A stretch of 64,000 nt of DNA from a virus: the IMG/VR virus record IMGVR_UViG_3300027771_000013, positions 2,931 to 66,930 of that record; one strand, 5' to 3'. Positions 1-64,000 of this stretch are shown here, piece by piece (the stretch's first letter is position 1; each line of letters begins with the position of its first letter). Below the pieces are notes generated by a model. It was not told the origin of the DNA and did no database searches. It saw nothing but the letters and a program-made list of their open reading frames with translations. Made by a program: the position numbers and the translations under genes.

Positions 1-134
1 ATAACTTTATTGTTTTTTTCCCACAATAATTGCCCATTTTTAACTAATATTTTTAAGCTGTAATTTTCATGCACTGTTTCAAACAAAGTACTGTCAGCAA
101 CACTTTCGTATTTTTTATCTGTAGCTGCGTCCAT

Positions 135-518
135 TTAAAAAGCCCACGTAGTTGAGTCAAAGATAGTATTGTCGTCAAATACAGGCAGTGTTGCTTTTAA
201 GCTTGTTGTATACGCATGTAAATTTAAAGACCGTGTACCTCTAGCTACTAAAACAATGTCGTACAGTTCTTGTAATTGCGGTTTAGTCAACGTTAGTAAA
301 GTGTTATCTGATAGCGTCCAATCTAACGTTACAATGTTTAATGAATCCCACAACAATAATGCATTGCTCATACGAGATTCTGCTTTTTCGTTGCAATCAA
401 CTGTCACTGTTCCTTCACTAAAAGTAATTTCAACAGGGGTAGTTTCTTTATCATCTCTAATTTTATTAAGGAGGTTTCTTTGCTCCACTACTTTAGCGGC
501 ATTTAAACGTAAATTCAT
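135..518 (-). CDS. DUF4376-like tail fibre accessory/assembly protein
   Basis: 127 aa with a 'DWTLSDNTLLTLTKPQL' motif typical of DUF4376 proteins; last gene of the tail-fibre cluster. Confidence 0.6.
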   Translation of the reverse strand: MNLRLNAAKVVEQRNLLNKIRDDKETTPVEITFSEGTVTVDCNEKAESRMSNALLLWDSLNIVTLDWTLSDNTLLTLTKPQLQELYDIVLVARGTRSLNLHAYTTSLKATLPVFDDNTIFDSTTWAF

Positions 519-922
519 ACTGCAGGGACCTCAATAGTCACGGGTAAATACAAAGGATGGCTAAGTTCAAGTATATAGTTACCTACTAAATCGGCTGTAA
601 AAGTAATTGATCCATCGTATTCTTCTTCTGTTTCGCCCAACACTGTTAATACAGTACCTTCAGGCAAAAAAGATAAAGAAAAACAATCTTCCCCATCTGC
701 TGTAATTGACAGTTTATTAAAAATATAAGGGATGTCTTCTTTACTGACTACTTCAGTCAAACTGTCGTTTAAACGATCCTTTGAAGTGTATGCACCATCA
801 AAAGTTGCTCTGCCTTCATCTATATTGTTAACTGGGTTACTTGCATCACCATCTGCTACCCATAATAATTGTTTTGTCGTAGTAGAAAAAACACTCATTT
901 TTTTATTGTTGTGCAATGACAT
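515..922 (-). CDS. tail-fibre-associated hypothetical protein
   Basis: Start re-called to the ATG at 922 (TAATG overlap with the upstream stop); C-terminal beta-rich 'GSITFTADLVGNYILELSHPLYLP'. Confidence 0.6.
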   Translation of the reverse strand: MSLHNNKKMSVFSTTTKQLLWVADGDASNPVNNIDEGRATFDGAYTSKDRLNDSLTEVVSKEDIPYIFNKLSITADGEDCFSLSFLPEGTVLTVLGETEEEYDGSITFTADLVGNYILELSHPLYLPVTIEVPAV

Positions 923-1272
923 TATTTTTTGCCTCCCATAAATATGCCTGTGCCTGCATTCCATGTTGCATAGTGATCACCATATCCACCATTAAAGCCA
1001 CTTGCTTTAGAGCCTGACCAAGTATCATGAACTTTTACAGCCCATCGAAAACGTATTTGACTTTTGTTTTCACACTCAGCCAAACTAAAAGTTGTCCATT
1101 CACTGCCTTTTAAGTTTACATACTCAAACTGGTCTCCACCGCATGAATAACCGCTACCAACAGTGCCCACTTCCTTAACTACTTTTTGATCTCGAACAAT
1201 CCATTGGTTGAGGGCTTGATCGTAATCTTCTAAATATAATATTACTTGTATTGCTTCAGTTTGACTTGCCAT
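922..1272 (-). CDS. hypothetical protein, resembles a detached C-terminal tip domain of the tail fibre
   Basis: 116 aa, 23 nt downstream of the fibre stop; ends 'IFMGGKK' like the C-termini of J-like tail tip proteins. Confidence 0.5.
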   Translation of the reverse strand: MASQTEAIQVILYLEDYDQALNQWIVRDQKVVKEVGTVGSGYSCGGDQFEYVNLKGSEWTTFSLAECENKSQIRFRWAVKVHDTWSGSKASGFNGGYGDHYATWNAGTGIFMGGKK

Positions 1273-1295
1273 AAAGATCTCTTAATAGTTTTTTA

Positions 1296-4200
1296 TCACA
1301 TTCCCGGACTTCGATACCCGTACGCTTTTCCAAATACATCGAAAGTAAATTGAATAGCAAAAGATGTTGATTCATGTGCATCACTAAAATCCAACGATGC
1401 TGTTGTACCAATATCCCATTCCACGGTATTACCGTTTAGCTCTCTTACTCGTTGTTCACTTTGCCCAATAGTTGTGATTACTTGAGGCACAAAAATAGAG
1501 TTATCGGCTATTTCTAACGTATCGACAGTTAGTTTAGCGATATAAGTAGTTTTATTTTCAGGCGTAATTTGGCCTATAAAAGGTGGGGTGCGATCAAAAA
1601 CAACGTTGTCAACAATTGCTGTTGAACTAACAGTGTAAAAACTACTGTCAACAAAAAATACTAAATTAACAACAGTTTCTGTTGTGTGGATTAAAACATC
1701 GTTGTGATAGTAATAAATTTTATTATCTTTATAAGCTACCGCAAACGTATCATCTACAGCTACTGTAACAAATACCTGACTATTAGTGACTGGGCTTCTT
1801 AATGGAGAACTATTTTCAAAAATTTTTCCTTGTTCTCCATTTATATACCAACAATGATCAATACCCTCATAGCTTAGGTTACTGCTTGGGTCTGCGTTTA
1901 ACCCAAGCATGTAACTTCCTGCGATTCTTTTTGTTTTAAACTTTACGTAACAACCTTTTTCATAAGAGTAATCACTGTACGCTTGTGCGTTCCACCCGTT
2001 TGTGCCACTTTTTGTAATAACGCCATTGTCATCAACAATTACGCCGCCCAATGCATCGGAAGACGATGTAGTCCAAGCAATACTTCCTGCGTCAGAACCT
2101 TGATCACCTTGATCACCTTGTATAATAAATTCTGTAACTGTAGACCAACCTGAGTTACTCCAATTACCAAAGTTAACGCTATACTTAGTCTCAGACCTAT
2201 ACGTAATCTTACCTGTTTCAAAATAAGCAATATCTGCCCAACCAAAAGGAACCGTTTCTGTAGTTCCGTTAAACGCTCCTCCTGTTGGAGTGTTAGGAGC
2301 TGCGCTTCCAATTGTTACGTTTTTATACACATAAGATATATAAGAGCCATCGTTACCATTAAAGTAATCAACGTTAAATTCAGGGGTTACCCCGTCAGAG
2401 ATAAGAACAGTATTGTCTGCCCCGTCATTTACAGTGACTGTTCCGTTACCGTTATCTAGTACTGTAGGTATAGGCGCGTTACCACCATCTGATATAGTTA
2501 TTGAACCGTTTTGCCCAGTTATAGTGTAAGAACCCCCTCCAATATCAGCTACTGTAGGAATGTCTCCTGTGTCTCCTTTAACACCTTGTATAAGTGACCA
2601 AGTATAATCACCAGGAGTATTTGATTCTGCATCGGTTGTTTTATTGTAAGCCAACCCTATGTAAGGTTTTCCAATAGGGCTGTCGTTTAATCCAGTACCT
2701 ACGTTATCGTCGGCATATTTTATCCATGTGTATACAGGATCGCCTTGTGCGCCTTTTACTAATACCCAACTATAATCACTGTAGGTTGTACTATCAGTTT
2801 CAGTAGTATCAGCATACGTACCTAAATACGTTGCGTTTGCAAAAATAGAAGTATTAAAATTTACGCTACCATCGGCTGAAGTCGCCCAAGCTGTATGAAA
2901 GTAAGCTGAATCACCCTGTACAGAGAATCCTCGATATCCTCGTGGTCCTTCAGGGCCTTTTATTAAAGACCAATTCCACGACTCACTGTCTTCCGATGCA
3001 TCAGCTTCTGTTTCATCAGTGTACGTACCTATATACGTTGCATCTGTCGCACTTGTTGTACTAAAATCATCACCAGTAGCACTTGTGGCATACGCAACAT
3101 GAAAGTACATTGATGTTCCATGTACAACTGTACCAGGATCTCCTTTTGGGCCTTGAATTAAAGACCACGTATAATCAGCAGCATTAGTTGATTCATTAGC
3201 AGTTGATTTATTGTACGCCAGCCCTATCCAAAATTTGCCAGTAGGTAAATCAGCAAGCCCAGTGCCAGAGGCATCATCGCCGTATTTAATCCAAGTATAA
3301 AGTGAGTTGCCGTCTGGCCCTCTTACTCCAACGTTACCTGTAGGCGCAAACATTACACTGTCAAAAGTGTATGCGTAACCTGTTGAATGTTGACTACTAT
3401 CAACATAGAGCGTTTGGTCAGGAGCTGTTATCGTAGTGTGTAACAGCGTTTCATTCATATAATAACGCACAACTGAATTATCATATGCAATAGTGAAAAT
3501 ATCATTAACTGAGCGATTTTCTAGCCAGATTCGCTGATCCTCTATATCTGCTAGGTGTGCTCTTTCCGGATTCATTACCCAAAACCCATTTTCAAAAATA
3601 GATAAATTGCCGTCCCAGCGTAGATAAAAAACAAAATCAATCTTGTTATAACTTGCGCCATCAGCAGGATCAGTAGTTAACCCTACCATTATGCTTTTAT
3701 TTATTGTTAAAGAACGAAAGCTCATATAACAAGCGCCTTGATACCCAACAGTGCTGTATGCTTGGGAATCCCAGGCAGGAGGTGTAGGAGGTGTAGGAGG
3801 TGTATTCTCTACAAAAGTTTTTCTAAGTTGCCCTTGATCGTTAACTTCCATTCCATCTAATTGCCAATCTAATTGGCCACCAAGAGCGCCGCCATCTCCA
3901 GTATCGCCTTTAGACCCAACATACTTAACGTACGTTAATGCGCTTGGAATACTGACAGGTACGCTACCAGACCACTCATAAAAATTAACAAACTCATGTC
4001 CTGCAACATAAGAAAAACTTGCATTATCACCAGCAACGCTCGTTGCATAGATAGCAATAACGCCAGAGTCAGTAGGAGTATCTCCGTTGTCACCAATGTA
4101 TTTTACAAAACCAGAATCAAATACATCATCCCCTATAGTAGGTGCTACGCCTGTGTACTCATAGTATTTAATAAACTTTAAATTTACTGAAGGAGTAAAA

Positions 4201-7200
4201 CTTGCATTAAGCCCACTTACATTTTCAGCGTAAGCAATAATTAAACTTGAGCTTGTACCGTTGTCTCCTCTAATTTTTGCCCAAGTGTAATCTGCTGCAG
4301 TGGCAGAATCTGTTATTTCGTCATCAGTGTAGCTACCAATGTAAGTAGCGCCTGCAGGAGATTGATTAAAGTTTGCGCCTGCATCACTAGTTCCGTAAGC
4401 TAAATGTAAATACGCACTTACGCCTGGATTACCATCAGAGTATTCAATACCTTTTTCAGGCACAAACTTAGCAGCTGCACCATATGTATATGACGCAGCA
4501 TTACCAGCTTTTGTGCCTGATCTTACGTATAAATCTCCGACAGTAAATGCATCTTGCCAAGAACTTGACCCATCGACACTGTACTGCAATTTAACAGATG
4601 TGCCATTAACTCCGGGAGTAGGCGCAAAATAATCTACGCCAAGTTCTGGCATAGCGCCATCAGCAGGAAGCGAAAATACATGCACTTCGTAAAATACGCC
4701 ACCATCATTACTTGATGACCATATACTAATTTCATTAGCGCCAGCAATTAAGTTAGTTGCCGTAAACGCGTAAAATTGTGTAACTTCATCAGGTCCTGAC
4801 ATTGTGCCTAAATCAACGCTGTTTAAGCCAACATGAATATCCCCTTCTGCGTCACGCGCTTTAACTTTTATTAAGCACTTTCCACTAATAGCAGAAGTAA
4901 AAGTTAATTTATCTCCGCCCGCATAATTTGTGTTTGTTTGAAAAAAATTAGCGCCTTTCCATGAAAATATAGAAGGATCTACTGCGTCAACACCATCAGC
5001 ACCATCATTAATAATAATTGATTGTCCATCATTAAACGTAACTGTTGTTACGCCGTTTGCAGTTTCCGTTGCAGATAAAAGAACGCTAGTGCCTTCAACA
5101 CCCGCTCTTACTTTAGTCAAGGTTTGTTCTTTAGTAATACTAAAAGCAACGCCAGAAGCACGCTTTCCTGTAATAGTGTATGTCACAGAAGCAACATCAG
5201 TTGTCATATTAGTATGCTCACTAACTAAAGCAGCATTAGCCCCTGATCCAGTAATAGCGCTGCCTAAAGCAATGCCTGTTGGAACGGCAGAGATTGTGTA
5301 ATGACTTTTAGCCGATCCTACGCCGTCATAATCTAGCTCATTGACACCTTCATACACTCTAATTTCTGTGCCTGAATTGGCATAACTACTTACAACACCC
5401 GTGTCATTTGCAGGAATTGCATGCGCTTCATTTGCTAAAACAATCGTTAATGCTGATTCAACTTCTTTAGTAATTTCTAAGTTTTTAATCAGTAAAGGAC
5501 GCGTACCAAGATCGCTCCAATTTAATATCTGGGCACTAACAACTACTGCGCCAGCGGGAACAACATAATCGTATTCAACAGTTGTCCATGAATCGATGAC
5601 GCTTGCGTTAGCAATAATTTGTGTGTACCCAGGCACGCCAGGATTATTACTTAGTCCTTTTACATCAGGCAGTGATGCGTCTTGTGTTGTTTCTAAATAA
5701 ATCTTGTCACTGGGTAACGCTACATTGTCTTGGATCATACGTAAGTACAATCCACCGCTACCCGTTTCGCCGTCAATGTCTGCAACAGTTTTATAACTAA
5801 ACCGTATTTTGTAAGTTTGATTTTCTTGTACTTTAAAAGCAGGAAAAACAACCGCAAGACTACCGTCTGTATCACTCTTTAACACAAGCGCATTTTCTGT
5901 AGCGTCGTAAGAAATATTATCGCGTGTTGCGCTTCTACTGCCTTGTGCACGATCGACCCATTGCGCCGAACTAAAGCCACTCTCACCTTGTACACCTGGC
6001 TTAAGGCCAAAAATTGTAAACGTATCAGTATCTAAAATAGCCGCATTATTGTCTTCTGTAAGTTCAACAGTAACAATAACAGGTAAATCACTGTGCGCAT
6101 TAGGCGGTGTATAAGCATAAGTTGCAGAAGTACTGCTGGCTTGCACAGAAACGCCGTTAACTTTAAAAGTGTATTTTGCAACGCCTACAACGTTAACTGG
6201 AGTAGCTGTTATTGTAAAAGCTGCGCTAGGTACGGGCGTAGTGCCATCAGCTGCATAAGTGATTGCTTGTTTAGGCGAAGTCAAAGAAACACTTCTAGCG
6301 TTACTAACAGTACCGTCAGTTCCGACAAAACGAACAAACGTTGCAGCAGTTACTAGCGCATCAGATAAAGCAGGTACATCATCTACCCATTCAACAAAAC
6401 TTACCCAGACTTGATCATCATTATGAGCAAAAGAAGTTTGGCCTACAACGCCACTACCATCTTTAGAATAAACAGCTACAACACCAGAGTTAACAGCAGG
6501 GTCACCGTCTTCCCCGATAAATCGTACGTATCCGCCGGCATAAACACTATCGGATATGTCATTAACAGCTGCTCCAGTGGACTCAACATACTTAATGAAT
6601 TTTAAAGTACCTTGAGTAAAACTTTTGTCTTGTCCGTTAGTTCCTGAAGCATAAGCAATTTTAACGCTACCTGCGACGCCGGGCGTACCATCATTAATAA
6701 TTATTTCACTGGCATCACTAAACGTAACTACTGTTACGCCATTAGTTGTTGCAGTGTTAGTAATTGTAATGCCTGCAGCGCCGCGCTGACTAAAAATATC
6801 CCAGTACGTGTTGGGGATGTTTGTACCAGTCGGATCAGTATCAGTATCTGTTCCTAAATGCACTAAAATACAAATATAGATTTGGTCGTTAAAAGAAACC
6901 ATATCACCAAGTACATAGTCCAATGCGTCATTGTGTAGACCACGATATGCATTACGTGTAGCAGAATCTTCAGGCAACCCTGTACCGCTTATGTCAGCCC
7001 ACTCTTGAGAAGTATTAGCTATTGAATCCCCAAGAACTCCAGATTCTATCAGAGGAGTAGGTGGAACAAGAACGCCATCGCCATTATAGTATCCGGGAAT
7101 ATAAATACCAATTCCACTGGCTTGTACTACACCGGCTTTATCTATTTGCCAACCAGTTTTAAGCTCATCGTCCCAATCGGTAGACGAAATTTTATCTTTA

Positions 7201-8204
7201 ATTTTAGCGTTAGTAATAGAAGCGTTGGCAATCTTTCCTTCAGTAATATTTCCGTCAGTTATCATAGCTGCAACAATAGTAGCGTCTGCAATAACAGCTG
7301 AATTAATATATACCGCACCATCGTCAACAATAAAAGGAACTATACTATTATCTGCTGAACCGCCAGGATGCGTTATAGCAAAACGATCTGCATTAACAAT
7401 AAACGTAGATGTGGCAGTTGCATCATATGCTTCACTGTATAAACCAAAGCCTGCGACATTTCCGTCAACATCAAGTTTAACTGAGTATTGAGCAGTTAGA
7501 CCGTCTTCTCCCGCAACAGTATTTTGTAATACTTCTATAGAAGAAAATTGTCCGTTATAACTAGACTGAAGAGTGTTTACGCTTGTCGCTACAGCTTCAT
7601 ACTGCGCTGCTCTTGTAGTAGCTTCTGAAGCTATTACTGCCGTAACTGCAGCGTTTTCATCGCTAACGGCAGAAAGTAATGAAGCCGTAGCAATTTCATA
7701 CGAAGATCGACGGTCAATTTCGTCAACTAAATCAGTTGCTGTTACAGTAATTTGATTAATAGTTGAATTAAGCGATGAAGATAACAAGCTGCTATTAATT
7801 TGCCCTGACAGCAACTGAATCATTTGAGTAGTAGTAGGAATAGTTGTTGCTACAGCAGGTCCAATTAGCTCGCCTCTTGTGCCAATAACTGAATGCACTT
7901 CTACCCAGTAATACCAAGTTTCTGGTAAATACGCTTCGGCCCCATTTTCTTCGGCTGCTGTTATTTGATCAAAATAAGTATTGCCAGTAACTACTGCTAG
8001 ATTAGTTTTTAAAAGCTCATCATTAATAGCACTGCGATAAAGCACTGTGTACGCCACAGCTTCAGGATTACTCGCTGAGTAATCCCATTCAATTCTAATA
8101 CCTCCTAGTACAGGAGTAGCACTAATTCCTAGTGGATTGCTTGGATCTCCCGGTTGAATAACATTAGAGCTGTAACCTGACCCAGTACCACAATATAAAA
8201 CCAT
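1296..8204 (-). CDS. large tail fibre / host-specificity protein (2302 aa)
   Basis: DUF1983/lambda-J-like segment (YSVKLDVDGNVAGFGL...FIVNADRFAI...PFIVDDGAVYINSAVI), short G-x-y collagen linkers, repeated YTWIKY/YxHxAY modules, two lectin-like repeats. Confidence 0.85.
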   Translation of the reverse strand: MVLYCGTGSGYSSNVIQPGDPSNPLGISATPVLGGIRIEWDYSASNPEAVAYTVLYRSAINDELLKTNLAVVTGNTYFDQITAAEENGAEAYLPETWYYWVEVHSVIGTRGELIGPAVATTIPTTTQMIQLLSGQINSSLLSSSLNSTINQITVTATDLVDEIDRRSSYEIATASLLSAVSDENAAVTAVIASEATTRAAQYEAVATSVNTLQSSYNGQFSSIEVLQNTVAGEDGLTAQYSVKLDVDGNVAGFGLYSEAYDATATSTFIVNADRFAITHPGGSADNSIVPFIVDDGAVYINSAVIADATIVAAMITDGNITEGKIANASITNAKIKDKISSTDWDDELKTGWQIDKAGVVQASGIGIYIPGYYNGDGVLVPPTPLIESGVLGDSIANTSQEWADISGTGLPEDSATRNAYRGLHNDALDYVLGDMVSFNDQIYICILVHLGTDTDTDPTGTNIPNTYWDIFSQRGAAGITITNTATTNGVTVVTFSDASEIIINDGTPGVAGSVKIAYASGTNGQDKSFTQGTLKFIKYVESTGAAVNDISDSVYAGGYVRFIGEDGDPAVNSGVVAVYSKDGSGVVGQTSFAHNDDQVWVSFVEWVDDVPALSDALVTAATFVRFVGTDGTVSNARSVSLTSPKQAITYAADGTTPVPSAAFTITATPVNVVGVAKYTFKVNGVSVQASSTSATYAYTPPNAHSDLPVIVTVELTEDNNAAILDTDTFTIFGLKPGVQGESGFSSAQWVDRAQGSRSATRDNISYDATENALVLKSDTDGSLAVVFPAFKVQENQTYKIRFSYKTVADIDGETGSGGLYLRMIQDNVALPSDKIYLETTQDASLPDVKGLSNNPGVPGYTQIIANASVIDSWTTVEYDYVVPAGAVVVSAQILNWSDLGTRPLLIKNLEITKEVESALTIVLANEAHAIPANDTGVVSSYANSGTEIRVYEGVNELDYDGVGSAKSHYTISAVPTGIALGSAITGSGANAALVSEHTNMTTDVASVTYTITGKRASGVAFSITKEQTLTKVRAGVEGTSVLLSATETANGVTTVTFNDGQSIIINDGADGVDAVDPSIFSWKGANFFQTNTNYAGGDKLTFTSAISGKCLIKVKARDAEGDIHVGLNSVDLGTMSGPDEVTQFYAFTATNLIAGANEISIWSSSNDGGVFYEVHVFSLPADGAMPELGVDYFAPTPGVNGTSVKLQYSVDGSSSWQDAFTVGDLYVRSGTKAGNAASYTYGAAAKFVPEKGIEYSDGNPGVSAYLHLAYGTSDAGANFNQSPAGATYIGSYTDDEITDSATAADYTWAKIRGDNGTSSSLIIAYAENVSGLNASFTPSVNLKFIKYYEYTGVAPTIGDDVFDSGFVKYIGDNGDTPTDSGVIAIYATSVAGDNASFSYVAGHEFVNFYEWSGSVPVSIPSALTYVKYVGSKGDTGDGGALGGQLDWQLDGMEVNDQGQLRKTFVENTPPTPPTPPAWDSQAYSTVGYQGACYMSFRSLTINKSIMVGLTTDPADGASYNKIDFVFYLRWDGNLSIFENGFWVMNPERAHLADIEDQRIWLENRSVNDIFTIAYDNSVVRYYMNETLLHTTITAPDQTLYVDSSQHSTGYAYTFDSVMFAPTGNVGVRGPDGNSLYTWIKYGDDASGTGLADLPTGKFWIGLAYNKSTANESTNAADYTWSLIQGPKGDPGTVVHGTSMYFHVAYATSATGDDFSTTSATDATYIGTYTDETEADASEDSESWNWSLIKGPEGPRGYRGFSVQGDSAYFHTAWATSADGSVNFNTSIFANATYLGTYADTTETDSTTYSDYSWVLVKGAQGDPVYTWIKYADDNVGTGLNDSPIGKPYIGLAYNKTTDAESNTPGDYTWSLIQGVKGDTGDIPTVADIGGGSYTITGQNGSITISDGGNAPIPTVLDNGNGTVTVNDGADNTVLISDGVTPEFNVDYFNGNDGSYISYVYKNVTIGSAAPNTPTGGAFNGTTETVPFGWADIAYFETGKITYRSETKYSVNFGNWSNSGWSTVTEFIIQGDQGDQGSDAGSIAWTTSSSDALGGVIVDDNGVITKSGTNGWNAQAYSDYSYEKGCYVKFKTKRIAGSYMLGLNADPSSNLSYEGIDHCWYINGEQGKIFENSSPLRSPVTNSQVFVTVAVDDTFAVAYKDNKIYYYHNDVLIHTTETVVNLVFFVDSSFYTVSSTAIVDNVVFDRTPPFIGQITPENKTTYIAKLTVDTLEIADNSIFVPQVITTIGQSEQRVRELNGNTVEWDIGTTASLDFSDAHESTSFAIQFTFDVFGKAYGYRSPGM
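3777..3803. repeat. 3 x 9-bp tandem repeat (AGGAGGTGT) encoding TPP-TPP-TPP linker
   Basis: Exact triplication read in the sequence. Confidence 0.9.
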
Positions 8205-8235
8205 AACTCACTCACAAATTAAAATCATTTGGAGT

Positions 8236-8263
8236 GTTATACCTAAAGCAAAAATACTTTTCT
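8236..8263 (-). promoter_or_regulatory. candidate late promoter (AGAAAA-N16-TATAAC) for the tail fibre gene
   Basis: Same motif and spacing recur at 37026-37053, 39244-39271 and 43996-44023. Confidence 0.5.
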
Positions 8264-8276
8264 TATCTTTTCTCAT

Positions 8277-8307
8277 GGGGCCTCCGGCCCCTTTTATGCA
8301 AAATTAT
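8277..8307 (+). promoter_or_regulatory. GGA-triloop hairpin element (GGGGCC-TCC-GGCCCC-TTTTATGCAAAA), probable phage promoter for the xis-int-replication operon
   Basis: Perfect 6-bp stem in a divergent intergenic region with no + strand gene upstream; near-identical element at 13828. Confidence 0.55.
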
Positions 8308-8341
8308 AAATACGATTACTAACTTACTTTTAAGGACTTTT

Positions 8342-8563
8342 ATGACCGCTCCTATTACCTCTGATGCTGCTAATTATGTATGGGCATCTCATGTTTATCT
8401 AGATCACCCATTGCCTTTAAACTTTCGAGATTGGAACCAAAGACAACTTGAAGATTACTGCCTGCACAACAGCTGGCTGCGGTTTCATTTTACAAATGGC
8501 AAAGCAGCGTTTAACGCAATTGCTGAACTCGCTGCACTAAAAGTATCTCCCAACCCACAATAA
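8342..8563 (+). CDS. hypothetical protein (73 aa)
   Basis: RBS TAAGGA before the ATG at 8342; first gene of the + strand operon. Confidence 0.65.
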   Translation: MTAPITSDAANYVWASHVYLDHPLPLNFRDWNQRQLEDYCLHNSWLRFHFTNGKAAFNAIAELAALKVSPNPQ

Positions 8564-8594
8564 GCCGTATTATCTTGATTTTAAAGGAATTATT

Positions 8595-8909
8595 ATGCAA
8601 CAAGAATGGATTAACTTAGCCAAATACCTTACCGACGGTGGTTACACAAAAAATCAATTTGAATTTTGGAAACGTCACCGTAAAAACCCTTTAGTACTTG
8701 GCAATCATTACGTATCAGGGTCTAATGGCAGTTCAGTTAACATAAGGAGCATGGATCAATGGTGGAGCGAAGGTGGCCCGTATGTATCGACAATAAACGT
8801 GGAAAGCCGCGCGTCAGAATCTACAAAGGTGGCGGTAAACTTGTCTTCAACAAAACGCTCGATGTCAACATTAACACCAAAAGTGGTATCGCCGAAGCGA
8901 TTAGGCTAA
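8595..8909 (+). CDS. xis: excisionase-like protein (recombination directionality factor)
   Basis: Small basic wHTH-like pattern 'EWINLAKY..GYT...G.HY....VN..MDQW' directly upstream of, and overlapping, the integrase. Confidence 0.65.
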   Translation: MQQEWINLAKYLTDGGYTKNQFEFWKRHRKNPLVLGNHYVSGSNGSSVNIRSMDQWWSEGGPYVSTINVESRASESTKVAVNLSSTKRSMSTLTPKVVSPKRLG

Positions 8910-9913
8910 GAGACGAAGTTAAGCACCGACTTAAGTTTGGTATTGCACTAAGACAAGAAGAAGTTACTCAAGTGCATCTATTTCATATCGCTGCACAAGA
9001 GTACCTCGATGAACTAGGCGGCGCTTATTCCACCCATTTAGACTACGAAGGCATCATTAACGGCTGGTGGTTGCCTGTATTTGGTAAGTGCTTAACCGAA
9101 GAAATTACTACAAAGGAAATCAAAAAAGTATTAGATGCTCGGCAAGTTGCTGGTCGTAAAGTGTCCCGCAAACGTAAAAAGAACGCGTTAATTCCGTTGC
9201 GCGGAATATTTAATCATTTAGACATCAAACCAAACCCTGCTGATTTTCATCTCAAGAAAAGCGACGAAGACCAGAAAAAGCCTGTGGAACGTTATTTACC
9301 CGAAGAGCGCAGTCGTTTGTTGTCTGCGCTTAAAGGTGAGCAGTTAGTTTACTTTGCAATACTCTTGGGTTGTGGACTTAGACCTGCTGGCGAGGTTTTA
9401 GCGCTGCAGTGGAAAGATTATAACGGTAAGCAATTGCACGTCAGCAAGACGATTACACGGCGTCGAATGAAGTATTCAACTAAAACTTACGTATCTCGTA
9501 AAGTTGCTGTGCCTACTTGGGTACAAGAAATACTCAACCAGCACCCTACTCGTTTTAAGAACAGTTATATCTTCTTAAACAAGTTTGATAGTTTTTACTG
9601 TGATGCCGATAATTTCAATAAAGAGTGGAAGCTTGCGCATACGGCTACCGATACTGCGTATCGCGTACCGTATACGTGCCGCCATACACGGGCAGCAGAG
9701 TTATTGTCCATAGGAATTGCACCCGCAGAAGCGGCGAAACAATTAGGCCACTCATTGCAGATGTTTTTAGACACGTATTCAGAATTTATTGACGAATATT
9801 GCTCAGAACAAGACCCTTTGAGGTTTGAAGGCATAGCGCCTCAAATTCAAAAACAGTCCCAAAACAGTCCCAAAACCGAAGTTGTTCCCATTGGGAATAA
9901 AAAAGGAATGTAA
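8759..9913 (+). CDS. int: tyrosine integrase with N-terminal arm-binding domain
   Basis: Catalytic motifs GLRP.GEV (R), YTCRHT (H/Y-x-x-R), QLGH and TY; N-terminal arm-DNA-binding-like region; AAGGAG RBS. Confidence 0.93.
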   Translation: MVERRWPVCIDNKRGKPRVRIYKGGGKLVFNKTLDVNINTKSGIAEAIRLRDEVKHRLKFGIALRQEEVTQVHLFHIAAQEYLDELGGAYSTHLDYEGIINGWWLPVFGKCLTEEITTKEIKKVLDARQVAGRKVSRKRKKNALIPLRGIFNHLDIKPNPADFHLKKSDEDQKKPVERYLPEERSRLLSALKGEQLVYFAILLGCGLRPAGEVLALQWKDYNGKQLHVSKTITRRRMKYSTKTYVSRKVAVPTWVQEILNQHPTRFKNSYIFLNKFDSFYCDADNFNKEWKLAHTATDTAYRVPYTCRHTRAAELLSIGIAPAEAAKQLGHSLQMFLDTYSEFIDEYCSEQDPLRFEGIAPQIQKQSQNSPKTEVVPIGNKKGM

Positions 9914-10137
9914 ATCAACGACTTAGCACTTGACAAATGGCGGACCGGACGGGACTCGAAGCTGCTTTTACCCTTTTCAGCACAGTACAACAAACCTTAA
10001 AAACCCATATATAACAACAGCATAGGCTTCCTGCCCTGTGCTGCAATTTGCTCATTCATTTTCCAATCGTCCCAGAAACAGTTCCAGAAATAACATTCTG
10101 GCCTGTAATTGTGGCCGCTCAAAATTCTTCCAGAAAA
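9850..10137. mobile_element. attP site: arm repeats + IHF site + tRNA-derived core
   Basis: GTCCCAAAA x2 (9856, 9867); GTCCCAGAAA (10069), GTTCCAGAAA (10081), TTCCAGAAA (10128); IHF consensus AATCAAcgacTTA at 9913-9925; core at 9938-9960. Confidence 0.85.
9938..9960 (-). other. att core = 3' end of a tRNA, most likely tRNA-Asp (TTCGAGTCCCGTCCGGTCCGCCA)
   Basis: T-loop TTCGA, T-stem, acceptor 3' strand, G discriminator and CCA; one mismatch to the enterobacterial tRNA-Asp end TTCGAGTCCCGTCCGTTCCGCCA; no 5' tRNA half present. Confidence 0.88.
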
Positions 10138-10184
10138 CTTATTAGGCGCTTGATAGTGTCGCTAACCCAAAAAAAGGAACTCTT

Positions 10185-10676
10185 ATGTTTAAAGATTTAT
10201 CGCAGCTGTGCGAAAACAGCCCTAATTGCCTTAACCAAAAAACCCTAGAAACGCTTTATTGCGAACAATGTACTTATATAGATACCCCAATACAGCTGTG
10301 CGAAGAAGATTACCGCTCAGATGCTCGTTTTGAAAATTACGAATTCGCTGTAGAAACTCCCGTTTCTGAAGCACGCCCCGCACCTGAATTTCTCAAAGCA
10401 GCTGCTGGCCACATGGAAGATCGTGCAACTACGTACGACAACCCAGCTGGTGAACGTTCTATGGCTGCTGCAGTGGCTGCATTTAACGCAGTTACTGGCG
10501 ATGGTGAAATGAACAGTGAAGAACGTGGTTGGATATTCATGACTTTATTAAAAGCTGTACGTACACAACAAGGGGGTTATCGAGAAGATAACTACGAAGA
10601 CGGTGCTGCGTATTTTGCATTAAGTGGTGAAGCCGCTTCAGCTAATCGAGTTGCACCTACTTCTACTCTTTCTTAA
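10185..10676 (+). CDS. DUF6378-like phage protein
   Basis: 'R...YD...ERSM...FN..TG....GW.FM.LLK..R......DNYEDGAAY.AL.GE' pattern. Confidence 0.7.
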   Translation: MFKDLSQLCENSPNCLNQKTLETLYCEQCTYIDTPIQLCEEDYRSDARFENYEFAVETPVSEARPAPEFLKAAAGHMEDRATTYDNPAGERSMAAAVAAFNAVTGDGEMNSEERGWIFMTLLKAVRTQQGGYREDNYEDGAAYFALSGEAASANRVAPTSTLS

Positions 10677-10684
10677 GGATTCTT

Positions 10685-11647
10685 ATGACTGCTTATACAG
10701 GCACAACTAGTGTCCCTTTATCAGTGGCGGTATTCCTAGCTACTGATCATTACGATCACGACCCTAACACTATCTCTGCTACTCGATTATTGAAATCAGT
10801 GCGGCAAACAGTGCTTTCGGCCAGAGTGCCAGAAGAAGAAGCTAATACTGACTTAATAAGCTTATTCAAGTCACGTATTGGAACTGCAATTCATGACGGT
10901 ATTGAAAAAGCCTGGTTAGGTGACTATCAAAACGCTATGCGTCTTTTAGGGCACGCAGACAAAGTAATTCAACGCGTCAAAGTTAACCCAACTGAGGTAG
11001 GGCCTGACGATATACCCATTTACATGGAACAGCGGTACTACAAAACTTTTCAAGGCAAACGTTTATCTGGAAAAGTAGATTTTATCTGTAATGGCCGACT
11101 TGAAGATTTTAAATCAACAGGTACATACACATGGAATGCTGAGAATAAAGATAAAGACTATCAGCTACAAGGCAGTATTTATCGCTGGTTAGCTCCAGAG
11201 GTGATAACTGAAAATGTATTTGCTATTCAATTTTTGTTTACAGATTGGAAACCTGCATTTGCAGCAAATGATCCTAAGTACCCTGCTAGTCCAGTAATGG
11301 AACGTCTAATTCCGCTTATGTCTCTTGAAGAAACTGAACGCTATGTAAGTGAAAAAATAGCGCTCATTAATAAATTAGAGCATGCCGCTGATGAAGACAT
11401 TCCATTGTGTACTGACCATGAATTATGGAGGCGTGCACCTGTATATAAATACTTTAAAAATCCTGCTAAGACTAGTCGCAGTACTAAAAACTTTACTAGC
11501 TCAGCTGAAGCGTACATGCGCCTTCATGAAGACGGCAATGTAGGGATTGTTAAAGAGATACCTGGGAAAGTCATTGCGTGTAACTACTGCAGTGCATATC
11601 CAGTGTGCAAACAAAAAGATTCTTATTTAGCCAATGGCTCACTCTAA
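10685..11647 (+). CDS. PD-(D/E)XK exonuclease, N4 gp42-like
   Basis: GTAIH, EQR, SGKVD, DFKST motifs and C-terminal CxxC; syntenic upstream of primase. Confidence 0.85.
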   Translation: MTAYTGTTSVPLSVAVFLATDHYDHDPNTISATRLLKSVRQTVLSARVPEEEANTDLISLFKSRIGTAIHDGIEKAWLGDYQNAMRLLGHADKVIQRVKVNPTEVGPDDIPIYMEQRYYKTFQGKRLSGKVDFICNGRLEDFKSTGTYTWNAENKDKDYQLQGSIYRWLAPEVITENVFAIQFLFTDWKPAFAANDPKYPASPVMERLIPLMSLEETERYVSEKIALINKLEHAADEDIPLCTDHELWRRAPVYKYFKNPAKTSRSTKNFTSSAEAYMRLHEDGNVGIVKEIPGKVIACNYCSAYPVCKQKDSYLANGSL

Positions 11648-11662
11648 ATTAAGGAAGATTAA

Positions 11663-13816
11663 ATGAACAACCGATTAAAGCCTGTATCAGAGATGGAATT
11701 TCATCCTATACAGGAAAAGTTAGTAAATATTCTTTGTGAAAAAACTCAGAATACCAACCCACTGTTTTTCCGAATCTCAGTGTCATATTACTTTGCAACT
11801 GTCGCTGCAATGATGCGAGCCAATGTAGCTACTTTAGATGGTGGTGATGTACCTATCAACATGTACACCGTAAACCTGTCTACTTCAGGCAGCGGAAAAG
11901 GTGTGTCTACTAACTTTATGGAAGAAAAGATTATTAACCAGTTTGAGCATAATTTTATGCAAACAACTATGCCCTTAATAGCACAACAAAACTTACCTGT
12001 AATTGCCAATCAACGTGCCATTAAAAAAAGCACTGACCCTGACGATGAGCTTGCTCGTTTACAAAATGAGTATGTTGACATAGGTGATTTTGTTTACAGT
12101 TTTGACTCAGGCTCAGCACCTGCAATTAAAGCTGCTCGCCACAAATGCTTATTAGCAAGTGTAGGCTCATTAAACTTACAGATTGATGAGATTGGCTCTA
12201 ATCTAACTGGGAACGTAGATGCGCTTAACGCATTCTTAGAATTATTTGACGTTGGTAAAATCAAAGGGAAATTAACTAAAAACAGTAGTGATAATAAACG
12301 AGTAGAAGAAATTAAAGGGGCTACACCAACTAACATGATGTTATTTGGTACTCCTAGTCGTCTACTTAACGGTGGTAAAGCAGAAGATGAGTTTTACAGT
12401 ATGCTGGACACAGGTTATTCACGCCGCTGTTTCTTTGGTTATGCCAGAGGACACACACGTAACAATAATAAAACGCCCGAAGAAATCCTTAAGCAACGTA
12501 CAAACAATACTACTAGCGCTGATATAGAAGCTATTTCTGACGCTATAGGTAAATTAGCTGACCCAACATATGTTAATAAATCTATAGCTGTTTCTGAACA
12601 AGTAACATTACTACTAATTGAATACCAATTAAATTGCGAGCGATTAGCAGACGAGTTACCTGAACATGAAGAGATGAAAAAAGCAGAGCTATCTCACCGT
12701 TGGTGGAAAGCATTAAAACTTGCTGGAGCTTACGCATTTATTGATGATGCAATTGAATTAACTGAAGATCACATTTATTACGCAATAAAACTAGCCGAAG
12801 AATCAGGTACAGCGTTTGGAAATCTACTTACCCGTGATAGACCTTACGTTAAATTAGCTAAGTATATTGCTAATGTGAACAGAAGCATTACTCAAGCTGA
12901 CTTAGTCGAAGACTTGCCTTTTTACCGTGGAGCAGCATCTCAAAAAACAGAGATGATGCAATTAGCTATTGCTTACGGGTATCAAAACAATATTTTGATT
13001 AAGAAATCTTTTGTAGATGGTATTGAGTTTTTACGTGGAGAGTCTCTCACTGCAACGAACTTAGAGGAAATGCGAGTAAGTTACAGTTCTGATATTGCCA
13101 AGGGCTATAAAAATGAAACTGCTCCTTTTGATCAGTTACATTTACTAACTCAAAGTGCAGGAATGCACTGGGTAAATCATCATTTAGTTAATGGACACCG
13201 AAAAGAAGAAAACGTATTAACTGGTTTTAATATGATAGTTATTGACGTAGATAAAGGCGTAAATTTATCTACTGCTCAAATGCTATTAAAAGATTATAAA
13301 GCGTTGTTTTACACAACAAAGCGACATACAGAAGCAGAACATCGTTTTCGTATTGTTATGCCTATTAATTATGAATTAAAACTAGATGCAAAAGAATACA
13401 AAGAATTTATGAGCAATTTGTTTCAATGGCTTCCTTTTGAAGTTGACGAAGCAACTAATCAACGTGCTAGAAAATGGCTGTCAAATAATGGTCCTTATTA
13501 TTATCAAGATGGCGATGTTTTAGACATCTTACCGTTCATACCTAAAACCAGTAAAAATGAAAAGCTTAAAGAGAAATTTAAAGATCAAAAATCTTTAGAC
13601 AACCTTGAACGCTGGGTCATTAACAACACTGGTGATGGCAATCGCAATAATCAATTACTGCGATACGCCTATGTATTAGTAGACGCAGGCTACGACTTTG
13701 AAGGAATACGTCAACGTGTCACTTCACTAAACGACAAGCTCGTAGACAAACTAGATGAAGCTGAAATATTAGGCACCATTATGGTTACTGTAGGCAAAAA
13801 ACTCTCTTCTATCTAA
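11663..13816 (+). CDS. DNA primase, N4 gp43-like
   Basis: STSGSGKG P-loop, DEIG, VIDVD, TTKRHT...RFR, C-terminal GNRNNQL (PriCT-like). Confidence 0.9.
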   Translation: MNNRLKPVSEMEFHPIQEKLVNILCEKTQNTNPLFFRISVSYYFATVAAMMRANVATLDGGDVPINMYTVNLSTSGSGKGVSTNFMEEKIINQFEHNFMQTTMPLIAQQNLPVIANQRAIKKSTDPDDELARLQNEYVDIGDFVYSFDSGSAPAIKAARHKCLLASVGSLNLQIDEIGSNLTGNVDALNAFLELFDVGKIKGKLTKNSSDNKRVEEIKGATPTNMMLFGTPSRLLNGGKAEDEFYSMLDTGYSRRCFFGYARGHTRNNNKTPEEILKQRTNNTTSADIEAISDAIGKLADPTYVNKSIAVSEQVTLLLIEYQLNCERLADELPEHEEMKKAELSHRWWKALKLAGAYAFIDDAIELTEDHIYYAIKLAEESGTAFGNLLTRDRPYVKLAKYIANVNRSITQADLVEDLPFYRGAASQKTEMMQLAIAYGYQNNILIKKSFVDGIEFLRGESLTATNLEEMRVSYSSDIAKGYKNETAPFDQLHLLTQSAGMHWVNHHLVNGHRKEENVLTGFNMIVIDVDKGVNLSTAQMLLKDYKALFYTTKRHTEAEHRFRIVMPINYELKLDAKEYKEFMSNLFQWLPFEVDEATNQRARKWLSNNGPYYYQDGDVLDILPFIPKTSKNEKLKEKFKDQKSLDNLERWVINNTGDGNRNNQLLRYAYVLVDAGYDFEGIRQRVTSLNDKLVDKLDEAEILGTIMVTVGKKLSSI

Positions 13817-13827
13817 ATCACATCTGT

Positions 13828-13858
13828 GGGGACTCCGTCCCCTTTTTTGCAAAACTAT
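13828..13858 (+). promoter_or_regulatory. GGA-triloop hairpin element (GGGGAC-TCC-GTCCCC-TTTTTTGCAAAA); promoter and/or terminator
   Basis: Perfect stem, same loop and tail as the 8277 element. Confidence 0.55.
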
Positions 13859-13877
13859 TCAATTAATTGGAGACATC

Positions 13878-14627
13878 ATGTCAACTCATATAAATGACCA
13901 CCTAGTTTTATTAGGCGGCAAATCCACAACTGGGAAATCACATTCCCTTATGGGATTACAAAACCCAGAAGGCGTAATGTATTTAAATTGCGAGGCAGGT
14001 AAACGATTACCGTTTCCAGCTAAATTTTTAAAAGGTCCTGACGGAAACGTAGGATTTACCATTACTGATCCATTCCAAGTTTATGAAGCGTTTGAACGCG
14101 CAGAAACAATGCCTGACGTACACACTATCGTTATTGATTCACTTACCTATCTTATGGATATGTACGAATCTGACTACGTATTACCGTCAACGAATGGCAT
14201 GAAAGCTTGGGGCGAATTTGCACAATACTTTAAAAACCTTATGCAAAAGCATGTCGCTAAATCTAGCAAAGCAGTGATCTTTACTGCCCATGTTTTAGAC
14301 AATTTAAACGAATCTGAACACGTAATGGAAACAAAAGTTCCCATTAAAGGTTCACTTAAAAATAATGGGATTGAAAGTTACTTTTCAACCGTTATTTCTT
14401 CTAAGAAAGTAAAGCTAAAAGATTTAGAACCTTACGAATCTGACTTACTTACTATCTCAGAAGAAGAACAACTTCTTGGCTTCAAATATGTTTTTCAAAC
14501 TAAGTTGACTGAAACAACAGTTAATGAACGTTTACGTGGCCCAGTAGGATTGTTCACCACCAAAGAAACGTTCGTTGACAATAACGTACAACACATCATC
14601 AATCGCCTAAACGAATATTACGTTTAA
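13878..14627 (+). CDS. AAA/Sak4-like ATPase, N4 gp44-like
   Basis: GKSTTGKS Walker A, IVIDS Walker B, FTAH; synteny. Confidence 0.88.
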   Translation: MSTHINDHLVLLGGKSTTGKSHSLMGLQNPEGVMYLNCEAGKRLPFPAKFLKGPDGNVGFTITDPFQVYEAFERAETMPDVHTIVIDSLTYLMDMYESDYVLPSTNGMKAWGEFAQYFKNLMQKHVAKSSKAVIFTAHVLDNLNESEHVMETKVPIKGSLKNNGIESYFSTVISSKKVKLKDLEPYESDLLTISEEEQLLGFKYVFQTKLTETTVNERLRGPVGLFTTKETFVDNNVQHIINRLNEYYV

Positions 14628-14652
14628 GCACAATTAACCCAAGGAAATAATT

Positions 14653-15387
14653 ATGACAAACCCATTTGCAAACTTAGCAGAAACAGAAACTGAAACTGAC
14701 TACATTCCAAGTAGCGGTCCATTAGAATCAGGTATCTACGAAGGTATCATTACTATGGCGTACAAAGGCATAAGCAAAGCTGGCGCTGCGTTTATGGCGT
14801 TAACTATTGATAGTAACGGTCGCTCTCACTCTGAGAAAGTGTACGTCACATCAGGTAACGCAAAAGGCAACAAAGCGACTTACACTGACAAAAAGTCAGG
14901 TAAAGAGAAGGCATTGCCAGGCTACTTACTTGGTAGCGCGTTTGCTAACTTAGCAGGCGACAAAAAAATTCAGGATCTTGCTACAGAAGAAAAAATCGTT
15001 AACATCTACGATTATGAGCAGAAAAAAGAATTGCCTACTAAAGTCGACGTCTTCATTGACTTACTGGATTCACCCATCATTGTTGGTTTAGTTAAAACCA
15101 TTGAAGATGAACGTAAAGCTAATGACTCAGGCATTTATGAAGCTACTGGCGAAACTAGACAGCAAACCCAAATCAATAAAGTATTTAGAGCAAGTGATCG
15201 TAAAACTGTTGCTGAAGCAATGGTAAAAGATTCTGCTGCTACTTACATTGATAACTGGGAAAAACGTTACACAGGTACTTTAAAAGATAATTCTAAAGGT
15301 ACTTCAGGTGTAGCAGGTGCTCCAAGAACTAATGTAGTTGCTGCTGCTGGAAGCGCAGCTAAACCATCTCAGAGTCTTTGGGGATAG
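14653..15387 (+). CDS. ssb: single-stranded DNA-binding protein / late transcription activator, N4 gp45-like
   Basis: N4 SSB-like motifs (LPGY, EEKIVNIYDY, TGETR) and C-terminal SLWG; synteny. Confidence 0.88.
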   Translation: MTNPFANLAETETETDYIPSSGPLESGIYEGIITMAYKGISKAGAAFMALTIDSNGRSHSEKVYVTSGNAKGNKATYTDKKSGKEKALPGYLLGSAFANLAGDKKIQDLATEEKIVNIYDYEQKKELPTKVDVFIDLLDSPIIVGLVKTIEDERKANDSGIYEATGETRQQTQINKVFRASDRKTVAEAMVKDSAATYIDNWEKRYTGTLKDNSKGTSGVAGAPRTNVVAAAGSAAKPSQSLWG

Positions 15388-15962
15388 TGGCTAAATTAGA
15401 CGTCGTAGGATTTGACCCCTCTTTGAATAATTGGGGAGTAGCACGAGGTATTTACTGCACTGAGAGCCAAAGTCTTGAGATCTTGGAGCTCGATGTTATC
15501 AAGCCTGTTCTTCCAACTGGAAAACAGGTAAGACAAAACAGTAAAGACCTTCAAGCCGCTCTGCAATTATCAAAAGGGGCCTCTATGCATTCTAAAGGCG
15601 CTGACGCAATCTTTATAGAAGTTCCCATTGGTAGCCAATCGGCTAGAGCAATGGCTTCTTACGGTATTTGCGTTGGCGTATTAGGATGCTTACGAAGTAA
15701 TGGAGTACCTTTTTTTGAGGTTACTCCCACCGAGGTAAAGTTAGCCACTGTAGGATCTAAAACCGCATCTAAAACTGAAATGATTGAATGGGGAACTACT
15801 CACCAGCCACAAGCACCTTGGCCAACCCGTAAAGTTAAAGGCGTTGAACAAGTAATAACAGGCAAAGCTGAACATATGGCTGATGCTATTGGTGCTATTA
15901 AAGCAGGGACTCAATTAGATCTTTTTAATCAATTAACTACCTTATTAAACAACAGGAAATAA
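15387..15962 (+). CDS. RuvC-like Holliday junction resolvase, N4 gp46-like
   Basis: VVGFDPSL, FIEVP, HMADAIG motifs; probable GTG start at 15387. Confidence 0.85.
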   Translation: MAKLDVVGFDPSLNNWGVARGIYCTESQSLEILELDVIKPVLPTGKQVRQNSKDLQAALQLSKGASMHSKGADAIFIEVPIGSQSARAMASYGICVGVLGCLRSNGVPFFEVTPTEVKLATVGSKTASKTEMIEWGTTHQPQAPWPTRKVKGVEQVITGKAEHMADAIGAIKAGTQLDLFNQLTTLLNNRK

Positions 15963-15964
15963 TT

Positions 15965-16237
15965 ATGTTAGTCGTACTTAAACAAGCTGAAATTGAGCTG
16001 GCTATTACCAGCTATATGGCAGCACAAGGTATTTCTAGGCCGGTGACGGCTATGGAATTTACTGCAGGAAGAGGATCATCCGGCATATCTGCTGATGTTC
16101 GCTTTGACCCAATTGCCAGTTCTATTCAAGAAAATTGCAAAGAGCCTACTGCAAATACAGTAATGCCTAGCGCAATACCAGGGACTGTAACAGAAGACGA
16201 ATTAGGTGATGCATCTAATAGTCTTTTTAGTCATTAA
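15965..16237 (+). CDS. conserved N4-like hypothetical protein
   Basis: 'L.QAEIE.AI..Y...G.....FTAGRG' pattern at the usual position after the resolvase. Confidence 0.7.
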   Translation: MLVVLKQAEIELAITSYMAAQGISRPVTAMEFTAGRGSSGISADVRFDPIASSIQENCKEPTANTVMPSAIPGTVTEDELGDASNSLFSH

Positions 16238-16239
16238 AT

Positions 16240-16428
16240 ATGGGTATCATTAAGGATGCCCTGCAATTTATATTTTCATTTATTGCAGCCGCATTACTTG
16301 TAGCATTAGGCACAGCAATCCTGATATTTGGTGGAGCCATTATGTCTGGCCTTACCCTACTAGCAGGATTGCTGTTTATTATTGTTATTGTGGCTTTTGT
16401 TATTAAAGCAGCGCTATCGGGAGATTAA
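16240..16428 (+). CDS. small two-TM membrane protein
   Basis: 62 aa, two hydrophobic stretches. Confidence 0.65.
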   Translation: MGIIKDALQFIFSFIAAALLVALGTAILIFGGAIMSGLTLLAGLLFIIVIVAFVIKAALSGD

Positions 16429-19400
16429 TCTCCGTCTATAGCGTCAATTAATAACTGCATTGTAATTGCATCGTCCCAGGTATCTATAAGCTCAAACGCA
16501 CCGGCACCAAACGGATTAGCAAGCTTTTCAGTAATGACAGAGTCTAATACACTTTGCATTGCTGGGAAGTAAGCTTCCAACATTGCTAAACCAAACGCTC
16601 TTGCTGGACTTTCTCTAAACAAGTTAAAAATAGTTTTCTGTATACGTATGTAGTATTTAGTAAACCAAATTAACCCAGTGTCATTTAAGTACTGCAATGC
16701 TCTGTGTTGGGGAATATCATAGTTTACAAACGAATCTTGTGCCCTACTCATTGCATCTACTCTTGATAAAGGATTCTTTCTACGAGTAGTAAGATGCTCA
16801 ACTAAAATTAGTCGCCCAATAAAATCACTGTATTGCGTGGCTTTATGCATTACTTTATACGTTACAGTATCATGTGTCATTAAAACGTTTTTAACACCTG
16901 TTTTAATTGCATTGGGAACTAAACGCGTTTTTCTATCAATAGATTCCATTAGTTGGGATTTCATTGAATATGGATCTTCTACAGAATTCACATCTTCTAC
17001 AATAGTTTGATACAAGCCTGCCGAAACCAACTCATGTACTGGGTTCCTTTCTAAAGCGTCTTCAAGACGAACAATACTCTGCTCAACTTCTCTTTTCATG
17101 TCGCCAGCAAAATACCCTGTTTCAACCTTACTTTTTAACGCAAACAAACTTTTTTCGTCTCTCTCATACTTAACTGTATTGATAAAGCCTTTTACATGCC
17201 CAGAAATAATTTTATTTATTGACACACCTGTCCAAGCAAGTAATGTTACATTGCTCGACAAGTTACCAATAAACGTAACTAAGTTTTTAATAACTAAAAT
17301 ATCTTTAACTACGCCTACAATTTCTTGCCAAACATCTTCAGTTTGTCTAATTCGTAATTGAGACACACCTAACCCATTTGCTATACCAATAATGACTTGT
17401 TCACTTATTTTTCGTTGATCTTCTTCTGTAGGCTTCCAAGGAAGCAAACTATTTATTGCATCAGACAATCCTAATGCACGCTTTTTGTACCCATCAGTAA
17501 TTGAATATTTGCGATACCCAAAAGTCATGTTGAACACATCATTTTTAATAAACATGGCATTACCGCCCCAAACGCGTTTTATTTCACGCTTAGTTGCTGT
17601 AGGCATAAGTCTAAATGCTTCCGCAATCTCTGGATCTGAACTGCTTGCACTAAAGTTTATATAGTCTTTAGGATTTTTTACGTAGTCTTCTTCGTACTGT
17701 TTGTGATGCGCATTAACAACTTGATTGTTAATATCTTCAGAGCCTGCCTTATCAAACACATTACTAGCCATTGCTCCCAGTACTTGGTCAATGCGAGTGT
17801 CTGGGTTAAAAATAACTTCTTTAGTAGACTCCAACATAAGTTGACGCCATCCAGTAATATCACCTTTAGGATTAAATATTGGAGCTAGTCTAGTTTCTCT
17901 ATCCGATTGTGGCGTATAGTTTTCAGGTCGTGTCAGTAACGCATTACGTTTATCTTCTTTACGCTTTGTAATACGTGCTGTTTCATTTACATTTATTGTG
18001 CCCAAACTATCTTTGCCCGCTAAACTACCTGCTGAACGTTTTCCTGTAGTAGACATAATTCCACTGACAACTTTAACTAGCCCAAGACCTTTTGCTGTGT
18101 ATAAATACTGTTCTTCGCTAGTAGTGTCATCTTTATCTTTGCCTAACTTACTATCAAAAACTTTAACGTATCCAGCTTTTTCGAGTTGTTCCCCGGTAAC
18201 AGCGTCTGCAATCCTTAAATCAATATTCTGGTCGTATATTTCTTTAACATACCCTTTTCTCATAAGTGTAGGGTCGTTATTAAACGCAGTTGTTAATGCT
18301 TCCTCTTGCATAGCTTGATGCTGTCTTAACGTATACTCTACACCGTTTTCGTTAACTTCTGGACGAGTACGCTCTTGAACAAATAACTCACGCAACGTTT
18401 CTTTTTTCGTTTCTGCTAAATATTTAATAGCGTATAAAGACACCAATGGATTAAGTATTTCAACGGCCACTGCCTGATCTTGTGCAGACACGGTATTTTT
18501 AAATCCAGCTAGCATTGCTATCTGATGTACGTTTTGAGCTTGATTTTCATGCGTATGGGAAGAAACCATATGGTCAGCCAAATCTTTAGCTGCACTTAAA
18601 TACCATAAACGATAAGTACCTGTTAACTGACTTTCCATTTCTTTAATAGCGTTATTCAGTTCTATTCCGTCTTCTGCGAATAAGCTTTCCATTTCAGCTA
18701 TAGTGCGATTAGTAAATAACATTGCTGCGTCAGTACGTAAAAAGTCAGTTACTGCTCTTGATTGCTTGTCCGTCAGTGACGTATACGCAGCTCTTGCTAC
18801 GTTAGCTACCTGTGTTTTTATTGCTTGACGACTTTGAGTATGTCTATTCCCTAAGTTTAACAACGTATGTAATACTTGATTGTTTTCAGTACGCCCTTGC
18901 ATATCAGTCAACATAGACATAAATACGCCTTGTTTACCTTCTGATAATTGATTGCGTACTTTTTTAATTACCTCTATAACTTCTTGGCCTCTGTTTTCTA
19001 AAACCACTTCACCTACTTTGCCCAATGCTTGCACTACAACAGCGTTTGAGTTTTTTATTTTGTCAGACGTCAATGCCTTAACTAAGTTATTTCGTCCTTT
19101 ATTTACCAAAGCCTCTATAGTGTCTTCAGCAGTCTCTGTTACTGTCTTACTTCGCTGTAAACGCAATGCTTCTTTCTTACGCTGTGTGGCTAAAGATCTT
19201 GCAAGCGTAATTAAACGAACATCTTGTGTTTCTGCACGGTTAGTGCGCGTAATTACTCGACGTAAATTAGCCATTAGCCTGGCAATAAGCGCAGCAGCTT
19301 TTTCATACAATGACATTGAAACATCACTGTCTGTTGTTTGTGCAACAGGCAATGCAGCTAAAGCGTTACTTAACGGTTCATACGCTACAGCTAACGCACC

Positions 19401-22400
19401 AAATTGACTAAGGAAGTCTGATTTACTTTCCTTGCTAGATCTACGTTCAGCAGTAAAAATAAAGGCATAAATTTCTTTAGCTCTACCCATATCGCCGTCA
19501 TAAAAATCATCAGGTGATAATGCGTTTCTAGCTTCTTCATACAAATCAAACAATTCGTTTTGCGCCAAAGAAGAGCTTGTCTCCATCGAAGTCTGTAAAG
19601 CTTGTTCAACTGCTTGTAACGTATAAGCTTCTTGGTCAGTTAATCTCAAAGCACCAAGTGCTTTTGATGTAAATGGCTTTGTTTTATTTAGTAACGATTG
19701 AATAAACACATCTGTAGCATGAGCAGGAGACGCTCTTTCTGCTTCAGCCTGGAATATGCCGTATGCGCCGTAAACAGTTTCAACTACTGACTGTAGAGCG
19801 TCTCTCATTCGTGCTGTGTGCTTTAACGAAGCACCCCTACCCGTTTTATCAGCCAACGCTTCAAAGACGCGTCTATGGCTAAAGCTAACTGGATCAGAGC
19901 TTTCTTGCTTACTAATCTTTTGTTTTGTAGTGGTGGTATTTTGTGATCCACCATTTTCTGTTTGACTAAAGATAATTGAAGTATTTGCCAACACAATAGC
20001 TACTGCGTTATCCGCTTTAGTGCTGTCTTTAATGTTTAGTCCGGCAAACAAAATATCTTTAATTGCTTTTATAAATCCTTGTAGGCCCGTAATATTGTCT
20101 GTTTCTGTTGGTAGTGCATTACGGTAAGTAATGTTTGCTAACACTTCTCTTTGAAAGCGTTCATTTGTAAGTCCCCAAGACATTAATTCATCGACGTCTT
20201 GTGTGGCATTTCCAAAGTCTTTCAAGTCGTTGTCTGCAATATACTGCTTAGCTTTTTTACGTACTTTCTCTAAATTAGCTACTGCTTCATTAACAATTCG
20301 ATCACTTTTGCTTAATACAGTATTGGCTTTTTTAGCTAACTTAGCCGCTTGCTTAGCAGAGAATACGCGTGTTTTAACTGTTGCATGCAGTAGTTCATGC
20401 ATCGCCAATTCAGGTGACACATTAGACTGGACCAGGCTAGCGCCTTTGATATACAAAACACCTTGGTTATTATCTGCATTTGCGTCAAACCACCCTAATG
20501 CATTTTCAAACCCAGCTGGGATTTCTGTTTCAGTTGTAATGTAAACAACCCGAATGTCCCTGTTAATCTTTTTATTAATTGCAGGGATAAGGCGGCTATA
20601 TGCTTTTTCCGTAGCAGATACTTCTACACCTGATTTCATTACCCGTTTAAGCTGATCAATCAATGCACCAGCATTAAGATCTTTAGGTGCTATTGACTCA
20701 AACCATCGTACTAACTGTTCATTAGCAGGTGTAATAGGCGTGCCTACTTGATCGCCACTTACACTGTCTGATGGCATAGAAGGAGGGCTTTTCTTTTGTG
20801 TTGCAGATGGATTCAGAATACCTTCAGGAGCTTTTGCTACTAATGGCGCACCTAAAACCATCAGGCGGGCTTCTATTGCTGCTTTTTGCTCAGCTGTTGG
20901 AGCATAACTTGCCCCTTCAAAATTGTACTGGTTTACCGCACGTACTGTGTACAAGTACTGCAGCTTAGCAATTTCAGCATCTTTAGCAACTTGTTCAGTC
21001 TCTGCCAACACTGTATTAGCTACTTCACCTCCAGTAATGTCTTCTAAAGAGTTATCTCGTTTAAGCAACTTTTCAAGTAACGCGTCCATCGCTATTTGAA
21101 TTTCTTTTGAAAACTCAGGATGCTGATCAACAAACTCTTCAAAGCTTTTATTAGTGCGTGCAGCGCCTTCGTAGATTTCAGTAGGTAATGAGTATTCAAG
21201 TAACCCATCAAACGTTTCTTTATTAAGCGCTTTTGCACCCGCTATTATATTAGCAATAGATAAGCCCAACGCATCGTGAATATTTAATGCAGGCATCATT
21301 CCATATACTGTAGAAGCAATTCCGCTATCTTGAGCGTGAATCCCACCAATTGTTGTTGCAGCACCTGGTGGCAGTTGCACAGTTTTTTGTGCTCGCCCTT
21401 TCATACTATTTTTAGATTTAGTTGTTGAATTATTTGTCGGTATTTTATTTTTAAAATTGGTAATTACGTTGTATGCCAGATCCGTTGCTGCAGCTAAACG
21501 CGGCTTTTGCTTTGACATTCTTAAGCCTGCGGCTACGTTACCTGACTGCTTTGACATTCTAGTATGCGTAGTCGGTTCCATCGAAGAAATTTGCTCGACG
21601 ATAGCTTGCTCTTCTTCCAAAGTAAGGTCATGTAAAGGATTTTGTCCTTTAGTACTTTCTATCTCACCATTTGCTACTTTTGTATCAATAAGCTGCTGTC
21701 GCAACAAAGTGTATGCTAAATCGTACTGTGCATGAGCAACTTCAGTAGCACTGCCCATTTGATTTCTTACAGAGACGACTTCATCAAAGTTCTCTTCTAG
21801 CAACAACGACATGCTAGGTCTAATTGCGTTCCATAAGTTAAATGTTGCTCTATCGTATTGCGACGTTGTAAGAGCAGTTTCTAACGCTTGCTCAAACGAC
21901 ATATTGACGTTTAAGCCTCTAATAGCCTGGGTCGGTTGAATGAACACATTCACTTGAGTCAAAATATCTGTTAAAGCACCTTTATCTTGATCTTTAACTG
22001 CTTGAGTAATCTGCTTACTGTAGGTATCTAAAATGTCACTAGCCATTGCTGCAAAGGCTTTATCTGCACCTGCACCAAACATCAAAGGTGTTAAAGGACT
22101 TTTGAGTAATTTACGGCCTTCTGAAGTAACTTGATGTTGCCCATCTTCATTCTTAATGATGTCAGGCATGAAAGAAAACATCGCTGTAATAACATCTTTA
22201 TTTCTTTCTACTGCCCATGCTTTAATATCGTCATTTGGATCTACTGGGTTCAGTAAATATTGGTGTAACAGCTTTTCTAGTTTATCAGCGGCTTTTTCGT
22301 AGAAGTCTTGCCCTTCTTCTTTGTATTCAGCAAAATTTTCATGCACAGAATCTTGTGTAAAGAACCCAAATGCTTCGCCAAACTCTAATAAGTTTGCGCC

Positions 22401-25400
22401 TAATTGTGCATGTAATAACGCAGGTCCATTAGCTACACCATCAACTTCGCCCATGATATTAGCTTCAAACGGCTTACCATTAGCTTCTTTATATTTTGCC
22501 CACTGAAGTAATGCATCGAGGCCAGCAGCTTCATTGCTGCCTATATAATTAAGCAATGTCTGTCTTTCTTGTGGTGATACAGTAAACGAATTCAATCCCA
22601 GGCTAACAATAGCAAGTGCAGCTTTAGCTTCAGCAGACTCCATTTCTTTTTCTAAGTTAGCAATCGTGTCTGCATTTTTAAAGTTTTCAATTTTTACGCC
22701 TAAGTTCTGTGCAACACTTAACTTAAACATATCAATCAAATGCTTGTCTTTATCAGTACCGTCAAAAGCTATTTGTACTTTATAGTCAGACAACCCAATA
22801 AAATGCCTAACTAATTTACTGCTTTGTGGGTTAATAGCATTTTGCTCAAAGCCAGCTCGTTGAATTACCCAAATCTTTGCTTGTAAGTAAAACGGTGTTT
22901 CTAGTCCATCATCTTCTAATTCTAATAATTCTTTCCACTCTGTAAGCTGCGACAAATCTCGTTCAATACTTTCGTTAACAGCACGTTGTTTAATAGCGTC
23001 TGTTACATGCAAAGCAGTATTTTCTATGTCTACCCAACCCATCATCTGCTTAGTAAAATCATCACCAAACTGTTCAAGCAAAGTAACCATATCTTGCTTC
23101 ATTTGCCACGCATGACTATTTGAAGAATTGACTCGCTCTTGTAGTACTTTAGGTGTTTTTTGCAAACTGTTCTTAGGCTGTTTTTGAGCGTTATTTTTAG
23201 CAGCTAGCGTTGGAAATACTTTTGCGCTTTCAGCCCCGAATAACTTAGCAAACATCATCGTTGCGCCTTTAACTTTGTCTGTTAAATCGCCTAACTGAGG
23301 GAGTCCTGCTTCTGTGGTTTGCGGTACATCAATTAAAGGCGCTACGCGTTGGCCCGTTGTGTAATCTCTGCGTAAACGGTACGCAGTAATAATGCCTTCT
23401 TGATCTTTCAGACTACTTAATGGAACACCGGTAGCTGCTGCATACTCAGCTTGTGTAAACTGGCGTTGCTCTAAAATACCTTCTGATAACAATAAAGCAA
23501 CCGCATGGTTACCCATTGATGTCGCTAACGTGCTTAACGTGTCTTTAGGCGCATTCTTTCTTGCTTTAAGGCCCAGCATTTGTGCAACGTTGTTACCTAT
23601 CTCATTTTGCGTGTATTTATCTAACTGCCAACCTTCTCCGTATATAGTCTGGGCTTGGCTCGTCAATGCATCATTAGTGCTGTCGTCATCAACACGAATA
23701 AGCGATAAAACTTCTTGTTGTGTACTGTATCCACTGTCATTAATACGCTCAGCTAAATATTGAAAAGCTGCTGTAGTAATAGCATCTTCTACATTACCTT
23801 CTAACTGCCCATTAGCATCAACAAAATATCTAAGCTTGTCTCTCCAATTAGGTACACCGTCAACATCTCGCATATTGCCAGAAACTTTGCCTCTCCAGGC
23901 TTTGGCATATTGCGCTAAAGCAAAAAGTAAACTCTTATTTTCAGCCGTTAATTCAGCATTGCCTGTGTAAGTGGCTAAAATATTTGCAGCTTTATCTCTA
24001 GTCTCTGCAGTTACTTCATCTTTAGCAGGCGCAAATAAAGACAAAAAGTTCTTTTGTCCAATAAAAGCTCGCTTAGTTATATCAGTCGCATTAGTCTTTG
24101 CTTGATATATCCATTGCTGAACAATGTTTCGTTCTTTAAATGGCTTATCAACATCTTCTTCTAGCATTACCGAACTTAGTATTTCTACACGGCCTGTTTC
24201 TTCGTTTACTTCTTCAGTAGGATTTTCTAATTCGTCTATTAAATTATAAATAAACGTTTCTTCATTAATCTCTGTACTTTCTTGCGCCACCTGCTCTTGC
24301 ACTGACTCCGGCTGCGCCTGTGTCACTGCTTCGGCAGTTGTTGCATCACTCACTTGCTCATTATCTTGTGGTGCTGGCTGATCTTGTACGGGCGCTTGTA
24401 CAACGTCTGTTGCAACAGGCTCAACTGGTGTAGTTACTGTTTCATTTTGTGTAGTAGTCGCCGCAGTCGCTTGTCCGTCATCGACGGAAACCGACGCAGG
24501 CTCTACTTGTGCATCTGCTGTAGAAGCACTCTCTTGTGGTACTTCTTGCTGTGTTTCAGTAGCTGCCGCTACCTGTTCGGCTGAAGCCGAGACAGGTGCA
24601 GGCTGCGTTGCTAAAGTGCCGTCTGCGTTAAAATTTAAATCAATGGCTGCATCAATTTGTCTGTCCATTGCTTTTATAGCTTGAACTTCTTCGATTACAT
24701 CTTTAACAATGTTTTTCTGTCTGCCTTCAAACGTTAATGTATTAAGAGCTTTGGCATTGGCAGGCTTTGTTGCTGAAGTTGTCCATTCATTGGAACCTTC
24801 TGCCGTTTTATAAACATATTGAGTAGTACGTTGACCTTGTGCTCCCGAAGCTAAGTAGGCTGCGTTTCCTTGCTCAACTGCTTTGGCTTTACTGCGATGC
24901 CCACTTAACCAGCTCTTAATGTCTTTTTGTTCTTTAACTGCTGATGTTTGGTCGTTAAGACGAACAGCTGTAGCAATGCGTTGGGCATAAGAAGTTAATC
25001 CTTTCTTCTTACCGTCTTTAACGTCTTGACCAACTTCACTAGTAGGCGCTTCTAATAAAGAATTTAGATACTCGTTTTGTTGTACGGTAAAGCCAGTAAT
25101 ATTGCTGTTTAATAACTTTTGTGCACGCTCAGGCGTAGCAGCTTCTTCGTTAGCCAACATAAAGCTAATAGATTGTTGTGCTGCTGTAGCTTTTTGCTCA
25201 GAAGATGAGTCTTCTTTATCAATGATTGAATCAGCGCTTTCAATTGCTTCAATGGTTACTCGATTACCTGCATTATTTTGTTCGGTTTTAACTTCACCTA
25301 ACGTAGTAATTAAGTTGTTCATTTCTTTCAAAGGCTTGCCAGCTAAAAATGCTTCGTCTGCTCGAATACTTTCTTCAAGCTCTACACCTTTTGTCGCTAG

Positions 25401-27476
25401 AACTTTTGCGCTTGCTTGATACTGGGCACGCTGCGCTTTAAGAGTGGCACGTTTTTCTTCTTTAGATAACTCAGGATCGCCTTCATCACGAATAATTTTA
25501 TTTTGATTCTTTTTCTGCTCTACTAAAGCTTGTCGTGCGGCTTTTAATTTCGCTTTTTTATCACGTATTGTTACTTTATTAACCGTATTAATCTTTTCAG
25601 ACAAATCTTTAATCTGGGTATCAATATCAGCAACCAAAGTATTGAGTTGCGTTGTTGTTTCAGTAACTTCTGTTTCAGTAAGCTCTGGGTTTTTTAAACG
25701 GATTCGCAGCGCATTAGCTGCTTGAGCAGGATTATACGTGGCTGATTCAGGGTTAATTAAAGCGTCTATATCTCCTGATTGTATTGCCATTACTGTTTCA
25801 GTTGCTACTGCTGCTCTATCTGAAGATTGCTGTGCATTAACTTTTTTTGCAGTTTCAGTATTTCCAGTTAGTGCTGTGTACACTGCACCGGGTCCAGACA
25901 CACCAATACCGCCCATAGTACCTAAAGTAGTATTGACGAATATATCTTTACCGTCTAATGGCTTACCGCTTAATGATGATTTTTGTTCAGCAACTGCTTG
26001 CAGTCCTTCTGTTGCGCCTTCAACTAACGCACTAGCAGGTGCCTTAAGTACGGTTGCTCCACGATCTGCTAATTTTCTAGTAATACTCGCTGTGTAATCA
26101 GCAGCCATATTAGACGACATAGCTTTTGGTTTTTTCCACGTTCTTAATAGTGTGGCATCACCGATATAAGATGCTGCTGCCCAAGTTAGCCCCCAAGCAG
26201 CCATTTCTTCCATCTCGTCTTGCGTAGGATCAGCACCGTCATTATTTTTACGGTACTCAATCATGCCTTTGTCAAAAACATCTACGCCTTGTGCCATTAC
26301 TGATGCGGCCAGTAATGGGCTTGCAATAACACCTAATCCAAGATCAGCTGATGATTGTGCTACAAGATCAACAACAGCTCTTTTGTTATTTAATAGTACG
26401 TTTGTACCGCCTTTTAACAGCTCAGCACTTACTTTAGCTGCTGTCCATGCTGTTGCTAAATGTTCACTAGCAGTATCACCAGCTTCGTATTGAGCAAGTA
26501 GCTCTTCACGACTTTGCTTAGTTGAGTCCCATGTTTCTGCAGCTTCTTTCGCTGCTTTTCCAGCGTTATCTCCGCGTGCCACTCCTGCATAAATAGGCTC
26601 AATAGTTGCAGTGTTGTCTGCTTTTTCTTTTCTTAAATCATCAACCCATTGAAGCACTTCTCTAGTTGAACGATTACGTTTAGTAGCAGGGCGTCGGGTA
26701 ACTTCTTTACCTTCATATGTACGCTCCAAAATAGCTGACTCTTCTGCAGTTAATGCAGGCGGCGCATTTGGATCTTCAAGATCATTAAAGGGTATAGAAG
26801 GATCAAGAATGTTAGCAGTACGTTCTGCATTACGAGAAGCTATATAAGCATTTCGATCTTTTTCTTTTTTGTACAATGCTTTAGTGCTGTCACTTATAAT
26901 AGATAAATAATCTGTTTCCGCCAAAGTCTCATTTGCGTTTGCAACAGCGGCAGTTATTCTACCTACACCTTCTACGACATTTGCAGCTACTTCTTTTGTG
27001 CCACCCCAAAAGCTGCCTCGCTCATCTCTAGTCTGCCAGGCTTTAGCGTCTACAGCATCTCTGTTTGCTATTAGCGCTTCCATTCCTGCTACATTATTTT
27101 GCGCGTTCTGTAAATTGAATTGAGACACATCACTGGCTTTGAGCATGTTACCTGCTTTAACGTAATCGTTAATTGATGCGTAATCTGTAACATTAGCAGA
27201 AGGTAAAACAGGTGCCGGAGTGTTTTCGTAAAATTTAAATTCTGGCTCAGTGTAAGAAGAAGGATAACTTTCTGATTGCGGTCTTTGCGGAGAGTTAGGA
27301 ACCAATGCTTGCTTTGCACGAGCCAGGTTATCTACAGTTAAAGTACCTAGTTGAATAGGATCATTGCTAGATGGCGACAACGCAGCCAACTGAACTGCTT
27401 TAGTCTGTGTTGCTGTGTTTACTAAATTAGCTTTAGGCGCTAACGCCGCCAACACTTTTTCTGTAGGTGTAGTCAT
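16425..27476 (-). CDS. virion-encapsidated RNA polymerase (vRNAP, N4 gp50-like), 3683 aa
   Basis: Size; T7-like motifs A (EVDGVANG), B (RKLLKSPLTPLMFG), C (NIHDA); downstream zincin-like HELLH; no Cys seen on reading, as for N4 vRNAP. Confidence 0.95.
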   Translation of the reverse strand: MTTPTEKVLAALAPKANLVNTATQTKAVQLAALSPSSNDPIQLGTLTVDNLARAKQALVPNSPQRPQSESYPSSYTEPEFKFYENTPAPVLPSANVTDYASINDYVKAGNMLKASDVSQFNLQNAQNNVAGMEALIANRDAVDAKAWQTRDERGSFWGGTKEVAANVVEGVGRITAAVANANETLAETDYLSIISDSTKALYKKEKDRNAYIASRNAERTANILDPSIPFNDLEDPNAPPALTAEESAILERTYEGKEVTRRPATKRNRSTREVLQWVDDLRKEKADNTATIEPIYAGVARGDNAGKAAKEAAETWDSTKQSREELLAQYEAGDTASEHLATAWTAAKVSAELLKGGTNVLLNNKRAVVDLVAQSSADLGLGVIASPLLAASVMAQGVDVFDKGMIEYRKNNDGADPTQDEMEEMAAWGLTWAAASYIGDATLLRTWKKPKAMSSNMAADYTASITRKLADRGATVLKAPASALVEGATEGLQAVAEQKSSLSGKPLDGKDIFVNTTLGTMGGIGVSGPGAVYTALTGNTETAKKVNAQQSSDRAAVATETVMAIQSGDIDALINPESATYNPAQAANALRIRLKNPELTETEVTETTTQLNTLVADIDTQIKDLSEKINTVNKVTIRDKKAKLKAARQALVEQKKNQNKIIRDEGDPELSKEEKRATLKAQRAQYQASAKVLATKGVELEESIRADEAFLAGKPLKEMNNLITTLGEVKTEQNNAGNRVTIEAIESADSIIDKEDSSSEQKATAAQQSISFMLANEEAATPERAQKLLNSNITGFTVQQNEYLNSLLEAPTSEVGQDVKDGKKKGLTSYAQRIATAVRLNDQTSAVKEQKDIKSWLSGHRSKAKAVEQGNAAYLASGAQGQRTTQYVYKTAEGSNEWTTSATKPANAKALNTLTFEGRQKNIVKDVIEEVQAIKAMDRQIDAAIDLNFNADGTLATQPAPVSASAEQVAAATETQQEVPQESASTADAQVEPASVSVDDGQATAATTTQNETVTTPVEPVATDVVQAPVQDQPAPQDNEQVSDATTAEAVTQAQPESVQEQVAQESTEINEETFIYNLIDELENPTEEVNEETGRVEILSSVMLEEDVDKPFKERNIVQQWIYQAKTNATDITKRAFIGQKNFLSLFAPAKDEVTAETRDKAANILATYTGNAELTAENKSLLFALAQYAKAWRGKVSGNMRDVDGVPNWRDKLRYFVDANGQLEGNVEDAITTAAFQYLAERINDSGYSTQQEVLSLIRVDDDSTNDALTSQAQTIYGEGWQLDKYTQNEIGNNVAQMLGLKARKNAPKDTLSTLATSMGNHAVALLLSEGILEQRQFTQAEYAAATGVPLSSLKDQEGIITAYRLRRDYTTGQRVAPLIDVPQTTEAGLPQLGDLTDKVKGATMMFAKLFGAESAKVFPTLAAKNNAQKQPKNSLQKTPKVLQERVNSSNSHAWQMKQDMVTLLEQFGDDFTKQMMGWVDIENTALHVTDAIKQRAVNESIERDLSQLTEWKELLELEDDGLETPFYLQAKIWVIQRAGFEQNAINPQSSKLVRHFIGLSDYKVQIAFDGTDKDKHLIDMFKLSVAQNLGVKIENFKNADTIANLEKEMESAEAKAALAIVSLGLNSFTVSPQERQTLLNYIGSNEAAGLDALLQWAKYKEANGKPFEANIMGEVDGVANGPALLHAQLGANLLEFGEAFGFFTQDSVHENFAEYKEEGQDFYEKAADKLEKLLHQYLLNPVDPNDDIKAWAVERNKDVITAMFSFMPDIIKNEDGQHQVTSEGRKLLKSPLTPLMFGAGADKAFAAMASDILDTYSKQITQAVKDQDKGALTDILTQVNVFIQPTQAIRGLNVNMSFEQALETALTTSQYDRATFNLWNAIRPSMSLLLEENFDEVVSVRNQMGSATEVAHAQYDLAYTLLRQQLIDTKVANGEIESTKGQNPLHDLTLEEEQAIVEQISSMEPTTHTRMSKQSGNVAAGLRMSKQKPRLAAATDLAYNVITNFKNKIPTNNSTTKSKNSMKGRAQKTVQLPPGAATTIGGIHAQDSGIASTVYGMMPALNIHDALGLSIANIIAGAKALNKETFDGLLEYSLPTEIYEGAARTNKSFEEFVDQHPEFSKEIQIAMDALLEKLLKRDNSLEDITGGEVANTVLAETEQVAKDAEIAKLQYLYTVRAVNQYNFEGASYAPTAEQKAAIEARLMVLGAPLVAKAPEGILNPSATQKKSPPSMPSDSVSGDQVGTPITPANEQLVRWFESIAPKDLNAGALIDQLKRVMKSGVEVSATEKAYSRLIPAINKKINRDIRVVYITTETEIPAGFENALGWFDANADNNQGVLYIKGASLVQSNVSPELAMHELLHATVKTRVFSAKQAAKLAKKANTVLSKSDRIVNEAVANLEKVRKKAKQYIADNDLKDFGNATQDVDELMSWGLTNERFQREVLANITYRNALPTETDNITGLQGFIKAIKDILFAGLNIKDSTKADNAVAIVLANTSIIFSQTENGGSQNTTTTKQKISKQESSDPVSFSHRRVFEALADKTGRGASLKHTARMRDALQSVVETVYGAYGIFQAEAERASPAHATDVFIQSLLNKTKPFTSKALGALRLTDQEAYTLQAVEQALQTSMETSSSLAQNELFDLYEEARNALSPDDFYDGDMGRAKEIYAFIFTAERRSSKESKSDFLSQFGALAVAYEPLSNALAALPVAQTTDSDVSMSLYEKAAALIARLMANLRRVITRTNRAETQDVRLITLARSLATQRKKEALRLQRSKTVTETAEDTIEALVNKGRNNLVKALTSDKIKNSNAVVVQALGKVGEVVLENRGQEVIEVIKKVRNQLSEGKQGVFMSMLTDMQGRTENNQVLHTLLNLGNRHTQSRQAIKTQVANVARAAYTSLTDKQSRAVTDFLRTDAAMLFTNRTIAEMESLFAEDGIELNNAIKEMESQLTGTYRLWYLSAAKDLADHMVSSHTHENQAQNVHQIAMLAGFKNTVSAQDQAVAVEILNPLVSLYAIKYLAETKKETLRELFVQERTRPEVNENGVEYTLRQHQAMQEEALTTAFNNDPTLMRKGYVKEIYDQNIDLRIADAVTGEQLEKAGYVKVFDSKLGKDKDDTTSEEQYLYTAKGLGLVKVVSGIMSTTGKRSAGSLAGKDSLGTINVNETARITKRKEDKRNALLTRPENYTPQSDRETRLAPIFNPKGDITGWRQLMLESTKEVIFNPDTRIDQVLGAMASNVFDKAGSEDINNQVVNAHHKQYEEDYVKNPKDYINFSASSSDPEIAEAFRLMPTATKREIKRVWGGNAMFIKNDVFNMTFGYRKYSITDGYKKRALGLSDAINSLLPWKPTEEDQRKISEQVIIGIANGLGVSQLRIRQTEDVWQEIVGVVKDILVIKNLVTFIGNLSSNVTLLAWTGVSINKIISGHVKGFINTVKYERDEKSLFALKSKVETGYFAGDMKREVEQSIVRLEDALERNPVHELVSAGLYQTIVEDVNSVEDPYSMKSQLMESIDRKTRLVPNAIKTGVKNVLMTHDTVTYKVMHKATQYSDFIGRLILVEHLTTRRKNPLSRVDAMSRAQDSFVNYDIPQHRALQYLNDTGLIWFTKYYIRIQKTIFNLFRESPARAFGLAMLEAYFPAMQSVLDSVITEKLANPFGAGAFELIDTWDDAITMQLLIDAIDGD

Positions 27477-27517
27477 TTAAAAAACTCATTGTAAAATAAA
27501 AGAATAGAATTGTTTAT

Positions 27518-28879
27518 TTATTTATTAGTTGACCTATAAATGTCTTCTAGAGCCCTTGCCCTGTTTTGATATTTCGTAAGCACCGCACTCTTCGCTTCTC
27601 TATTGGATGCGTCTTCTATTGCATTCGTTTTTGTTCTATCATTTACAATCGTGTTACGCTCTTCTAACGCTAGATTATTCCTTACATAATCACTTGCTGA
27701 TTCTTCAAAAGCTTTCGTTAAATCACCTTCTTTCAAATTTTCAGTGGTCCTACCGTTGTTAGCCATCATATTATTAAGCGCTCTGACACCAATCGCGTTT
27801 AGCTCTCCTTGAGTAAAATCTACGTAAGGTTTAGTATCTTTTGTAGTTGTTATGCCATTTTTTGTAGTAGCTACAGGAATAATTGTGTCTTTCAACGTTT
27901 TTAAGTTAGTGTTAATAAGTTCTAAAGGGTTATCAGCCCAAAACTCATATGGATTAACATCAAATCCACTATTTATAAATGCTTCTTTTAGGTTCGACGC
28001 ATCACTTATATTTTGTATGTTGTTTCTATTAAAGCCGTGGTTTAAATTAAACGTAGTTTGCGCTTGTTCATCTTGTTGGTCAGATAAAATTCTAGCGTTT
28101 ACTGCAGTTTGTTCTAAGCCAGCAACTTCAGAGGTGTAATTAGCATTTTCTTCGGAAGTAAGACCACGAGAATCTGCAAAAGCAGATCCAATCGGCTCAC
28201 CAACGTTCATACGGTCTTTCGCTAAAATACTTGAGTCATTAGCAACAGCAAGTCTAATATCACGTTCTGTTAACCCGTCGTTAATCCCATTCTGAATTAT
28301 ATTTTGTAACGTAGATGTACTGTTACGCTGGGTAGTTTTTTCTTCTTCAACTCGTCTTGTCTCTTCAGCAGCGGTGTACTCATTTGTTAATGCCCCTAAA
28401 TTACTTAACTTAGGGTTAGCTGCAGTAAGTTCTGCAACAGCGGGATCATCATTACCCGCAATAGCTGATCTAAACTGCTCAATAATCGGTTGCTCAGCTT
28501 TGTCACGTACATTTTTGTCGTACGTAACACCTGCGTTAAACTCGCCTCGTGCGCTAGTCATTGCATTATTAAAGCCATTTAGAGCAACGTCTTGATCAAT
28601 ATCACGTCCGTATTGTCCTAACTGATTCTGTACAGCACCAGATGCTTGCGCCTCCGCTAACTGTTCAGGGCTCATTTGATTTAAAAACTGTTTGTAAGCC
28701 AATGTATTGTTATCAGTTCTAATGCCTGTGTTGTCTTCACGGCGCTTTACTTCGTTGTCTAGCACGCCATTAATAGCGTTGCTGCCGCCAGTAAAGTTTG
28801 TACTTGCTGCAGTAAATAAGTCAGCACCTACAGCGGCATTACCCGCACCTTGTGTAACGTTTCTCCAAGTAATAGGCAT
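27518..28879 (-). CDS. virion ejection/internal protein, N4 gp51-like
   Basis: 'MPITWRNV' N-terminus, Cys-free, directly upstream of vRNAP. Confidence 0.7.
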   Translation of the reverse strand: MPITWRNVTQGAGNAAVGADLFTAASTNFTGGSNAINGVLDNEVKRREDNTGIRTDNNTLAYKQFLNQMSPEQLAEAQASGAVQNQLGQYGRDIDQDVALNGFNNAMTSARGEFNAGVTYDKNVRDKAEQPIIEQFRSAIAGNDDPAVAELTAANPKLSNLGALTNEYTAAEETRRVEEEKTTQRNSTSTLQNIIQNGINDGLTERDIRLAVANDSSILAKDRMNVGEPIGSAFADSRGLTSEENANYTSEVAGLEQTAVNARILSDQQDEQAQTTFNLNHGFNRNNIQNISDASNLKEAFINSGFDVNPYEFWADNPLELINTNLKTLKDTIIPVATTKNGITTTKDTKPYVDFTQGELNAIGVRALNNMMANNGRTTENLKEGDLTKAFEESASDYVRNNLALEERNTIVNDRTKTNAIEDASNREAKSAVLTKYQNRARALEDIYRSTNK

Positions 28880-28880
28880 A

Positions 28881-29516
28881 TTAATTCATCCCGTTTTGTT
28901 GCATGTAAGACTCTACAGATTGTGCATCTGCATCTGCTGCTACACGCGCAGTTTGTCTATCTTTAAGCTGCGTGTTGTAGCTAGCTGTTTGTGCGCCCCA
29001 GTTTTTGTTAAATTGGCGTTTATCTTCAGCAAAACTCTTTTTAGCTAAACTGTATTGCTTCATACCTACGCCTAATTGGCCAATACCTACTAATGCTTTA
29101 AGTGACTGCATACCGTACGCAGGACCGTATTCTCCGGAACCTGCATCTTTTTTGCCAAACATAAAATCGCCTACTTTACCCATACGACTTCTTTCAGCAA
29201 TAGAATTTGATCCACCGAAATCAAAGTTACCAAAATCGTAACTATCTGCAGTATTTTGCGTACCCAGGTTGATCTTATCTAGCATGGTAGGAGCTTGCCC
29301 AAATGAGTTTGGATCAAATGAAGGTGAAGCAGTCCCTCCAAATCCTAAAGCCGCTTGCTGATTATTGTAATCGTAGTTTTGGCCATAGTTTGTTAACCCC
29401 AAGCTTTGATACCCGTTGTTAGACAGTGCATAATTTGAGCCATTAGCGCCGTTTATTGGGCTACTGCCTTGGCCAAAATTCATTGAATCAATATAATTTA
29501 GTGGCTTATTTGCCAT
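28881..29516 (-). CDS. virion protein, N4 gp52-like
   Basis: Gly/Asn-rich; C-terminal 'QFNKNW.AQ..SYNTQL.DRQ.ARVA'; synteny. Confidence 0.75.
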   Translation of the reverse strand: MANKPLNYIDSMNFGQGSSPINGANGSNYALSNNGYQSLGLTNYGQNYDYNNQQAALGFGGTASPSFDPNSFGQAPTMLDKINLGTQNTADSYDFGNFDFGGSNSIAERSRMGKVGDFMFGKKDAGSGEYGPAYGMQSLKALVGIGQLGVGMKQYSLAKKSFAEDKRQFNKNWGAQTASYNTQLKDRQTARVAADADAQSVESYMQQNGMN

Positions 29517-29534
29517 AACTTCTTCCTCTGTTTG

Positions 29535-31949
29535 TTACACGCTTAGTGATAAGTCTAATGACGCGTCTACGTAATTCTCAATCATGTGGTACGATATTGT
29601 TCCAATATTTCCAGCATGTATTGTTCTCCCATAAAACTCTGTTGGTGTTTCATTTGGGAGTGTTAACGGAACTGTCCCTATTAAACTATAAGTATCTAAA
29701 AGTTTCTGAGGTTCTAGCTCTGCCATCAAATCATCTAACGTATCTTGTTTTTCTTCGGCTAATAACTGAAAAGCATCCCGTTCTTTTAACAGATCAGTAA
29801 AGTCATCTTTTAAGACATAATTAGCGCCAGAAACCATATTGCTAGATAACATAAGCAAATATTTCGCTGCGGCCACATTTGCTTTAGTCACTTCGCCTAA
29901 CAGCTGAAATTGGCGAGTAACTAAAGCGACAATAGCAATAATCCAAGCAGCTTCTATACCGATTGCTTTAACAACAAAACGCGCTATATACCCTAAAAGA
30001 ATTTGCATTACTACAATTTTCACAATCAGAATTGCCACTGCTGCCCAGCCTGCAGCTACAGCAGCGACTATTTGTGGTTGCATAGTGATAACAGCAATGA
30101 CGATAGCAATAATTGTAATAATGGCTTTGAAGACACTTCGTTGATACCATTTTATTTTTTCAACAATATGTGCAGCTGTTATAATTTGATAAGAGCGAAA
30201 ATAAAGATGCTCTCTTTGAATCATATTGAAATTTTGTCTAACCAGCTCCATGTCCATAGGCGCAATCATTTTTGATAGATTGGCTTGTGTCCATTTGTTG
30301 TTGTAGGCTGAGTACGCCTGGTTAACGTTAATCAAGACCACTTCTTCATATAATGTAGGCGTAATTTGGTGCTGATAAAGAAAAGACGGCCTGTCCCCAG
30401 TCGGGTTTAATGCGTTAAGGTATGTTCTGCGAGTGCCTACATTACCAATGTAATCTCCACTGTTAAGAACAATTATGCGAGCGTACTCACCAACTTCACC
30501 TATTACTCCAGAGCGAGTTTCAAAATTAAGTGCCAACATGCGTAACTTGGTTTTAAAATCTGCGTCTGCCCACGTATGGTAAATTGTTGCGGCAAGAGGA
30601 AGACTGAACCACCTACCCGGTGGAGTAGGTACAAAAGGTAATTTAGCGTTAAACATTCGCTTAAAGTACAAAAACAAATATTTAAGTTCTTCTTGCTCCG
30701 TCGTGTCCATATTAGGAGCCATCATTAAAACAGCGTAGTCAATTTTATTTGCATCTGGGTTTGAATTTATTGCTGTCCCTAATGCGTCAAAAGTTGTGCC
30801 CAGTTTTTCAACTAATTTAACGCTAGTGTCGTATGCGGGTGTCCCCTCTAATGCTGGATTAGTTTGGTCAACACCATTTTTACGTATATGAACAATTGGG
30901 AAATACGTTGCAGTTGATGAGTAAAACGGTACGCTACTAGTGGCTAAAAACGGACGGGCTTCTTCTGTAATAGGTTCTAAACGTGCAGGAGGACTCCCTG
31001 CAAAATCAGGATAGTAAGTAATGTATTTAACTACTAAGACATTAGTATCTGGATGGTTATAACTATATTTAAACTGAATAGCGTCTTTACTGATAGTATC
31101 AAACTGCCCAGGCTCAGTAACCGGCACTGTATCGTACGCACTGACAGAGAAGTCCAAAATAATACTTTGTTCAAACCGTACATTACTTTCATCTATCCAA
31201 AAGTAATGTACTTCAGCACCGTCAACTTCATTAACTCCATCACGATATTCAACTTGTTCACCAACACTTAGGGCATTTATCGCCATTTGTTGAGCTAAAG
31301 TAAGACCACCCGCCGCAGTGGGAAGCGTATTGGCAAGAGGCGCATTTTTAGCAAACTTAGGTGGCTCATCTCTTTGAGTAGCCGCATCTTCAGGATCTAT
31401 ATTGTAAGTAGAAACTACTTTGTGTAAGTAGACCGGCTCACCATTAGTGCCGAGTAACGTCGGCAATAAATTAGTGTTTACATCATAATTTAACGTGTCA
31501 TACACATGCTGCCACACTAAATGGTCATGACTTAACGCACTAAAAAATGCGTACTCAATATCAAAAGCATTGTTTAAAATACCGTCTGCAGTTACGTAGA
31601 ATGCGTCTAACGTTTCTTGTGTGTAAGTAGGATGATCTTGTTGAATGAAGTACAAAGCAGCTTGAACATACTTTGCATTATAATCAATTGTATTAAGCGC
31701 ATACCCAGAATTCCAAGATTCAGGCAGACCCCAGTAATAGTTCCCATTCTTAGCATATGTATACCCTTGCTCAAACTGATACGAAGGGCCGTTGGCCATG
31801 CCAGTAATAAGATTTTCTGGGATGTCCTGATTAAAACGTATCGCTGTATATAACGATTTTTTTAATGTTTCGGGTAATTGGTTGTCGTCAAAAAACCTAT
31901 CAACTGTACTAAATAAATGTAATTTTTTCTTGCTGCCAAATGCACCCAC
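29535..31949 (-). CDS. virion structural protein, N4 gp53-like
   Basis: 'MG.F.SKKK' start, 'K.KWYQ..FK.I' followed by a hydrophobic stretch; synteny. Confidence 0.75.
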   Translation of the reverse strand: MGAFGSKKKLHLFSTVDRFFDDNQLPETLKKSLYTAIRFNQDIPENLITGMANGPSYQFEQGYTYAKNGNYYWGLPESWNSGYALNTIDYNAKYVQAALYFIQQDHPTYTQETLDAFYVTADGILNNAFDIEYAFFSALSHDHLVWQHVYDTLNYDVNTNLLPTLLGTNGEPVYLHKVVSTYNIDPEDAATQRDEPPKFAKNAPLANTLPTAAGGLTLAQQMAINALSVGEQVEYRDGVNEVDGAEVHYFWIDESNVRFEQSIILDFSVSAYDTVPVTEPGQFDTISKDAIQFKYSYNHPDTNVLVVKYITYYPDFAGSPPARLEPITEEARPFLATSSVPFYSSTATYFPIVHIRKNGVDQTNPALEGTPAYDTSVKLVEKLGTTFDALGTAINSNPDANKIDYAVLMMAPNMDTTEQEELKYLFLYFKRMFNAKLPFVPTPPGRWFSLPLAATIYHTWADADFKTKLRMLALNFETRSGVIGEVGEYARIIVLNSGDYIGNVGTRRTYLNALNPTGDRPSFLYQHQITPTLYEEVVLINVNQAYSAYNNKWTQANLSKMIAPMDMELVRQNFNMIQREHLYFRSYQIITAAHIVEKIKWYQRSVFKAIITIIAIVIAVITMQPQIVAAVAAGWAAVAILIVKIVVMQILLGYIARFVVKAIGIEAAWIIAIVALVTRQFQLLGEVTKANVAAAKYLLMLSSNMVSGANYVLKDDFTDLLKERDAFQLLAEEKQDTLDDLMAELEPQKLLDTYSLIGTVPLTLPNETPTEFYGRTIHAGNIGTISYHMIENYVDASLDLSLSV

Positions 31950-31961
31950 AGATATTTACCT

Positions 31962-33329
31962 TTAAACGCCGATACCTGTTTTGAGTTTTCCGATTACTGA
32001 ACCAACATCTGTGTCATCTAATTGATTATTTGCGTTAGCTTGTGTACCTTCGTCTGTTACACGTCGAGTATTCCAAGTATCTACTAGTATCTTCGCAGCT
32101 TTTTGTTCGGCGTCTCGTGCATACCCATTAGTTTGCGCAACATACAAAGCGTTTTGTTTTCCTAATACGCTGCTAGCACTAATATTTGTTCCCAGTGTTT
32201 GAGCTTGTTCTGTAGCTTTCTTCTGGCCCAGTAATGCAGTCTCCGCCATAATGCGCAGCTCTTGTTGCATTAACGTATCAAACTCTGCTTTAAGCTTACA
32301 AGCGGTAGACTCTGATACTGCTTCTTCAGCAATTGCGTTTAATATTCTTTGTGCAACTAACGAAGTCTCTTGGCTTATTTTCAGAGATTGCCCGTCTACC
32401 ATTAATTTATCAGCGTCTAGTTTTGCGACTTTGCTTGCTGATAACAAAATTTCTTTATGTGCAATATCTTTTTGATAGCCTATAGTTAATGATTCGTTAG
32501 CTAAGTTGTTAGTTATACGATCTTGAAGTATTTCAGCTTCTTTTAATAAGATGCTTGCTTCACCAGTCATTTTTTCTAACTGTTTCGGTAACATCTCTTC
32601 AACTTCAAACTCAATCTTAGTAACTTGCGCTTCTTGTATAGCCACTTCTGCAACTGCATTTTGAACGCCTTGTACAGCAATGTTCTTTTCAGCAGTTAAT
32701 TTAGCTACTTCTACAGGAATAACGTCTGTTGTTTCTAAAGTAACTTTCGCAGCTTGTGCTGTGCTTAACACAGTATCAGCGTCTACTTTTAGTTCTTGCG
32801 CCGCGACTAACGTAGCTTCAATAACTACTTTATCTTTTTGCGCATCGAGCATTGCGCCAGCTTTAGGCACGTTTAAAACTTCTGCTGTAGCCATAGCAAT
32901 CTGACTATCGACTAAATCTTCGTCTTTATTTAACTTACTGACTTGTGCAGTAACTAACCCTTCTTCAACGACTACCTTAGATGCTTGCGCATCAATTAAT
33001 GCGCCTTGTTTAGGTATGTTAAGTAACTCTGCTTGAACAACTGACACTTGCTCTTGTATTAATAATTCTTCTGTTATTGAATTAGTTCTTTTTTGGATTA
33101 CTAAAGCAATGTCTGCTTCAATCTTTTCACTTTGTAATACAAAACTAAGTGACTTTTCTAAGACTGCATTAATAGCGCCCAGATAGACCTGAGAATACTC
33201 AGGGCCTCGAATTCTATTTTTCGAGTACTCCTGATCAAGGTGCGAAGATACAGACCGCATTAATACGTCAAAGACTCCATTTCCGTCTTTTAATTGCGCG
33301 TCTGTTAAATCTTGTATCTGGATAGCCAT
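31962..33329 (-). CDS. virion structural protein, N4 gp54-like
   Basis: GNGVFDVLM...HL..EY...RI.G.EY; coiled-coil repeats; [13 protein letters not shown]. Confidence 0.8.
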
Positions 33330-33356
33330 TAATGCCGCCTTAAAAAATCAATTGGT

Positions 33357-33926
33357 TTATACGTACTCAGTTGTTCCTGATGCCATTGCTTGGCGCTGTG
33401 CTAAATCATGCAATTCTTTCGCTGTTAAATCAGACAAAAATTCAATTGAAAACTCTTTTACAAGCTTTCCTTGACGAGTTCGTTGTCCACGACCATTTGT
33501 TTCTGTAGTGAACACTTGGCATTTACGCTCTTCAATGGCGTTTAATATAATCTGTGGTACATGCCACTCTTTGCCGTAAGGAACGTATTTTTTAACTTGC
33601 CCTAACAATGTATTACCTACTGAAAAGGTTTCACCTTGCCATTCACGTTTATTCGGATTCATACACGCTATACGTACACGTTGTAATTTGGATGCTGCTT
33701 TCTTAATCTTTTGTCGACGTTGTCCCGGTGTTAACGTTACAGTACTTTCATTAACAGGTTGGGCTACAACTTCTTTTACGTCTTTTGCTTCTAGTACTTC
33801 AGCAATCTTAGCGGCTAATTTTTCATGTCCAATAGCGGGATGATATTTAAGGCCAAGTACATCTGCTCGTGCTTTTAATACATCTAATTGACTTACTTCT
33901 TGCTCTTCATTACTTAGTTCGTTCAT
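33357..33926 (-). CDS. N4 gp55-like protein
   Basis: LKARA..LG..Y.P.IG; RVRIACMNPNK; synteny after the capsid gene. Confidence 0.8.
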   Translation of the reverse strand: MNELSNEEQEVSQLDVLKARADVLGLKYHPAIGHEKLAAKIAEVLEAKDVKEVVAQPVNESTVTLTPGQRRQKIKKAASKLQRVRIACMNPNKREWQGETFSVGNTLLGQVKKYVPYGKEWHVPQIILNAIEERKCQVFTTETNGRGQRTRQGKLVKEFSIEFLSDLTAKELHDLAQRQAMASGTTEYV

Positions 33927-33953
33927 TGCGGAACATCTCCGATAACAGAATTT

Positions 33954-33982
33954 AAAAAAACCTCCTCCCCGAAGGGAGAAGG
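33954..33982 (-). terminator. rho-independent terminator after the major capsid gene
   Basis: CCTTCTCCC-TTCG-GGGAGGAGG followed by a T-run on the minus strand. Confidence 0.85.
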
Positions 33983-33996
33983 CTTAAGGGTTTTAC

Positions 33997-35442
33997 TTAT
34001 ACTGTCGCTGCAGTTAAGATTTTTGCGATACGCTCAGGACGCTCTAACAAAAATCCGTAGTACCATTTAATTGACATAAAGCCAGTCTCGCCGTACGGAT
34101 CATTACGATCTGCAGTAGCTTCGCCTGGTTTTTTATGTGTGATTTTAAACTTGACAGTTTGGCCGTCAGTTTGAAATCCAATGGTTGAAAATGCTTCACT
34201 GCCTACACACAACATTGGGAAAACATCAATTTTTCCACCCGTTTCGTATGCAGTAGTTTGAGCGCCAGCATTAGCTCCACCAGCTGCGTAGCTCATCATT
34301 TCAGGAACAACAACAATGCGGAAGTTATCGATAGTACCGATTTCTCCATTTACAGTAGTGCCGCCGCCTGCGTAATGTTGCACAGGAATAAACGCTGCAT
34401 TGCCAAAGTTATCTTGCATTGCTTTCAACGTAGGAATTAACTCAGAACCTACGTATAAAACACGACAAGCAGCAACAGTTTTAGTGTCTACCATACGCGT
34501 ACCAGTAAACATTTTGGTTTGCTTAGGCGTACGGTTGTTGTCTAGCTCGATAGATAAACGAATTAAATCACCGTATGAAACAACGTCAGTAGAATCAACA
34601 GTAGCAGTACTAGTAGCATCACCGGCGTAACGAACAACACCTGCAGAGTTAAGAAGATCTATTTGTAACGTATCTTCAGTAGTCTCAGTTGCAGCGTTAA
34701 CCATTTCACGCGTAATGTGCATGAGTAAGTCTTCATCACTATCAAAGTCTAAAGACTCTTGAGTGTACTCATCGAAAAAGCCTTGCTTCTCGATAGAACC
34801 TTCAATATCAATACGCTTGTGACCAACACGGTTAACACGTCCACCATTTTCAGTAAGACTTGGTAACTTACCTGCAATAACACCTGGATCTTTAGAAGAA
34901 CCGTACAAGTTACCGCCTTGTGGTACAGCAGCGTTTTCAACTACAACAGTAACGGAACCGCTATCAACAGCAGTTTTCCAATCATTGTAGTTAGCTTCTG
35001 TAGCGCCAAGACCACCTACTGAAACAGGTGATTTAGCCCATTCATAAACAACAGCTTCTGCAGCAGTTAAAGCGTTACCTGCACTTGAACCATTACCTAC
35101 GAAATACGCAGTGTTAGCAGCGCTACCAGGCTCTGAACTAATTGAAGGACTAGTGACCGCAATAGTCACATCAAAACCAGCAGCAACAGCACCGGCAGCA
35201 TCAATACCTTGATCATTAATGTTTGCGTCATCAAGAATTGGTAAGTAATGGAACTTCTTGATTTTTTTACCCATGTTTTTAGGTAAGTTTACAGAATTCG
35301 ACAAAGGCATAAAATACTGCTCTTTGCGCGCTTCCATAAGCGCTTTTTTCTCGTACTTATCAGTACGAATTTGACTGCCTATACCTGACGCTACTGCGCC
35401 ACCGCCGCTTACATTAGCGGGATCGTTATATCCTTGTGCCAT
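33997..35442 (-). CDS. major capsid protein, N4 gp56-like
   Basis: [42 protein letters not shown] motifs. Confidence 0.95.
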
Positions 35443-35457
35443 GATTAATCACCTATC

Positions 35458-36642
35458 TCATAAGAATTTTGCGTTGAATTGTTTTTCAAATTCATCGTCG
35501 GATAAAGCTAAATACGAATAGTCTTGTTTAGCTTTTGCTTTGGGAGCACCGGCCTTTGTCGGGCTAGCAGCTCGCTTCTTGTCTTTCAGGTTTACATCTT
35601 TAACAGCGGGTTTCGCTACAGAAAGGATTTTTTGCGCAGGAGTCGTTTTGGGTTCTACTTTAGCCTGGCTAAGGTTCAAGTGATCAAATCCGCCTTCTTT
35701 GTCAATTTTATCGCCTACTGAGTGATACGCTTCTATATCTGATAAACCTTCTAAGCGCCCAAACATCCGTTCTTTATCGACCTGCTGACTGATAGTGTCA
35801 TAAATGCCATTAGCGACTTGGTCATTGATGATTTTCAGCAGTTGGGGTGACTCTCGAACTTGCAGTTTGCTTTTGTTGTCCCATTTATCACCGACTATTT
35901 CTAACGTAGTAGAAAAAGTTGGTGTGTCTTGAATCACAGAAATAACTTCGTCAAAAGCCAGCTCTGCATCATCTACTGTGTGCTTACTTGGGGCGTAGTC
36001 AGCATCAGCATCTTGGTCTATATCTAAAGGATCGATGTTGCTGTCTTTTAACAGCTTTGCGATTGCCTTCGGGTTTTTCTGATCAATATCAATTAAGAAA
36101 TTGAGTTTATCTTCACTGAGGAGTTCGTTCTTTTCCAACAGCTTCATTAACTTAAGATTCGGTTTTAAAGCCGCCATCTTTTTATTGTAATTCGCACCCA
36201 TTTGCATGAGCTGTATAACGTCATCAGGATCTGTAACAGTCATTTCTTTGCCGTTAGCTTTAAACGGCGCTGTAACAGCAGTGAAAAAATCATCAGTATT
36301 ATGTGCAGCTTGAGTTTCTTTTTCTGCAGTTTCTTCTTCTAATGTTTCTTCAGGCAGTTCTTCTTTTAATGCATCTGAATCTTCAGTGACGTCATCTTCG
36401 CTATCGGCTTCGGCTTCGCCCGCCTCTGCGTCAGATACGTCCGGCTCATCTAGTGTATTTTCTTTTTCTTCTTCGCTTTCGACTTCTTCAGCTTCAGCTT
36501 CAGGACGAAAGTCGTCAAAAGATGTTGTGTCCGGCATATCGACTAAATTCATAGCCTCTTCGTCAGACATATTTAGATAATCGGTAATTTGCGCATCAAC
36601 AGACGGCTTTTCGCCATCAGTAGTTTCATTAGTATCCAACAT
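35458..36642 (-). CDS. N4 gp57-like protein (acidic; scaffold-like, often annotated tape measure)
   Basis: Acidic N-terminus, PFKANGKE, LMQMGANY.KKM. Confidence 0.85.
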   Translation of the reverse strand: MLDTNETTDGEKPSVDAQITDYLNMSDEEAMNLVDMPDTTSFDDFRPEAEAEEVESEEEKENTLDEPDVSDAEAGEAEADSEDDVTEDSDALKEELPEETLEEETAEKETQAAHNTDDFFTAVTAPFKANGKEMTVTDPDDVIQLMQMGANYNKKMAALKPNLKLMKLLEKNELLSEDKLNFLIDIDQKNPKAIAKLLKDSNIDPLDIDQDADADYAPSKHTVDDAELAFDEVISVIQDTPTFSTTLEIVGDKWDNKSKLQVRESPQLLKIINDQVANGIYDTISQQVDKERMFGRLEGLSDIEAYHSVGDKIDKEGGFDHLNLSQAKVEPKTTPAQKILSVAKPAVKDVNLKDKKRAASPTKAGAPKAKAKQDYSYLALSDDEFEKQFNAKFL

Positions 36643-36643
36643 C

Positions 36644-36985
36644 CTAGTTCAACGCCTCCGCATGCAGCTCTGCTAACGTATCTTCATCGTCAGTAACAGC
36701 TCTAACAGCCATTTCTGCGCGCATTTGTACAATACGAAAATAGCTAGATAACCCACTAATGGCTAACATCTGATTATCAATTTCTTTTTGTGCTTCATCA
36801 GATTGCTGCGTATGGTCACCTTTTAAATGCACAAGACGAATAGCCTCATCTTTAAAATAGCTATCAGCGATTAATTCTTGAAAATCTGCATTAGATTCTA
36901 AACGCTCTATGCACTTTCCTAATTTAATAAAAGCTTGTGCTTGTTGAATACTAAATTCAATTTCGTTAATTTGTTGTTGCGACAT
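36644..36985 (-). CDS. N4 gp58-like protein
   Basis: RL..N.DF..LI...YF..EA.RLV; synteny downstream of portal. Confidence 0.8.
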   Translation of the reverse strand: MSQQQINEIEFSIQQAQAFIKLGKCIERLESNADFQELIADSYFKDEAIRLVHLKGDHTQQSDEAQKEIDNQMLAISGLSSYFRIVQMRAEMAVRAVTDDEDTLAELHAEALN

Positions 36986-37025
36986 AAAATACCTTTTTTA
37001 TCATTGCTTGCTAGTTGATAAAAAC

Positions 37026-37053
37026 GTTATAACGTATGCTTTTTCTTTTTTCT
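37026..37053 (-). promoter_or_regulatory. candidate late promoter (AGAAAA-N16-TATAAC)
   Basis: Intergenic, upstream of the gp58-gp57-capsid genes; recurring motif. Confidence 0.5.
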
Positions 37054-37062
37054 GGCTTATTT

Positions 37063-39204
37063 TCATTTATCCGCTAAATATTTATCTAAAGCGGAGTTTT
37101 CCATATTCAAAACGTGCTCTTCGCGTTTAAGTTCAATATTTCCTTGCGATTGTGCTTTTTGTTTTTCTAAATCACGTTCTTGTTTTACGCCAGATTCTTG
37201 TTCAATAAAATCTAAGTTTTTCTGATCAGTATCACTTGTTAAGTTTTCTGCTTTAGTTGCATCTAGCATTCCACCCGCTTCACGCTCTTCAGCACGCGCG
37301 TATTCACTGGCTACTTGCGCTTTAAGTAATTCGACTTGTAACTGTTTTGCTTCTTGTTCTAACGGATCAGGTTCTGGCTGATAGTTTTCTAACTTTTCAG
37401 CTAAGTCGGGCATTTTGCGTAATCTAGCTATGTCAGAAAGCACCATTCGACGAATAACAGGATCCTCATTAGGTCCAACGGTCTGTAACATGAAAGACAG
37501 TTCTTGCGCTTTAGCATTGTCTTCTTCAGCTGTGCTAATAGATAAACTTAAGTCAATGTGGCCACCTAAATCGTCACGGCGTACAGGAACAAATTGTTCG
37601 TTAGTTACCCGCACAATTTCTTCTTCATCTAAGAATTCTGCGTTCATACTCATGATTTTTCGACCGCATTCCACTAACCCTTCAGCTAAGCGGCGTAAAA
37701 TGCCAGATTCTCGTTTAGATGCGGCGTCTAACACGCCATTTACACCCGTAGCAGTGTCACCTAACGATGAACCAGATAAACCGCTTTGAGAGAATGCTTG
37801 TACACCGGTTAATGACTCTGCTTCCATGTTTTGTAAATTCAACATGTACTGTGCAGACATAGGTATTTCAGGATACGTGTGCATGTGAAAAGCCTGGCGT
37901 GGATCGACGTTCGCATTGAACTCGTAATCTTGGCCACGCTGGAATTTTCGGTAATTAGAAGTATCTAAAGCATCTTTGCGAGTACCCATTTGGCCATTGG
38001 CCGAACGCGCCATAATATCAATCATGCCTCTAGTAACTGCGCCAGAGATTTTTTGGTTTTCTTCTAGTAGATGACCATCTGGTTCACCGTGCACTCTTCG
38101 ACGTACTGGTAAATACTGTACTTTGACAAACGGTAGTTTTTTATCAGGGAACGGGCTTTCTTCCATACGGATTAAAGTATTGCCTACCCAAGAAGATACA
38201 AAGGGGACTAACGGCTCGTCTTTACCGTTAATTGCCCAATATCCCCAGTATTCATACATGATTAGCTGTTTACGAGGGTCATCTAAGAACGTAAACGATG
38301 AGTCGTCTTCAACAGTATGATCGGGATGGCTTAACACTGAAGAGTCACTGATTTGAATCTGATCTAGGTTTTCGTATTTATTGTCTTTACGTAAATCCGC
38401 TAAGCATGTTTCTGAGCTGTATATAATAAACTTAGCGTTGTCTAGCTTACCTATACAGGTTGGATCAACAATAATATTGCGGTAATCACAAACATCTAAT
38501 GTAGGTTGATTAACAATTGTCTGCATCTCTGTGACTACTTCACCGCCTACAATAATAGGACGTAAAGGAACGCCTGCTTCCATAGACATAGCACAAGCTT
38601 GTTGTAATTCTTCAGGAACCTCTAGCGCATACGTAGACGGGTCTTGTTCTTTCATGACCTTCAGTTCTTGTATAACGCCTTCCATTTCTGGGTCTGGCTG
38701 AAATTCAATGACAGGAATGTTTTTTTCTACTTCTTCTTCTTCAAATTCCCAACCGACTCGAACAATAACAGTACCTTCGTCTACTGCTGTTCGTACATAC
38801 GAATCAATAAAATCCACTTTATCGATCTTTTGGTTAATTTGATGATTGAGTAACAGCTTATTCTGAATAGCAGCTTCTCTGTCTTCCCAGGTAACAGGCT
38901 TTGCGTCAAACAAATCGTAAGTATTAAGAAACGGCTCTGAAAGTGAGGCATAGCGCCATTCTGCTTGTTTACGAATTAACTGTGGTACGTGTTTTGAACG
39001 CCCTTCGCCTGAGTTGATCTTAGCTGTACCCGTTACGTTAAGGTTATCTAGCCATTTATCTACACGGGATATTTGATGTTTATGAGACACATCAGCATTG
39101 GTTAAATCTTGTTTTAAGTCTTGTAATGACGGCGGATTCTTCCAATCCGTCAATGACTTTGCTTCTGTATCCAAGGGTTGGTTATTATCAACAACTTGAT
39201 TCAT
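37063..39204 (-). CDS. portal protein, N4 gp59-like
   Basis: LTDWKNPPSL.DLK.D, LIRKQAEWRY..LSEPFL, TRGMID..ARSANGQ motifs. Confidence 0.95.
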   Translation of the reverse strand: MNQVVDNNQPLDTEAKSLTDWKNPPSLQDLKQDLTNADVSHKHQISRVDKWLDNLNVTGTAKINSGEGRSKHVPQLIRKQAEWRYASLSEPFLNTYDLFDAKPVTWEDREAAIQNKLLLNHQINQKIDKVDFIDSYVRTAVDEGTVIVRVGWEFEEEEVEKNIPVIEFQPDPEMEGVIQELKVMKEQDPSTYALEVPEELQQACAMSMEAGVPLRPIIVGGEVVTEMQTIVNQPTLDVCDYRNIIVDPTCIGKLDNAKFIIYSSETCLADLRKDNKYENLDQIQISDSSVLSHPDHTVEDDSSFTFLDDPRKQLIMYEYWGYWAINGKDEPLVPFVSSWVGNTLIRMEESPFPDKKLPFVKVQYLPVRRRVHGEPDGHLLEENQKISGAVTRGMIDIMARSANGQMGTRKDALDTSNYRKFQRGQDYEFNANVDPRQAFHMHTYPEIPMSAQYMLNLQNMEAESLTGVQAFSQSGLSGSSLGDTATGVNGVLDAASKRESGILRRLAEGLVECGRKIMSMNAEFLDEEEIVRVTNEQFVPVRRDDLGGHIDLSLSISTAEEDNAKAQELSFMLQTVGPNEDPVIRRMVLSDIARLRKMPDLAEKLENYQPEPDPLEQEAKQLQVELLKAQVASEYARAEEREAGGMLDATKAENLTSDTDQKNLDFIEQESGVKQERDLEKQKAQSQGNIELKREEHVLNMENSALDKYLADK

Positions 39205-39243
39205 GCTTTAAGGCTCTTTATAGTTTTAGTGTGCTCTTTAGAT

Positions 39244-39271
39244 ATAGTCGCAGAGTAAAAAAATTTATTCT
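39244..39271 (-). promoter_or_regulatory. candidate late promoter (AGAATA-N16-GACTAT) for portal
   Basis: Weaker match to the recurring motif. Confidence 0.35.
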
Positions 39272-39298
39272 GGTGAAATGTTAAGTACAAGACTTTGT

Positions 39299-39502
39299 TT
39301 ACTCATCTACTAACAAAGAAATTTTCAATCGTTCTAGCATTCCCACAATTTCATCGACAGTAAACAGCTCGCAATCAACTGCCGTATGTACTGCGTCAAA
39401 TAAGTGGAACTCAAACTTAACGTAATCTTGATTAGCTTCTTCGAGTATTTTTTGGTCAAGTTTTTCCTGCATTTTTTCAGCTAACTCAGCAATCTTATCC
39501 AC
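39299..39502 (-). CDS. hypothetical protein (~67 aa)
   Basis: GTG start with GGAGG RBS overlapping the end of the upstream gene. Confidence 0.55.
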   Translation of the reverse strand: MDKIAELAEKMQEKLDQKILEEANQDYVKFEFHLFDAVHTAVDCELFTVDEIVGMLERLKISLLVDE

Positions 39503-40688
39503 GATCAGCAGCCTCCATAGTTGGTGGTGTAACAGTGGCTCGACAAACTTCATCACCTGTTGCGTTATAAGTAATAACGTGTGCTGCGCGTCGCGCAACA
39601 TACCCACCTCTAGCTGCATACGCATCGCGTGAAGATAATGTTGGATGACGTTCAACAACTGCTCCACCAAACTCATCTTGAATTTTTTCTGCGTGATGGT
39701 AGTGCCCAGTATGGATATAACAGTTTTTAGCTCTGCCCCACATATCTCGATAACGAGGTTCTGATGAAAATAGCCCTGCTAATTTATTGTTTCCCATCTT
39801 GTGTCCGTGATGGAATCCGAGCATCGTACGACCATGCAAGTAGGCGTAGAAAGGAAACTCAGTGTCATCAACATCAAGGCGATCATTTTTTGCATAGATT
39901 TTCTTCATTGATTTACGTACCCAAACACTGGACGCTAAATCGTGGTTACCTTCACACACTAACAATCTCACTCGTTTGTGCTTAGTCAGTAATTTTTCGA
40001 TAGTCCACATGATTACATCGAGGCTTAGCTCAGCAAGTTTGCCAAAACGGGTATCGGCATCGAGTAAGTGGCGGTTCATAGGGGTAACAGCGTCTAACCC
40101 ATCCCAATGCAAGTAATCTCCTTGGATATTAAGAATGGCTAACTCACTGTCAGGTGTACCCAACATCATTTGCTCGATTGCGTGCAAAAACGTTGCTGAA
40201 GCTATTTCAGTATCCCATTCTTCCCCACACTCAGCAGACCAGGCATACATGCCTAAGTGGTAATCGGTTAATGTGTAGAGTGAAAGTAGCTCTTGCTTTA
40301 CTTTTTTAGGGGCTTTGACTTTTGGTGCGGGACGTACACTGAATGTCTCTAACACTTCACTTAATGCTTCAACACGTTGTGTATCAATGTCTGTTTTAAC
40401 CCATTGAATACCAATCGTGCCGTCTTCTTTGTAAAGTGTTGAAGTACCTTTAACGTAATGACTGTTTGGAGCAACATGATTCATGTCATTTTCAGGTGAG
40501 TAGCCTTTTCGTGCTGCATACGCACGCGCTGATTGCTCTGCCCTGTCAACATTACGCTGATTCATGTTGAGCTCTCGAGCGACCGCTGGTTTGTTACCAC
40601 ATTTAAGCATCGTTTCTAGGATGCGAATCCTACGTTGATGTACAACGGGATCAGCTAAATCAATAAGCTTTTGAATGTCATTACGCAA
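39495..40688 (-). CDS. calcineurin-like metallophosphoesterase with N-terminal HTH
   Basis: DxH (TDYHLG), GD, GNHD, HHGH, GHYH motifs; N-terminal 'VARELNMNQRNV' HTH. Confidence 0.8.
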   Translation of the reverse strand: MRNDIQKLIDLADPVVHQRRIRILETMLKCGNKPAVARELNMNQRNVDRAEQSARAYAARKGYSPENDMNHVAPNSHYVKGTSTLYKEDGTIGIQWVKTDIDTQRVEALSEVLETFSVRPAPKVKAPKKVKQELLSLYTLTDYHLGMYAWSAECGEEWDTEIASATFLHAIEQMMLGTPDSELAILNIQGDYLHWDGLDAVTPMNRHLLDADTRFGKLAELSLDVIMWTIEKLLTKHKRVRLLVCEGNHDLASSVWVRKSMKKIYAKNDRLDVDDTEFPFYAYLHGRTMLGFHHGHKMGNNKLAGLFSSEPRYRDMWGRAKNCYIHTGHYHHAEKIQDEFGGAVVERHPTLSSRDAYAARGGYVARRAAHVITYNATGDEVCRATVTPPTMEAADRG

Positions 40689-40730
40689 AATAAACTCCAG
40701 TGTTATTAGTATTGTTGATGTACTTAGGTG

Positions 40731-41465
40731 CTATACCCAACCACGGTCTTGTAATTTTGTACTCTCTCTTGCAGTGTCTACTTGCATACCTGCTGCATTT
40801 AGCACTTGGCAAGCACGTTCAAATTTAGCCATGTAATTGTTGCCTTCATGCGCTTCGCCGCTAAACCCAAGTGGGGTAACAACGCGTGCAGCAATGTAAG
40901 CCAGCAGTGCTTCTAAATGGGTGACAGGCAAATCAATACTGGCAGTAGTTGGATCTTGTAATGCCGTCTCTGTATTAATCGGCACATGATTAGCTCTGTA
41001 AATGACAGTTAAAGTTGTCACTGGTGTTCCAGAAGCACGTTTCAAATCAGTAGGCACTAATAACGTGTTGTATGAAGTTGCACGTACAGCACCAAGGTGC
41101 GCTTCTTTATTAAAAGGTATTTCGCACCCATCGTTATCTAACACACGTTCTATTTTCATTACATCATCAAGAAAAGGCTCAGCAGCAGTGTCTTGAATGT
41201 ATTGATCTGTGCCATTATTACTGACTGCTTTAATTTTGGTTAACACATAAGTGGAACGGCCATCGAGGGATAACGTTAACGTTCCTTCGCGCAACAAAAA
41301 CCGTTTATGTAACTCCGTCAATCCTAATCGTACCGAGGGCAATATCTTTACAGCGGCCACTTTGTTATTGTCAACATCTTCAGTGCCAGCACTGATTTCA
41401 GTACTAACAAAGAGTTGTTGAAACTCGCCAAACGTTAAATGATCGAGAATGTCTTGTAATGTCAT
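40731..41465 (-). CDS. head-tail adaptor, N4 gp67-like
   Basis: GLTELHKRF.L.E, VIYRANH, EALLAYIAAR, C-terminal RGWV. Confidence 0.85.
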   Translation of the reverse strand: MTLQDILDHLTFGEFQQLFVSTEISAGTEDVDNNKVAAVKILPSVRLGLTELHKRFLLREGTLTLSLDGRSTYVLTKIKAVSNNGTDQYIQDTAAEPFLDDVMKIERVLDNDGCEIPFNKEAHLGAVRATSYNTLLVPTDLKRASGTPVTTLTVIYRANHVPINTETALQDPTTASIDLPVTHLEALLAYIAARVVTPLGFSGEAHEGNNYMAKFERACQVLNAAGMQVDTARESTKLQDRGWV

Positions 41466-41478
41466 GTCAATAAAGTCC

Positions 41479-43083
41479 TTAAACTACGTATGATGAAATA
41501 GAGTGTGAGTCTTGTTCTGTTTCCATGCCCCAAATACCGTCTTCGTCGGCCTGCATCTCGCTAATTTCTGACGGCTTCCACACAGTTAACTGCGAAAGCA
41601 TCGTAATTGTGTCAAGGAAATCATCGCTTCTGCTGCGGAATCCGCCAGGAGACACTAAACACAACTCGTTCATAGCCTCTAATAAAATAGGGTCTGCTTT
41701 TTTCTCTTTTGGAAAATATATTTTTCGTGCTTTAAACATTGGCTGAATAGTGCTGTTAAATCGCTCGTGCTTTTTGCCACCAAGTGAACGAATGCCAGGG
41801 TTATTAGTATTGCCGCTACTCGATAGCGGAAAATAAATATTACGAGACATCATTTCGTTTTGAATCCACGGTATGAACCCGCCCTGCTGTCCGTTAACTT
41901 CAATACCTACACCTTGTGGGCGGTATTTTTGGGAAAGCCTAAACAAATCATTAACTGTTTTATCCATTAACTGTCTTTCTAATACGCCGTCTACCCAAAG
42001 CCAATCGCCTACATTGTTGTATGCCCAGACGCTTATAGCGGAATAATCAGCGGCTTCTTTTTGGCTAACAGCAAAATCAGTTGTTATGTAGAAATTAAAC
42101 TTATGCTGATTTTTTAGTACGCTGTCTATCGAGTACCAACCAATATCACCATCAAGGATTGAACGATCTTCGTCTGACATAATTCGTAACATCAATTCTT
42201 GGTTAAACGTGTCAACGCGCCCAATCTTTACGGCTTTCTCGTACTGTCGTTTTACATAAGCGTAATCAAATCGGTCTGGCCAACTGCTTCTAAAATCTTC
42301 TTTTGAACAAGGAAATTCTTCGCACACTGGAAATACGTTAACGGCCCAGGCACCTGACTCAACGGCTTTGTACAACGGGTCTCTTGCGTTAAACGGCGTA
42401 CCTGACCAAATAATCATGTTTTTAGTAGGATGCAGTGCGTAATCTACAGCTTTATAAATCGTATCTTCTATAGAAGCGATAACTGTTGGTGATCGAGCGT
42501 CTTCATCACTTACTAAATCATCTAACACTGCAAGTACTGGGCGTGTGCCCAATTCTTTTGCTCCCCGTACACCCGTTTTTGCGCCGTAACCTTTTACAAT
42601 AAATGTATTGCCATCTGCGTTTGTAAATTCCCAACGGACGTCAGTAAACCTGATTTTAATAATATATTCTTGCAAAAATTCAGAGTTTTCATAACGGAAT
42701 TCTAAGTTCTTTCGCATGTTCTTAACGCCGTTATCAATGGAGTCAGAAACGTAAATAGCCAGTGAGATAGGACCGAAACCAGGTATCTCACCGTAAGTAC
42801 CAATAAACAAAAACAGGTATTCGCCCATGACTGTTGTTTTGGCAATTCCTCGATGACAAAGGTTAGCTACGCGTGCGCCATTTTCTGTCAAAGTGTCTAA
42901 CATCTTGTAATGCACTAACGGCGTTTTGTGTTCTTCGCCTTGCACACCGTTCACTAATTTAATAAACGTAACGAATTCCAATGCAAACGTACTGGGCACA
43001 TAATTCTTGTTGTTGTTGTAATCAACTTTTGCAAGATGTTCTTCTACACCCAGCGCTTCTGCAAAATCAAATTCATCACTCAT
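41479..43083 (-). CDS. terL: terminase large subunit, N4 gp68-like
   Basis: HRGIAKTT Walker A, AVLDD, SGTPF, TTDFA, DDFLDT nuclease motifs. Confidence 0.95.
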   Translation of the reverse strand: MSDEFDFAEALGVEEHLAKVDYNNNKNYVPSTFALEFVTFIKLVNGVQGEEHKTPLVHYKMLDTLTENGARVANLCHRGIAKTTVMGEYLFLFIGTYGEIPGFGPISLAIYVSDSIDNGVKNMRKNLEFRYENSEFLQEYIIKIRFTDVRWEFTNADGNTFIVKGYGAKTGVRGAKELGTRPVLAVLDDLVSDEDARSPTVIASIEDTIYKAVDYALHPTKNMIIWSGTPFNARDPLYKAVESGAWAVNVFPVCEEFPCSKEDFRSSWPDRFDYAYVKRQYEKAVKIGRVDTFNQELMLRIMSDEDRSILDGDIGWYSIDSVLKNQHKFNFYITTDFAVSQKEAADYSAISVWAYNNVGDWLWVDGVLERQLMDKTVNDLFRLSQKYRPQGVGIEVNGQQGGFIPWIQNEMMSRNIYFPLSSSGNTNNPGIRSLGGKKHERFNSTIQPMFKARKIYFPKEKKADPILLEAMNELCLVSPGGFRSRSDDFLDTITMLSQLTVWKPSEISEMQADEDGIWGMETEQDSHSISSYVV

Positions 43084-43258
43084 CGTTATAATCAAACTCT
43101 AACTGGATGTTTTTCAATTCCGCAGGCGTATTAATGATCTTTTGCGCGCTGCAGTCAGCGTCTACACATTCAATAAGCGACGTTAAGTCAGTAATCGGCA
43201 CTGGATCACCAAAAATGCACTCATGTGCGACTAAATGCACCCGTTCTTCTGTTTTCAT
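43076..43258 (-). CDS. hypothetical protein (60 aa)
   Basis: AAGGA RBS; fills the gap between gp69-like and terL. Confidence 0.55.
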   Translation of the reverse strand: MKTEERVHLVAHECIFGDPVPITDLTSLIECVDADCSAQKIINTPAELKNIQLEFDYNDE

Positions 43259-43273
43259 AAAATTCCTTGTTAT

Positions 43274-43966
43274 TTATTCTTCTTCTGTTACTGCGTTTTC
43301 AATAACTAACCCTGAATGTGCAATGTCTTGTGCTGTACTAACGCCCGCTTCCAAAGCCAAACGTTGCTGTGCGACTAATTCCATCGTGGACTGACGCAAT
43401 GCTGCAATTGAGCTGTCTTTTTTGACGCCAATTTCCAACTCAATCTTTTTATTCTCTGGTTGTTTAAGGTGTGTCAGTAAAGAGTTAGCCGCATCACTAC
43501 GTACTTTTTCACTATTCGCTGTAGTCATTAACTCAGCTTGAGTATTCAACGCTTTTTGAAATAAATCTTGATTAAGTACCCAAGTAGGTACTAAAGATTG
43601 CTCTAAAATTAAATTAACTAATTTAGATTTGTTGTACGCAGTAACGTAGCTGGCTATATCTTTAGGCTCGACGCCTTGGGAAGTGAATCGCTTAATTTTT
43701 TCAGGAAAAGTTAAGCTGTATGCTTTAATATTTGTCATCCCAGCTAATTTATGGGATACGTACTTGACCGCATCTATATAGTTTGGCAGTTTAAACCTAC
43801 CTTCACTCATAACACGGGTGTAACTAATTAAGTTCTCACGATAAGCCTCATACATTTCTGGATCGGCAAGCGTGGTATTAATTTTCTTTATTAATTCGGC
43901 GTTAACAGACTTCTTCACCTTTGCAGGCAAAGCATCTTTAAATTGTTCAGTAGTTAACGGAGTCAT
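43274..43966 (-). CDS. N4 gp69-like protein (putative terminase small subunit)
   Basis: Y..AVKYVSHKL.G.TN..AY..TFP; SEKVRSDAANSLLTHLK. Confidence 0.85.
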   Translation of the reverse strand: MTPLTTEQFKDALPAKVKKSVNAELIKKINTTLADPEMYEAYRENLISYTRVMSEGRFKLPNYIDAVKYVSHKLAGMTNIKAYSLTFPEKIKRFTSQGVEPKDIASYVTAYNKSKLVNLILEQSLVPTWVLNQDLFQKALNTQAELMTTANSEKVRSDAANSLLTHLKQPENKKIELEIGVKKDSSIAALRQSTMELVAQQRLALEAGVSTAQDIAHSGLVIENAVTEEE

Positions 43967-43995
43967 TTACGCGTCTCAATAATTAATATATCGGG

Positions 43996-44023
43996 AGCGT
44001 ATAAGTAAAAAAATAAGTTTTCT
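43996..44023 (-). promoter_or_regulatory. candidate late promoter (AGAAAA-N16-TACGCT)
   Basis: Intergenic, upstream of the gp69-terL operon; recurring motif. Confidence 0.5.
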
Positions 44024-44053
44024 TGGTTTTTTTATTGTTTAAAAGAAAGTATT

Positions 44054-44494
44054 TTATTTACTGCGAATAATTAACTGCCACTCTTGCGCTTCATCCCCTA
44101 ACACTTTCATTAAGTCAGTAAACGCTTTTCTTGAAGATTGCACACCCATAAAAGATTTGCCTTTAGGATCTTGCATCGGCGCAAGCTTTAATCCAACAGC
44201 AATGCACCCGTGTAATTGACTTGGCCAATTCGCAGGATGGATCATTATGAAAGTTCGGCCGGAAACATTCGTCACTTCCCAACCACTGGTAAACTTACCA
44301 CCACTACTTCGAGTAACCACACCACTCTTTCTTTGTCGTAACGTATACGTACCTTCCGGTATGCAGCTCACCATCGTTTCGTTATTTACCCAGGGACGTT
44401 CGACGGTGTAATACCGAAACCCAGAAGGTCCCACCATCTCCCCGAACGTACCAAAATCAAAATGTGCGTTTCTTTCTAATAATATTGTTTTCAT
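44054..44494 (-). CDS. DUF5675-family protein (L,D-transpeptidase-like fold; candidate endolysin)
   Basis: T.ERPW..N....SCIPEG.Y; V.GR..I.IH.AN....L.GCI.VG. Confidence 0.8.
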   Translation of the reverse strand: MKTILLERNAHFDFGTFGEMVGPSGFRYYTVERPWVNNETMVSCIPEGTYTLRQRKSGVVTRSSGGKFTSGWEVTNVSGRTFIMIHPANWPSQLHGCIAVGLKLAPMQDPKGKSFMGVQSSRKAFTDLMKVLGDEAQEWQLIIRSK

Positions 44495-44635
44495 GGCAGT
44501 AACTATCCATGACTTCCTTGTACTTTTCTGATGTTTTAAGAAGTGCCGCTATATAAATACGCTTCTCATACAACATTTTTAAATAGGGGTATGAAACAAC
44601 GTGTACGTTTTTACGGCGCTAATCACCGGATATAA

Positions 44636-44796
44636 AGACCTTATATGGTAAGACCAACCTTAGTAATCTAAGAAAGGGTAAAATCTTTTATAATCCTATA
44701 TGAATCAAGTACTTATCTTTTGGATAAATACCTCAGATGGTCTGTAGCTTGTGCTTCCAGCACGTTAATGGTCTAATACACCACTACCACAGACCA
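44636..44796. promoter_or_regulatory. regulatory region: five AGACC/GGTCT motifs, TATAAT (44689) and IHF consensus (44703-44715)
   Basis: AGACC at 44636, 44651, 44791; GGTCT at 44739, 44770; AATCAAgtacTTA. Confidence 0.4.
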
Positions 44797-44799
44797 CAT

Positions 44800-45177
44800 A
44801 TGGAACATGTTATGAATGAACAGCCTAAACACGTAACACCAATGGTATCGAGCGTATGGTGTGAGAAGAATGAAAAGACTATATATATGAAATTCTATGT
44901 AACCCATAAAGAACATATAGAAATAGCCCAGTCGCTTGGGGATTCAGCAGTATTGCTTTACATGTACTACTTAAGAATGGCGTCGACTACTCATCCAGTG
45001 ATTACAGATGATCTTGCCGCCCAAAGCCTGGGCTGGAACGCCCGTAAAGTGGCTCGTTATCGTCAATCATTAACCAAAGATAACTGGTACAGGGAAATTA
45101 AGTACACCCGACCCGGTGGTAGTCGAGGTGTTGAGTACCATATTGGTAAAGAAGCTGTTAGGCACAGTTATATATAA
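44800..45177 (+). CDS. winged-HTH DNA-binding protein
   Basis: 'A.LLY.YYL......ITDD.AA.SLGW..RKV.RYR..L....WY' wHTH pattern; start uncertain (44800/44812/44842). Confidence 0.65.
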   Translation: MEHVMNEQPKHVTPMVSSVWCEKNEKTIYMKFYVTHKEHIEIAQSLGDSAVLLYMYYLRMASTTHPVITDDLAAQSLGWNARKVARYRQSLTKDNWYREIKYTRPGGSRGVEYHIGKEAVRHSYI

Positions 45178-45403
45178 CCACTTGCCTTTACTGGCTCCCG
45201 CTGACGCTGCGCCAGCAGCAGGCAAGCGGAGACAGGATTAAAAAAATACCAGACTGTTGCGGCTTCCTGCCGCTATATAGGATTTAAAAATAATAATTTT
45301 GAGCAGGTTTTTGAGAAATTTCATATTTGGGTACGAGTTTAGTACTGACAAGACACTAAAACAAAACACTGACCTACCCCCCCTATCATCTCTGAGCACA
45401 CAC

Positions 45404-45424
45404 CGCCGTGCGGCGAGGGATGGA
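45404..45424 (+). promoter_or_regulatory. early vRNAP hairpin promoter P1 (CGCC-GTGC-GGCG...ATGGA)
   Basis: Hairpin with G exactly 11 nt after the loop, as in four other early sites. Confidence 0.7.
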
Positions 45425-45455
45425 CAATTCCGTCCTACTCCGGAGTATAAGTATC

Positions 45456-45641
45456 ATGATGAAAGCACTATCAACCATGTGGTCAACACTAGAAATGTTA
45501 TTCTTAGGCGTCCACTCTTTCGCTGAAGCATTCAAAGAAACTGGCGACATCGTCCTCGGTGAAGTCCAAGAGCTATCAGCTCAACAGCAACGCGACCATG
45601 CTGCTAAACTACAAGCAGACATCAGCGCACTCAATGCGTAA
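45456..45641 (+). CDS. first early gene, hypothetical (61 aa)
   Basis: GGAG RBS; lies between P1 and a terminator. Confidence 0.75.
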   Translation: MMKALSTMWSTLEMLFLGVHSFAEAFKETGDIVLGEVQELSAQQQRDHAAKLQADISALNA

Positions 45642-45646
45642 TACCT

Positions 45647-45677
45647 TACTCAGTCCTTCAATGGGCTGGGTATTTTT
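45647..45677 (+). terminator. rho-independent terminator
   Basis: TACTCAGTCC-TTCAAT-GGGCTGGGTA + T5. Confidence 0.75.
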
Positions 45678-45850
45678 CCTACTACACACAAGTACACACA
45701 CTCAAGATAGACAGTACATAGACAGAAAGAGTACATCTTTACTCCCTGATTCAGTGTTATCTCAGTGTTTTACTCAATCCCTTACCTATCTAGTTCTAAC
45801 TCCGATACACCTGTTATCTATTCCTGCTTAGCGATACCTATCCGATACAT

Positions 45851-45872
45851 TGTGCTTACGCACATGAATGGA
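45851..45872 (+). promoter_or_regulatory. early vRNAP hairpin promoter P2 (TGTGC-TTAC-GCACA...ATGGA)
   Basis: Conserved hairpin and spacing. Confidence 0.8.
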
Positions 45873-45910
45873 ATGTATGCAGTGTGTATACATAACTTAT
45901 GGAGGTTCCC

Positions 45911-46219
45911 ATGGAATCAGTTACAACAGGTTCGTACGTCACTTACAAAGACGTACCTCACATCATAGTCGCTGATAGTGGGAACTTAGTTAAGATCCTT
46001 AATCCATTAAAGGGTCAAGACAAGTTGCAAGTTAAGCGGGTTAACGTACGTCCTATGGCTATAGAGCCTAGCCGTTCTATTAGTTACCGGGATCGTATGT
46101 TCTTGGTTACTGTAAAGAACACCATCATTAGTCTTACTAGTGGGCGTGTTGTGTTTACAGATGCTAATAATGGCAACCGTAAAGCTATCTTAGCTGCGGC
46201 TCAATCTAGTCAAGCATAA
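45911..46219 (+). CDS. N4 gp1-like early protein
   Basis: GGAGG RBS; 'FLVT.K.TIISLTSGR......NGNR..IL' pattern. Confidence 0.7.
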   Translation: MESVTTGSYVTYKDVPHIIVADSGNLVKILNPLKGQDKLQVKRVNVRPMAIEPSRSISYRDRMFLVTVKNTIISLTSGRVVFTDANNGNRKAILAAAQSSQA

Positions 46220-46242
46220 GCCAACCTTCGGGTTGGTTTTTT
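46220..46242 (+). terminator. rho-independent terminator
   Basis: GCCAACC-TTCG-GGTTGGT + T-run. Confidence 0.9.
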
Positions 46243-46267
46243 AATCCCTGAATAATAGGCAGTTCTA

Positions 46268-46289
46268 TGTGCTTGCGCACAAGCATGGA
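46268..46289 (+). promoter_or_regulatory. early vRNAP hairpin promoter P3 (TGTGC-TTGC-GCACA...ATGGA)
   Basis: Conserved hairpin and spacing. Confidence 0.8.
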
Positions 46290-46332
46290 TGTTATTACCC
46301 AACTCAATCAACCAATCATAGGAGTGTAATTT

Positions 46333-46437
46333 ATGGGCTTACTGGATCTATTTATATACGGAGACATTGTTACGCATCTACTGATGTTACTAACCATTGT
46401 CCTTACTTTATGCATATTTCACGCACTTGGAGATTAA
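46333..46437 (+). CDS. 34-aa hydrophobic microprotein (not in the ORF track)
   Basis: AGGAG RBS; MGLLDLFIYGDIVTHLLMLLTIVLTLCIFHALGD; first ORF after P3. Confidence 0.6.
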   Translation: MGLLDLFIYGDIVTHLLMLLTIVLTLCIFHALGD

Positions 46438-46439
46438 CC

Positions 46440-46721
46440 ATGCAAATACATGAAAGTTGTTTACCTGTTATCCACGCTTTGAATAACGGTGAGATCAGTG
46501 AAGAAATCATTATGGCTAGCGCAGCTGGCTGGTATCTAGGCACTATTCAAAGGGACTTAGAATACGGTTACTTACTGCCTTACTCAAGAGACACTGATTA
46601 CATGAGTAAGAAGCAAGCTGAAGATTACTACCAGTATGTCTCAGTGCCAGCAACAGAAGATCATGAACACGATGATCGTGAAGCTGACTGTAACGCTGCA
46701 GATGCAGGGCTCTACGCATAA
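46440..46721 (+). CDS. early hypothetical protein (93 aa)
   Basis: GGAG RBS; 'SAAGWYLGT...PYSR.TDY' motif seen in small phage proteins. Confidence 0.75.
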   Translation: MQIHESCLPVIHALNNGEISEEIIMASAAGWYLGTIQRDLEYGYLLPYSRDTDYMSKKQAEDYYQYVSVPATEDHEHDDREADCNAADAGLYA

Positions 46722-46726
46722 AGATT

Positions 46727-46761
46727 AAGACTTGATCCTTCATGGGATTAGGTCTTTTTTT
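46727..46761 (+). terminator. rho-independent terminator
   Basis: AAGACTTGATCC...GGATTAGGTCTT + T-run, abutting P4. Confidence 0.8.
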
Positions 46762-46782
46762 ACGCTTGCGCGTGAGGGTGGA
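46761..46782 (+). promoter_or_regulatory. early vRNAP hairpin promoter P4 (ACGC-TTGC-GCGT...GTGGA)
   Basis: Conserved hairpin and spacing. Confidence 0.75.
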
Positions 46783-46834
46783 ATTCTTGCTGATTAGCGC
46801 ACGAATTAACTAAACCATCTTACGGGAGAGCGTT

Positions 46835-47077
46835 ATGAACACTTACTTGCACGCAGTTGGCGAACTAATGGGTGGCGCAAAACTTGATCATGTTGTCGAT
46901 GCATTTAGACGTCGAGAAATGACAGATTTCTGTGTCACAAATAACCCACGTAAAACTAACGTGGACTACGCAACCTTTGTTGCAGAGCGTACTGAATATG
47001 AGCTAGTCATTGACACTATGGCGTTAAGACTGACTGAAATACACGATGAAATACAGGAGGTTCAGCATGATTTATAA
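46835..47077 (+). CDS. early hypothetical protein
   Basis: GGGAG RBS; after P4. Confidence 0.7.
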   Translation: MNTYLHAVGELMGGAKLDHVVDAFRRREMTDFCVTNNPRKTNVDYATFVAERTEYELVIDTMALRLTEIHDEIQEVQHDL

Positions 47078-47249
47078 CGGATACCGTACTAAAGCAATTA
47101 AACCTATGGCTACACGTCCTCACAAAGCCGTGAGAGAAGTTACCAACGCTGTTAAGGCCATTGACCTAGCGCTTAGCATCTTGTCTATAACAGCCATAGG
47201 CTTCGCTTTATATGTTGCAGCTTTGCATTTCATGCCAGTACCTATTTAA
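47067..47249 (+). CDS. early hypothetical membrane protein
   Basis: AGGAGG RBS; C-terminal TM segment. Confidence 0.7.
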   Translation: MIYNGYRTKAIKPMATRPHKAVREVTNAVKAIDLALSILSITAIGFALYVAALHFMPVPI

Positions 47250-47258
47250 CAATTAACT

Positions 47259-47289
47259 AAAGCACTGCCCTAACGGGTAGGCTTTTTTT
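47259..47289 (+). terminator. rho-independent terminator
   Basis: CTGCCC-TAAC-GGGTAG stem + T7. Confidence 0.75.
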
Positions 47290-47455
47290 CTTTCTAAGTG
47301 CACACCCATATTCAAGTGCACACACCCAATCAAAACCACACGCATCAGACAGCTCGTAGGTAGTCACTTTTGTGCTAGCGACGGTAGATTGTTTGCTGTT
47401 GCCAGCAAGATAGGATTTGTTTGTCCGGTCTTTAACTATTCATTGGAGAATAACT

Positions 47456-47638
47456 ATGACTATAGCATTCGTAAGGGAATCTCGTCCCTCAGAGCTTGAC
47501 TTTGCTACCGATTATTCGGAGTACTTGTATCAAGAAGAAGATGCTGCTGAAGCAGTAATGTTTGACTACGACTTTGATGTCGCTATGGACAAACATATAG
47601 AGAATTTAGAAAAGCAAGAGCATTTTGCTTACGCATAA
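47456..47638 (+). CDS. acidic early hypothetical protein (60 aa)
   Basis: GGAG RBS; D/E- and aromatic-rich. Confidence 0.65.
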   Translation: MTIAFVRESRPSELDFATDYSEYLYQEEDAAEAVMFDYDFDVAMDKHIENLEKQEHFAYA

Positions 47639-47705
47639 AAATGGCAAGTCTTTATCCGCCCAATTTCGGGCATTTCATCATTAATTAATTATAAGGAATA
47701 TCACT

Positions 47706-47978
47706 ATGGGCTATAACTCTAATCCGGTTGCTACTATCGAACGCGCTGCACCAGTTGCTTATGTAAATTGTGCTCTTGGACGTATCGATGGCCAAACTAC
47801 TGCAAAAGTAGGCGCTTTGAACTTACTAGCAACCAATCCTACGCATGTTCGTATTATTGAACGTTGTTCTGATGCTGACCCGGTTAAAGCCGCTGAAGCT
47901 ATCGCAGAGCTTAAAAACAAGCTAGTTTTGACATTTAAGATGGCTAACGGCACTTCAAGTGCTGCAGTAGACTTCTAA
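47706..47978 (+). CDS. early protein, paralogue of 48176-48466
   Basis: AYVN...KVGAL.L...DP...KL.L.F...DF aligns by eye with the neighbouring ORF. Confidence 0.7.
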   Translation: MGYNSNPVATIERAAPVAYVNCALGRIDGQTTAKVGALNLLATNPTHVRIIERCSDADPVKAAEAIAELKNKLVLTFKMANGTSSAAVDF

Positions 47979-47993
47979 ATCAAAGTTACTTGG

Positions 47994-48031
47994 GGCCTAC
48001 TACTTTAATTAGTAGTAGGTCAATCTTTTTT
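47994..48031 (+). terminator. rho-independent terminator
   Basis: GGCCTACTACT-TTAATT-AGTAGTAGGTC + T-run. Confidence 0.7.
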
Positions 48032-48175
48032 CAGCTAATACACCTTAGTATTATCGTTAGTGAATAAAGTTCCAAAAATATTAGCCTTCTTGTTATCTGT
48101 TTGTTAACCTGTAGGCCTACGTAGGTAAGCGTAGGTAAAAATACTTAATTAGTTAGAAAATAATGGATCTTTTCT

Positions 48176-48466
48176 ATGAGTAGCAAGAATATATCGTTTT
48201 TCAACGACAATAATAAAACTAAACCCGCTCCAAAAGCCTATTTAAATCTTTGGCTCCCTACAGGACACAATGATAGTCGAAGAAAGTTAGGGTCTATAGC
48301 GTTACGAGGTAACTCGGCTGCTGAAAAAGACTTAATAGATTGGCTACAAGAAGACCCATCTCGCGTTGGCTTATTACTGTCTAAGTTAACTATGGATTTT
48401 CAAGAAGCAGCGCCAGCTGCAGCATCCGGCTTTGACCTTTCGCTTGAAGCAACTGTAAAAACTTAA
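48176..48466 (+). CDS. conserved N4-like early protein preceding RNAP II
   Basis: KAYLNLWLP...RRKLG.I.L...EK.LI.WL..DP...DFQ...GFDL. Confidence 0.7.
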   Translation: MSSKNISFFNDNNKTKPAPKAYLNLWLPTGHNDSRRKLGSIALRGNSAAEKDLIDWLQEDPSRVGLLLSKLTMDFQEAAPAAASGFDLSLEATVKT

Positions 48467-48581
48467 ACACAGTTATACCTGTATTTAATCACCCTAACTT
48501 CGGTTAGTCGCAGCGTTGTGCCTTTAAAAAGTGCAATCGTTTGTGTCTGTTTAATCCACTCGCTCCGCTACGTCCCTTAAA

Positions 48582-48600
48582 CAGCTTGCGCTGAAGAATG
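48582..48600 (+). promoter_or_regulatory. early vRNAP hairpin promoter P5 (CAGC-TTGC-GCTG...ATG) for RNAP II genes
   Basis: Same loop and +1 spacing; 70 nt upstream of RNAP1. Confidence 0.7.
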
Positions 48601-48670
48601 CCTTTGGCTGGGCGCTTATATCCTAACACTCTCATTCATCTGTATTTACTTAACCGGTAAAGGTAATCCT

Positions 48671-49606
48671 ATGTCTCAGATAAGTACTGTTACGCAACAC
48701 GTTGTTGATCCGTATGAACAACAACAAGAGATTGAATACGCTTATTCAACTAAATTTATTGATCAAAAGATCCGCAAAGAAATTCTTGCTTGTCCTGACA
48801 CTGCCCTGCGCATCACCACTGGCGTACGCCTGTTAGAAGATTGGCTTAAAGATACCTATTACCCCAGCAAAAATGCCCGACTTGCTCAGATTAAAGACAT
48901 GGATTTACATGCTTTAGTGGTACAAGTTTTCACTGGCATTGCTTATCTGCAAGTACCTACTTTATTTGTCTCTATTACCGCTGCATTAGCTAGTCGACTT
49001 AAGTTTGATGACAAACGCGACAGCATTATGACTATTGCGGAGATAGTAGCCGTTCTATGCCATACCGATGCGTATGACATCTACAAAGAGAGCGAATTTA
49101 GCGGCTTAAAACTGGTTTCTTGTATAGTTTTATCTGACAGCTTAAAAGATACCATCAACCACGCTGTTTACATGCCACCAATGGTTGCACCACCTGTGCC
49201 TATCACCTCTAATTATGAAAGTGCTTACTTATCCTATAACGACTCATTGTTACTAGGACGTGAGAACTCTCATGACAAAGACATTTGTTTAGACGTTATT
49301 AACATCCAAAACCAAGTGCCTTTAACGCTTAACTTTGCGTTTTTAGCTGCTGTGCCTGAAGCACCGACACATCCGCTAGATACCTTAGAAAAGACAACGT
49401 TATGGGACACCTTCCTAGAACAAAGTCGTAGCGTGTATCAACTGATGCGCAAAAACGGTAATCGGTTCTGGATGACGTACAAAACAGACACAAGAGGCAG
49501 ACTTTATGCACAGGGTTATCACATTAACCCACAAGGTACGCCTTACAAGAAAGCCATGCTCCAACTGGCTGATTGTGAGCATGTCACTGGAGTACCTACG
49601 ACCTAA
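48671..49606 (+). CDS. RNA polymerase II subunit 1, N4 gp15-like
   Basis: Y.PPMV.PP; DTRGRLYAQGYHINPQG..YKKA (T7-like DxRGR motif). Confidence 0.92.
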   Translation: MSQISTVTQHVVDPYEQQQEIEYAYSTKFIDQKIRKEILACPDTALRITTGVRLLEDWLKDTYYPSKNARLAQIKDMDLHALVVQVFTGIAYLQVPTLFVSITAALASRLKFDDKRDSIMTIAEIVAVLCHTDAYDIYKESEFSGLKLVSCIVLSDSLKDTINHAVYMPPMVAPPVPITSNYESAYLSYNDSLLLGRENSHDKDICLDVINIQNQVPLTLNFAFLAAVPEAPTHPLDTLEKTTLWDTFLEQSRSVYQLMRKNGNRFWMTYKTDTRGRLYAQGYHINPQGTPYKKAMLQLADCEHVTGVPTT

Positions 49607-49627
49607 TTACACTATACGGAGAAAAAC

Positions 49628-50878
49628 ATGGAAGCATTTACCGGATGGCAATACTTACTTATCGACATCGCTAATCAATACGGATTAGACAAAGAAACGT
49701 TTGACGTGCGAATAGCATGGACTGCAGACAACATCAAAGAGTTAGAAAAGATAGCTCACAACAAAGAATGGAAAGAAAAGCCGTTGTATCTCGCTGCTGT
49801 AATGGCATTGCGTGAAGTGCAAAAAGGCAAACCCACAGGGCATTTAGTAGGGTTTGATGCCGTGTGTTCAGGCATGCAAATCATGTCTGCCCTTACCGGG
49901 TGTGAAAAAGGTGCTGCCGCTACTGGGTTAATTAGTACTGGCGAAAGACCGGATGCATACACGTATGTCACCAACACTATGTCTAAGATGCTAGGCACTG
50001 CATTGCCGCAAGGACGTACAATGGCCAAAGAAGCCACAATGACTTGCCTGTACGGGTCAAAGAAAGAACCGGTTCGCATCTTTGGTAAAGACACAGATGA
50101 ATTAAATGTGTTTTACAAAGCATTGTATGCAGTTGCACCCGGTGCTTGCCACTTGTTAGAAGACTTAGTTAACTCGTGGATACCGTACAGCAAACTCCAT
50201 GAATGGGTATTGCCAGATGGATTTAACGCACGGTGTAAAGTTTACGTACAACAAAAGAAACGTATCGAAGTTGATGAACTTAATCATTCACGATTTGAGT
50301 ACATTTACTACGATAACGAGGGCGAGGAAAAAGGATTAAAGAACGCAGCCAATGTTATTCATAGCATTGATGCCTATATCCTTCGCTCGTTGATACGTCG
50401 ATGCAGTTATGACATTGACGTCGTCAACTCAGCTTTGTCTTGTATTACGTATGAAATGCTTCAACGCAGCGTGTTTAATCAACCTGCATCCGCTGGGCAA
50501 TCTAAAGAACCTGAAGTACAAAAATACATCGATTTATACGCCAGTACGGGTGTAGCAGACATTGTTATCTTAGAACACCTTGCCGTTACTGACTTTGCTG
50601 ACTTAAGCACTGCACATTTACGCGCATTGACCAGTGTTTTGGACACGCTGCAAACACACGATCCTTTCCCTGTTGTCACTATTCACGATGACTTCAAATG
50701 TCACGTCAACAACATGAATCACTTACGCAAACACTATAGAAACATCTTAGCTGATCTTGCTAATGGCACCGTTATTGACGCCATTCTCAATGAACTTCAA
50801 GACACTGCCATTACTTACACCAAACGAAGTGAGGGACTGGCACAAAAAATCATGAAAAGTGAATACTCATTGAGCTAA
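49628..50878 (+). CDS. RNA polymerase II subunit 2, N4 gp16-like
   Basis: F.GWQYLLIDIAN..GLDK; DAVCSGMQ; R..AK.A.MT..YGS; AN..HSIDA; TIHDDF. Confidence 0.93.
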   Translation: MEAFTGWQYLLIDIANQYGLDKETFDVRIAWTADNIKELEKIAHNKEWKEKPLYLAAVMALREVQKGKPTGHLVGFDAVCSGMQIMSALTGCEKGAAATGLISTGERPDAYTYVTNTMSKMLGTALPQGRTMAKEATMTCLYGSKKEPVRIFGKDTDELNVFYKALYAVAPGACHLLEDLVNSWIPYSKLHEWVLPDGFNARCKVYVQQKKRIEVDELNHSRFEYIYYDNEGEEKGLKNAANVIHSIDAYILRSLIRRCSYDIDVVNSALSCITYEMLQRSVFNQPASAGQSKEPEVQKYIDLYASTGVADIVILEHLAVTDFADLSTAHLRALTSVLDTLQTHDPFPVVTIHDDFKCHVNNMNHLRKHYRNILADLANGTVIDAILNELQDTAITYTKRSEGLAQKIMKSEYSLS

Positions 50879-50890
50879 CTTGGATAAAAC

Positions 50891-50932
50891 CTGCATAACG
50901 GACTCCGTCCGTTGTGTAGTGTTTTTTATGCA
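50891..50932 (+). promoter_or_regulatory. GGA-triloop hairpin (AACGGAC-TCC-GTCCGTT) with TTTTTTATGCA tail; terminator and/or middle promoter
   Basis: Same GAC-TCC-GTC core as 13828; extended stem uses G-U pairs. Confidence 0.55.
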
Positions 50933-50953
50933 CTTTATGTAATAGGAATAACT

Positions 50954-51328
50954 ATGAGCAAGATACTTAATAATAATTTAAAAGTTTGTATTGTATGTGA
51001 ATCACCCACAGATTTATCCACTAACAAACTATGTGGCTTGTGTACAACCAAACAACAAAGCGGTTTATTAGCCGTAATAGGTGTTAATACGCACTTAAAT
51101 GACAGTGAATTAGACCGTGTACACGTTGATGAAAAAAACTGGGATACCTCACCTTATTTTAAAAGGGGTGGTAAATATACCCACGTTCCAATTGCTGTTT
51201 TACATCACAACATGGAAGCTGAAAGTAATTACCTGCTACCCAATGACTACATTGTTGTTAAAAACGACATGATAGAGCTGTTAGATCAAATGACGCATGA
51301 AGATTACGCTGTAGAGTATCTACATTAA
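50954..51328 (+). CDS. hypothetical protein with N-terminal CxxC...CxxC
   Basis: AGGA RBS; zinc-finger-like Cys pairs. Confidence 0.65.
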   Translation: MSKILNNNLKVCIVCESPTDLSTNKLCGLCTTKQQSGLLAVIGVNTHLNDSELDRVHVDEKNWDTSPYFKRGGKYTHVPIAVLHHNMEAESNYLLPNDYIVVKNDMIELLDQMTHEDYAVEYLH

Positions 51329-51413
51329 GCTGTAAAACTTCTTACCGATATTCTAAGTATCAGCATTTCCCCTTTTTTGACTATACGCATCCGATATACG
51401 GAGATCATTTTGT

Positions 51414-51629
51414 ATGCGAGTAAAAACGTTTAATTATGAGACTGTTAAGCACTTAATGCTGACACAGCCAGCCAGTTTATACCCTAAGCACCACGCAACA
51501 TCTGAAGTTGTGGTACATGCCACAGCACAATTACCCATTACAGACACTAACGATTTACTCGCTATTTTAGCGATGTATCGCAACAGTCTGTTACAAGCCG
51601 AGGACATTAAACATGTACACAAACACTAG
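51414..51629 (+). CDS. hypothetical protein
   Basis: GGAG RBS; 'QLPI...N.L...L..Y.N.LL' pattern of N4-like phages. Confidence 0.65.
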   Translation: MRVKTFNYETVKHLMLTQPASLYPKHHATSEVVVHATAQLPITDTNDLLAILAMYRNSLLQAEDIKHVHKH

Positions 51630-52764
51630 TCCATCGGCACACCAGCAGAATTATGTTCGGCTGTTTAAAAACCACAACAACGCTATTGGCTTTTGGGAAA
51701 TATGGACAGAAGCTAACGGCATTTATGTGGCGCAATACGCCAAATCATTAGATGGCACTATTGTTCGCCGCAGCTTTAAAGCAAAGCCAAAGAATGTAGG
51801 CCGTAGCAATGAAACATTGCCTGTCGAGCAAGCGCTATCCGAGCTTAACAGCAAGGTTAAGACCAAACTTGACAAAGGATACGTCACTTCTTTGCAAGCC
51901 GCTAACGCACCGTCTACTAACGCTTTAGGCTTGACGCAACCAATGTTAGCCACTGCATTAGAAAAAGTGAAAAACAGCAGTATTGATTGGACCACTACCT
52001 TTGTACAACCCAAACTGGATGGCCATAGAGCCATGTACCAAGACGGAAAGTTTTACTCACGCAGTGGCCAAGAATACTCGCTTCCGCACATCGAAAATTA
52101 CATCAACATCAGTGCATTAAAAAACCTAAAGCTAGATGGAGAGTTGTACATACACGGTATGTCGCTACAAGACGTTAGCAAAATCATTAAAGCACCGCAC
52201 AGTGATAAAGCTAAAGCCAAGTTGCAATACCACATTTATGACTCGCCAGACAAAAAGCCGTTTTATCAACGTATGCAAGACCTGACTAATGCTTTTTATC
52301 ACTATAACAACAACTGGCAAGGCGACATTCCTCTTCTATTAGTAGAGACAGTTGCTGTAGACAGTTTAGAGGCATTAATGACGTTACATAAAACGTATCG
52401 CACTGCCGGGTACGAAGGCACGATGCTGCGTTCTAGCAACCAATCGTATGAAGACGGCAAACGCTCTAAAAACCTTATTAAAGTAAAAGAGTTCCACGAC
52501 GCTGAGTTCAAAATCATTGGCGTTAAAAAAGGCACACCGTATATCACCCCAAAAGGTACGTTCAATATCCCAGTATGGTTATGTGAAACACCTGAAGGAA
52601 AAGAATTCAATGTGCTTTGCCAAGGAGACATGCATCAACGCCAGTATTACTGGGATAACCAGGAACACTACGTCGGTGCAAAGCTAACCGTTAAATACCA
52701 TTACTTAAGTAAATTAGGCATTCCTCAATTGCCTATCGCCCTTAGATTCCACGAATCCTTTTAA
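51613..52764 (+). CDS. lig: ATP-dependent DNA ligase
   Basis: QPMLA, QPKLDGHR (motif I), LDGELY, YHIYD, EGTMLR, KVK and C-terminal OB fold. Confidence 0.92.
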   Translation: MYTNTSPSAHQQNYVRLFKNHNNAIGFWEIWTEANGIYVAQYAKSLDGTIVRRSFKAKPKNVGRSNETLPVEQALSELNSKVKTKLDKGYVTSLQAANAPSTNALGLTQPMLATALEKVKNSSIDWTTTFVQPKLDGHRAMYQDGKFYSRSGQEYSLPHIENYINISALKNLKLDGELYIHGMSLQDVSKIIKAPHSDKAKAKLQYHIYDSPDKKPFYQRMQDLTNAFYHYNNNWQGDIPLLLVETVAVDSLEALMTLHKTYRTAGYEGTMLRSSNQSYEDGKRSKNLIKVKEFHDAEFKIIGVKKGTPYITPKGTFNIPVWLCETPEGKEFNVLCQGDMHQRQYYWDNQEHYVGAKLTVKYHYLSKLGIPQLPIALRFHESF

Positions 52765-52778
52765 AACAGGAAAAACTT

Positions 52779-52988
52779 ATGAACCCTTTAAAAAGTATTG
52801 ACATGGATAAGTCATGGAAAGACATGTGCTTAGAATTGCAAGTATCCAATAACCATTTAGCGGCGCAACTTGATCAGGCTATCGAAAACATTGTAGCTGA
52901 GCAAACCGCCAACGCTTTACTGACTCAAAAAATTGAGCATCTTTCAGATTCTGTTCTTAAGTATAAAAAAACCTTTGGAGTTAAATGA
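52779..52988 (+). CDS. hypothetical coiled-coil protein
   Basis: AGGA RBS; packed in the operon. Confidence 0.6.
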   Translation: MNPLKSIDMDKSWKDMCLELQVSNNHLAAQLDQAIENIVAEQTANALLTQKIEHLSDSVLKYKKTFGVK

Positions 52989-53368
52989 TGGGCTTAGATA
53001 TGACCGTTTGGGCAGAATCCAAACAAATCAATAGTGATGCAGAAAATAATATACGTGAAATAGCTTATTGGCGTAAACACCCTGCTTTACATAATTACCT
53101 GTTTGACAATTTTTCTGATGACGCTTCAAGCGACAATGTCACTCCTATTCTTCTTAACAAAGAAATGGTTGAAAAAATATTAGTCGACATTAGCAAAGAT
53201 GTGTACAGCAAAAATAGTCCAGAGGGTTTCTTTTGGGGCCGCAGTCATCAATTTGACGAACCAGAGTATGTTGAACAAAAAGCCGATGATCTTTCCCAAT
53301 TTAAAAAAGTTTTAACTGAGTTAGCTGAACCTGACGCTGACAATGTTTTTTATGAAGCCTGGTACTGA
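52985..53368 (+). CDS. conserved phage hypothetical protein
   Basis: MGLDM...EIAYWRKH..LH...GFFWG...VFY..W pattern. Confidence 0.75.
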   Translation: MMGLDMTVWAESKQINSDAENNIREIAYWRKHPALHNYLFDNFSDDASSDNVTPILLNKEMVEKILVDISKDVYSKNSPEGFFWGRSHQFDEPEYVEQKADDLSQFKKVLTELAEPDADNVFYEAWY

Positions 53369-53430
53369 CCACTCAGTAACGCGCAAACACCTAATATCTT
53401 TTACTAAAACATACTTTTAAGGACCCAACA

Positions 53431-53613
53431 ATGATCGACGAAAAAGAAATCAATGCAATGTTACGCGAAGGCAAGAACATTAATTATATAGCTGGCGTAT
53501 TGCAACGACACCCCTCTTCCATTTACCGCCGCTTGTGGGGCGGGAGAAAAGCTCCGCGCAAAATTAGTAAACCTGCAATTGAGCCATTAAAAATAGCACG
53601 TAAATCTAATTAA
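53431..53613 (+). CDS. small HTH protein
   Basis: 'G..I..IA..L.RH.SSIYR.L' HTH. Confidence 0.65.
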   Translation: MIDEKEINAMLREGKNINYIAGVLQRHPSSIYRRLWGGRKAPRKISKPAIEPLKIARKSN

Positions 53614-53631
53614 AAAGGAAGTTATCTTACT

Positions 53632-53937
53632 ATGCAAGCCACTCTAATACGCAGCAGAAGTAGAAGTGTATCTAACGCAGTGAATAAAGCGCTTAAAGAT
53701 AAATTGTTGTTAGTTGTAAATGAAGACCCTGGCTTATCTTCAAGCAAGTACGCCGAGATTTGCCAAAAACGCCCTTCAGACATTAACAAATTACTTAAAG
53801 GACTTGCTACAGATGGGGTTGTTTATTCAACACCACAAACAAACGGTACGCACTCATGGTACTTAAACACACTCGATCACAAAAACCGCAGAACTAAATT
53901 GTTATGTCGGCCTTGGGATATTAACGTACTTAATTAA
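53632..53937 (+). CDS. small winged-HTH protein
   Basis: 'PGLSS...AE......SDINKLL..L...G.V.....WYL'. Confidence 0.6.
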   Translation: MQATLIRSRSRSVSNAVNKALKDKLLLVVNEDPGLSSSKYAEICQKRPSDINKLLKGLATDGVVYSTPQTNGTHSWYLNTLDHKNRRTKLLCRPWDINVLN

Positions 53938-53948
53938 GGAGCCTACTA

Positions 53949-54752
53949 ATGGCCACTATTCGATTAAATAACGAGCTTAGAAAAAGATTAAAAAACAAAT
54001 TTAGTCAGCACTACAACGTAGTTAACCCAGCACCGTGTGTTGACCAAAACAATATTCCTTTTATAAGAACAGCTATTGATCGAATGCCTGCTCAGAAATG
54101 GTTAAAAGAAACGCATGCGTCAGATTCTTACCAAAGCTATAGAAACAATATTCGATTTGTTAGCCGCAGTCATAACGTAGGCATATACAACGAAAGTAAA
54201 ATTAAAGCATTTCATAAGTCTCCTTTTACAGCAGAAAATTACATGAAAATCATAAAAGAAGACTTTGAAAAAATTCTTTTTTTAGTCAATCACACTGATA
54301 GTAAAATGCATTCTAGAATAGTTATCATAGAAATAGATTTTGGTACGATAGAGCCACTTAACTTAGTCTTTCCTAATGAAATGGCAGCCCCAAAAAACAA
54401 ATACGACGCTAGGGAAATTGCTTTACAACTAGAAGAATTTCTCGAAAAAGACAAAGAATTGCTTGAGGGTATTCTTATTCCTTGTGCAAAAGAACAAATT
54501 GAAGCAGCTGAAAAAAAGCAAAACATAACAGAAAAGTTTGAAGTTTTACTTGCTACCTGCACAACAGTTAATCAAGTAATAAAAGCGTATCCAGAAGCGA
54601 TTCATTTACTTGAACGTGAAGAACGCACAAAACTTGAAACAAAAATTAAAAGACCTGCAAATAACCGCATACCTATTGACTTCGATTTAGGAGAAACCAA
54701 TCTTATTCTCGAAGCCAAAGCTATCGCATTAATTAATAATGAATATATTTAA
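53949..54752 (+). CDS. Nmad5-like (nucleotide-modification-associated domain 5) protein
   Basis: N-terminal 'IRLNNELR..L' and C-terminal 'L..CTTVNQ....YPEA' resemble Nmad5 family ends. Confidence 0.45.
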   Translation: MATIRLNNELRKRLKNKFSQHYNVVNPAPCVDQNNIPFIRTAIDRMPAQKWLKETHASDSYQSYRNNIRFVSRSHNVGIYNESKIKAFHKSPFTAENYMKIIKEDFEKILFLVNHTDSKMHSRIVIIEIDFGTIEPLNLVFPNEMAAPKNKYDAREIALQLEEFLEKDKELLEGILIPCAKEQIEAAEKKQNITEKFEVLLATCTTVNQVIKAYPEAIHLLEREERTKLETKIKRPANNRIPIDFDLGETNLILEAKAIALINNEYI

Positions 54753-54769
54753 CATGGGAATTACTCCAC

Positions 54770-55807
54770 ATGACCATTACCGTTAACGCAACCCAAGCAA
54801 CAGCTATGGGACCAGAGTTTTTAAAAGCAAATTTAGTACCTTATATTAAGGGCTCTCCTGCTTGTGGCAAAAGTTCTATTGTTCGTCAAATAGCTGAAAC
54901 ATATAAATTAAAGCTTATTGATTTACGCTTATCACAATGTGACCCAACTGATTTGTTGGGCTTTCCTTCTATTAACAATGAAAAAACTAAAGCTGGTTAT
55001 GTACCAATGGAAATGTTTCCTGTTGAAGGCGATCCTATTCCTGAAAATTACAACGGATGGCTACTCTTTTTAGACGAATTCAATGGTGCTGATAGCGCAA
55101 CTCAAAAAGCAGCTTACAAACTTGTATTAGACCAAATGGTCGGTAATCACAAGTTACATGAAAAATGCAAAATAATGGCAGCAGGTAACTTAGCAACAGA
55201 CAATGCGTTAGTTGAAGAGCTGTCTACAGCTTTGCAGTCACGCTTTGTCCACATGGAACTAAGCACTTGTCCCAAAGCTTGGGCTGAGTGGGCTGCTGAA
55301 GCAAATATTGATCATAGAATTATGTCTTACATCCGTTTTAAACCTGACATGCTTTACACCTTTAGACCTGACCATAGCGATTGCACTTACGCCTCTCCAC
55401 GTACTTGGGAATTTACAAGTAGATTACTTAAAACTATCGACATAGACACTAACCCAAACGCTTTAGAGTTAATAACGGGTATTGTGTCAGAAGGTGTAGC
55501 AAGAGAATTTCTCAGCTTTTGTAAAATCTACGAAGACTTACCTGTCTTTGCAGACATTATTGCAAACCCTGAAGAAATGTCAGTACCAACTTCACCTGGC
55601 ACGTTATACGCACTTATAGGCTCTATAGCCAACAACGTATGTATGAATACCGTTAACCAGGTAATGAAATTTGTTAACCGCATTCCAGTATCTTTGTTTG
55701 AATTTCAAGTCGTGTGTATACAAGACATGACTCGACGTAACCCAGATATGCGTGATGCAACAGCAATTAAACAATGGGGCGTTAATAACGCAGCCGATCT
55801 ATTTTAA
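54770..55807 (+). CDS. MoxR-like AAA+ ATPase, N4 gp24-like
   Basis: GSPACGKS, DLRL..DP.DL.G.P, LFLDE, AL.SRF, SPRTWE. Confidence 0.9.
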   Translation: MTITVNATQATAMGPEFLKANLVPYIKGSPACGKSSIVRQIAETYKLKLIDLRLSQCDPTDLLGFPSINNEKTKAGYVPMEMFPVEGDPIPENYNGWLLFLDEFNGADSATQKAAYKLVLDQMVGNHKLHEKCKIMAAGNLATDNALVEELSTALQSRFVHMELSTCPKAWAEWAAEANIDHRIMSYIRFKPDMLYTFRPDHSDCTYASPRTWEFTSRLLKTIDIDTNPNALELITGIVSEGVAREFLSFCKIYEDLPVFADIIANPEEMSVPTSPGTLYALIGSIANNVCMNTVNQVMKFVNRIPVSLFEFQVVCIQDMTRRNPDMRDATAIKQWGVNNAADLF

Positions 55808-55822
55808 TTCACACGGTGATTT

Positions 55823-56968
55823 ATGCAGACTATGCCAGCTTCTATTGAAGCAACAGAAGAACAGTTAATTAACGCTCAAAAAGCATTGAACAAAGCTAAG
55901 ATTCGTATGATGACTTGCGCAGACGTAACATTCTTTACTGCTGTATGTTTTTTTATGGAGCACCGCTTTGACACTTCAATGCCTACTGCAGGAACAGATG
56001 GGAAACAAATTATATTTAACCCCCATTTCTTTTTAAGTTTAGATGCAGAAGAGCAAGTGTTTTTGTTATTGCATGAAACTATGCATGTGGCTTTTCTGCA
56101 TACCCGTAGAGTAGGCAATAAATCTCGAGGACGTTATAACCGTGCAGCTGACTATGTCATCAATTGGTTTTTAACAAGACTGGGTTTTAAAATGATTGCA
56201 GGCGGTCTACTTGACGCCAAATATAGAGATATGAGCACAGATGAAACTTACGAACTGCTAGAAGAAGATCCTGATGAAGATGCTAAATGTCACATGGACA
56301 TCATGCCTGACAACAATGATTGTGGTGCAGATAAAGACGACTTAGATGAGATACTTATCAAAGCACATACCATTACTAACATGAACAAGAAAAATGCAGG
56401 GACATTACCAGAAGAAATTTCAATTTATATCCAAAACTTGTTAGCACCACGATTACCTTGGCACAGAATTCTAGCCAAATACATGACAGCGCTTGTCAAA
56501 AATAATTACAGTTATCGTAAACCTAATAGACGGTTTTTCCCCGAACACATATTACCTACCCGCTCTAGCAATGGGTTAGATGATATTACTATGTTTTGCG
56601 ATACATCAGGTTCAGTAACGCAAAAGAACTTTGACCATGTGTGCGCAGAAACTATGGCTATCTTTAAAACTTTAAAGCCTAAGAAATTAACCTTTGTGCA
56701 ATTTGATACACAGATCAAAAACTCTACCGCATTAAAATCTATAAAAGATTTTTTAGGTGTCAAGTTTACTGGTAGAGGTGGCACAAGAATCCTTCCTGTA
56801 CTTGAACAAGCTAAAAAAGAAAAACCTAAGTTGGCTATCATTTTTACTGACGGGCACTTTACAAAAGAAGACTTTAACCCAGGCGTTCCAATAATCTGGC
56901 TAGTTTACGATAACCAAGATTTTACTTATCCATTTGGTAAAGTAATTCATTATCACTTTGGAGATTAA
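55823..56968 (+). CDS. metallopeptidase-vWA protein, N4 gp25-like
   Basis: TAGTDG, HETMH (HExxH), DTSGS MIDAS, GRGGT, FTDG. Confidence 0.9.
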   Translation: MQTMPASIEATEEQLINAQKALNKAKIRMMTCADVTFFTAVCFFMEHRFDTSMPTAGTDGKQIIFNPHFFLSLDAEEQVFLLLHETMHVAFLHTRRVGNKSRGRYNRAADYVINWFLTRLGFKMIAGGLLDAKYRDMSTDETYELLEEDPDEDAKCHMDIMPDNNDCGADKDDLDEILIKAHTITNMNKKNAGTLPEEISIYIQNLLAPRLPWHRILAKYMTALVKNNYSYRKPNRRFFPEHILPTRSSNGLDDITMFCDTSGSVTQKNFDHVCAETMAIFKTLKPKKLTFVQFDTQIKNSTALKSIKDFLGVKFTGRGGTRILPVLEQAKKEKPKLAIIFTDGHFTKEDFNPGVPIIWLVYDNQDFTYPFGKVIHYHFGD

Positions 56969-56974
56969 CTCACA

Positions 56975-58234
56975 ATGTTACTTACATCCGTTGTTCTTAC
57001 TGAAGACCAACAAAACGCATACAATAAAATAGTTGAATTCATTCTAAGCCCAACTGATAACGTATTCGTTTTGACAGGTTACGCAGGCACAGGTAAATCT
57101 ACTTTAATAAGTAAGCTAAAAGAAAACTTCTCTTCACTTATTGCGACTAAAAAACTCATTTCTGGCGTAACGCATGAAAGAGAAGAGTTAGCGTTAAACT
57201 TTACAGCTACGACTAACAAAGCAGCTGAAGCTTTAGCAAGCATTGTTGATGAAGAAGTCACTACTGTGCACTCTTTCTTACAAATACGTATTAAAAAAGA
57301 TTATCAAACTAATAAATCTGAGCTTAACACTACCAATGTTAAAGAATGTGCTCCTATGGTTTTAGTTGTTGATGAAGCTAGCTATATAGATAATCAACTT
57401 TTAGATGTCATAATGAGTGTAACGGCTAAAGTTAAAGTCATTTTTGTTGGAGACGCTTCTCAACTGACTCCTGTAAGCCACAAACACTCCCCTGTTTTTG
57501 CGCGCAACTGGCCTTCAGCTAAACTTGAAAAAGTAGTTAGACAAGCAGACGGTAATCCTATTATTGAGCTATCTCAATCATTTAGGAACGTTGTTAACGG
57601 CGGTGATTTCTTTTCTTTTGTTCCTGACGGAAATGCAATTCATCATTTAAATAATGTTGATTTCCTAACAGCTATACAAGGCGAGTTTTCAAGAAACACT
57701 TGGACACAAAAAGATTCAAAAATATTAGCCTGGACTAACAAAACAGTTATTGCGTATAACGAAACTGTTAACAAAGTTATCAGTGGATCCTCTGCATTTA
57801 GTGCTGGTGATTACGCTATCTGTAATGAATATTTTCCTCGTAGAACAGGAAGAGATTTAAAAACAGGTGAATCTGTTTTAATTCATCAAGTTGCTCCTGC
57901 TACTGAACACGGTGTCGAGGGGTATCATATTACTCTTTCCGATCGTTACACTCATTTCATGCCTAAAAACATTACCGACAAGCAAAAACGCGTCGCTCAA
58001 GCACGAAAAACGAAAGCACTTAGCATCATCGAAGATATCAATAAAAACTGGATCGATCTTCGGGCTGCTTACGCTTGCACTATTAATAAAGCGCAAGGCT
58101 CTACATATGACGCAGTATTTATTGATTTAGATGACGTTAGCCGTTGTAGAAACCCTAATCAATTAGCACGCATGTTGTATGTAGCGGTTAGCCGTGCAGC
58201 TAAAACCATTTACTTTAAAGGCGACATCGTATGA
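56975..58234 (+). CDS. SF1B (Dda/RecD-like) DNA helicase, N4 gp37-like
   Basis: GYAGTGKS, DEAS, GD..QL.PV, RQ, TINKAQGSTY, YVAVSRA. Confidence 0.92.
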   Translation: MLLTSVVLTEDQQNAYNKIVEFILSPTDNVFVLTGYAGTGKSTLISKLKENFSSLIATKKLISGVTHEREELALNFTATTNKAAEALASIVDEEVTTVHSFLQIRIKKDYQTNKSELNTTNVKECAPMVLVVDEASYIDNQLLDVIMSVTAKVKVIFVGDASQLTPVSHKHSPVFARNWPSAKLEKVVRQADGNPIIELSQSFRNVVNGGDFFSFVPDGNAIHHLNNVDFLTAIQGEFSRNTWTQKDSKILAWTNKTVIAYNETVNKVISGSSAFSAGDYAICNEYFPRRTGRDLKTGESVLIHQVAPATEHGVEGYHITLSDRYTHFMPKNITDKQKRVAQARKTKALSIIEDINKNWIDLRAAYACTINKAQGSTYDAVFIDLDDVSRCRNPNQLARMLYVAVSRAAKTIYFKGDIV

Positions 58235-58842
58235 TTGCTAAAAATATGCTTGACCGGCAAGTGGCGCATAAAACTGATCAAGTACTTGAAAGTATTTTTG
58301 AAGATGAGCGTAAAAAAGAATATGTTCTCATGCCCCTTACAATGAAAAGAACTCTTTTAGACGCTCTTTTTGCACCCCAACGAAATTACCTAGATAACAT
58401 AATGCTTGAGTTACAAACTGCCCAAGCATTGACAGGTAACGGACATGCGTTCAATTACAAAGGAGTTCTTTACGGTAATGCAGCTGCGCGAGTAAAAGAA
58501 AAGAAAATTCCTCACATGCTCAACCCAGAGTTACATTTTAAAATGGATGTGTATTTAAAGGAACAATCGCGTGTAAACAAAGAGCGTTTATACGCAGTAA
58601 CAAACTATTTCACTCAAGTCTTTGCTAGAGCGACTACAAAACATGAATTAGAAGTGTTAATCCCAACAACTTTGCTTCCTATGATCAACAACTATGAATT
58701 CTTTTACCATAAAGATCTTTCTTACCCTGACCAGCTCATGTTTGAAAGTGATAAAGCTTTAGCTGAGTTTATTGAAGAAAATAAACAAAATGTACTGTAT
58801 ATCAAACAAATCATGACCGAAAATCTTTTATACCCTTCGTAA
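58231..58842 (+). CDS. hypothetical protein, N4 gp38-like position
   Basis: Between helicase and polymerase; 'F.YKG..Y' and 'L.PELH'. Confidence 0.65.
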   Translation: MIAKNMLDRQVAHKTDQVLESIFEDERKKEYVLMPLTMKRTLLDALFAPQRNYLDNIMLELQTAQALTGNGHAFNYKGVLYGNAAARVKEKKIPHMLNPELHFKMDVYLKEQSRVNKERLYAVTNYFTQVFARATTKHELEVLIPTTLLPMINNYEFFYHKDLSYPDQLMFESDKALAEFIEENKQNVLYIKQIMTENLLYPS

Positions 58843-58854
58843 AGCGAGCCAACA

Positions 58855-61470
58855 ATGCGCCATATTCTGTTTAGTCAATCCGACTCATACCCTATTGCGG
58901 TATTAATTAAAGAAGCAGCATTCAATAAAAGTGTTATTGAGCAAACTTATATAACTCCCCTTGCAGACGCTGGATTAAGCAAAGACGATATGATTGTGTA
59001 CTCTCTTGAGTACGCACAACATAACAAAGCGCCTGCAGCGTTTATGAAACGTTATTTAACTGAAGAACTTCTACCGTCTATGAATGAAGTAGGCGTAAAA
59101 TATATTTTATGCAGTGACGCAAACTACTTTAAAGCACTTACTAAAAATGTTAAATCCGAACCCTGCTTAGGTTACAAGTACCCTTGTAACATTAAAGGGT
59201 ATGAACACATGACTGTTGTACTGGGCGTTAATTATAAAACTATTTTATTTAACCCTGCCAATCAACCTAAAATGGATTTATCCCTTAATACTTTTCAACG
59301 AGTTATTAACAACACTTACACTGCACCCGGTGAAGGACTTATTCGTTGTGCTGAGTATCCTAAAACAGTTCACGACATCCAAACAGCTTTAGACGCACTT
59401 GCAGATTTCCCAACTTTATCTTGTGACATTGAAACTTTTTCTTTAAAACACGATAAAGCAGGTATTGCATCAATTACTTTTTGTTGGTCAGAGCACGAAG
59501 GCATTGCCTTTGCATGCGATTACCAAGCACTGCCTGAGCCAGTAGACGGCATGCACGGACAATACCTTCCTAACCCAGAAGTAAGGGCGCTTATTAAAGC
59601 ATTCCTTATTTCTTACACAGGTAGATTGCGTTGGCACAACTGTTCTTTTGACTTAAAAATGCTTATAGCAGCTTTATGGATGAAAGATTTAGGTGACACC
59701 GTAGGATTACTGGAAGGCTTGCACGCTGTAACACAAGCTTACGATGACACTAAAGTCATTGCGTATTTAGCCACTAACAGCACTGCAGGCAACCATTTGT
59801 CGCTTAAAGAACTCGCACATGAGTTTGCAGGTGATTGGGGCATGGGCGCTAACATCACAGACGTACGCCGTATTCCTTTAGATGTTCTATTAGAATACAA
59901 CCTCGTTGATGGCTTATGCACTAACTACGTGTACAACAAGTTTTACCCTAAAATGGTAAAAGACCAACAACTGGATTTGTACACTAATCTGTTTATGCCC
60001 AGTCAGAAAACCATTATTCAAATGGAGCTGACAGGTATGCCGCTGAACCCTGCACGCGTGCAGGAGGTCAAGGCAGAGCTGGTAGCAATAGAAACAAAAG
60101 CTAAAAAAGCTTTAAACAGTCCACTAATTAATGCATTAAATAAACGGCTACAAACAGACGCAAGATCTGCTGCTAATGCCAAACTAAAAACTAAACAACA
60201 CCCTATTACAGCGTTTAAGCACGTTGTCTTTAACCCCAACAGTCCGCTGCAATTACAAAAACTTCTTTTTGAAGAAATGGAATTGCCCGTATTAGACTTT
60301 ACTAAAACCAAGCAACCCGCTACTGGAGGCAAGACACTAACTAAGTTGCTTAATCATGCAACTAATCCTGAGTACAAAGAAATACTAGAAAGCCTTGTTA
60401 ACCTGGCTAAAGTATCAAAAATACTATCTACGTTTATTCCTATCTTTGAAAAAGCTATTAGCCAAGGAACAGATGTCGTGTATATCCACGGCAACTTTAA
60501 CTTAGGCGGTACCGTTTCAGGTCGACTCAGCAGCTCAGATCCTAATTTACAAAACATTCCTTCAGGTTCAACGTACGGCAAGCTCATTAAGAGCTGCTTT
60601 ACAGCACCTAAAGGCTTTGTAATGGCAGGTGCAGATTTTAATTCTTTAGAGGATTACATATCCGCACTTACTACCCGGGATCCTAACAAGCTAAAAGTCT
60701 ACACCGAAGGATATGACGGCCATTGCCTTAGAGCTTTCAGTTACTTTCCTGACCGGCTACCTGGCATTGTTAACACAGTAGCGTCTATCAACTCTATTGC
60801 TAAACAATTCCCTGAAGTCCGCCAAGACAGTAAAGCACCTACATTTGCCTTAACGTACCAAGGTATGTGGATTACTTTAATGAATAACTTAGGTTGGACA
60901 GAAGAGAAATCTAAAAGTGTTGAAGCTAGCTTCAAAGACTTATACGCCGACTCAATAGAATGGGTTAATCAAAAATTAATTCAAGCCAGTAGTGATGGTT
61001 ACGTCACTGTTGCCTTTGGATTGCGCGTACGCACGCCCCTGCTAGGCCAAACGCTTAGAGGCCGTAACAATACGCCTTTTATAGCAGAAGCCGAAGGAAG
61101 GACCGCAGGTAACGCTCTAGGTCAAAGTTATGGTCTGTTAAACAACCGTGCATGTAATGAGTTTATGCAAAAAGTTTGGGCATCTCCGTATGCCACCGAT
61201 ATTTTACCTATTGCTATGATTCATGACGCTATTTACTTAGTGATTAAAGACGACATTTCCGTCGTTCACTGGGTAAACAAAGAGTTAATTAAATCCATGC
61301 AATGGCAAAAATTGCCTGAGCTCAAACATGACACAGTTAAGTTAGGCGCAGAACTATCTATTTTCCACCCAACATGGGCGGATGAAATAACCGTGCCTAA
61401 TGATTCTTCTTTAAGAGAAATCTTGCACCTCACTCGAAACTCACCCCATTTAAAAAAGGACGCAGCATGA
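58855..61470 (+). CDS. DNA polymerase family A, N4 gp39-like
   Basis: Exonuclease DIET; GTVSGRLSSSDPNLQN; DFNSLED; RQDSKAPTFALTYQG; IHDA. Confidence 0.96.
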   Translation: MRHILFSQSDSYPIAVLIKEAAFNKSVIEQTYITPLADAGLSKDDMIVYSLEYAQHNKAPAAFMKRYLTEELLPSMNEVGVKYILCSDANYFKALTKNVKSEPCLGYKYPCNIKGYEHMTVVLGVNYKTILFNPANQPKMDLSLNTFQRVINNTYTAPGEGLIRCAEYPKTVHDIQTALDALADFPTLSCDIETFSLKHDKAGIASITFCWSEHEGIAFACDYQALPEPVDGMHGQYLPNPEVRALIKAFLISYTGRLRWHNCSFDLKMLIAALWMKDLGDTVGLLEGLHAVTQAYDDTKVIAYLATNSTAGNHLSLKELAHEFAGDWGMGANITDVRRIPLDVLLEYNLVDGLCTNYVYNKFYPKMVKDQQLDLYTNLFMPSQKTIIQMELTGMPLNPARVQEVKAELVAIETKAKKALNSPLINALNKRLQTDARSAANAKLKTKQHPITAFKHVVFNPNSPLQLQKLLFEEMELPVLDFTKTKQPATGGKTLTKLLNHATNPEYKEILESLVNLAKVSKILSTFIPIFEKAISQGTDVVYIHGNFNLGGTVSGRLSSSDPNLQNIPSGSTYGKLIKSCFTAPKGFVMAGADFNSLEDYISALTTRDPNKLKVYTEGYDGHCLRAFSYFPDRLPGIVNTVASINSIAKQFPEVRQDSKAPTFALTYQGMWITLMNNLGWTEEKSKSVEASFKDLYADSIEWVNQKLIQASSDGYVTVAFGLRVRTPLLGQTLRGRNNTPFIAEAEGRTAGNALGQSYGLLNNRACNEFMQKVWASPYATDILPIAMIHDAIYLVIKDDISVVHWVNKELIKSMQWQKLPELKHDTVKLGAELSIFHPTWADEITVPNDSSLREILHLTRNSPHLKKDAA

Positions 61471-61643
61471 GTCAACCTAGCTTAGAAGAAGTTGAAGAGC
61501 TTCTGAATGTTTTTATTAAACAATCAAAAGATCCGCATAATCCAACATTACAGACAGCGTCTTTGAAAGCCGCTCAAAAAATATTAATGAAAGATTCTCT
61601 TTCAGAAGAACAAGCCAATACCTTCTTTGAAGAACCTGAGTAA
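61467..61643 (+). CDS. hypothetical protein (58 aa, not in the ORF track)
   Basis: ATGA overlap with the polymerase stop, AAGGA RBS; MSQPSLEEVEELL...FFEEPE. Confidence 0.6.
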   Translation: MSQPSLEEVEELLNVFIKQSKDPHNPTLQTASLKAAQKILMKDSLSEEQANTFFEEPE

Positions 61644-61669
61644 ATGGTTCACATAACGGCTGGAAGATA

Positions 61670-61697
61670 TTGATTTAAAACACTTTATGTGTATACT
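61670..61697 (+). promoter_or_regulatory. sigma70-type promoter (TTGATT-N16-TATACT)
   Basis: Near-consensus hexamers, intergenic. Confidence 0.5.
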
Positions 61698-61755
61698 AAA
61701 TCACAGGCATAGGAAAACCTATGTCCGTTTTTTTGAACGTACACAGGAGTGTTTT

Positions 61756-61977
61756 ATGGCTACTGCCATTGTTCCAAAAAGTGAAGCAAGAAGAAGCAAC
61801 AGTATCATTTGTGGTTTTGGGGAAGTGCCTTCGGTACTAACTAAGACTGGACAAATAGGCTGGGGATTACCTGGTGATACGATTACCTTTTGTGAGAAAG
61901 AAGCACAACGTGCAGCACAGTGCCTTGATACTACCATCCGAACTTTGATGGTAACCACTACCAAGTCACTCATTTAA
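61756..61977 (+). CDS. DUF1317-like small protein
   Basis: AGGAG RBS; 'GW.LPG..I......AQR.A'. Confidence 0.55.
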   Translation: MATAIVPKSEARRSNSIICGFGEVPSVLTKTGQIGWGLPGDTITFCEKEAQRAAQCLDTTIRTLMVTTTKSLI

Positions 61978-62070
61978 TAATAAACCACCGCGTTTTTTAA
62001 GATCAGAAGTTTTATCCAATAAAAAACGCTCTTATTAACTTAAAATTCATCTAATTTTGCTTTTTACTAC

Positions 62071-62100
62071 TAGACAAATACCCTCATTTTCTTACATACT
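62071..62100 (+). promoter_or_regulatory. sigma70-type promoter (TAGACA-N18-CATACT)
   Basis: Near-consensus hexamers with AT-rich upstream DNA. Confidence 0.4.
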
Positions 62101-62136
62101 CAAAGCTCAATCTACGGAATATGATGGAGATTCCCA

Positions 62137-62529
62137 ATGGCTTTGATTAACTTTGTATCACCCCACCCGTTTACAGTGCTTAAAAGAAAAATAAAGCAGT
62201 CTGCTCGCCAATTTAGATACAGCAACGACAATTCAGAAAGTTTATTTCACCCTGATAATGGCTTTGCGTATGGATACGGCATAGATAAAGTAGAGGCTGC
62301 ATTAACTGCTTACGAAGAAACATTAGATTCTTCGTATATAAAAGAAGACGACAGCCCTCTTAATTCACGACAACATCTTTTAAAAGAAGCTGAGCTACTT
62401 AACCAAGTGCATCCTTCAAAAGATGTTAGATCGTTTACAGCTGACATTATCCATTACTTACAAACACTGCCTGAAGATGAAATTGTGTTACCACCCACAA
62501 CAGAGTTAGAAGTAAATGAACAAGAATAA
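62137..62529 (+). CDS. hypothetical protein
   Basis: GGAG RBS; 130 aa. Confidence 0.65.
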   Translation: MALINFVSPHPFTVLKRKIKQSARQFRYSNDNSESLFHPDNGFAYGYGIDKVEAALTAYEETLDSSYIKEDDSPLNSRQHLLKEAELLNQVHPSKDVRSFTADIIHYLQTLPEDEIVLPPTTELEVNEQE

Positions 62530-62537
62530 AAACAGCC

Positions 62538-62912
62538 TTAACTGTTACTTATATCTTCTTTAACAACATACTTACCTGCAGCAATAGTCAATACCTTAGA
62601 ATCTTGGCTCATTACTACATCGTAGTAAAACGTGCCAGGTCCTGTATCAGTAGTTGTATTAGCAGCTGTTGGAGTAAATTCAACGTCACCTGAAGTCGCG
62701 TCAATGGCACCCGCAATTGTAAACGCTTGCGTGGCGGTGTTCTGTGGTGCGTACAAACTATCTACTGTCATCATAAACGTAGCACCAGTTAAATTAAGTG
62801 GTGTTTGTTTAGTGTTGTCCGTCCACAACTTAAAAGAATCAGGCCAAGTGTCGCCTTTATATCGTACTAAGTTCTGTTTAATAAAACCTTTTTTAATATA
62901 GCTGACAGCCAT
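62538..62912 (-). CDS. BppU-N-like virion/tail accessory protein
   Basis: '.KGDT...F.......P.NLTGAT..MTV......G.V.F.PT..T...G..YYDV' pattern. Confidence 0.6.
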   Translation of the reverse strand: MAVSYIKKGFIKQNLVRYKGDTWPDSFKLWTDNTKQTPLNLTGATFMMTVDSLYAPQNTATQAFTIAGAIDATSGDVEFTPTAANTTTDTGPGTFYYDVVMSQDSKVLTIAAGKYVVKEDISNS

Positions 62913-62921
62913 AATATTTCC

Positions 62922-63218
62922 CTAGCTACGATTCTCATGAAAAGAATACGCCCAGTCACCTGCATACGCAGTAACTTTAAGACGAATAAAAAAATCTTTG
63001 CCGCCATTAATTTTTTGCAGATAATCGCCGCTAATAACACTGTTAGTAGCATCAATGTCTGTCCATACTTTTGCTGAGTTTAAATACTGCATAACTCCAG
63101 CTATAGTAGTACCGCCAGATATAGCTACTAAAGTAGCTTGCTCGCATTTAAAGCCGTGCTTTGACGGGAAAACCCCATCATGTGATGCCTCATCATTGTA
63201 AATTGAATTAATTAACAT
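62922..63218 (-). CDS. hypothetical beta-rich protein, probably virion-associated
   Basis: Same strand and cluster as tail accessory genes. Confidence 0.55.
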   Translation of the reverse strand: MLINSIYNDEASHDGVFPSKHGFKCEQATLVAISGGTTIAGVMQYLNSAKVWTDIDATNSVISGDYLQKINGGKDFFIRLKVTAYAGDWAYSFHENRS

Positions 63219-63246
63219 ATCTTTCTCTCTTTTTTAAAATAATTAT

Positions 63247-63819
63247 TTAAGACCCAAACACATAAACCCAAGTAGCCGGGTCAGCATCGTAAGGGTAAAT
63301 TGGTTGACCATTTTCATCGTTAACAACCGCCCAATCACTTGAATCTACAGCCATTCTAATTCTTAATGTATTTGGGTATTGTGACGGACCTGGATCTATT
63401 AAGTTTTGTGTAACAGACCATGTTTTATTTAAATCAAAATAAGCCGCTTGCTCTGCAGTAAACCTAATGTCAGTTGCTATATTGTTAAACCCAGACAGCG
63501 CAATTGTTTCGCCAATAATTGCTGGGTGAACCTCAGTAAACGTAATATACATATCCAGTGCGTTGTAGTTATATACACCTGGCTCTTGTGGCCCAAAAAA
63601 GAATGGATACACAGACGATACATTAGTCGCTACAGAGACTAAATTAACTGTTGCTGGAGTAATCGTATAGTCTGAAGCAATAACTGAATTGCTATTACCT
63701 TCTCCACCAATTGGAAAAGGTATTACCAAAGGCACATAAGAATCTAAATAACGCGCTTTAACGTATTCAACAACAAATTGCATAAAACATCTCAGACTTT
63801 TTATAAATTGAATTGCCAC
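63247..63819 (-). CDS. hypothetical protein
   Basis: 190-aa ORF; start uncertain. Confidence 0.55.
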   Translation of the reverse strand: MAIQFIKSLRCFMQFVVEYVKARYLDSYVPLVIPFPIGGEGNSNSVIASDYTITPATVNLVSVATNVSSVYPFFFGPQEPGVYNYNALDMYITFTEVHPAIIGETIALSGFNNIATDIRFTAEQAAYFDLNKTWSVTQNLIDPGPSQYPNTLRIRMAVDSSDWAVVNDENGQPIYPYDADPATWVYVFGS

Positions 63820-64000
63820 TATTGAATATCGGTATACACATAAAATGTTAAGCTATCCCATCTATTAAAATCCGCTAAGGTTCTTGCCTTAGTCATAATG
63901 AGTTACCTCTAAAAAGTAATCGTGCGTTTTTCGTAAGTTATATCAGTCACTGGATCAGTTAAGTCTTCTTTGACGTAACTAACTCCTGCTGTCTCATATA

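Follow-up and report, generated by a model that had tools for sequence, protein, structure and literature searches.

The window, a 64,000-nucleotide stretch of a 66,930-base IMG/VR record, is a contig of a marine N4-like (virion-RNA-polymerase) phage, in which an excisionase-like gene (xis), a tyrosine integrase gene (int) and a phage attachment site (attP) follow one another between a tail-fibre gene and an exonuclease gene. The left flank is formed by the 2,302-aa tail-fibre gene (1296-8204, minus strand; phrog_496, PF09327). The right flank is an N4-type exonuclease (10685-11647, plus strand; phrog_2139, E = 2e−124), followed by a primase (11663-13816; phrog_2135, E = 0). The interval between the DNA polymerase and exonuclease genes is filled by a minus-strand block that includes the tail fibre, by the integration module, and by a small DUF6378 ORF (10185-10676); in the closest cultured relative, this interval holds small ORFs only. 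The GC content of the module is like that of its flanks. The hallmark of N4-like phages, the giant virion RNA polymerase (vRNAP), is encoded at 16425-27476 on the minus strand (PF21867) and aligns with positions 27 to 3396 of the 3406-position phrog_2206 profile at E = 0. The two-subunit RNAPII, primase, exonuclease, SSB, portal and major head protein of the N4-type core set were also matched, and the nearest cultured primase, from Vibrio N4-like phages, is 56% identical. The giant vRNAP and the N4-type core genes, taken together, point to membership of the phage in the Schitoviridae.

The int gene (8759-9913, plus strand) encodes a 384-aa tyrosine integrase of lambda-Int build, which scores well above the curated cut-off of PF00589 (44.1 versus 27.1 bits, E = 2.5e−11) and matches phrog_1 (E = 1.2e−38). 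Nine residues (M1, W6, P7, R208, K242, Y305, R308, H331 and Y340) are invariant in an alignment of 20 family sequences, which indicates that the start codon is real and the active site intact. The catalytic set of tyrosine recombinases is R-K-H-R-H/W-Y, and five of these six positions are canonical in the window's integrase (R208, K242, R308, H331 and Y340, with roles assigned by eye against this motif). The first active-site His is replaced by Tyr305, a family-wide substitution that is itself invariant in the 20 sequences. The intact tyrosine integrase of the original prediction is thus borne out by both profiles and by the invariant catalytic residues. In the predicted structure, the protein consists of N-terminal arm-binding, core-binding and catalytic domains. 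The N-terminus of the AF2 model folds into three strands (residues 10-33) and a helix (residues 41-59) at pLDDT values of 83-91, and Foldseek aligned the model with full-length lambda Int (1z1b_A) over 384 columns (E = 3.5e−8). The model argues for a separate N-terminal arm-binding domain, as in lambda-type heterobivalent integrases. In comparison with a sister lineage (lineage 2), int evolves under purifying selection (dN/dS = 0.135). Among cultured phages, a protein search found no integrase above 28% identity, and a distant-mode DNA search with positions 8200-10700 gave no match.

The excisionase-like (RDF) gene xis (8595-8909, plus strand) lies just upstream of int and overlaps it by 151 nt, as had been predicted, and its assignment draws on homologues, profile, fold and dN/dS. 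Homologous ORFs are found upstream of and overlapping int across the family, in the related loci whose coordinates were compared. Among 27 aligned relatives of the Xis-like protein, 11 match PF06806 (“putative excisionase”; best E = 1.4e−6) and 6 match PF12728, while the window's own protein matches no Pfam family. A profile built from the Xis family matches the PDB chain 2kvv, a “putative excisionase,” at E = 0.0034. The AF2 model (pLDDT 86-94 over residues 1-60) predicts a winged-helix domain at residues 1-58, followed by a disordered Ser/Thr/Lys-rich tail that is encoded within the start of int. In fold comparison, excisionases come out on top (2kvv at Z = 6.2, with an rmsd of 2.3 over 58 residues; 8c3t at Z = 5.5; 8dgl at Z = 4.6), at middling Z-scores of a range (under 8) that is common for unrelated models too; 2kvv is also the best Foldseek match, at E = 0.59. 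Like int, xis shows a low dN/dS (0.20) between the window and the sister lineage. A further small ORF upstream of xis, orf73 (8342-8563, plus strand), is conserved, being open in both the window and locus L004, and has no Pfam or PHROG family.

The attP core is a 23-nt segment on the minus strand (9938-9960), identical to the 3′-terminal 23 nt of tRNA-Asp(GTC), including the CCA. It starts 24 nt after the int stop codon (9911-9913); the predicted tRNA 3′ end is hence present, at a spacing one nucleotide shorter than the 25 nt originally given. With up to three mismatches allowed, the window contains only one copy of the core, and a match arose in none of 100 shuffles; with up to two allowed, the whole record likewise contains one. 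In five bacterial loci, tRNA-Asp(GTC) genes identified by ARAGORN end in exactly this core, with the CCA, and the identity stops precisely at the start of the phage arm. Because phage genes stand on both flanks, the window represents the attP form, in agreement with the original reading.

The motif GTYCCARAA occurs seven times in the window (1.95 expected; seven copies reached in 0 of 100 shuffles), and four of the copies lie near the core, at 9856, 9867, 10069 and 10081, so that the predicted arm repeats on both sides of the core are confirmed. The P-arm pair consists of GTCCCAAAA twice, 11 nt apart (9856-9875, plus strand), within the 3′ coding end of int, at the same position in lineage 2. 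The P′-arm pair, GTCCCAGAA and GTTCCAGAA, 12 nt apart (10069-10089, plus strand), was identified by the motif scan and by family comparison. The place of the arm-type repeats on both sides of the core is conserved in lineage 2. A third, degenerate P′ repeat with one mismatch, CTTCCAGAA (10127-10135, plus strand), is weaker in lineage 2. Between the int stop and the core lies a perfect IHF-consensus site, WATCAANNNNTTR (9913-9925, plus strand). The window has eight perfect matches to this consensus on both strands, one of them in attP, and by our own arithmetic the chance of one match within the 285-bp attP is about 0.04. The IHF site claimed at the outset is there; IHF-assisted recombination, as also claimed, leans on this one site, which has two mismatches at the aligned position in the sister lineage.

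On the other side of the core, a conserved non-coding P′ proximal block (9961-10065), with a hairpin at 10018-10043, is identical to lineage 2 at 93 of 105 positions, compared with an identity of 0.45-0.77 at four-fold sites of nearby genes. The fold z-score of the block is −2.18, and we consider the block a candidate for accessory-protein sites. The core itself is identical between the lineages at 23 of 23 positions and the adjacent spacer at 13 of 24. A 46-aa ORF on the minus strand inside attP (9915-10055) has no family match and was treated as non-coding.

The same synteny was found in five IMG/VR contigs from five metagenomes and in two JGI contigs of 48-52 kb, and the same module layout recurs in independent assemblies of the sister lineage, at ~80% nucleotide identity. 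Positions 8000-12000 are also spanned by a 23-kb Logan contig, whose run could itself be the source of the window, and the stretch is present in 20 runs from 11 studies. More broadly, an integrase lies directly upstream of an N4-like exonuclease in 8 of 80 loci, and of 50 related N4-like loci that extend far enough upstream, 43 are without int. Two further N4-like lineages carry other int/att cassettes in the same slot, upstream of the exonuclease. In one of them (L147/L144), the integrase is 28% identical and GTGGGGGCAT repeats lie on both sides; in the other (L226), the core is one mismatch from a tRNA-SeC 3′ end. In lineage 3, a resolvase adjoins the att region.

The association of the integrase with tRNA-Asp is family-wide. 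Among the 20 best bacterial loci with relatives of the integrase, nine have a tRNA-Asp gene downstream on the opposite strand, in six of the nine at 27-79 nt after int. In eight of the nine, the tRNA-Asp gene has a tRNA-Val gene as its neighbour. The same or a near-identical core lies just past int in 17 of 75 further IMG/VR loci. Arm geometry is shared as well: in 9 of 16 elements compared with the window, the core is bracketed by two tandem pairs of an 8-mer, one pair at about −85 to −34 and the other at about +82 to +117, and each element has an 8-mer motif of its own. Among the closest counterparts are the tRNA-Asp-associated integrases found in islands and prophages of marine Gammaproteobacteria (loci L008, L009, L013, L022, L023 and L027), which share with the window the integrase family (44-46% identity, and 60-65% over short pieces of the C-terminus), the Xis-like partner and the core at the tRNA-Asp 3′ end. 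Unlike the window, which is in the attP state, these islands and prophages are seen integrated and are without N4-like flanking genes. No N4-like genes were found within 10 kb of int in any of 80 bacterial integrase loci, and a tblastn search of these loci with 40 window proteins matched, besides the integrase, only the xis-like ORF and DUF6378.

Following the suggestion that attL and attR junctions be sought at the 23-mer, we searched genomes and contigs for the integrated form and found none. The exact P′-arm pattern had no match in species-representative genomes, the predicted attR (arm pair, gap, core and tRNA continuation) had none in JGI metagenome contigs, and a looser attR pattern had none in IMG/VR. 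The pattern of core plus P′ gave two matches in metagenome contigs, both in attP form. A full-length vRNAP was found neither in three families of candidate hosts (202, 277 and 251 genomes) nor in 401 genomes sampled from their order (1,131 in total), sets that hold one genome per species, mostly MAGs. The sole matches in the host genomes were weak and involved an N-terminal domain inside other giant ORFs, whereas the same search on the phage itself gave E = 0. The major head protein had no match in five genomes with relatives of the integrase. A contig with both int and core (G125:C14) was rejected as an N4-like prophage; it belongs to a different phage and encodes a 4,120-aa protein that is not an RNA polymerase. 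In Logan contigs of four runs (X1-X4), there were no joints at the core. At the core, these contigs have breaks between unitigs and a local rise in depth, which is to be expected where k-mers are common to the host tRNA and several attP sequences. Since contigs cannot reveal rare junctions, the Logan result is no evidence against integration. One 63-nt Logan contig is unexplained.

PHROGs and Pfam searches over 54 + 32 ORFs, many of them small and matching no family, recognised no CI/Cro-type repressor; the only helix-turn-helix match was a 60-aa HTH_38 ORF (53431-53613). The original description of a functional temperate phage is not upheld by these searches, which yielded neither attL/attR junctions nor an N4-like prophage in the collections covered, and no recognisable CI-type repressor. 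Of the claimed complete lysogeny module, what stands is a xis-int-attP unit under selection, integral to an N4-like genome and with tRNA-Asp as its target; a function in lysogeny does not follow.

We propose that the window carries a working lambda-type site-specific recombination module that is competent for integration, a reading to which we give a probability of roughly 0.75. A circularised phage genome would carry the ~285-bp attP (9853-10137), whose arm repeats would be bound by the N-terminal domain of Int and whose 23-bp core would be bound by the core-binding and catalytic domains. Int would then carry out recombination between the core and a host tRNA-Asp(GTC) gene, whose 3′ end is identical to it, and the tRNA would be rebuilt at the int-proximal junction. 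The overlapping winged-helix protein may serve as the directionality factor for excision, and host bending proteins such as IHF probably help. The host is likely to be found among marine Gammaproteobacteria of the Porticoccaceae, Cellvibrionaceae or Pseudohongiellaceae type. Whether integration would lead to stable lysogeny we put at about even odds.

A realistic alternative, although one we would bet against, is that the module integrates in a fraction of infections, with no dedicated repressor and no stable, inducible lysogen, as in T7-like pelagiphages. Such behaviour agrees with the lack of a recognised repressor and with the absence of a prophage from the 1,131 candidate-host genomes and from every contig collection searched; it also has a precedent in integrase-bearing pelagiphages of a lytic-type family, which integrate into tRNA genes according to the accessible part of a preprint (10.1101/410191). 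However, a dedicated excisionase under selection is best explained by integrated copies that persist and are later excised. Small ORFs of the early region that belong to no family could hide a repressor, and the candidate-host genomes, one per species, are mostly MAGs, which lose prophages. It is improbable that the module is instead a passenger, brought in from a temperate phage by recombination and no longer functional in the N4-like background. Between the window and the sister lineage, dS is 0.53 for int, below the values for primase (1.45) and SSB (1.57), which implies that the region has its own history, and the module is missing from the closest cultured relative, as is int from most related N4-like loci (43 of 50). 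A passenger without function, however, is at odds with the low dN/dS of both int and xis, the intact active site, and the upkeep of the core and the P′ arm (23/23 and 93/105) next to a spacer that has decayed to 13/24. The flank-like GC content and the maintenance of different cassettes in the same slot by other lineages also speak against it.

That the recombinase acts on the phage genome itself, in multimer resolution or on a plasmid-like prophage in the manner of Cre-lox, rather than in chromosomal insertion, is highly improbable. It would fit the lack of a chromosomal junction and the resolvase beside the att region of lineage 3, but the tRNA-identical core, the heterobivalent arm layout and the partnership with an excisionase are all characteristic of chromosomal integration, relatives of the integrase adjoin tRNA-Asp in chromosomes, and there is no second core for intramolecular resolution. 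Scarcely credible, finally, is an origin of the int-att segment as an assembly chimera or as an independent mobile element that brought a second att copy of its own. Two features would allow such an origin: the record, about 90% complete, is a linear contig from a metagenome, and the module adjoins an unusual minus-strand tail-fibre block. Against it, the gene order is identical in the five IMG/VR and two JGI contigs and in Logan contigs of other runs, the slot is common to two further N4-like lineages, and the entire record has a single copy of the 23-mer even with two mismatches allowed.

In the attP of lambda, arm-type repeats flank a short core and an IHF site lies near the core. The window's module resembles this system in its three-domain Int, whose predicted model matches the fold of full-length lambda Int, in the arm repeats on both sides of the core (two on P, two to three on P′), in the small, predicted winged-helix protein encoded just upstream of and overlapping int, and in the IHF-consensus site near the core. 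It differs from lambda in that the Int proteins are only 17-19% identical, the target is a tRNA 3′ end whereas lambda attB is intergenic, xis and int overlap by 151 nt, and a Tyr stands in for the first active-site His. Moreover, the best-conserved accessory region is on the P′ side, and neither a repressor nor an immunity region was recognised.

N4-like phages are regarded as strictly lytic, which is one of the reasons why they are used as therapy candidates. A 2023 survey in mSystems, in its accessible part, lists 54 N4-like genomes that carry lysogeny genes, 14 of which are marine, and reports integrated proviruses of the N4-like type, most of them in Moraxella (PMC10654107). The novelty first claimed for the window was accordingly set too high, as integrase-bearing N4-like genomes and proviruses are already on record there, and the locus is a well-supported annotation rather than a surprise. 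The window shares with the surveyed genomes the family, the data source (IMG/VR) and the claim of lysogeny genes; as far as the accessible part of the survey goes, att sites, arm repeats, an excisionase and a target tRNA are described only for the window (PMC10654107). To the surveyed integrases, the locus thus adds testable anatomy, namely a target tRNA, a core, arm sites and an excisionase. A second point of reference is the T7-like pelagiphages and cyanopodoviruses, which, in the accessible part of the preprint, encode a tyrosine integrase and have their attP immediately after int; the attP cores, of 11-46 bp, match host tRNA genes, and PCR and hybrid reads from metagenomes demonstrated integration (10.1101/410191). 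Like the window phage, the phages described there are lytic-type podoviruses with their own RNA polymerase, an integrase and a tRNA-matching attP; in contrast, they belong to the Autographiviridae and target tRNA-Cys, -Leu and -Arg, and a junction such as theirs was not seen for the window (10.1101/410191).

Such cassettes occupy one and the same genomic slot in several marine N4-like lineages. Should integration be demonstrated, bacteria of the Porticoccaceae/Cellvibrionaceae type would be indicated as hosts of an abundant uncultured group of marine phages, and the question would arise of what silences a phage with an injected RNA polymerase of its own. We conjecture, with the odds clearly against it, that a whole clade of marine N4-like phages is genuinely temperate, with a fixed slot that swaps int/xis/att cassettes and with lysogeny that does without a recognisable CI-type repressor. 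The specificities in the slot may then be tRNA-Asp here, a tRNA-SeC-like core in L226 and another target in L147, and a temperate clade would imply a new kind of silencing of a phage that is first transcribed by an injected polymerase. A GC hairpin with a 6-bp stem and a 3-nt loop (8277-8291), at the head of the plus-strand module, could tie the expression of int, in an orf73-xis-int operon, to that polymerase. A sigma-70 and terminator scan of 8100-10300 gave nothing above chance, and no similar hairpin was seen in the divergent region at 44480-44760. Together with the motif TTTTATGCAAAATTAT, the hairpin (8277-8307, plus strand) is a candidate promoter or terminator element; it is conserved in lineage 2, and the same combination of hairpin and motif occurs at only one other place, 13828-13858.

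The window derives from an N4-like phage. The record that holds it is a linear IMG/VR virus record of 66,930 bases, rated ~90% complete, of which the window covers bases 2931-66930. A virion RNA polymerase (vRNAP) ORF of 3,683 aa on the - strand (16425-27476) matches phrog_2206 (E = 0), with an alignment that covers positions 27-3396 of the 3406 in the profile, and the other N4-type genes present encode two RNAPII subunits, DNA polymerase, helicase, primase, exonuclease, SSB, portal, major head protein and terminase. Among cultured phages, Vibrio N4-like phages are nearest, with 56% identity in the primase. In the closest of them, three small ORFs are all that separates DNA polymerase from exonuclease; in the window phage, this gap is taken up by a - strand block that includes a 2,302-aa tail-fibre gene and then, on the + strand, by a small ORF (orf73), an excisionase-like (xis-like) gene, int and attP. 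Between attP and the exonuclease gene is a small DUF6378 ORF (10185-10676). The - strand block (window 62538-64000 and 1-8204, plus contig bases 1-2930) lies between DNA polymerase and the integration module. Besides tail-fibre genes, it carries small ORFs of membrane-like character and an ORF that, judged by eye, is methyltransferase-like. No comparable block exists at the equivalent place in the closest cultured relative, and both ends of the record's contig fall within it.

The int gene (8759-9913, + strand, stop at 9911-9913) encodes a tyrosine integrase that matches PF00589 above the cut-off and phrog_1 (E = 1.2e-38). In an alignment of this protein with 19 relatives of 40 to 92% identity, the initiator Met, W6, P7, R208, K242, Y305, R308, H331 and Y340 are invariant in all 20 sequences. 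Because both the initiator Met and the active-site residues are invariant, the start of the gene is real and the active site appears whole, in agreement with the original prediction of an intact integrase. A Tyr at the usual place of the first His is a family-wide substitution. The AF2 model (mean pLDDT, 77) has three N-terminal strands and a helix (residues 10-59), followed by a helical core-binding domain and a catalytic domain. In a Foldseek search, the Tn1549 integrase ranked first (E = 9.4e-9), and the predicted structure could be aligned end to end with full-length lambda integrase (1z1b_A, E = 3.5e-8).

An overlapping excisionase-like gene was likewise found as predicted, at 8595-8909 on the + strand, where it shares 151 nt with int. 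Only two close homologues are present among called genes in the protein database, and a jackhmmer search of ORFs from the fetched loci recovered 120 related ORFs. In all members compared by coordinates with the integrase match, the ORF starts ~150 to 170 nt before int and ends ~110 to 160 nt inside it, and the alternative frame over the int start is open in nearly every family member. Residues up to ~58 make up a conserved domain (G36 invariant; G16, Y39 and W56 near-invariant), and the tail is rich in Ser, Thr, Lys and Arg; the underlying int frame must account for part of the apparent conservation of the tail. The window protein matched no Pfam family. PF06806 (DUF1233, putative excisionase; best E = 1.4e-6) is matched by 11 of the 27 relatives in the alignment and HTH_17 by 6, and the family profile hits 2kvv, a solved "putative excisionase" (E = 0.0034). 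Residues 1-60 of the AF2 model (pLDDT 86 to 94) are arranged as strand-helix-helix-hairpin-helix, and the remainder is disordered. The best fold matches are excisionases, with Z scores that the tool's own warning makes middling (2kvv, 6.2; GIsul2 excisionase 8c3t, 5.5; RdfS, 4.6), followed at lower rank by P2 Cox, HK022, Pukovnik and Tn916 Xis. All in all, "Xis-like" is a fair name for the ORF, whose putative function is that of a directionality factor.

The attP core is a 23-mer at 9938-9960 that matches the 3′ end of tRNA-Asp(GTC), as anticipated, although it begins 24 rather than 25 bases past the int stop. With up to 3 mismatches allowed, it is single-copy in the window (zero matches in shuffles), and it is also single-copy across the whole 66,930-base record. 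The claim that GTYCCARAA arm repeats flank the core also holds. The motif occurs 7 times in the window (1.95 expected; 7 reached in 0 of 100 shuffles), including tandem pairs at 9856/9867 and 10069/10081, and a one-mismatch copy is located at 10127-10135. For the putative IHF assistance, the att region has a single perfect match to the IHF consensus (9913-9925, one of 8 such matches in the window); the equivalent site in the sister lineage, N4-like contigs that are ~80% identical to the window and carry the same module, has 2 mismatches.

We compared arm sites between the window and 16 related elements from viral and bacterial loci by searching for 8-mers common to both sides of the core. Nine of the 16 have a tandem pair with 11- to 12-bp spacing ~34 to 85 bp before the core, within the int 3′ end, and a second pair ~82 to 117 bp beyond the core; most of the others show a partial pattern, and one has none. 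The window conforms to the family pattern when Y/R degeneracy is allowed. The motif varies between elements and its position is constant, the behavior expected of arm-type sites that would co-vary with the arm-binding domain of the integrase. Since the shuffle control asked merely for any common 8-mer and was passed by 19 to 40% of shuffles, this argument relies on the repeated geometry and not on the control.

Species-representative genomes were scanned with the integrase alignment, yielding 80 loci. The nearest full-length chromosomal relatives of the integrase (44 to 46% identity) are in MAGs labelled Pseudohongiellaceae, Pseudomonadales, Nitrosomonadaceae and Marinagarivorans, and short C-terminal pieces (60 to 65% identity) are in Oceanicoccus and Porticoccaceae MAGs. 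A tRNA-Asp(GTC) gene lies downstream of int, on the opposite strand, in 9 of the 20 best loci (27 to 79 nt past the integrase match in 6 of these 9); three more distant loci adjoin tRNA-His, one adjoins tmRNA, and seven have no nearby tRNA. In five loci (Pseudohongiellaceae, Pseudomonadales, Exilibacterium, Cellvibrionaceae and Porticoccaceae), the 23-mer is the last 23 bases of the tRNA-Asp gene, and the phage-tRNA identity stops precisely at the core edge, where the tRNA body goes on and the phage P′ arm (the side far from int) departs. Such a layout is the geometry expected of an int-proximal junction after integration, in which the tRNA would be rebuilt. The same or a near-identical core without a tRNA body lies just beyond int in 17 of 75 further IMG/VR loci with integrase relatives, and these are other attP forms. 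Two bacterial loci, L010 (Nitrosomonadaceae MAG) and L019 (Exilibacterium scaffold 6), have the exact 23-mer after an integrase without a tRNA body; they represent attP-form elements that were placed in a bacterial bin, or else remnant ends. The bin of a Porticoccaceae-family genome includes a 21.5-kb phage contig (G125:C14, L167:3529-19049) that has a 32%-identical integrase and the tRNA-Asp core but no tRNA body; its 4,120-aa ORF, which contains a DNA-methyltransferase segment, is not an N4-like vRNAP.

Could the module be an assembly chimera, an independent element with its own att sites or a relic? The order tail fibre, xis, int, core, exonuclease, primase, vRNAP is repeated in five sister-lineage IMG/VR contigs from five metagenomes, whose att regions are mutually identical and ~80% identical to the window, and two JGI contigs (48 and 52 kb) have the same module order. 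A 23-kb Logan contig, from a run that is possibly the window's own source, spans 8000-12000. These contigs speak against a chimera. Logan contigs of two other runs represent strains ~96% identical to the window, and the stretch is present in 20 public runs (11 studies), which with two exceptions carry a marine or seawater label. The core has no second copy in the record, which speaks against an independent element; the GC content of the module (0.42 to 0.43) matches that of its flanks. Comparison of the window with the sister lineage gives dN/dS values of 0.135 for int, 0.20 for xis, 0.09 for the exonuclease and 0.065 for the primase. Non-coding identity is 23/23 in the core, 93/105 in a P′ block and 13/24 in the spacer between int stop and core, compared with 0.45 to 0.77 at four-fold sites of nearby genes. 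By these comparisons, the module appears to be neither a chimera, a separate element nor a relic.

The integration slot upstream of the exonuclease is used by other N4-like lineages too. Among the 80 best N4-like exonuclease loci fetched from IMG/VR (50 to 85% identity), an integrase ORF lies directly upstream in 8, including 7 of the 50 with at least 2.4 kb of upstream DNA, as detected with an HMM of the window's integrase family that very different recombinases could escape. The sister lineage accounts for five of the eight, a third lineage for two (L194/L196, on the same contigs as L147/L144) and a fourth for one (L226). The third lineage is 54% identical to the window in primase, 36% in vRNAP and only 28% in integrase. 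Its loci (L147:5188-7228 and L144) have their own Xis-like ORF, and GTGGGGGCAT repeats flank a ~170-bp stretch in which no tRNA piece was recognisable; a resolvase gene is adjacent, in L147 a serine resolvase (PF00239, E = 7.9e-39) on the opposite strand before the exonuclease. In L226 (2100-2520), a core ~25 nt past int has one mismatch to the 3′ terminus of a tRNA-SeC gene from an Oceanicoccus MAG, with AACTGGGA repeats on both sides.

We consider it probable (roughly 0.75) that xis-int-attP is a functional lambda-type module. Int would bridge arm and core sites of the ~285-bp attP and recombine the 23-bp core with the 3′ end of a host tRNA-Asp gene, and excision would be directed by the overlapping, putatively winged-helix protein. 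How the linear genome would circularise is inferred: the contig reads across the divergent late/early junction (44494-44737), a pattern that collapsed terminal repeats would give, and the phage encodes annealing, SSB and resolvase functions. The original prediction of a functional temperate schitovirus was right in anatomy but too bold in lifestyle. No attL/attR junction or integrated copy was found in species-representative genomes, JGI metagenome contigs, IMG/VR, 1,131 genomes of candidate hosts or Logan contigs of 4 runs. These searches have limited power, since the hosts are candidates only, the genome sets sample each species once, in many cases as a MAG, and contigs lose rare junctions. 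A scan of 86 ORFs recognised no repressor of the CI/Cro type; many small early ORFs lack a family match, and the sole HTH match is HTH_38 in a 60-aa ORF (53431-53613). Stable lysogeny and only occasional integration are about equally probable. A 63-nt Logan contig from run X1 (depth 9.65, versus 57 for the phage) matches 9923-9954 apart from one difference, diverges leftward into unrelated sequence and ends its alignment before the core end; it could be another attP variant or host-side sequence.

Mining of IMG/VR has already yielded 54 N4-like genomes and proviruses that carry genes for an integrase, a transposase or a DGR (14 of the 54 are marine), and integrated N4-like proviruses in 40 bacterial contigs, mostly Moraxella (PMC10654107, mSystems 2023). 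The general claim of lysogeny genes in N4-like phages is thus in print, and the novelty first asserted was too bold. In its accessible portions, that survey presents no att site, arm repeats, excisionase or target tRNA, and the window locus has candidates for all of these. Titles and abstracts on "N4-like" and "attP" offered no description of an N4-like attP, and literature listings no worked-out temperate or lysogenic Schitoviridae or N4-like case with an integrase and tRNA. Occasional integration has been described for T7-like pelagiphages (10.1101/410191). The module anatomy is confirmed and is a well-resolved addition to the integrase-bearing N4-like phages already reported.

Several other features were observed. 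A GC hairpin (6-bp stem, TCC loop) followed by TTTTWTGCAAAAYTAT occurs exactly twice, at 8277-8307, preceding the orf73-xis-int genes, and at 13828-13858, between the primase and a Sak4-like gene; a third TCC-loop hairpin (50899-50911) follows RNAPII subunit 2. Because no + strand gene ends at 8277-8307, this hairpin may be a promoter element rather than a terminator, and its 3-nt loop may resemble those of N4 vRNAP hairpin promoters. A 90-aa early-region ORF (47706-47978) weakly matches a PHROG labelled "toxin" (E = 5.9e-6), and a 267-aa ORF (53949-54752) has an Nmad5 nucleotide-modification-associated domain (E = 2.3e-6). Giant ORFs of 1,856 to 3,573 aa in Cellvibrionaceae- and Pseudohongiellaceae-family genomes (L169-L175; genomes G457, G284, G420, G439, G542 and G718) match only the N-terminal ~80 to 640 positions of the vRNAP profile (E = 1e-30 to 1e-6), and this domain may be common to other giant, possibly injected, proteins.
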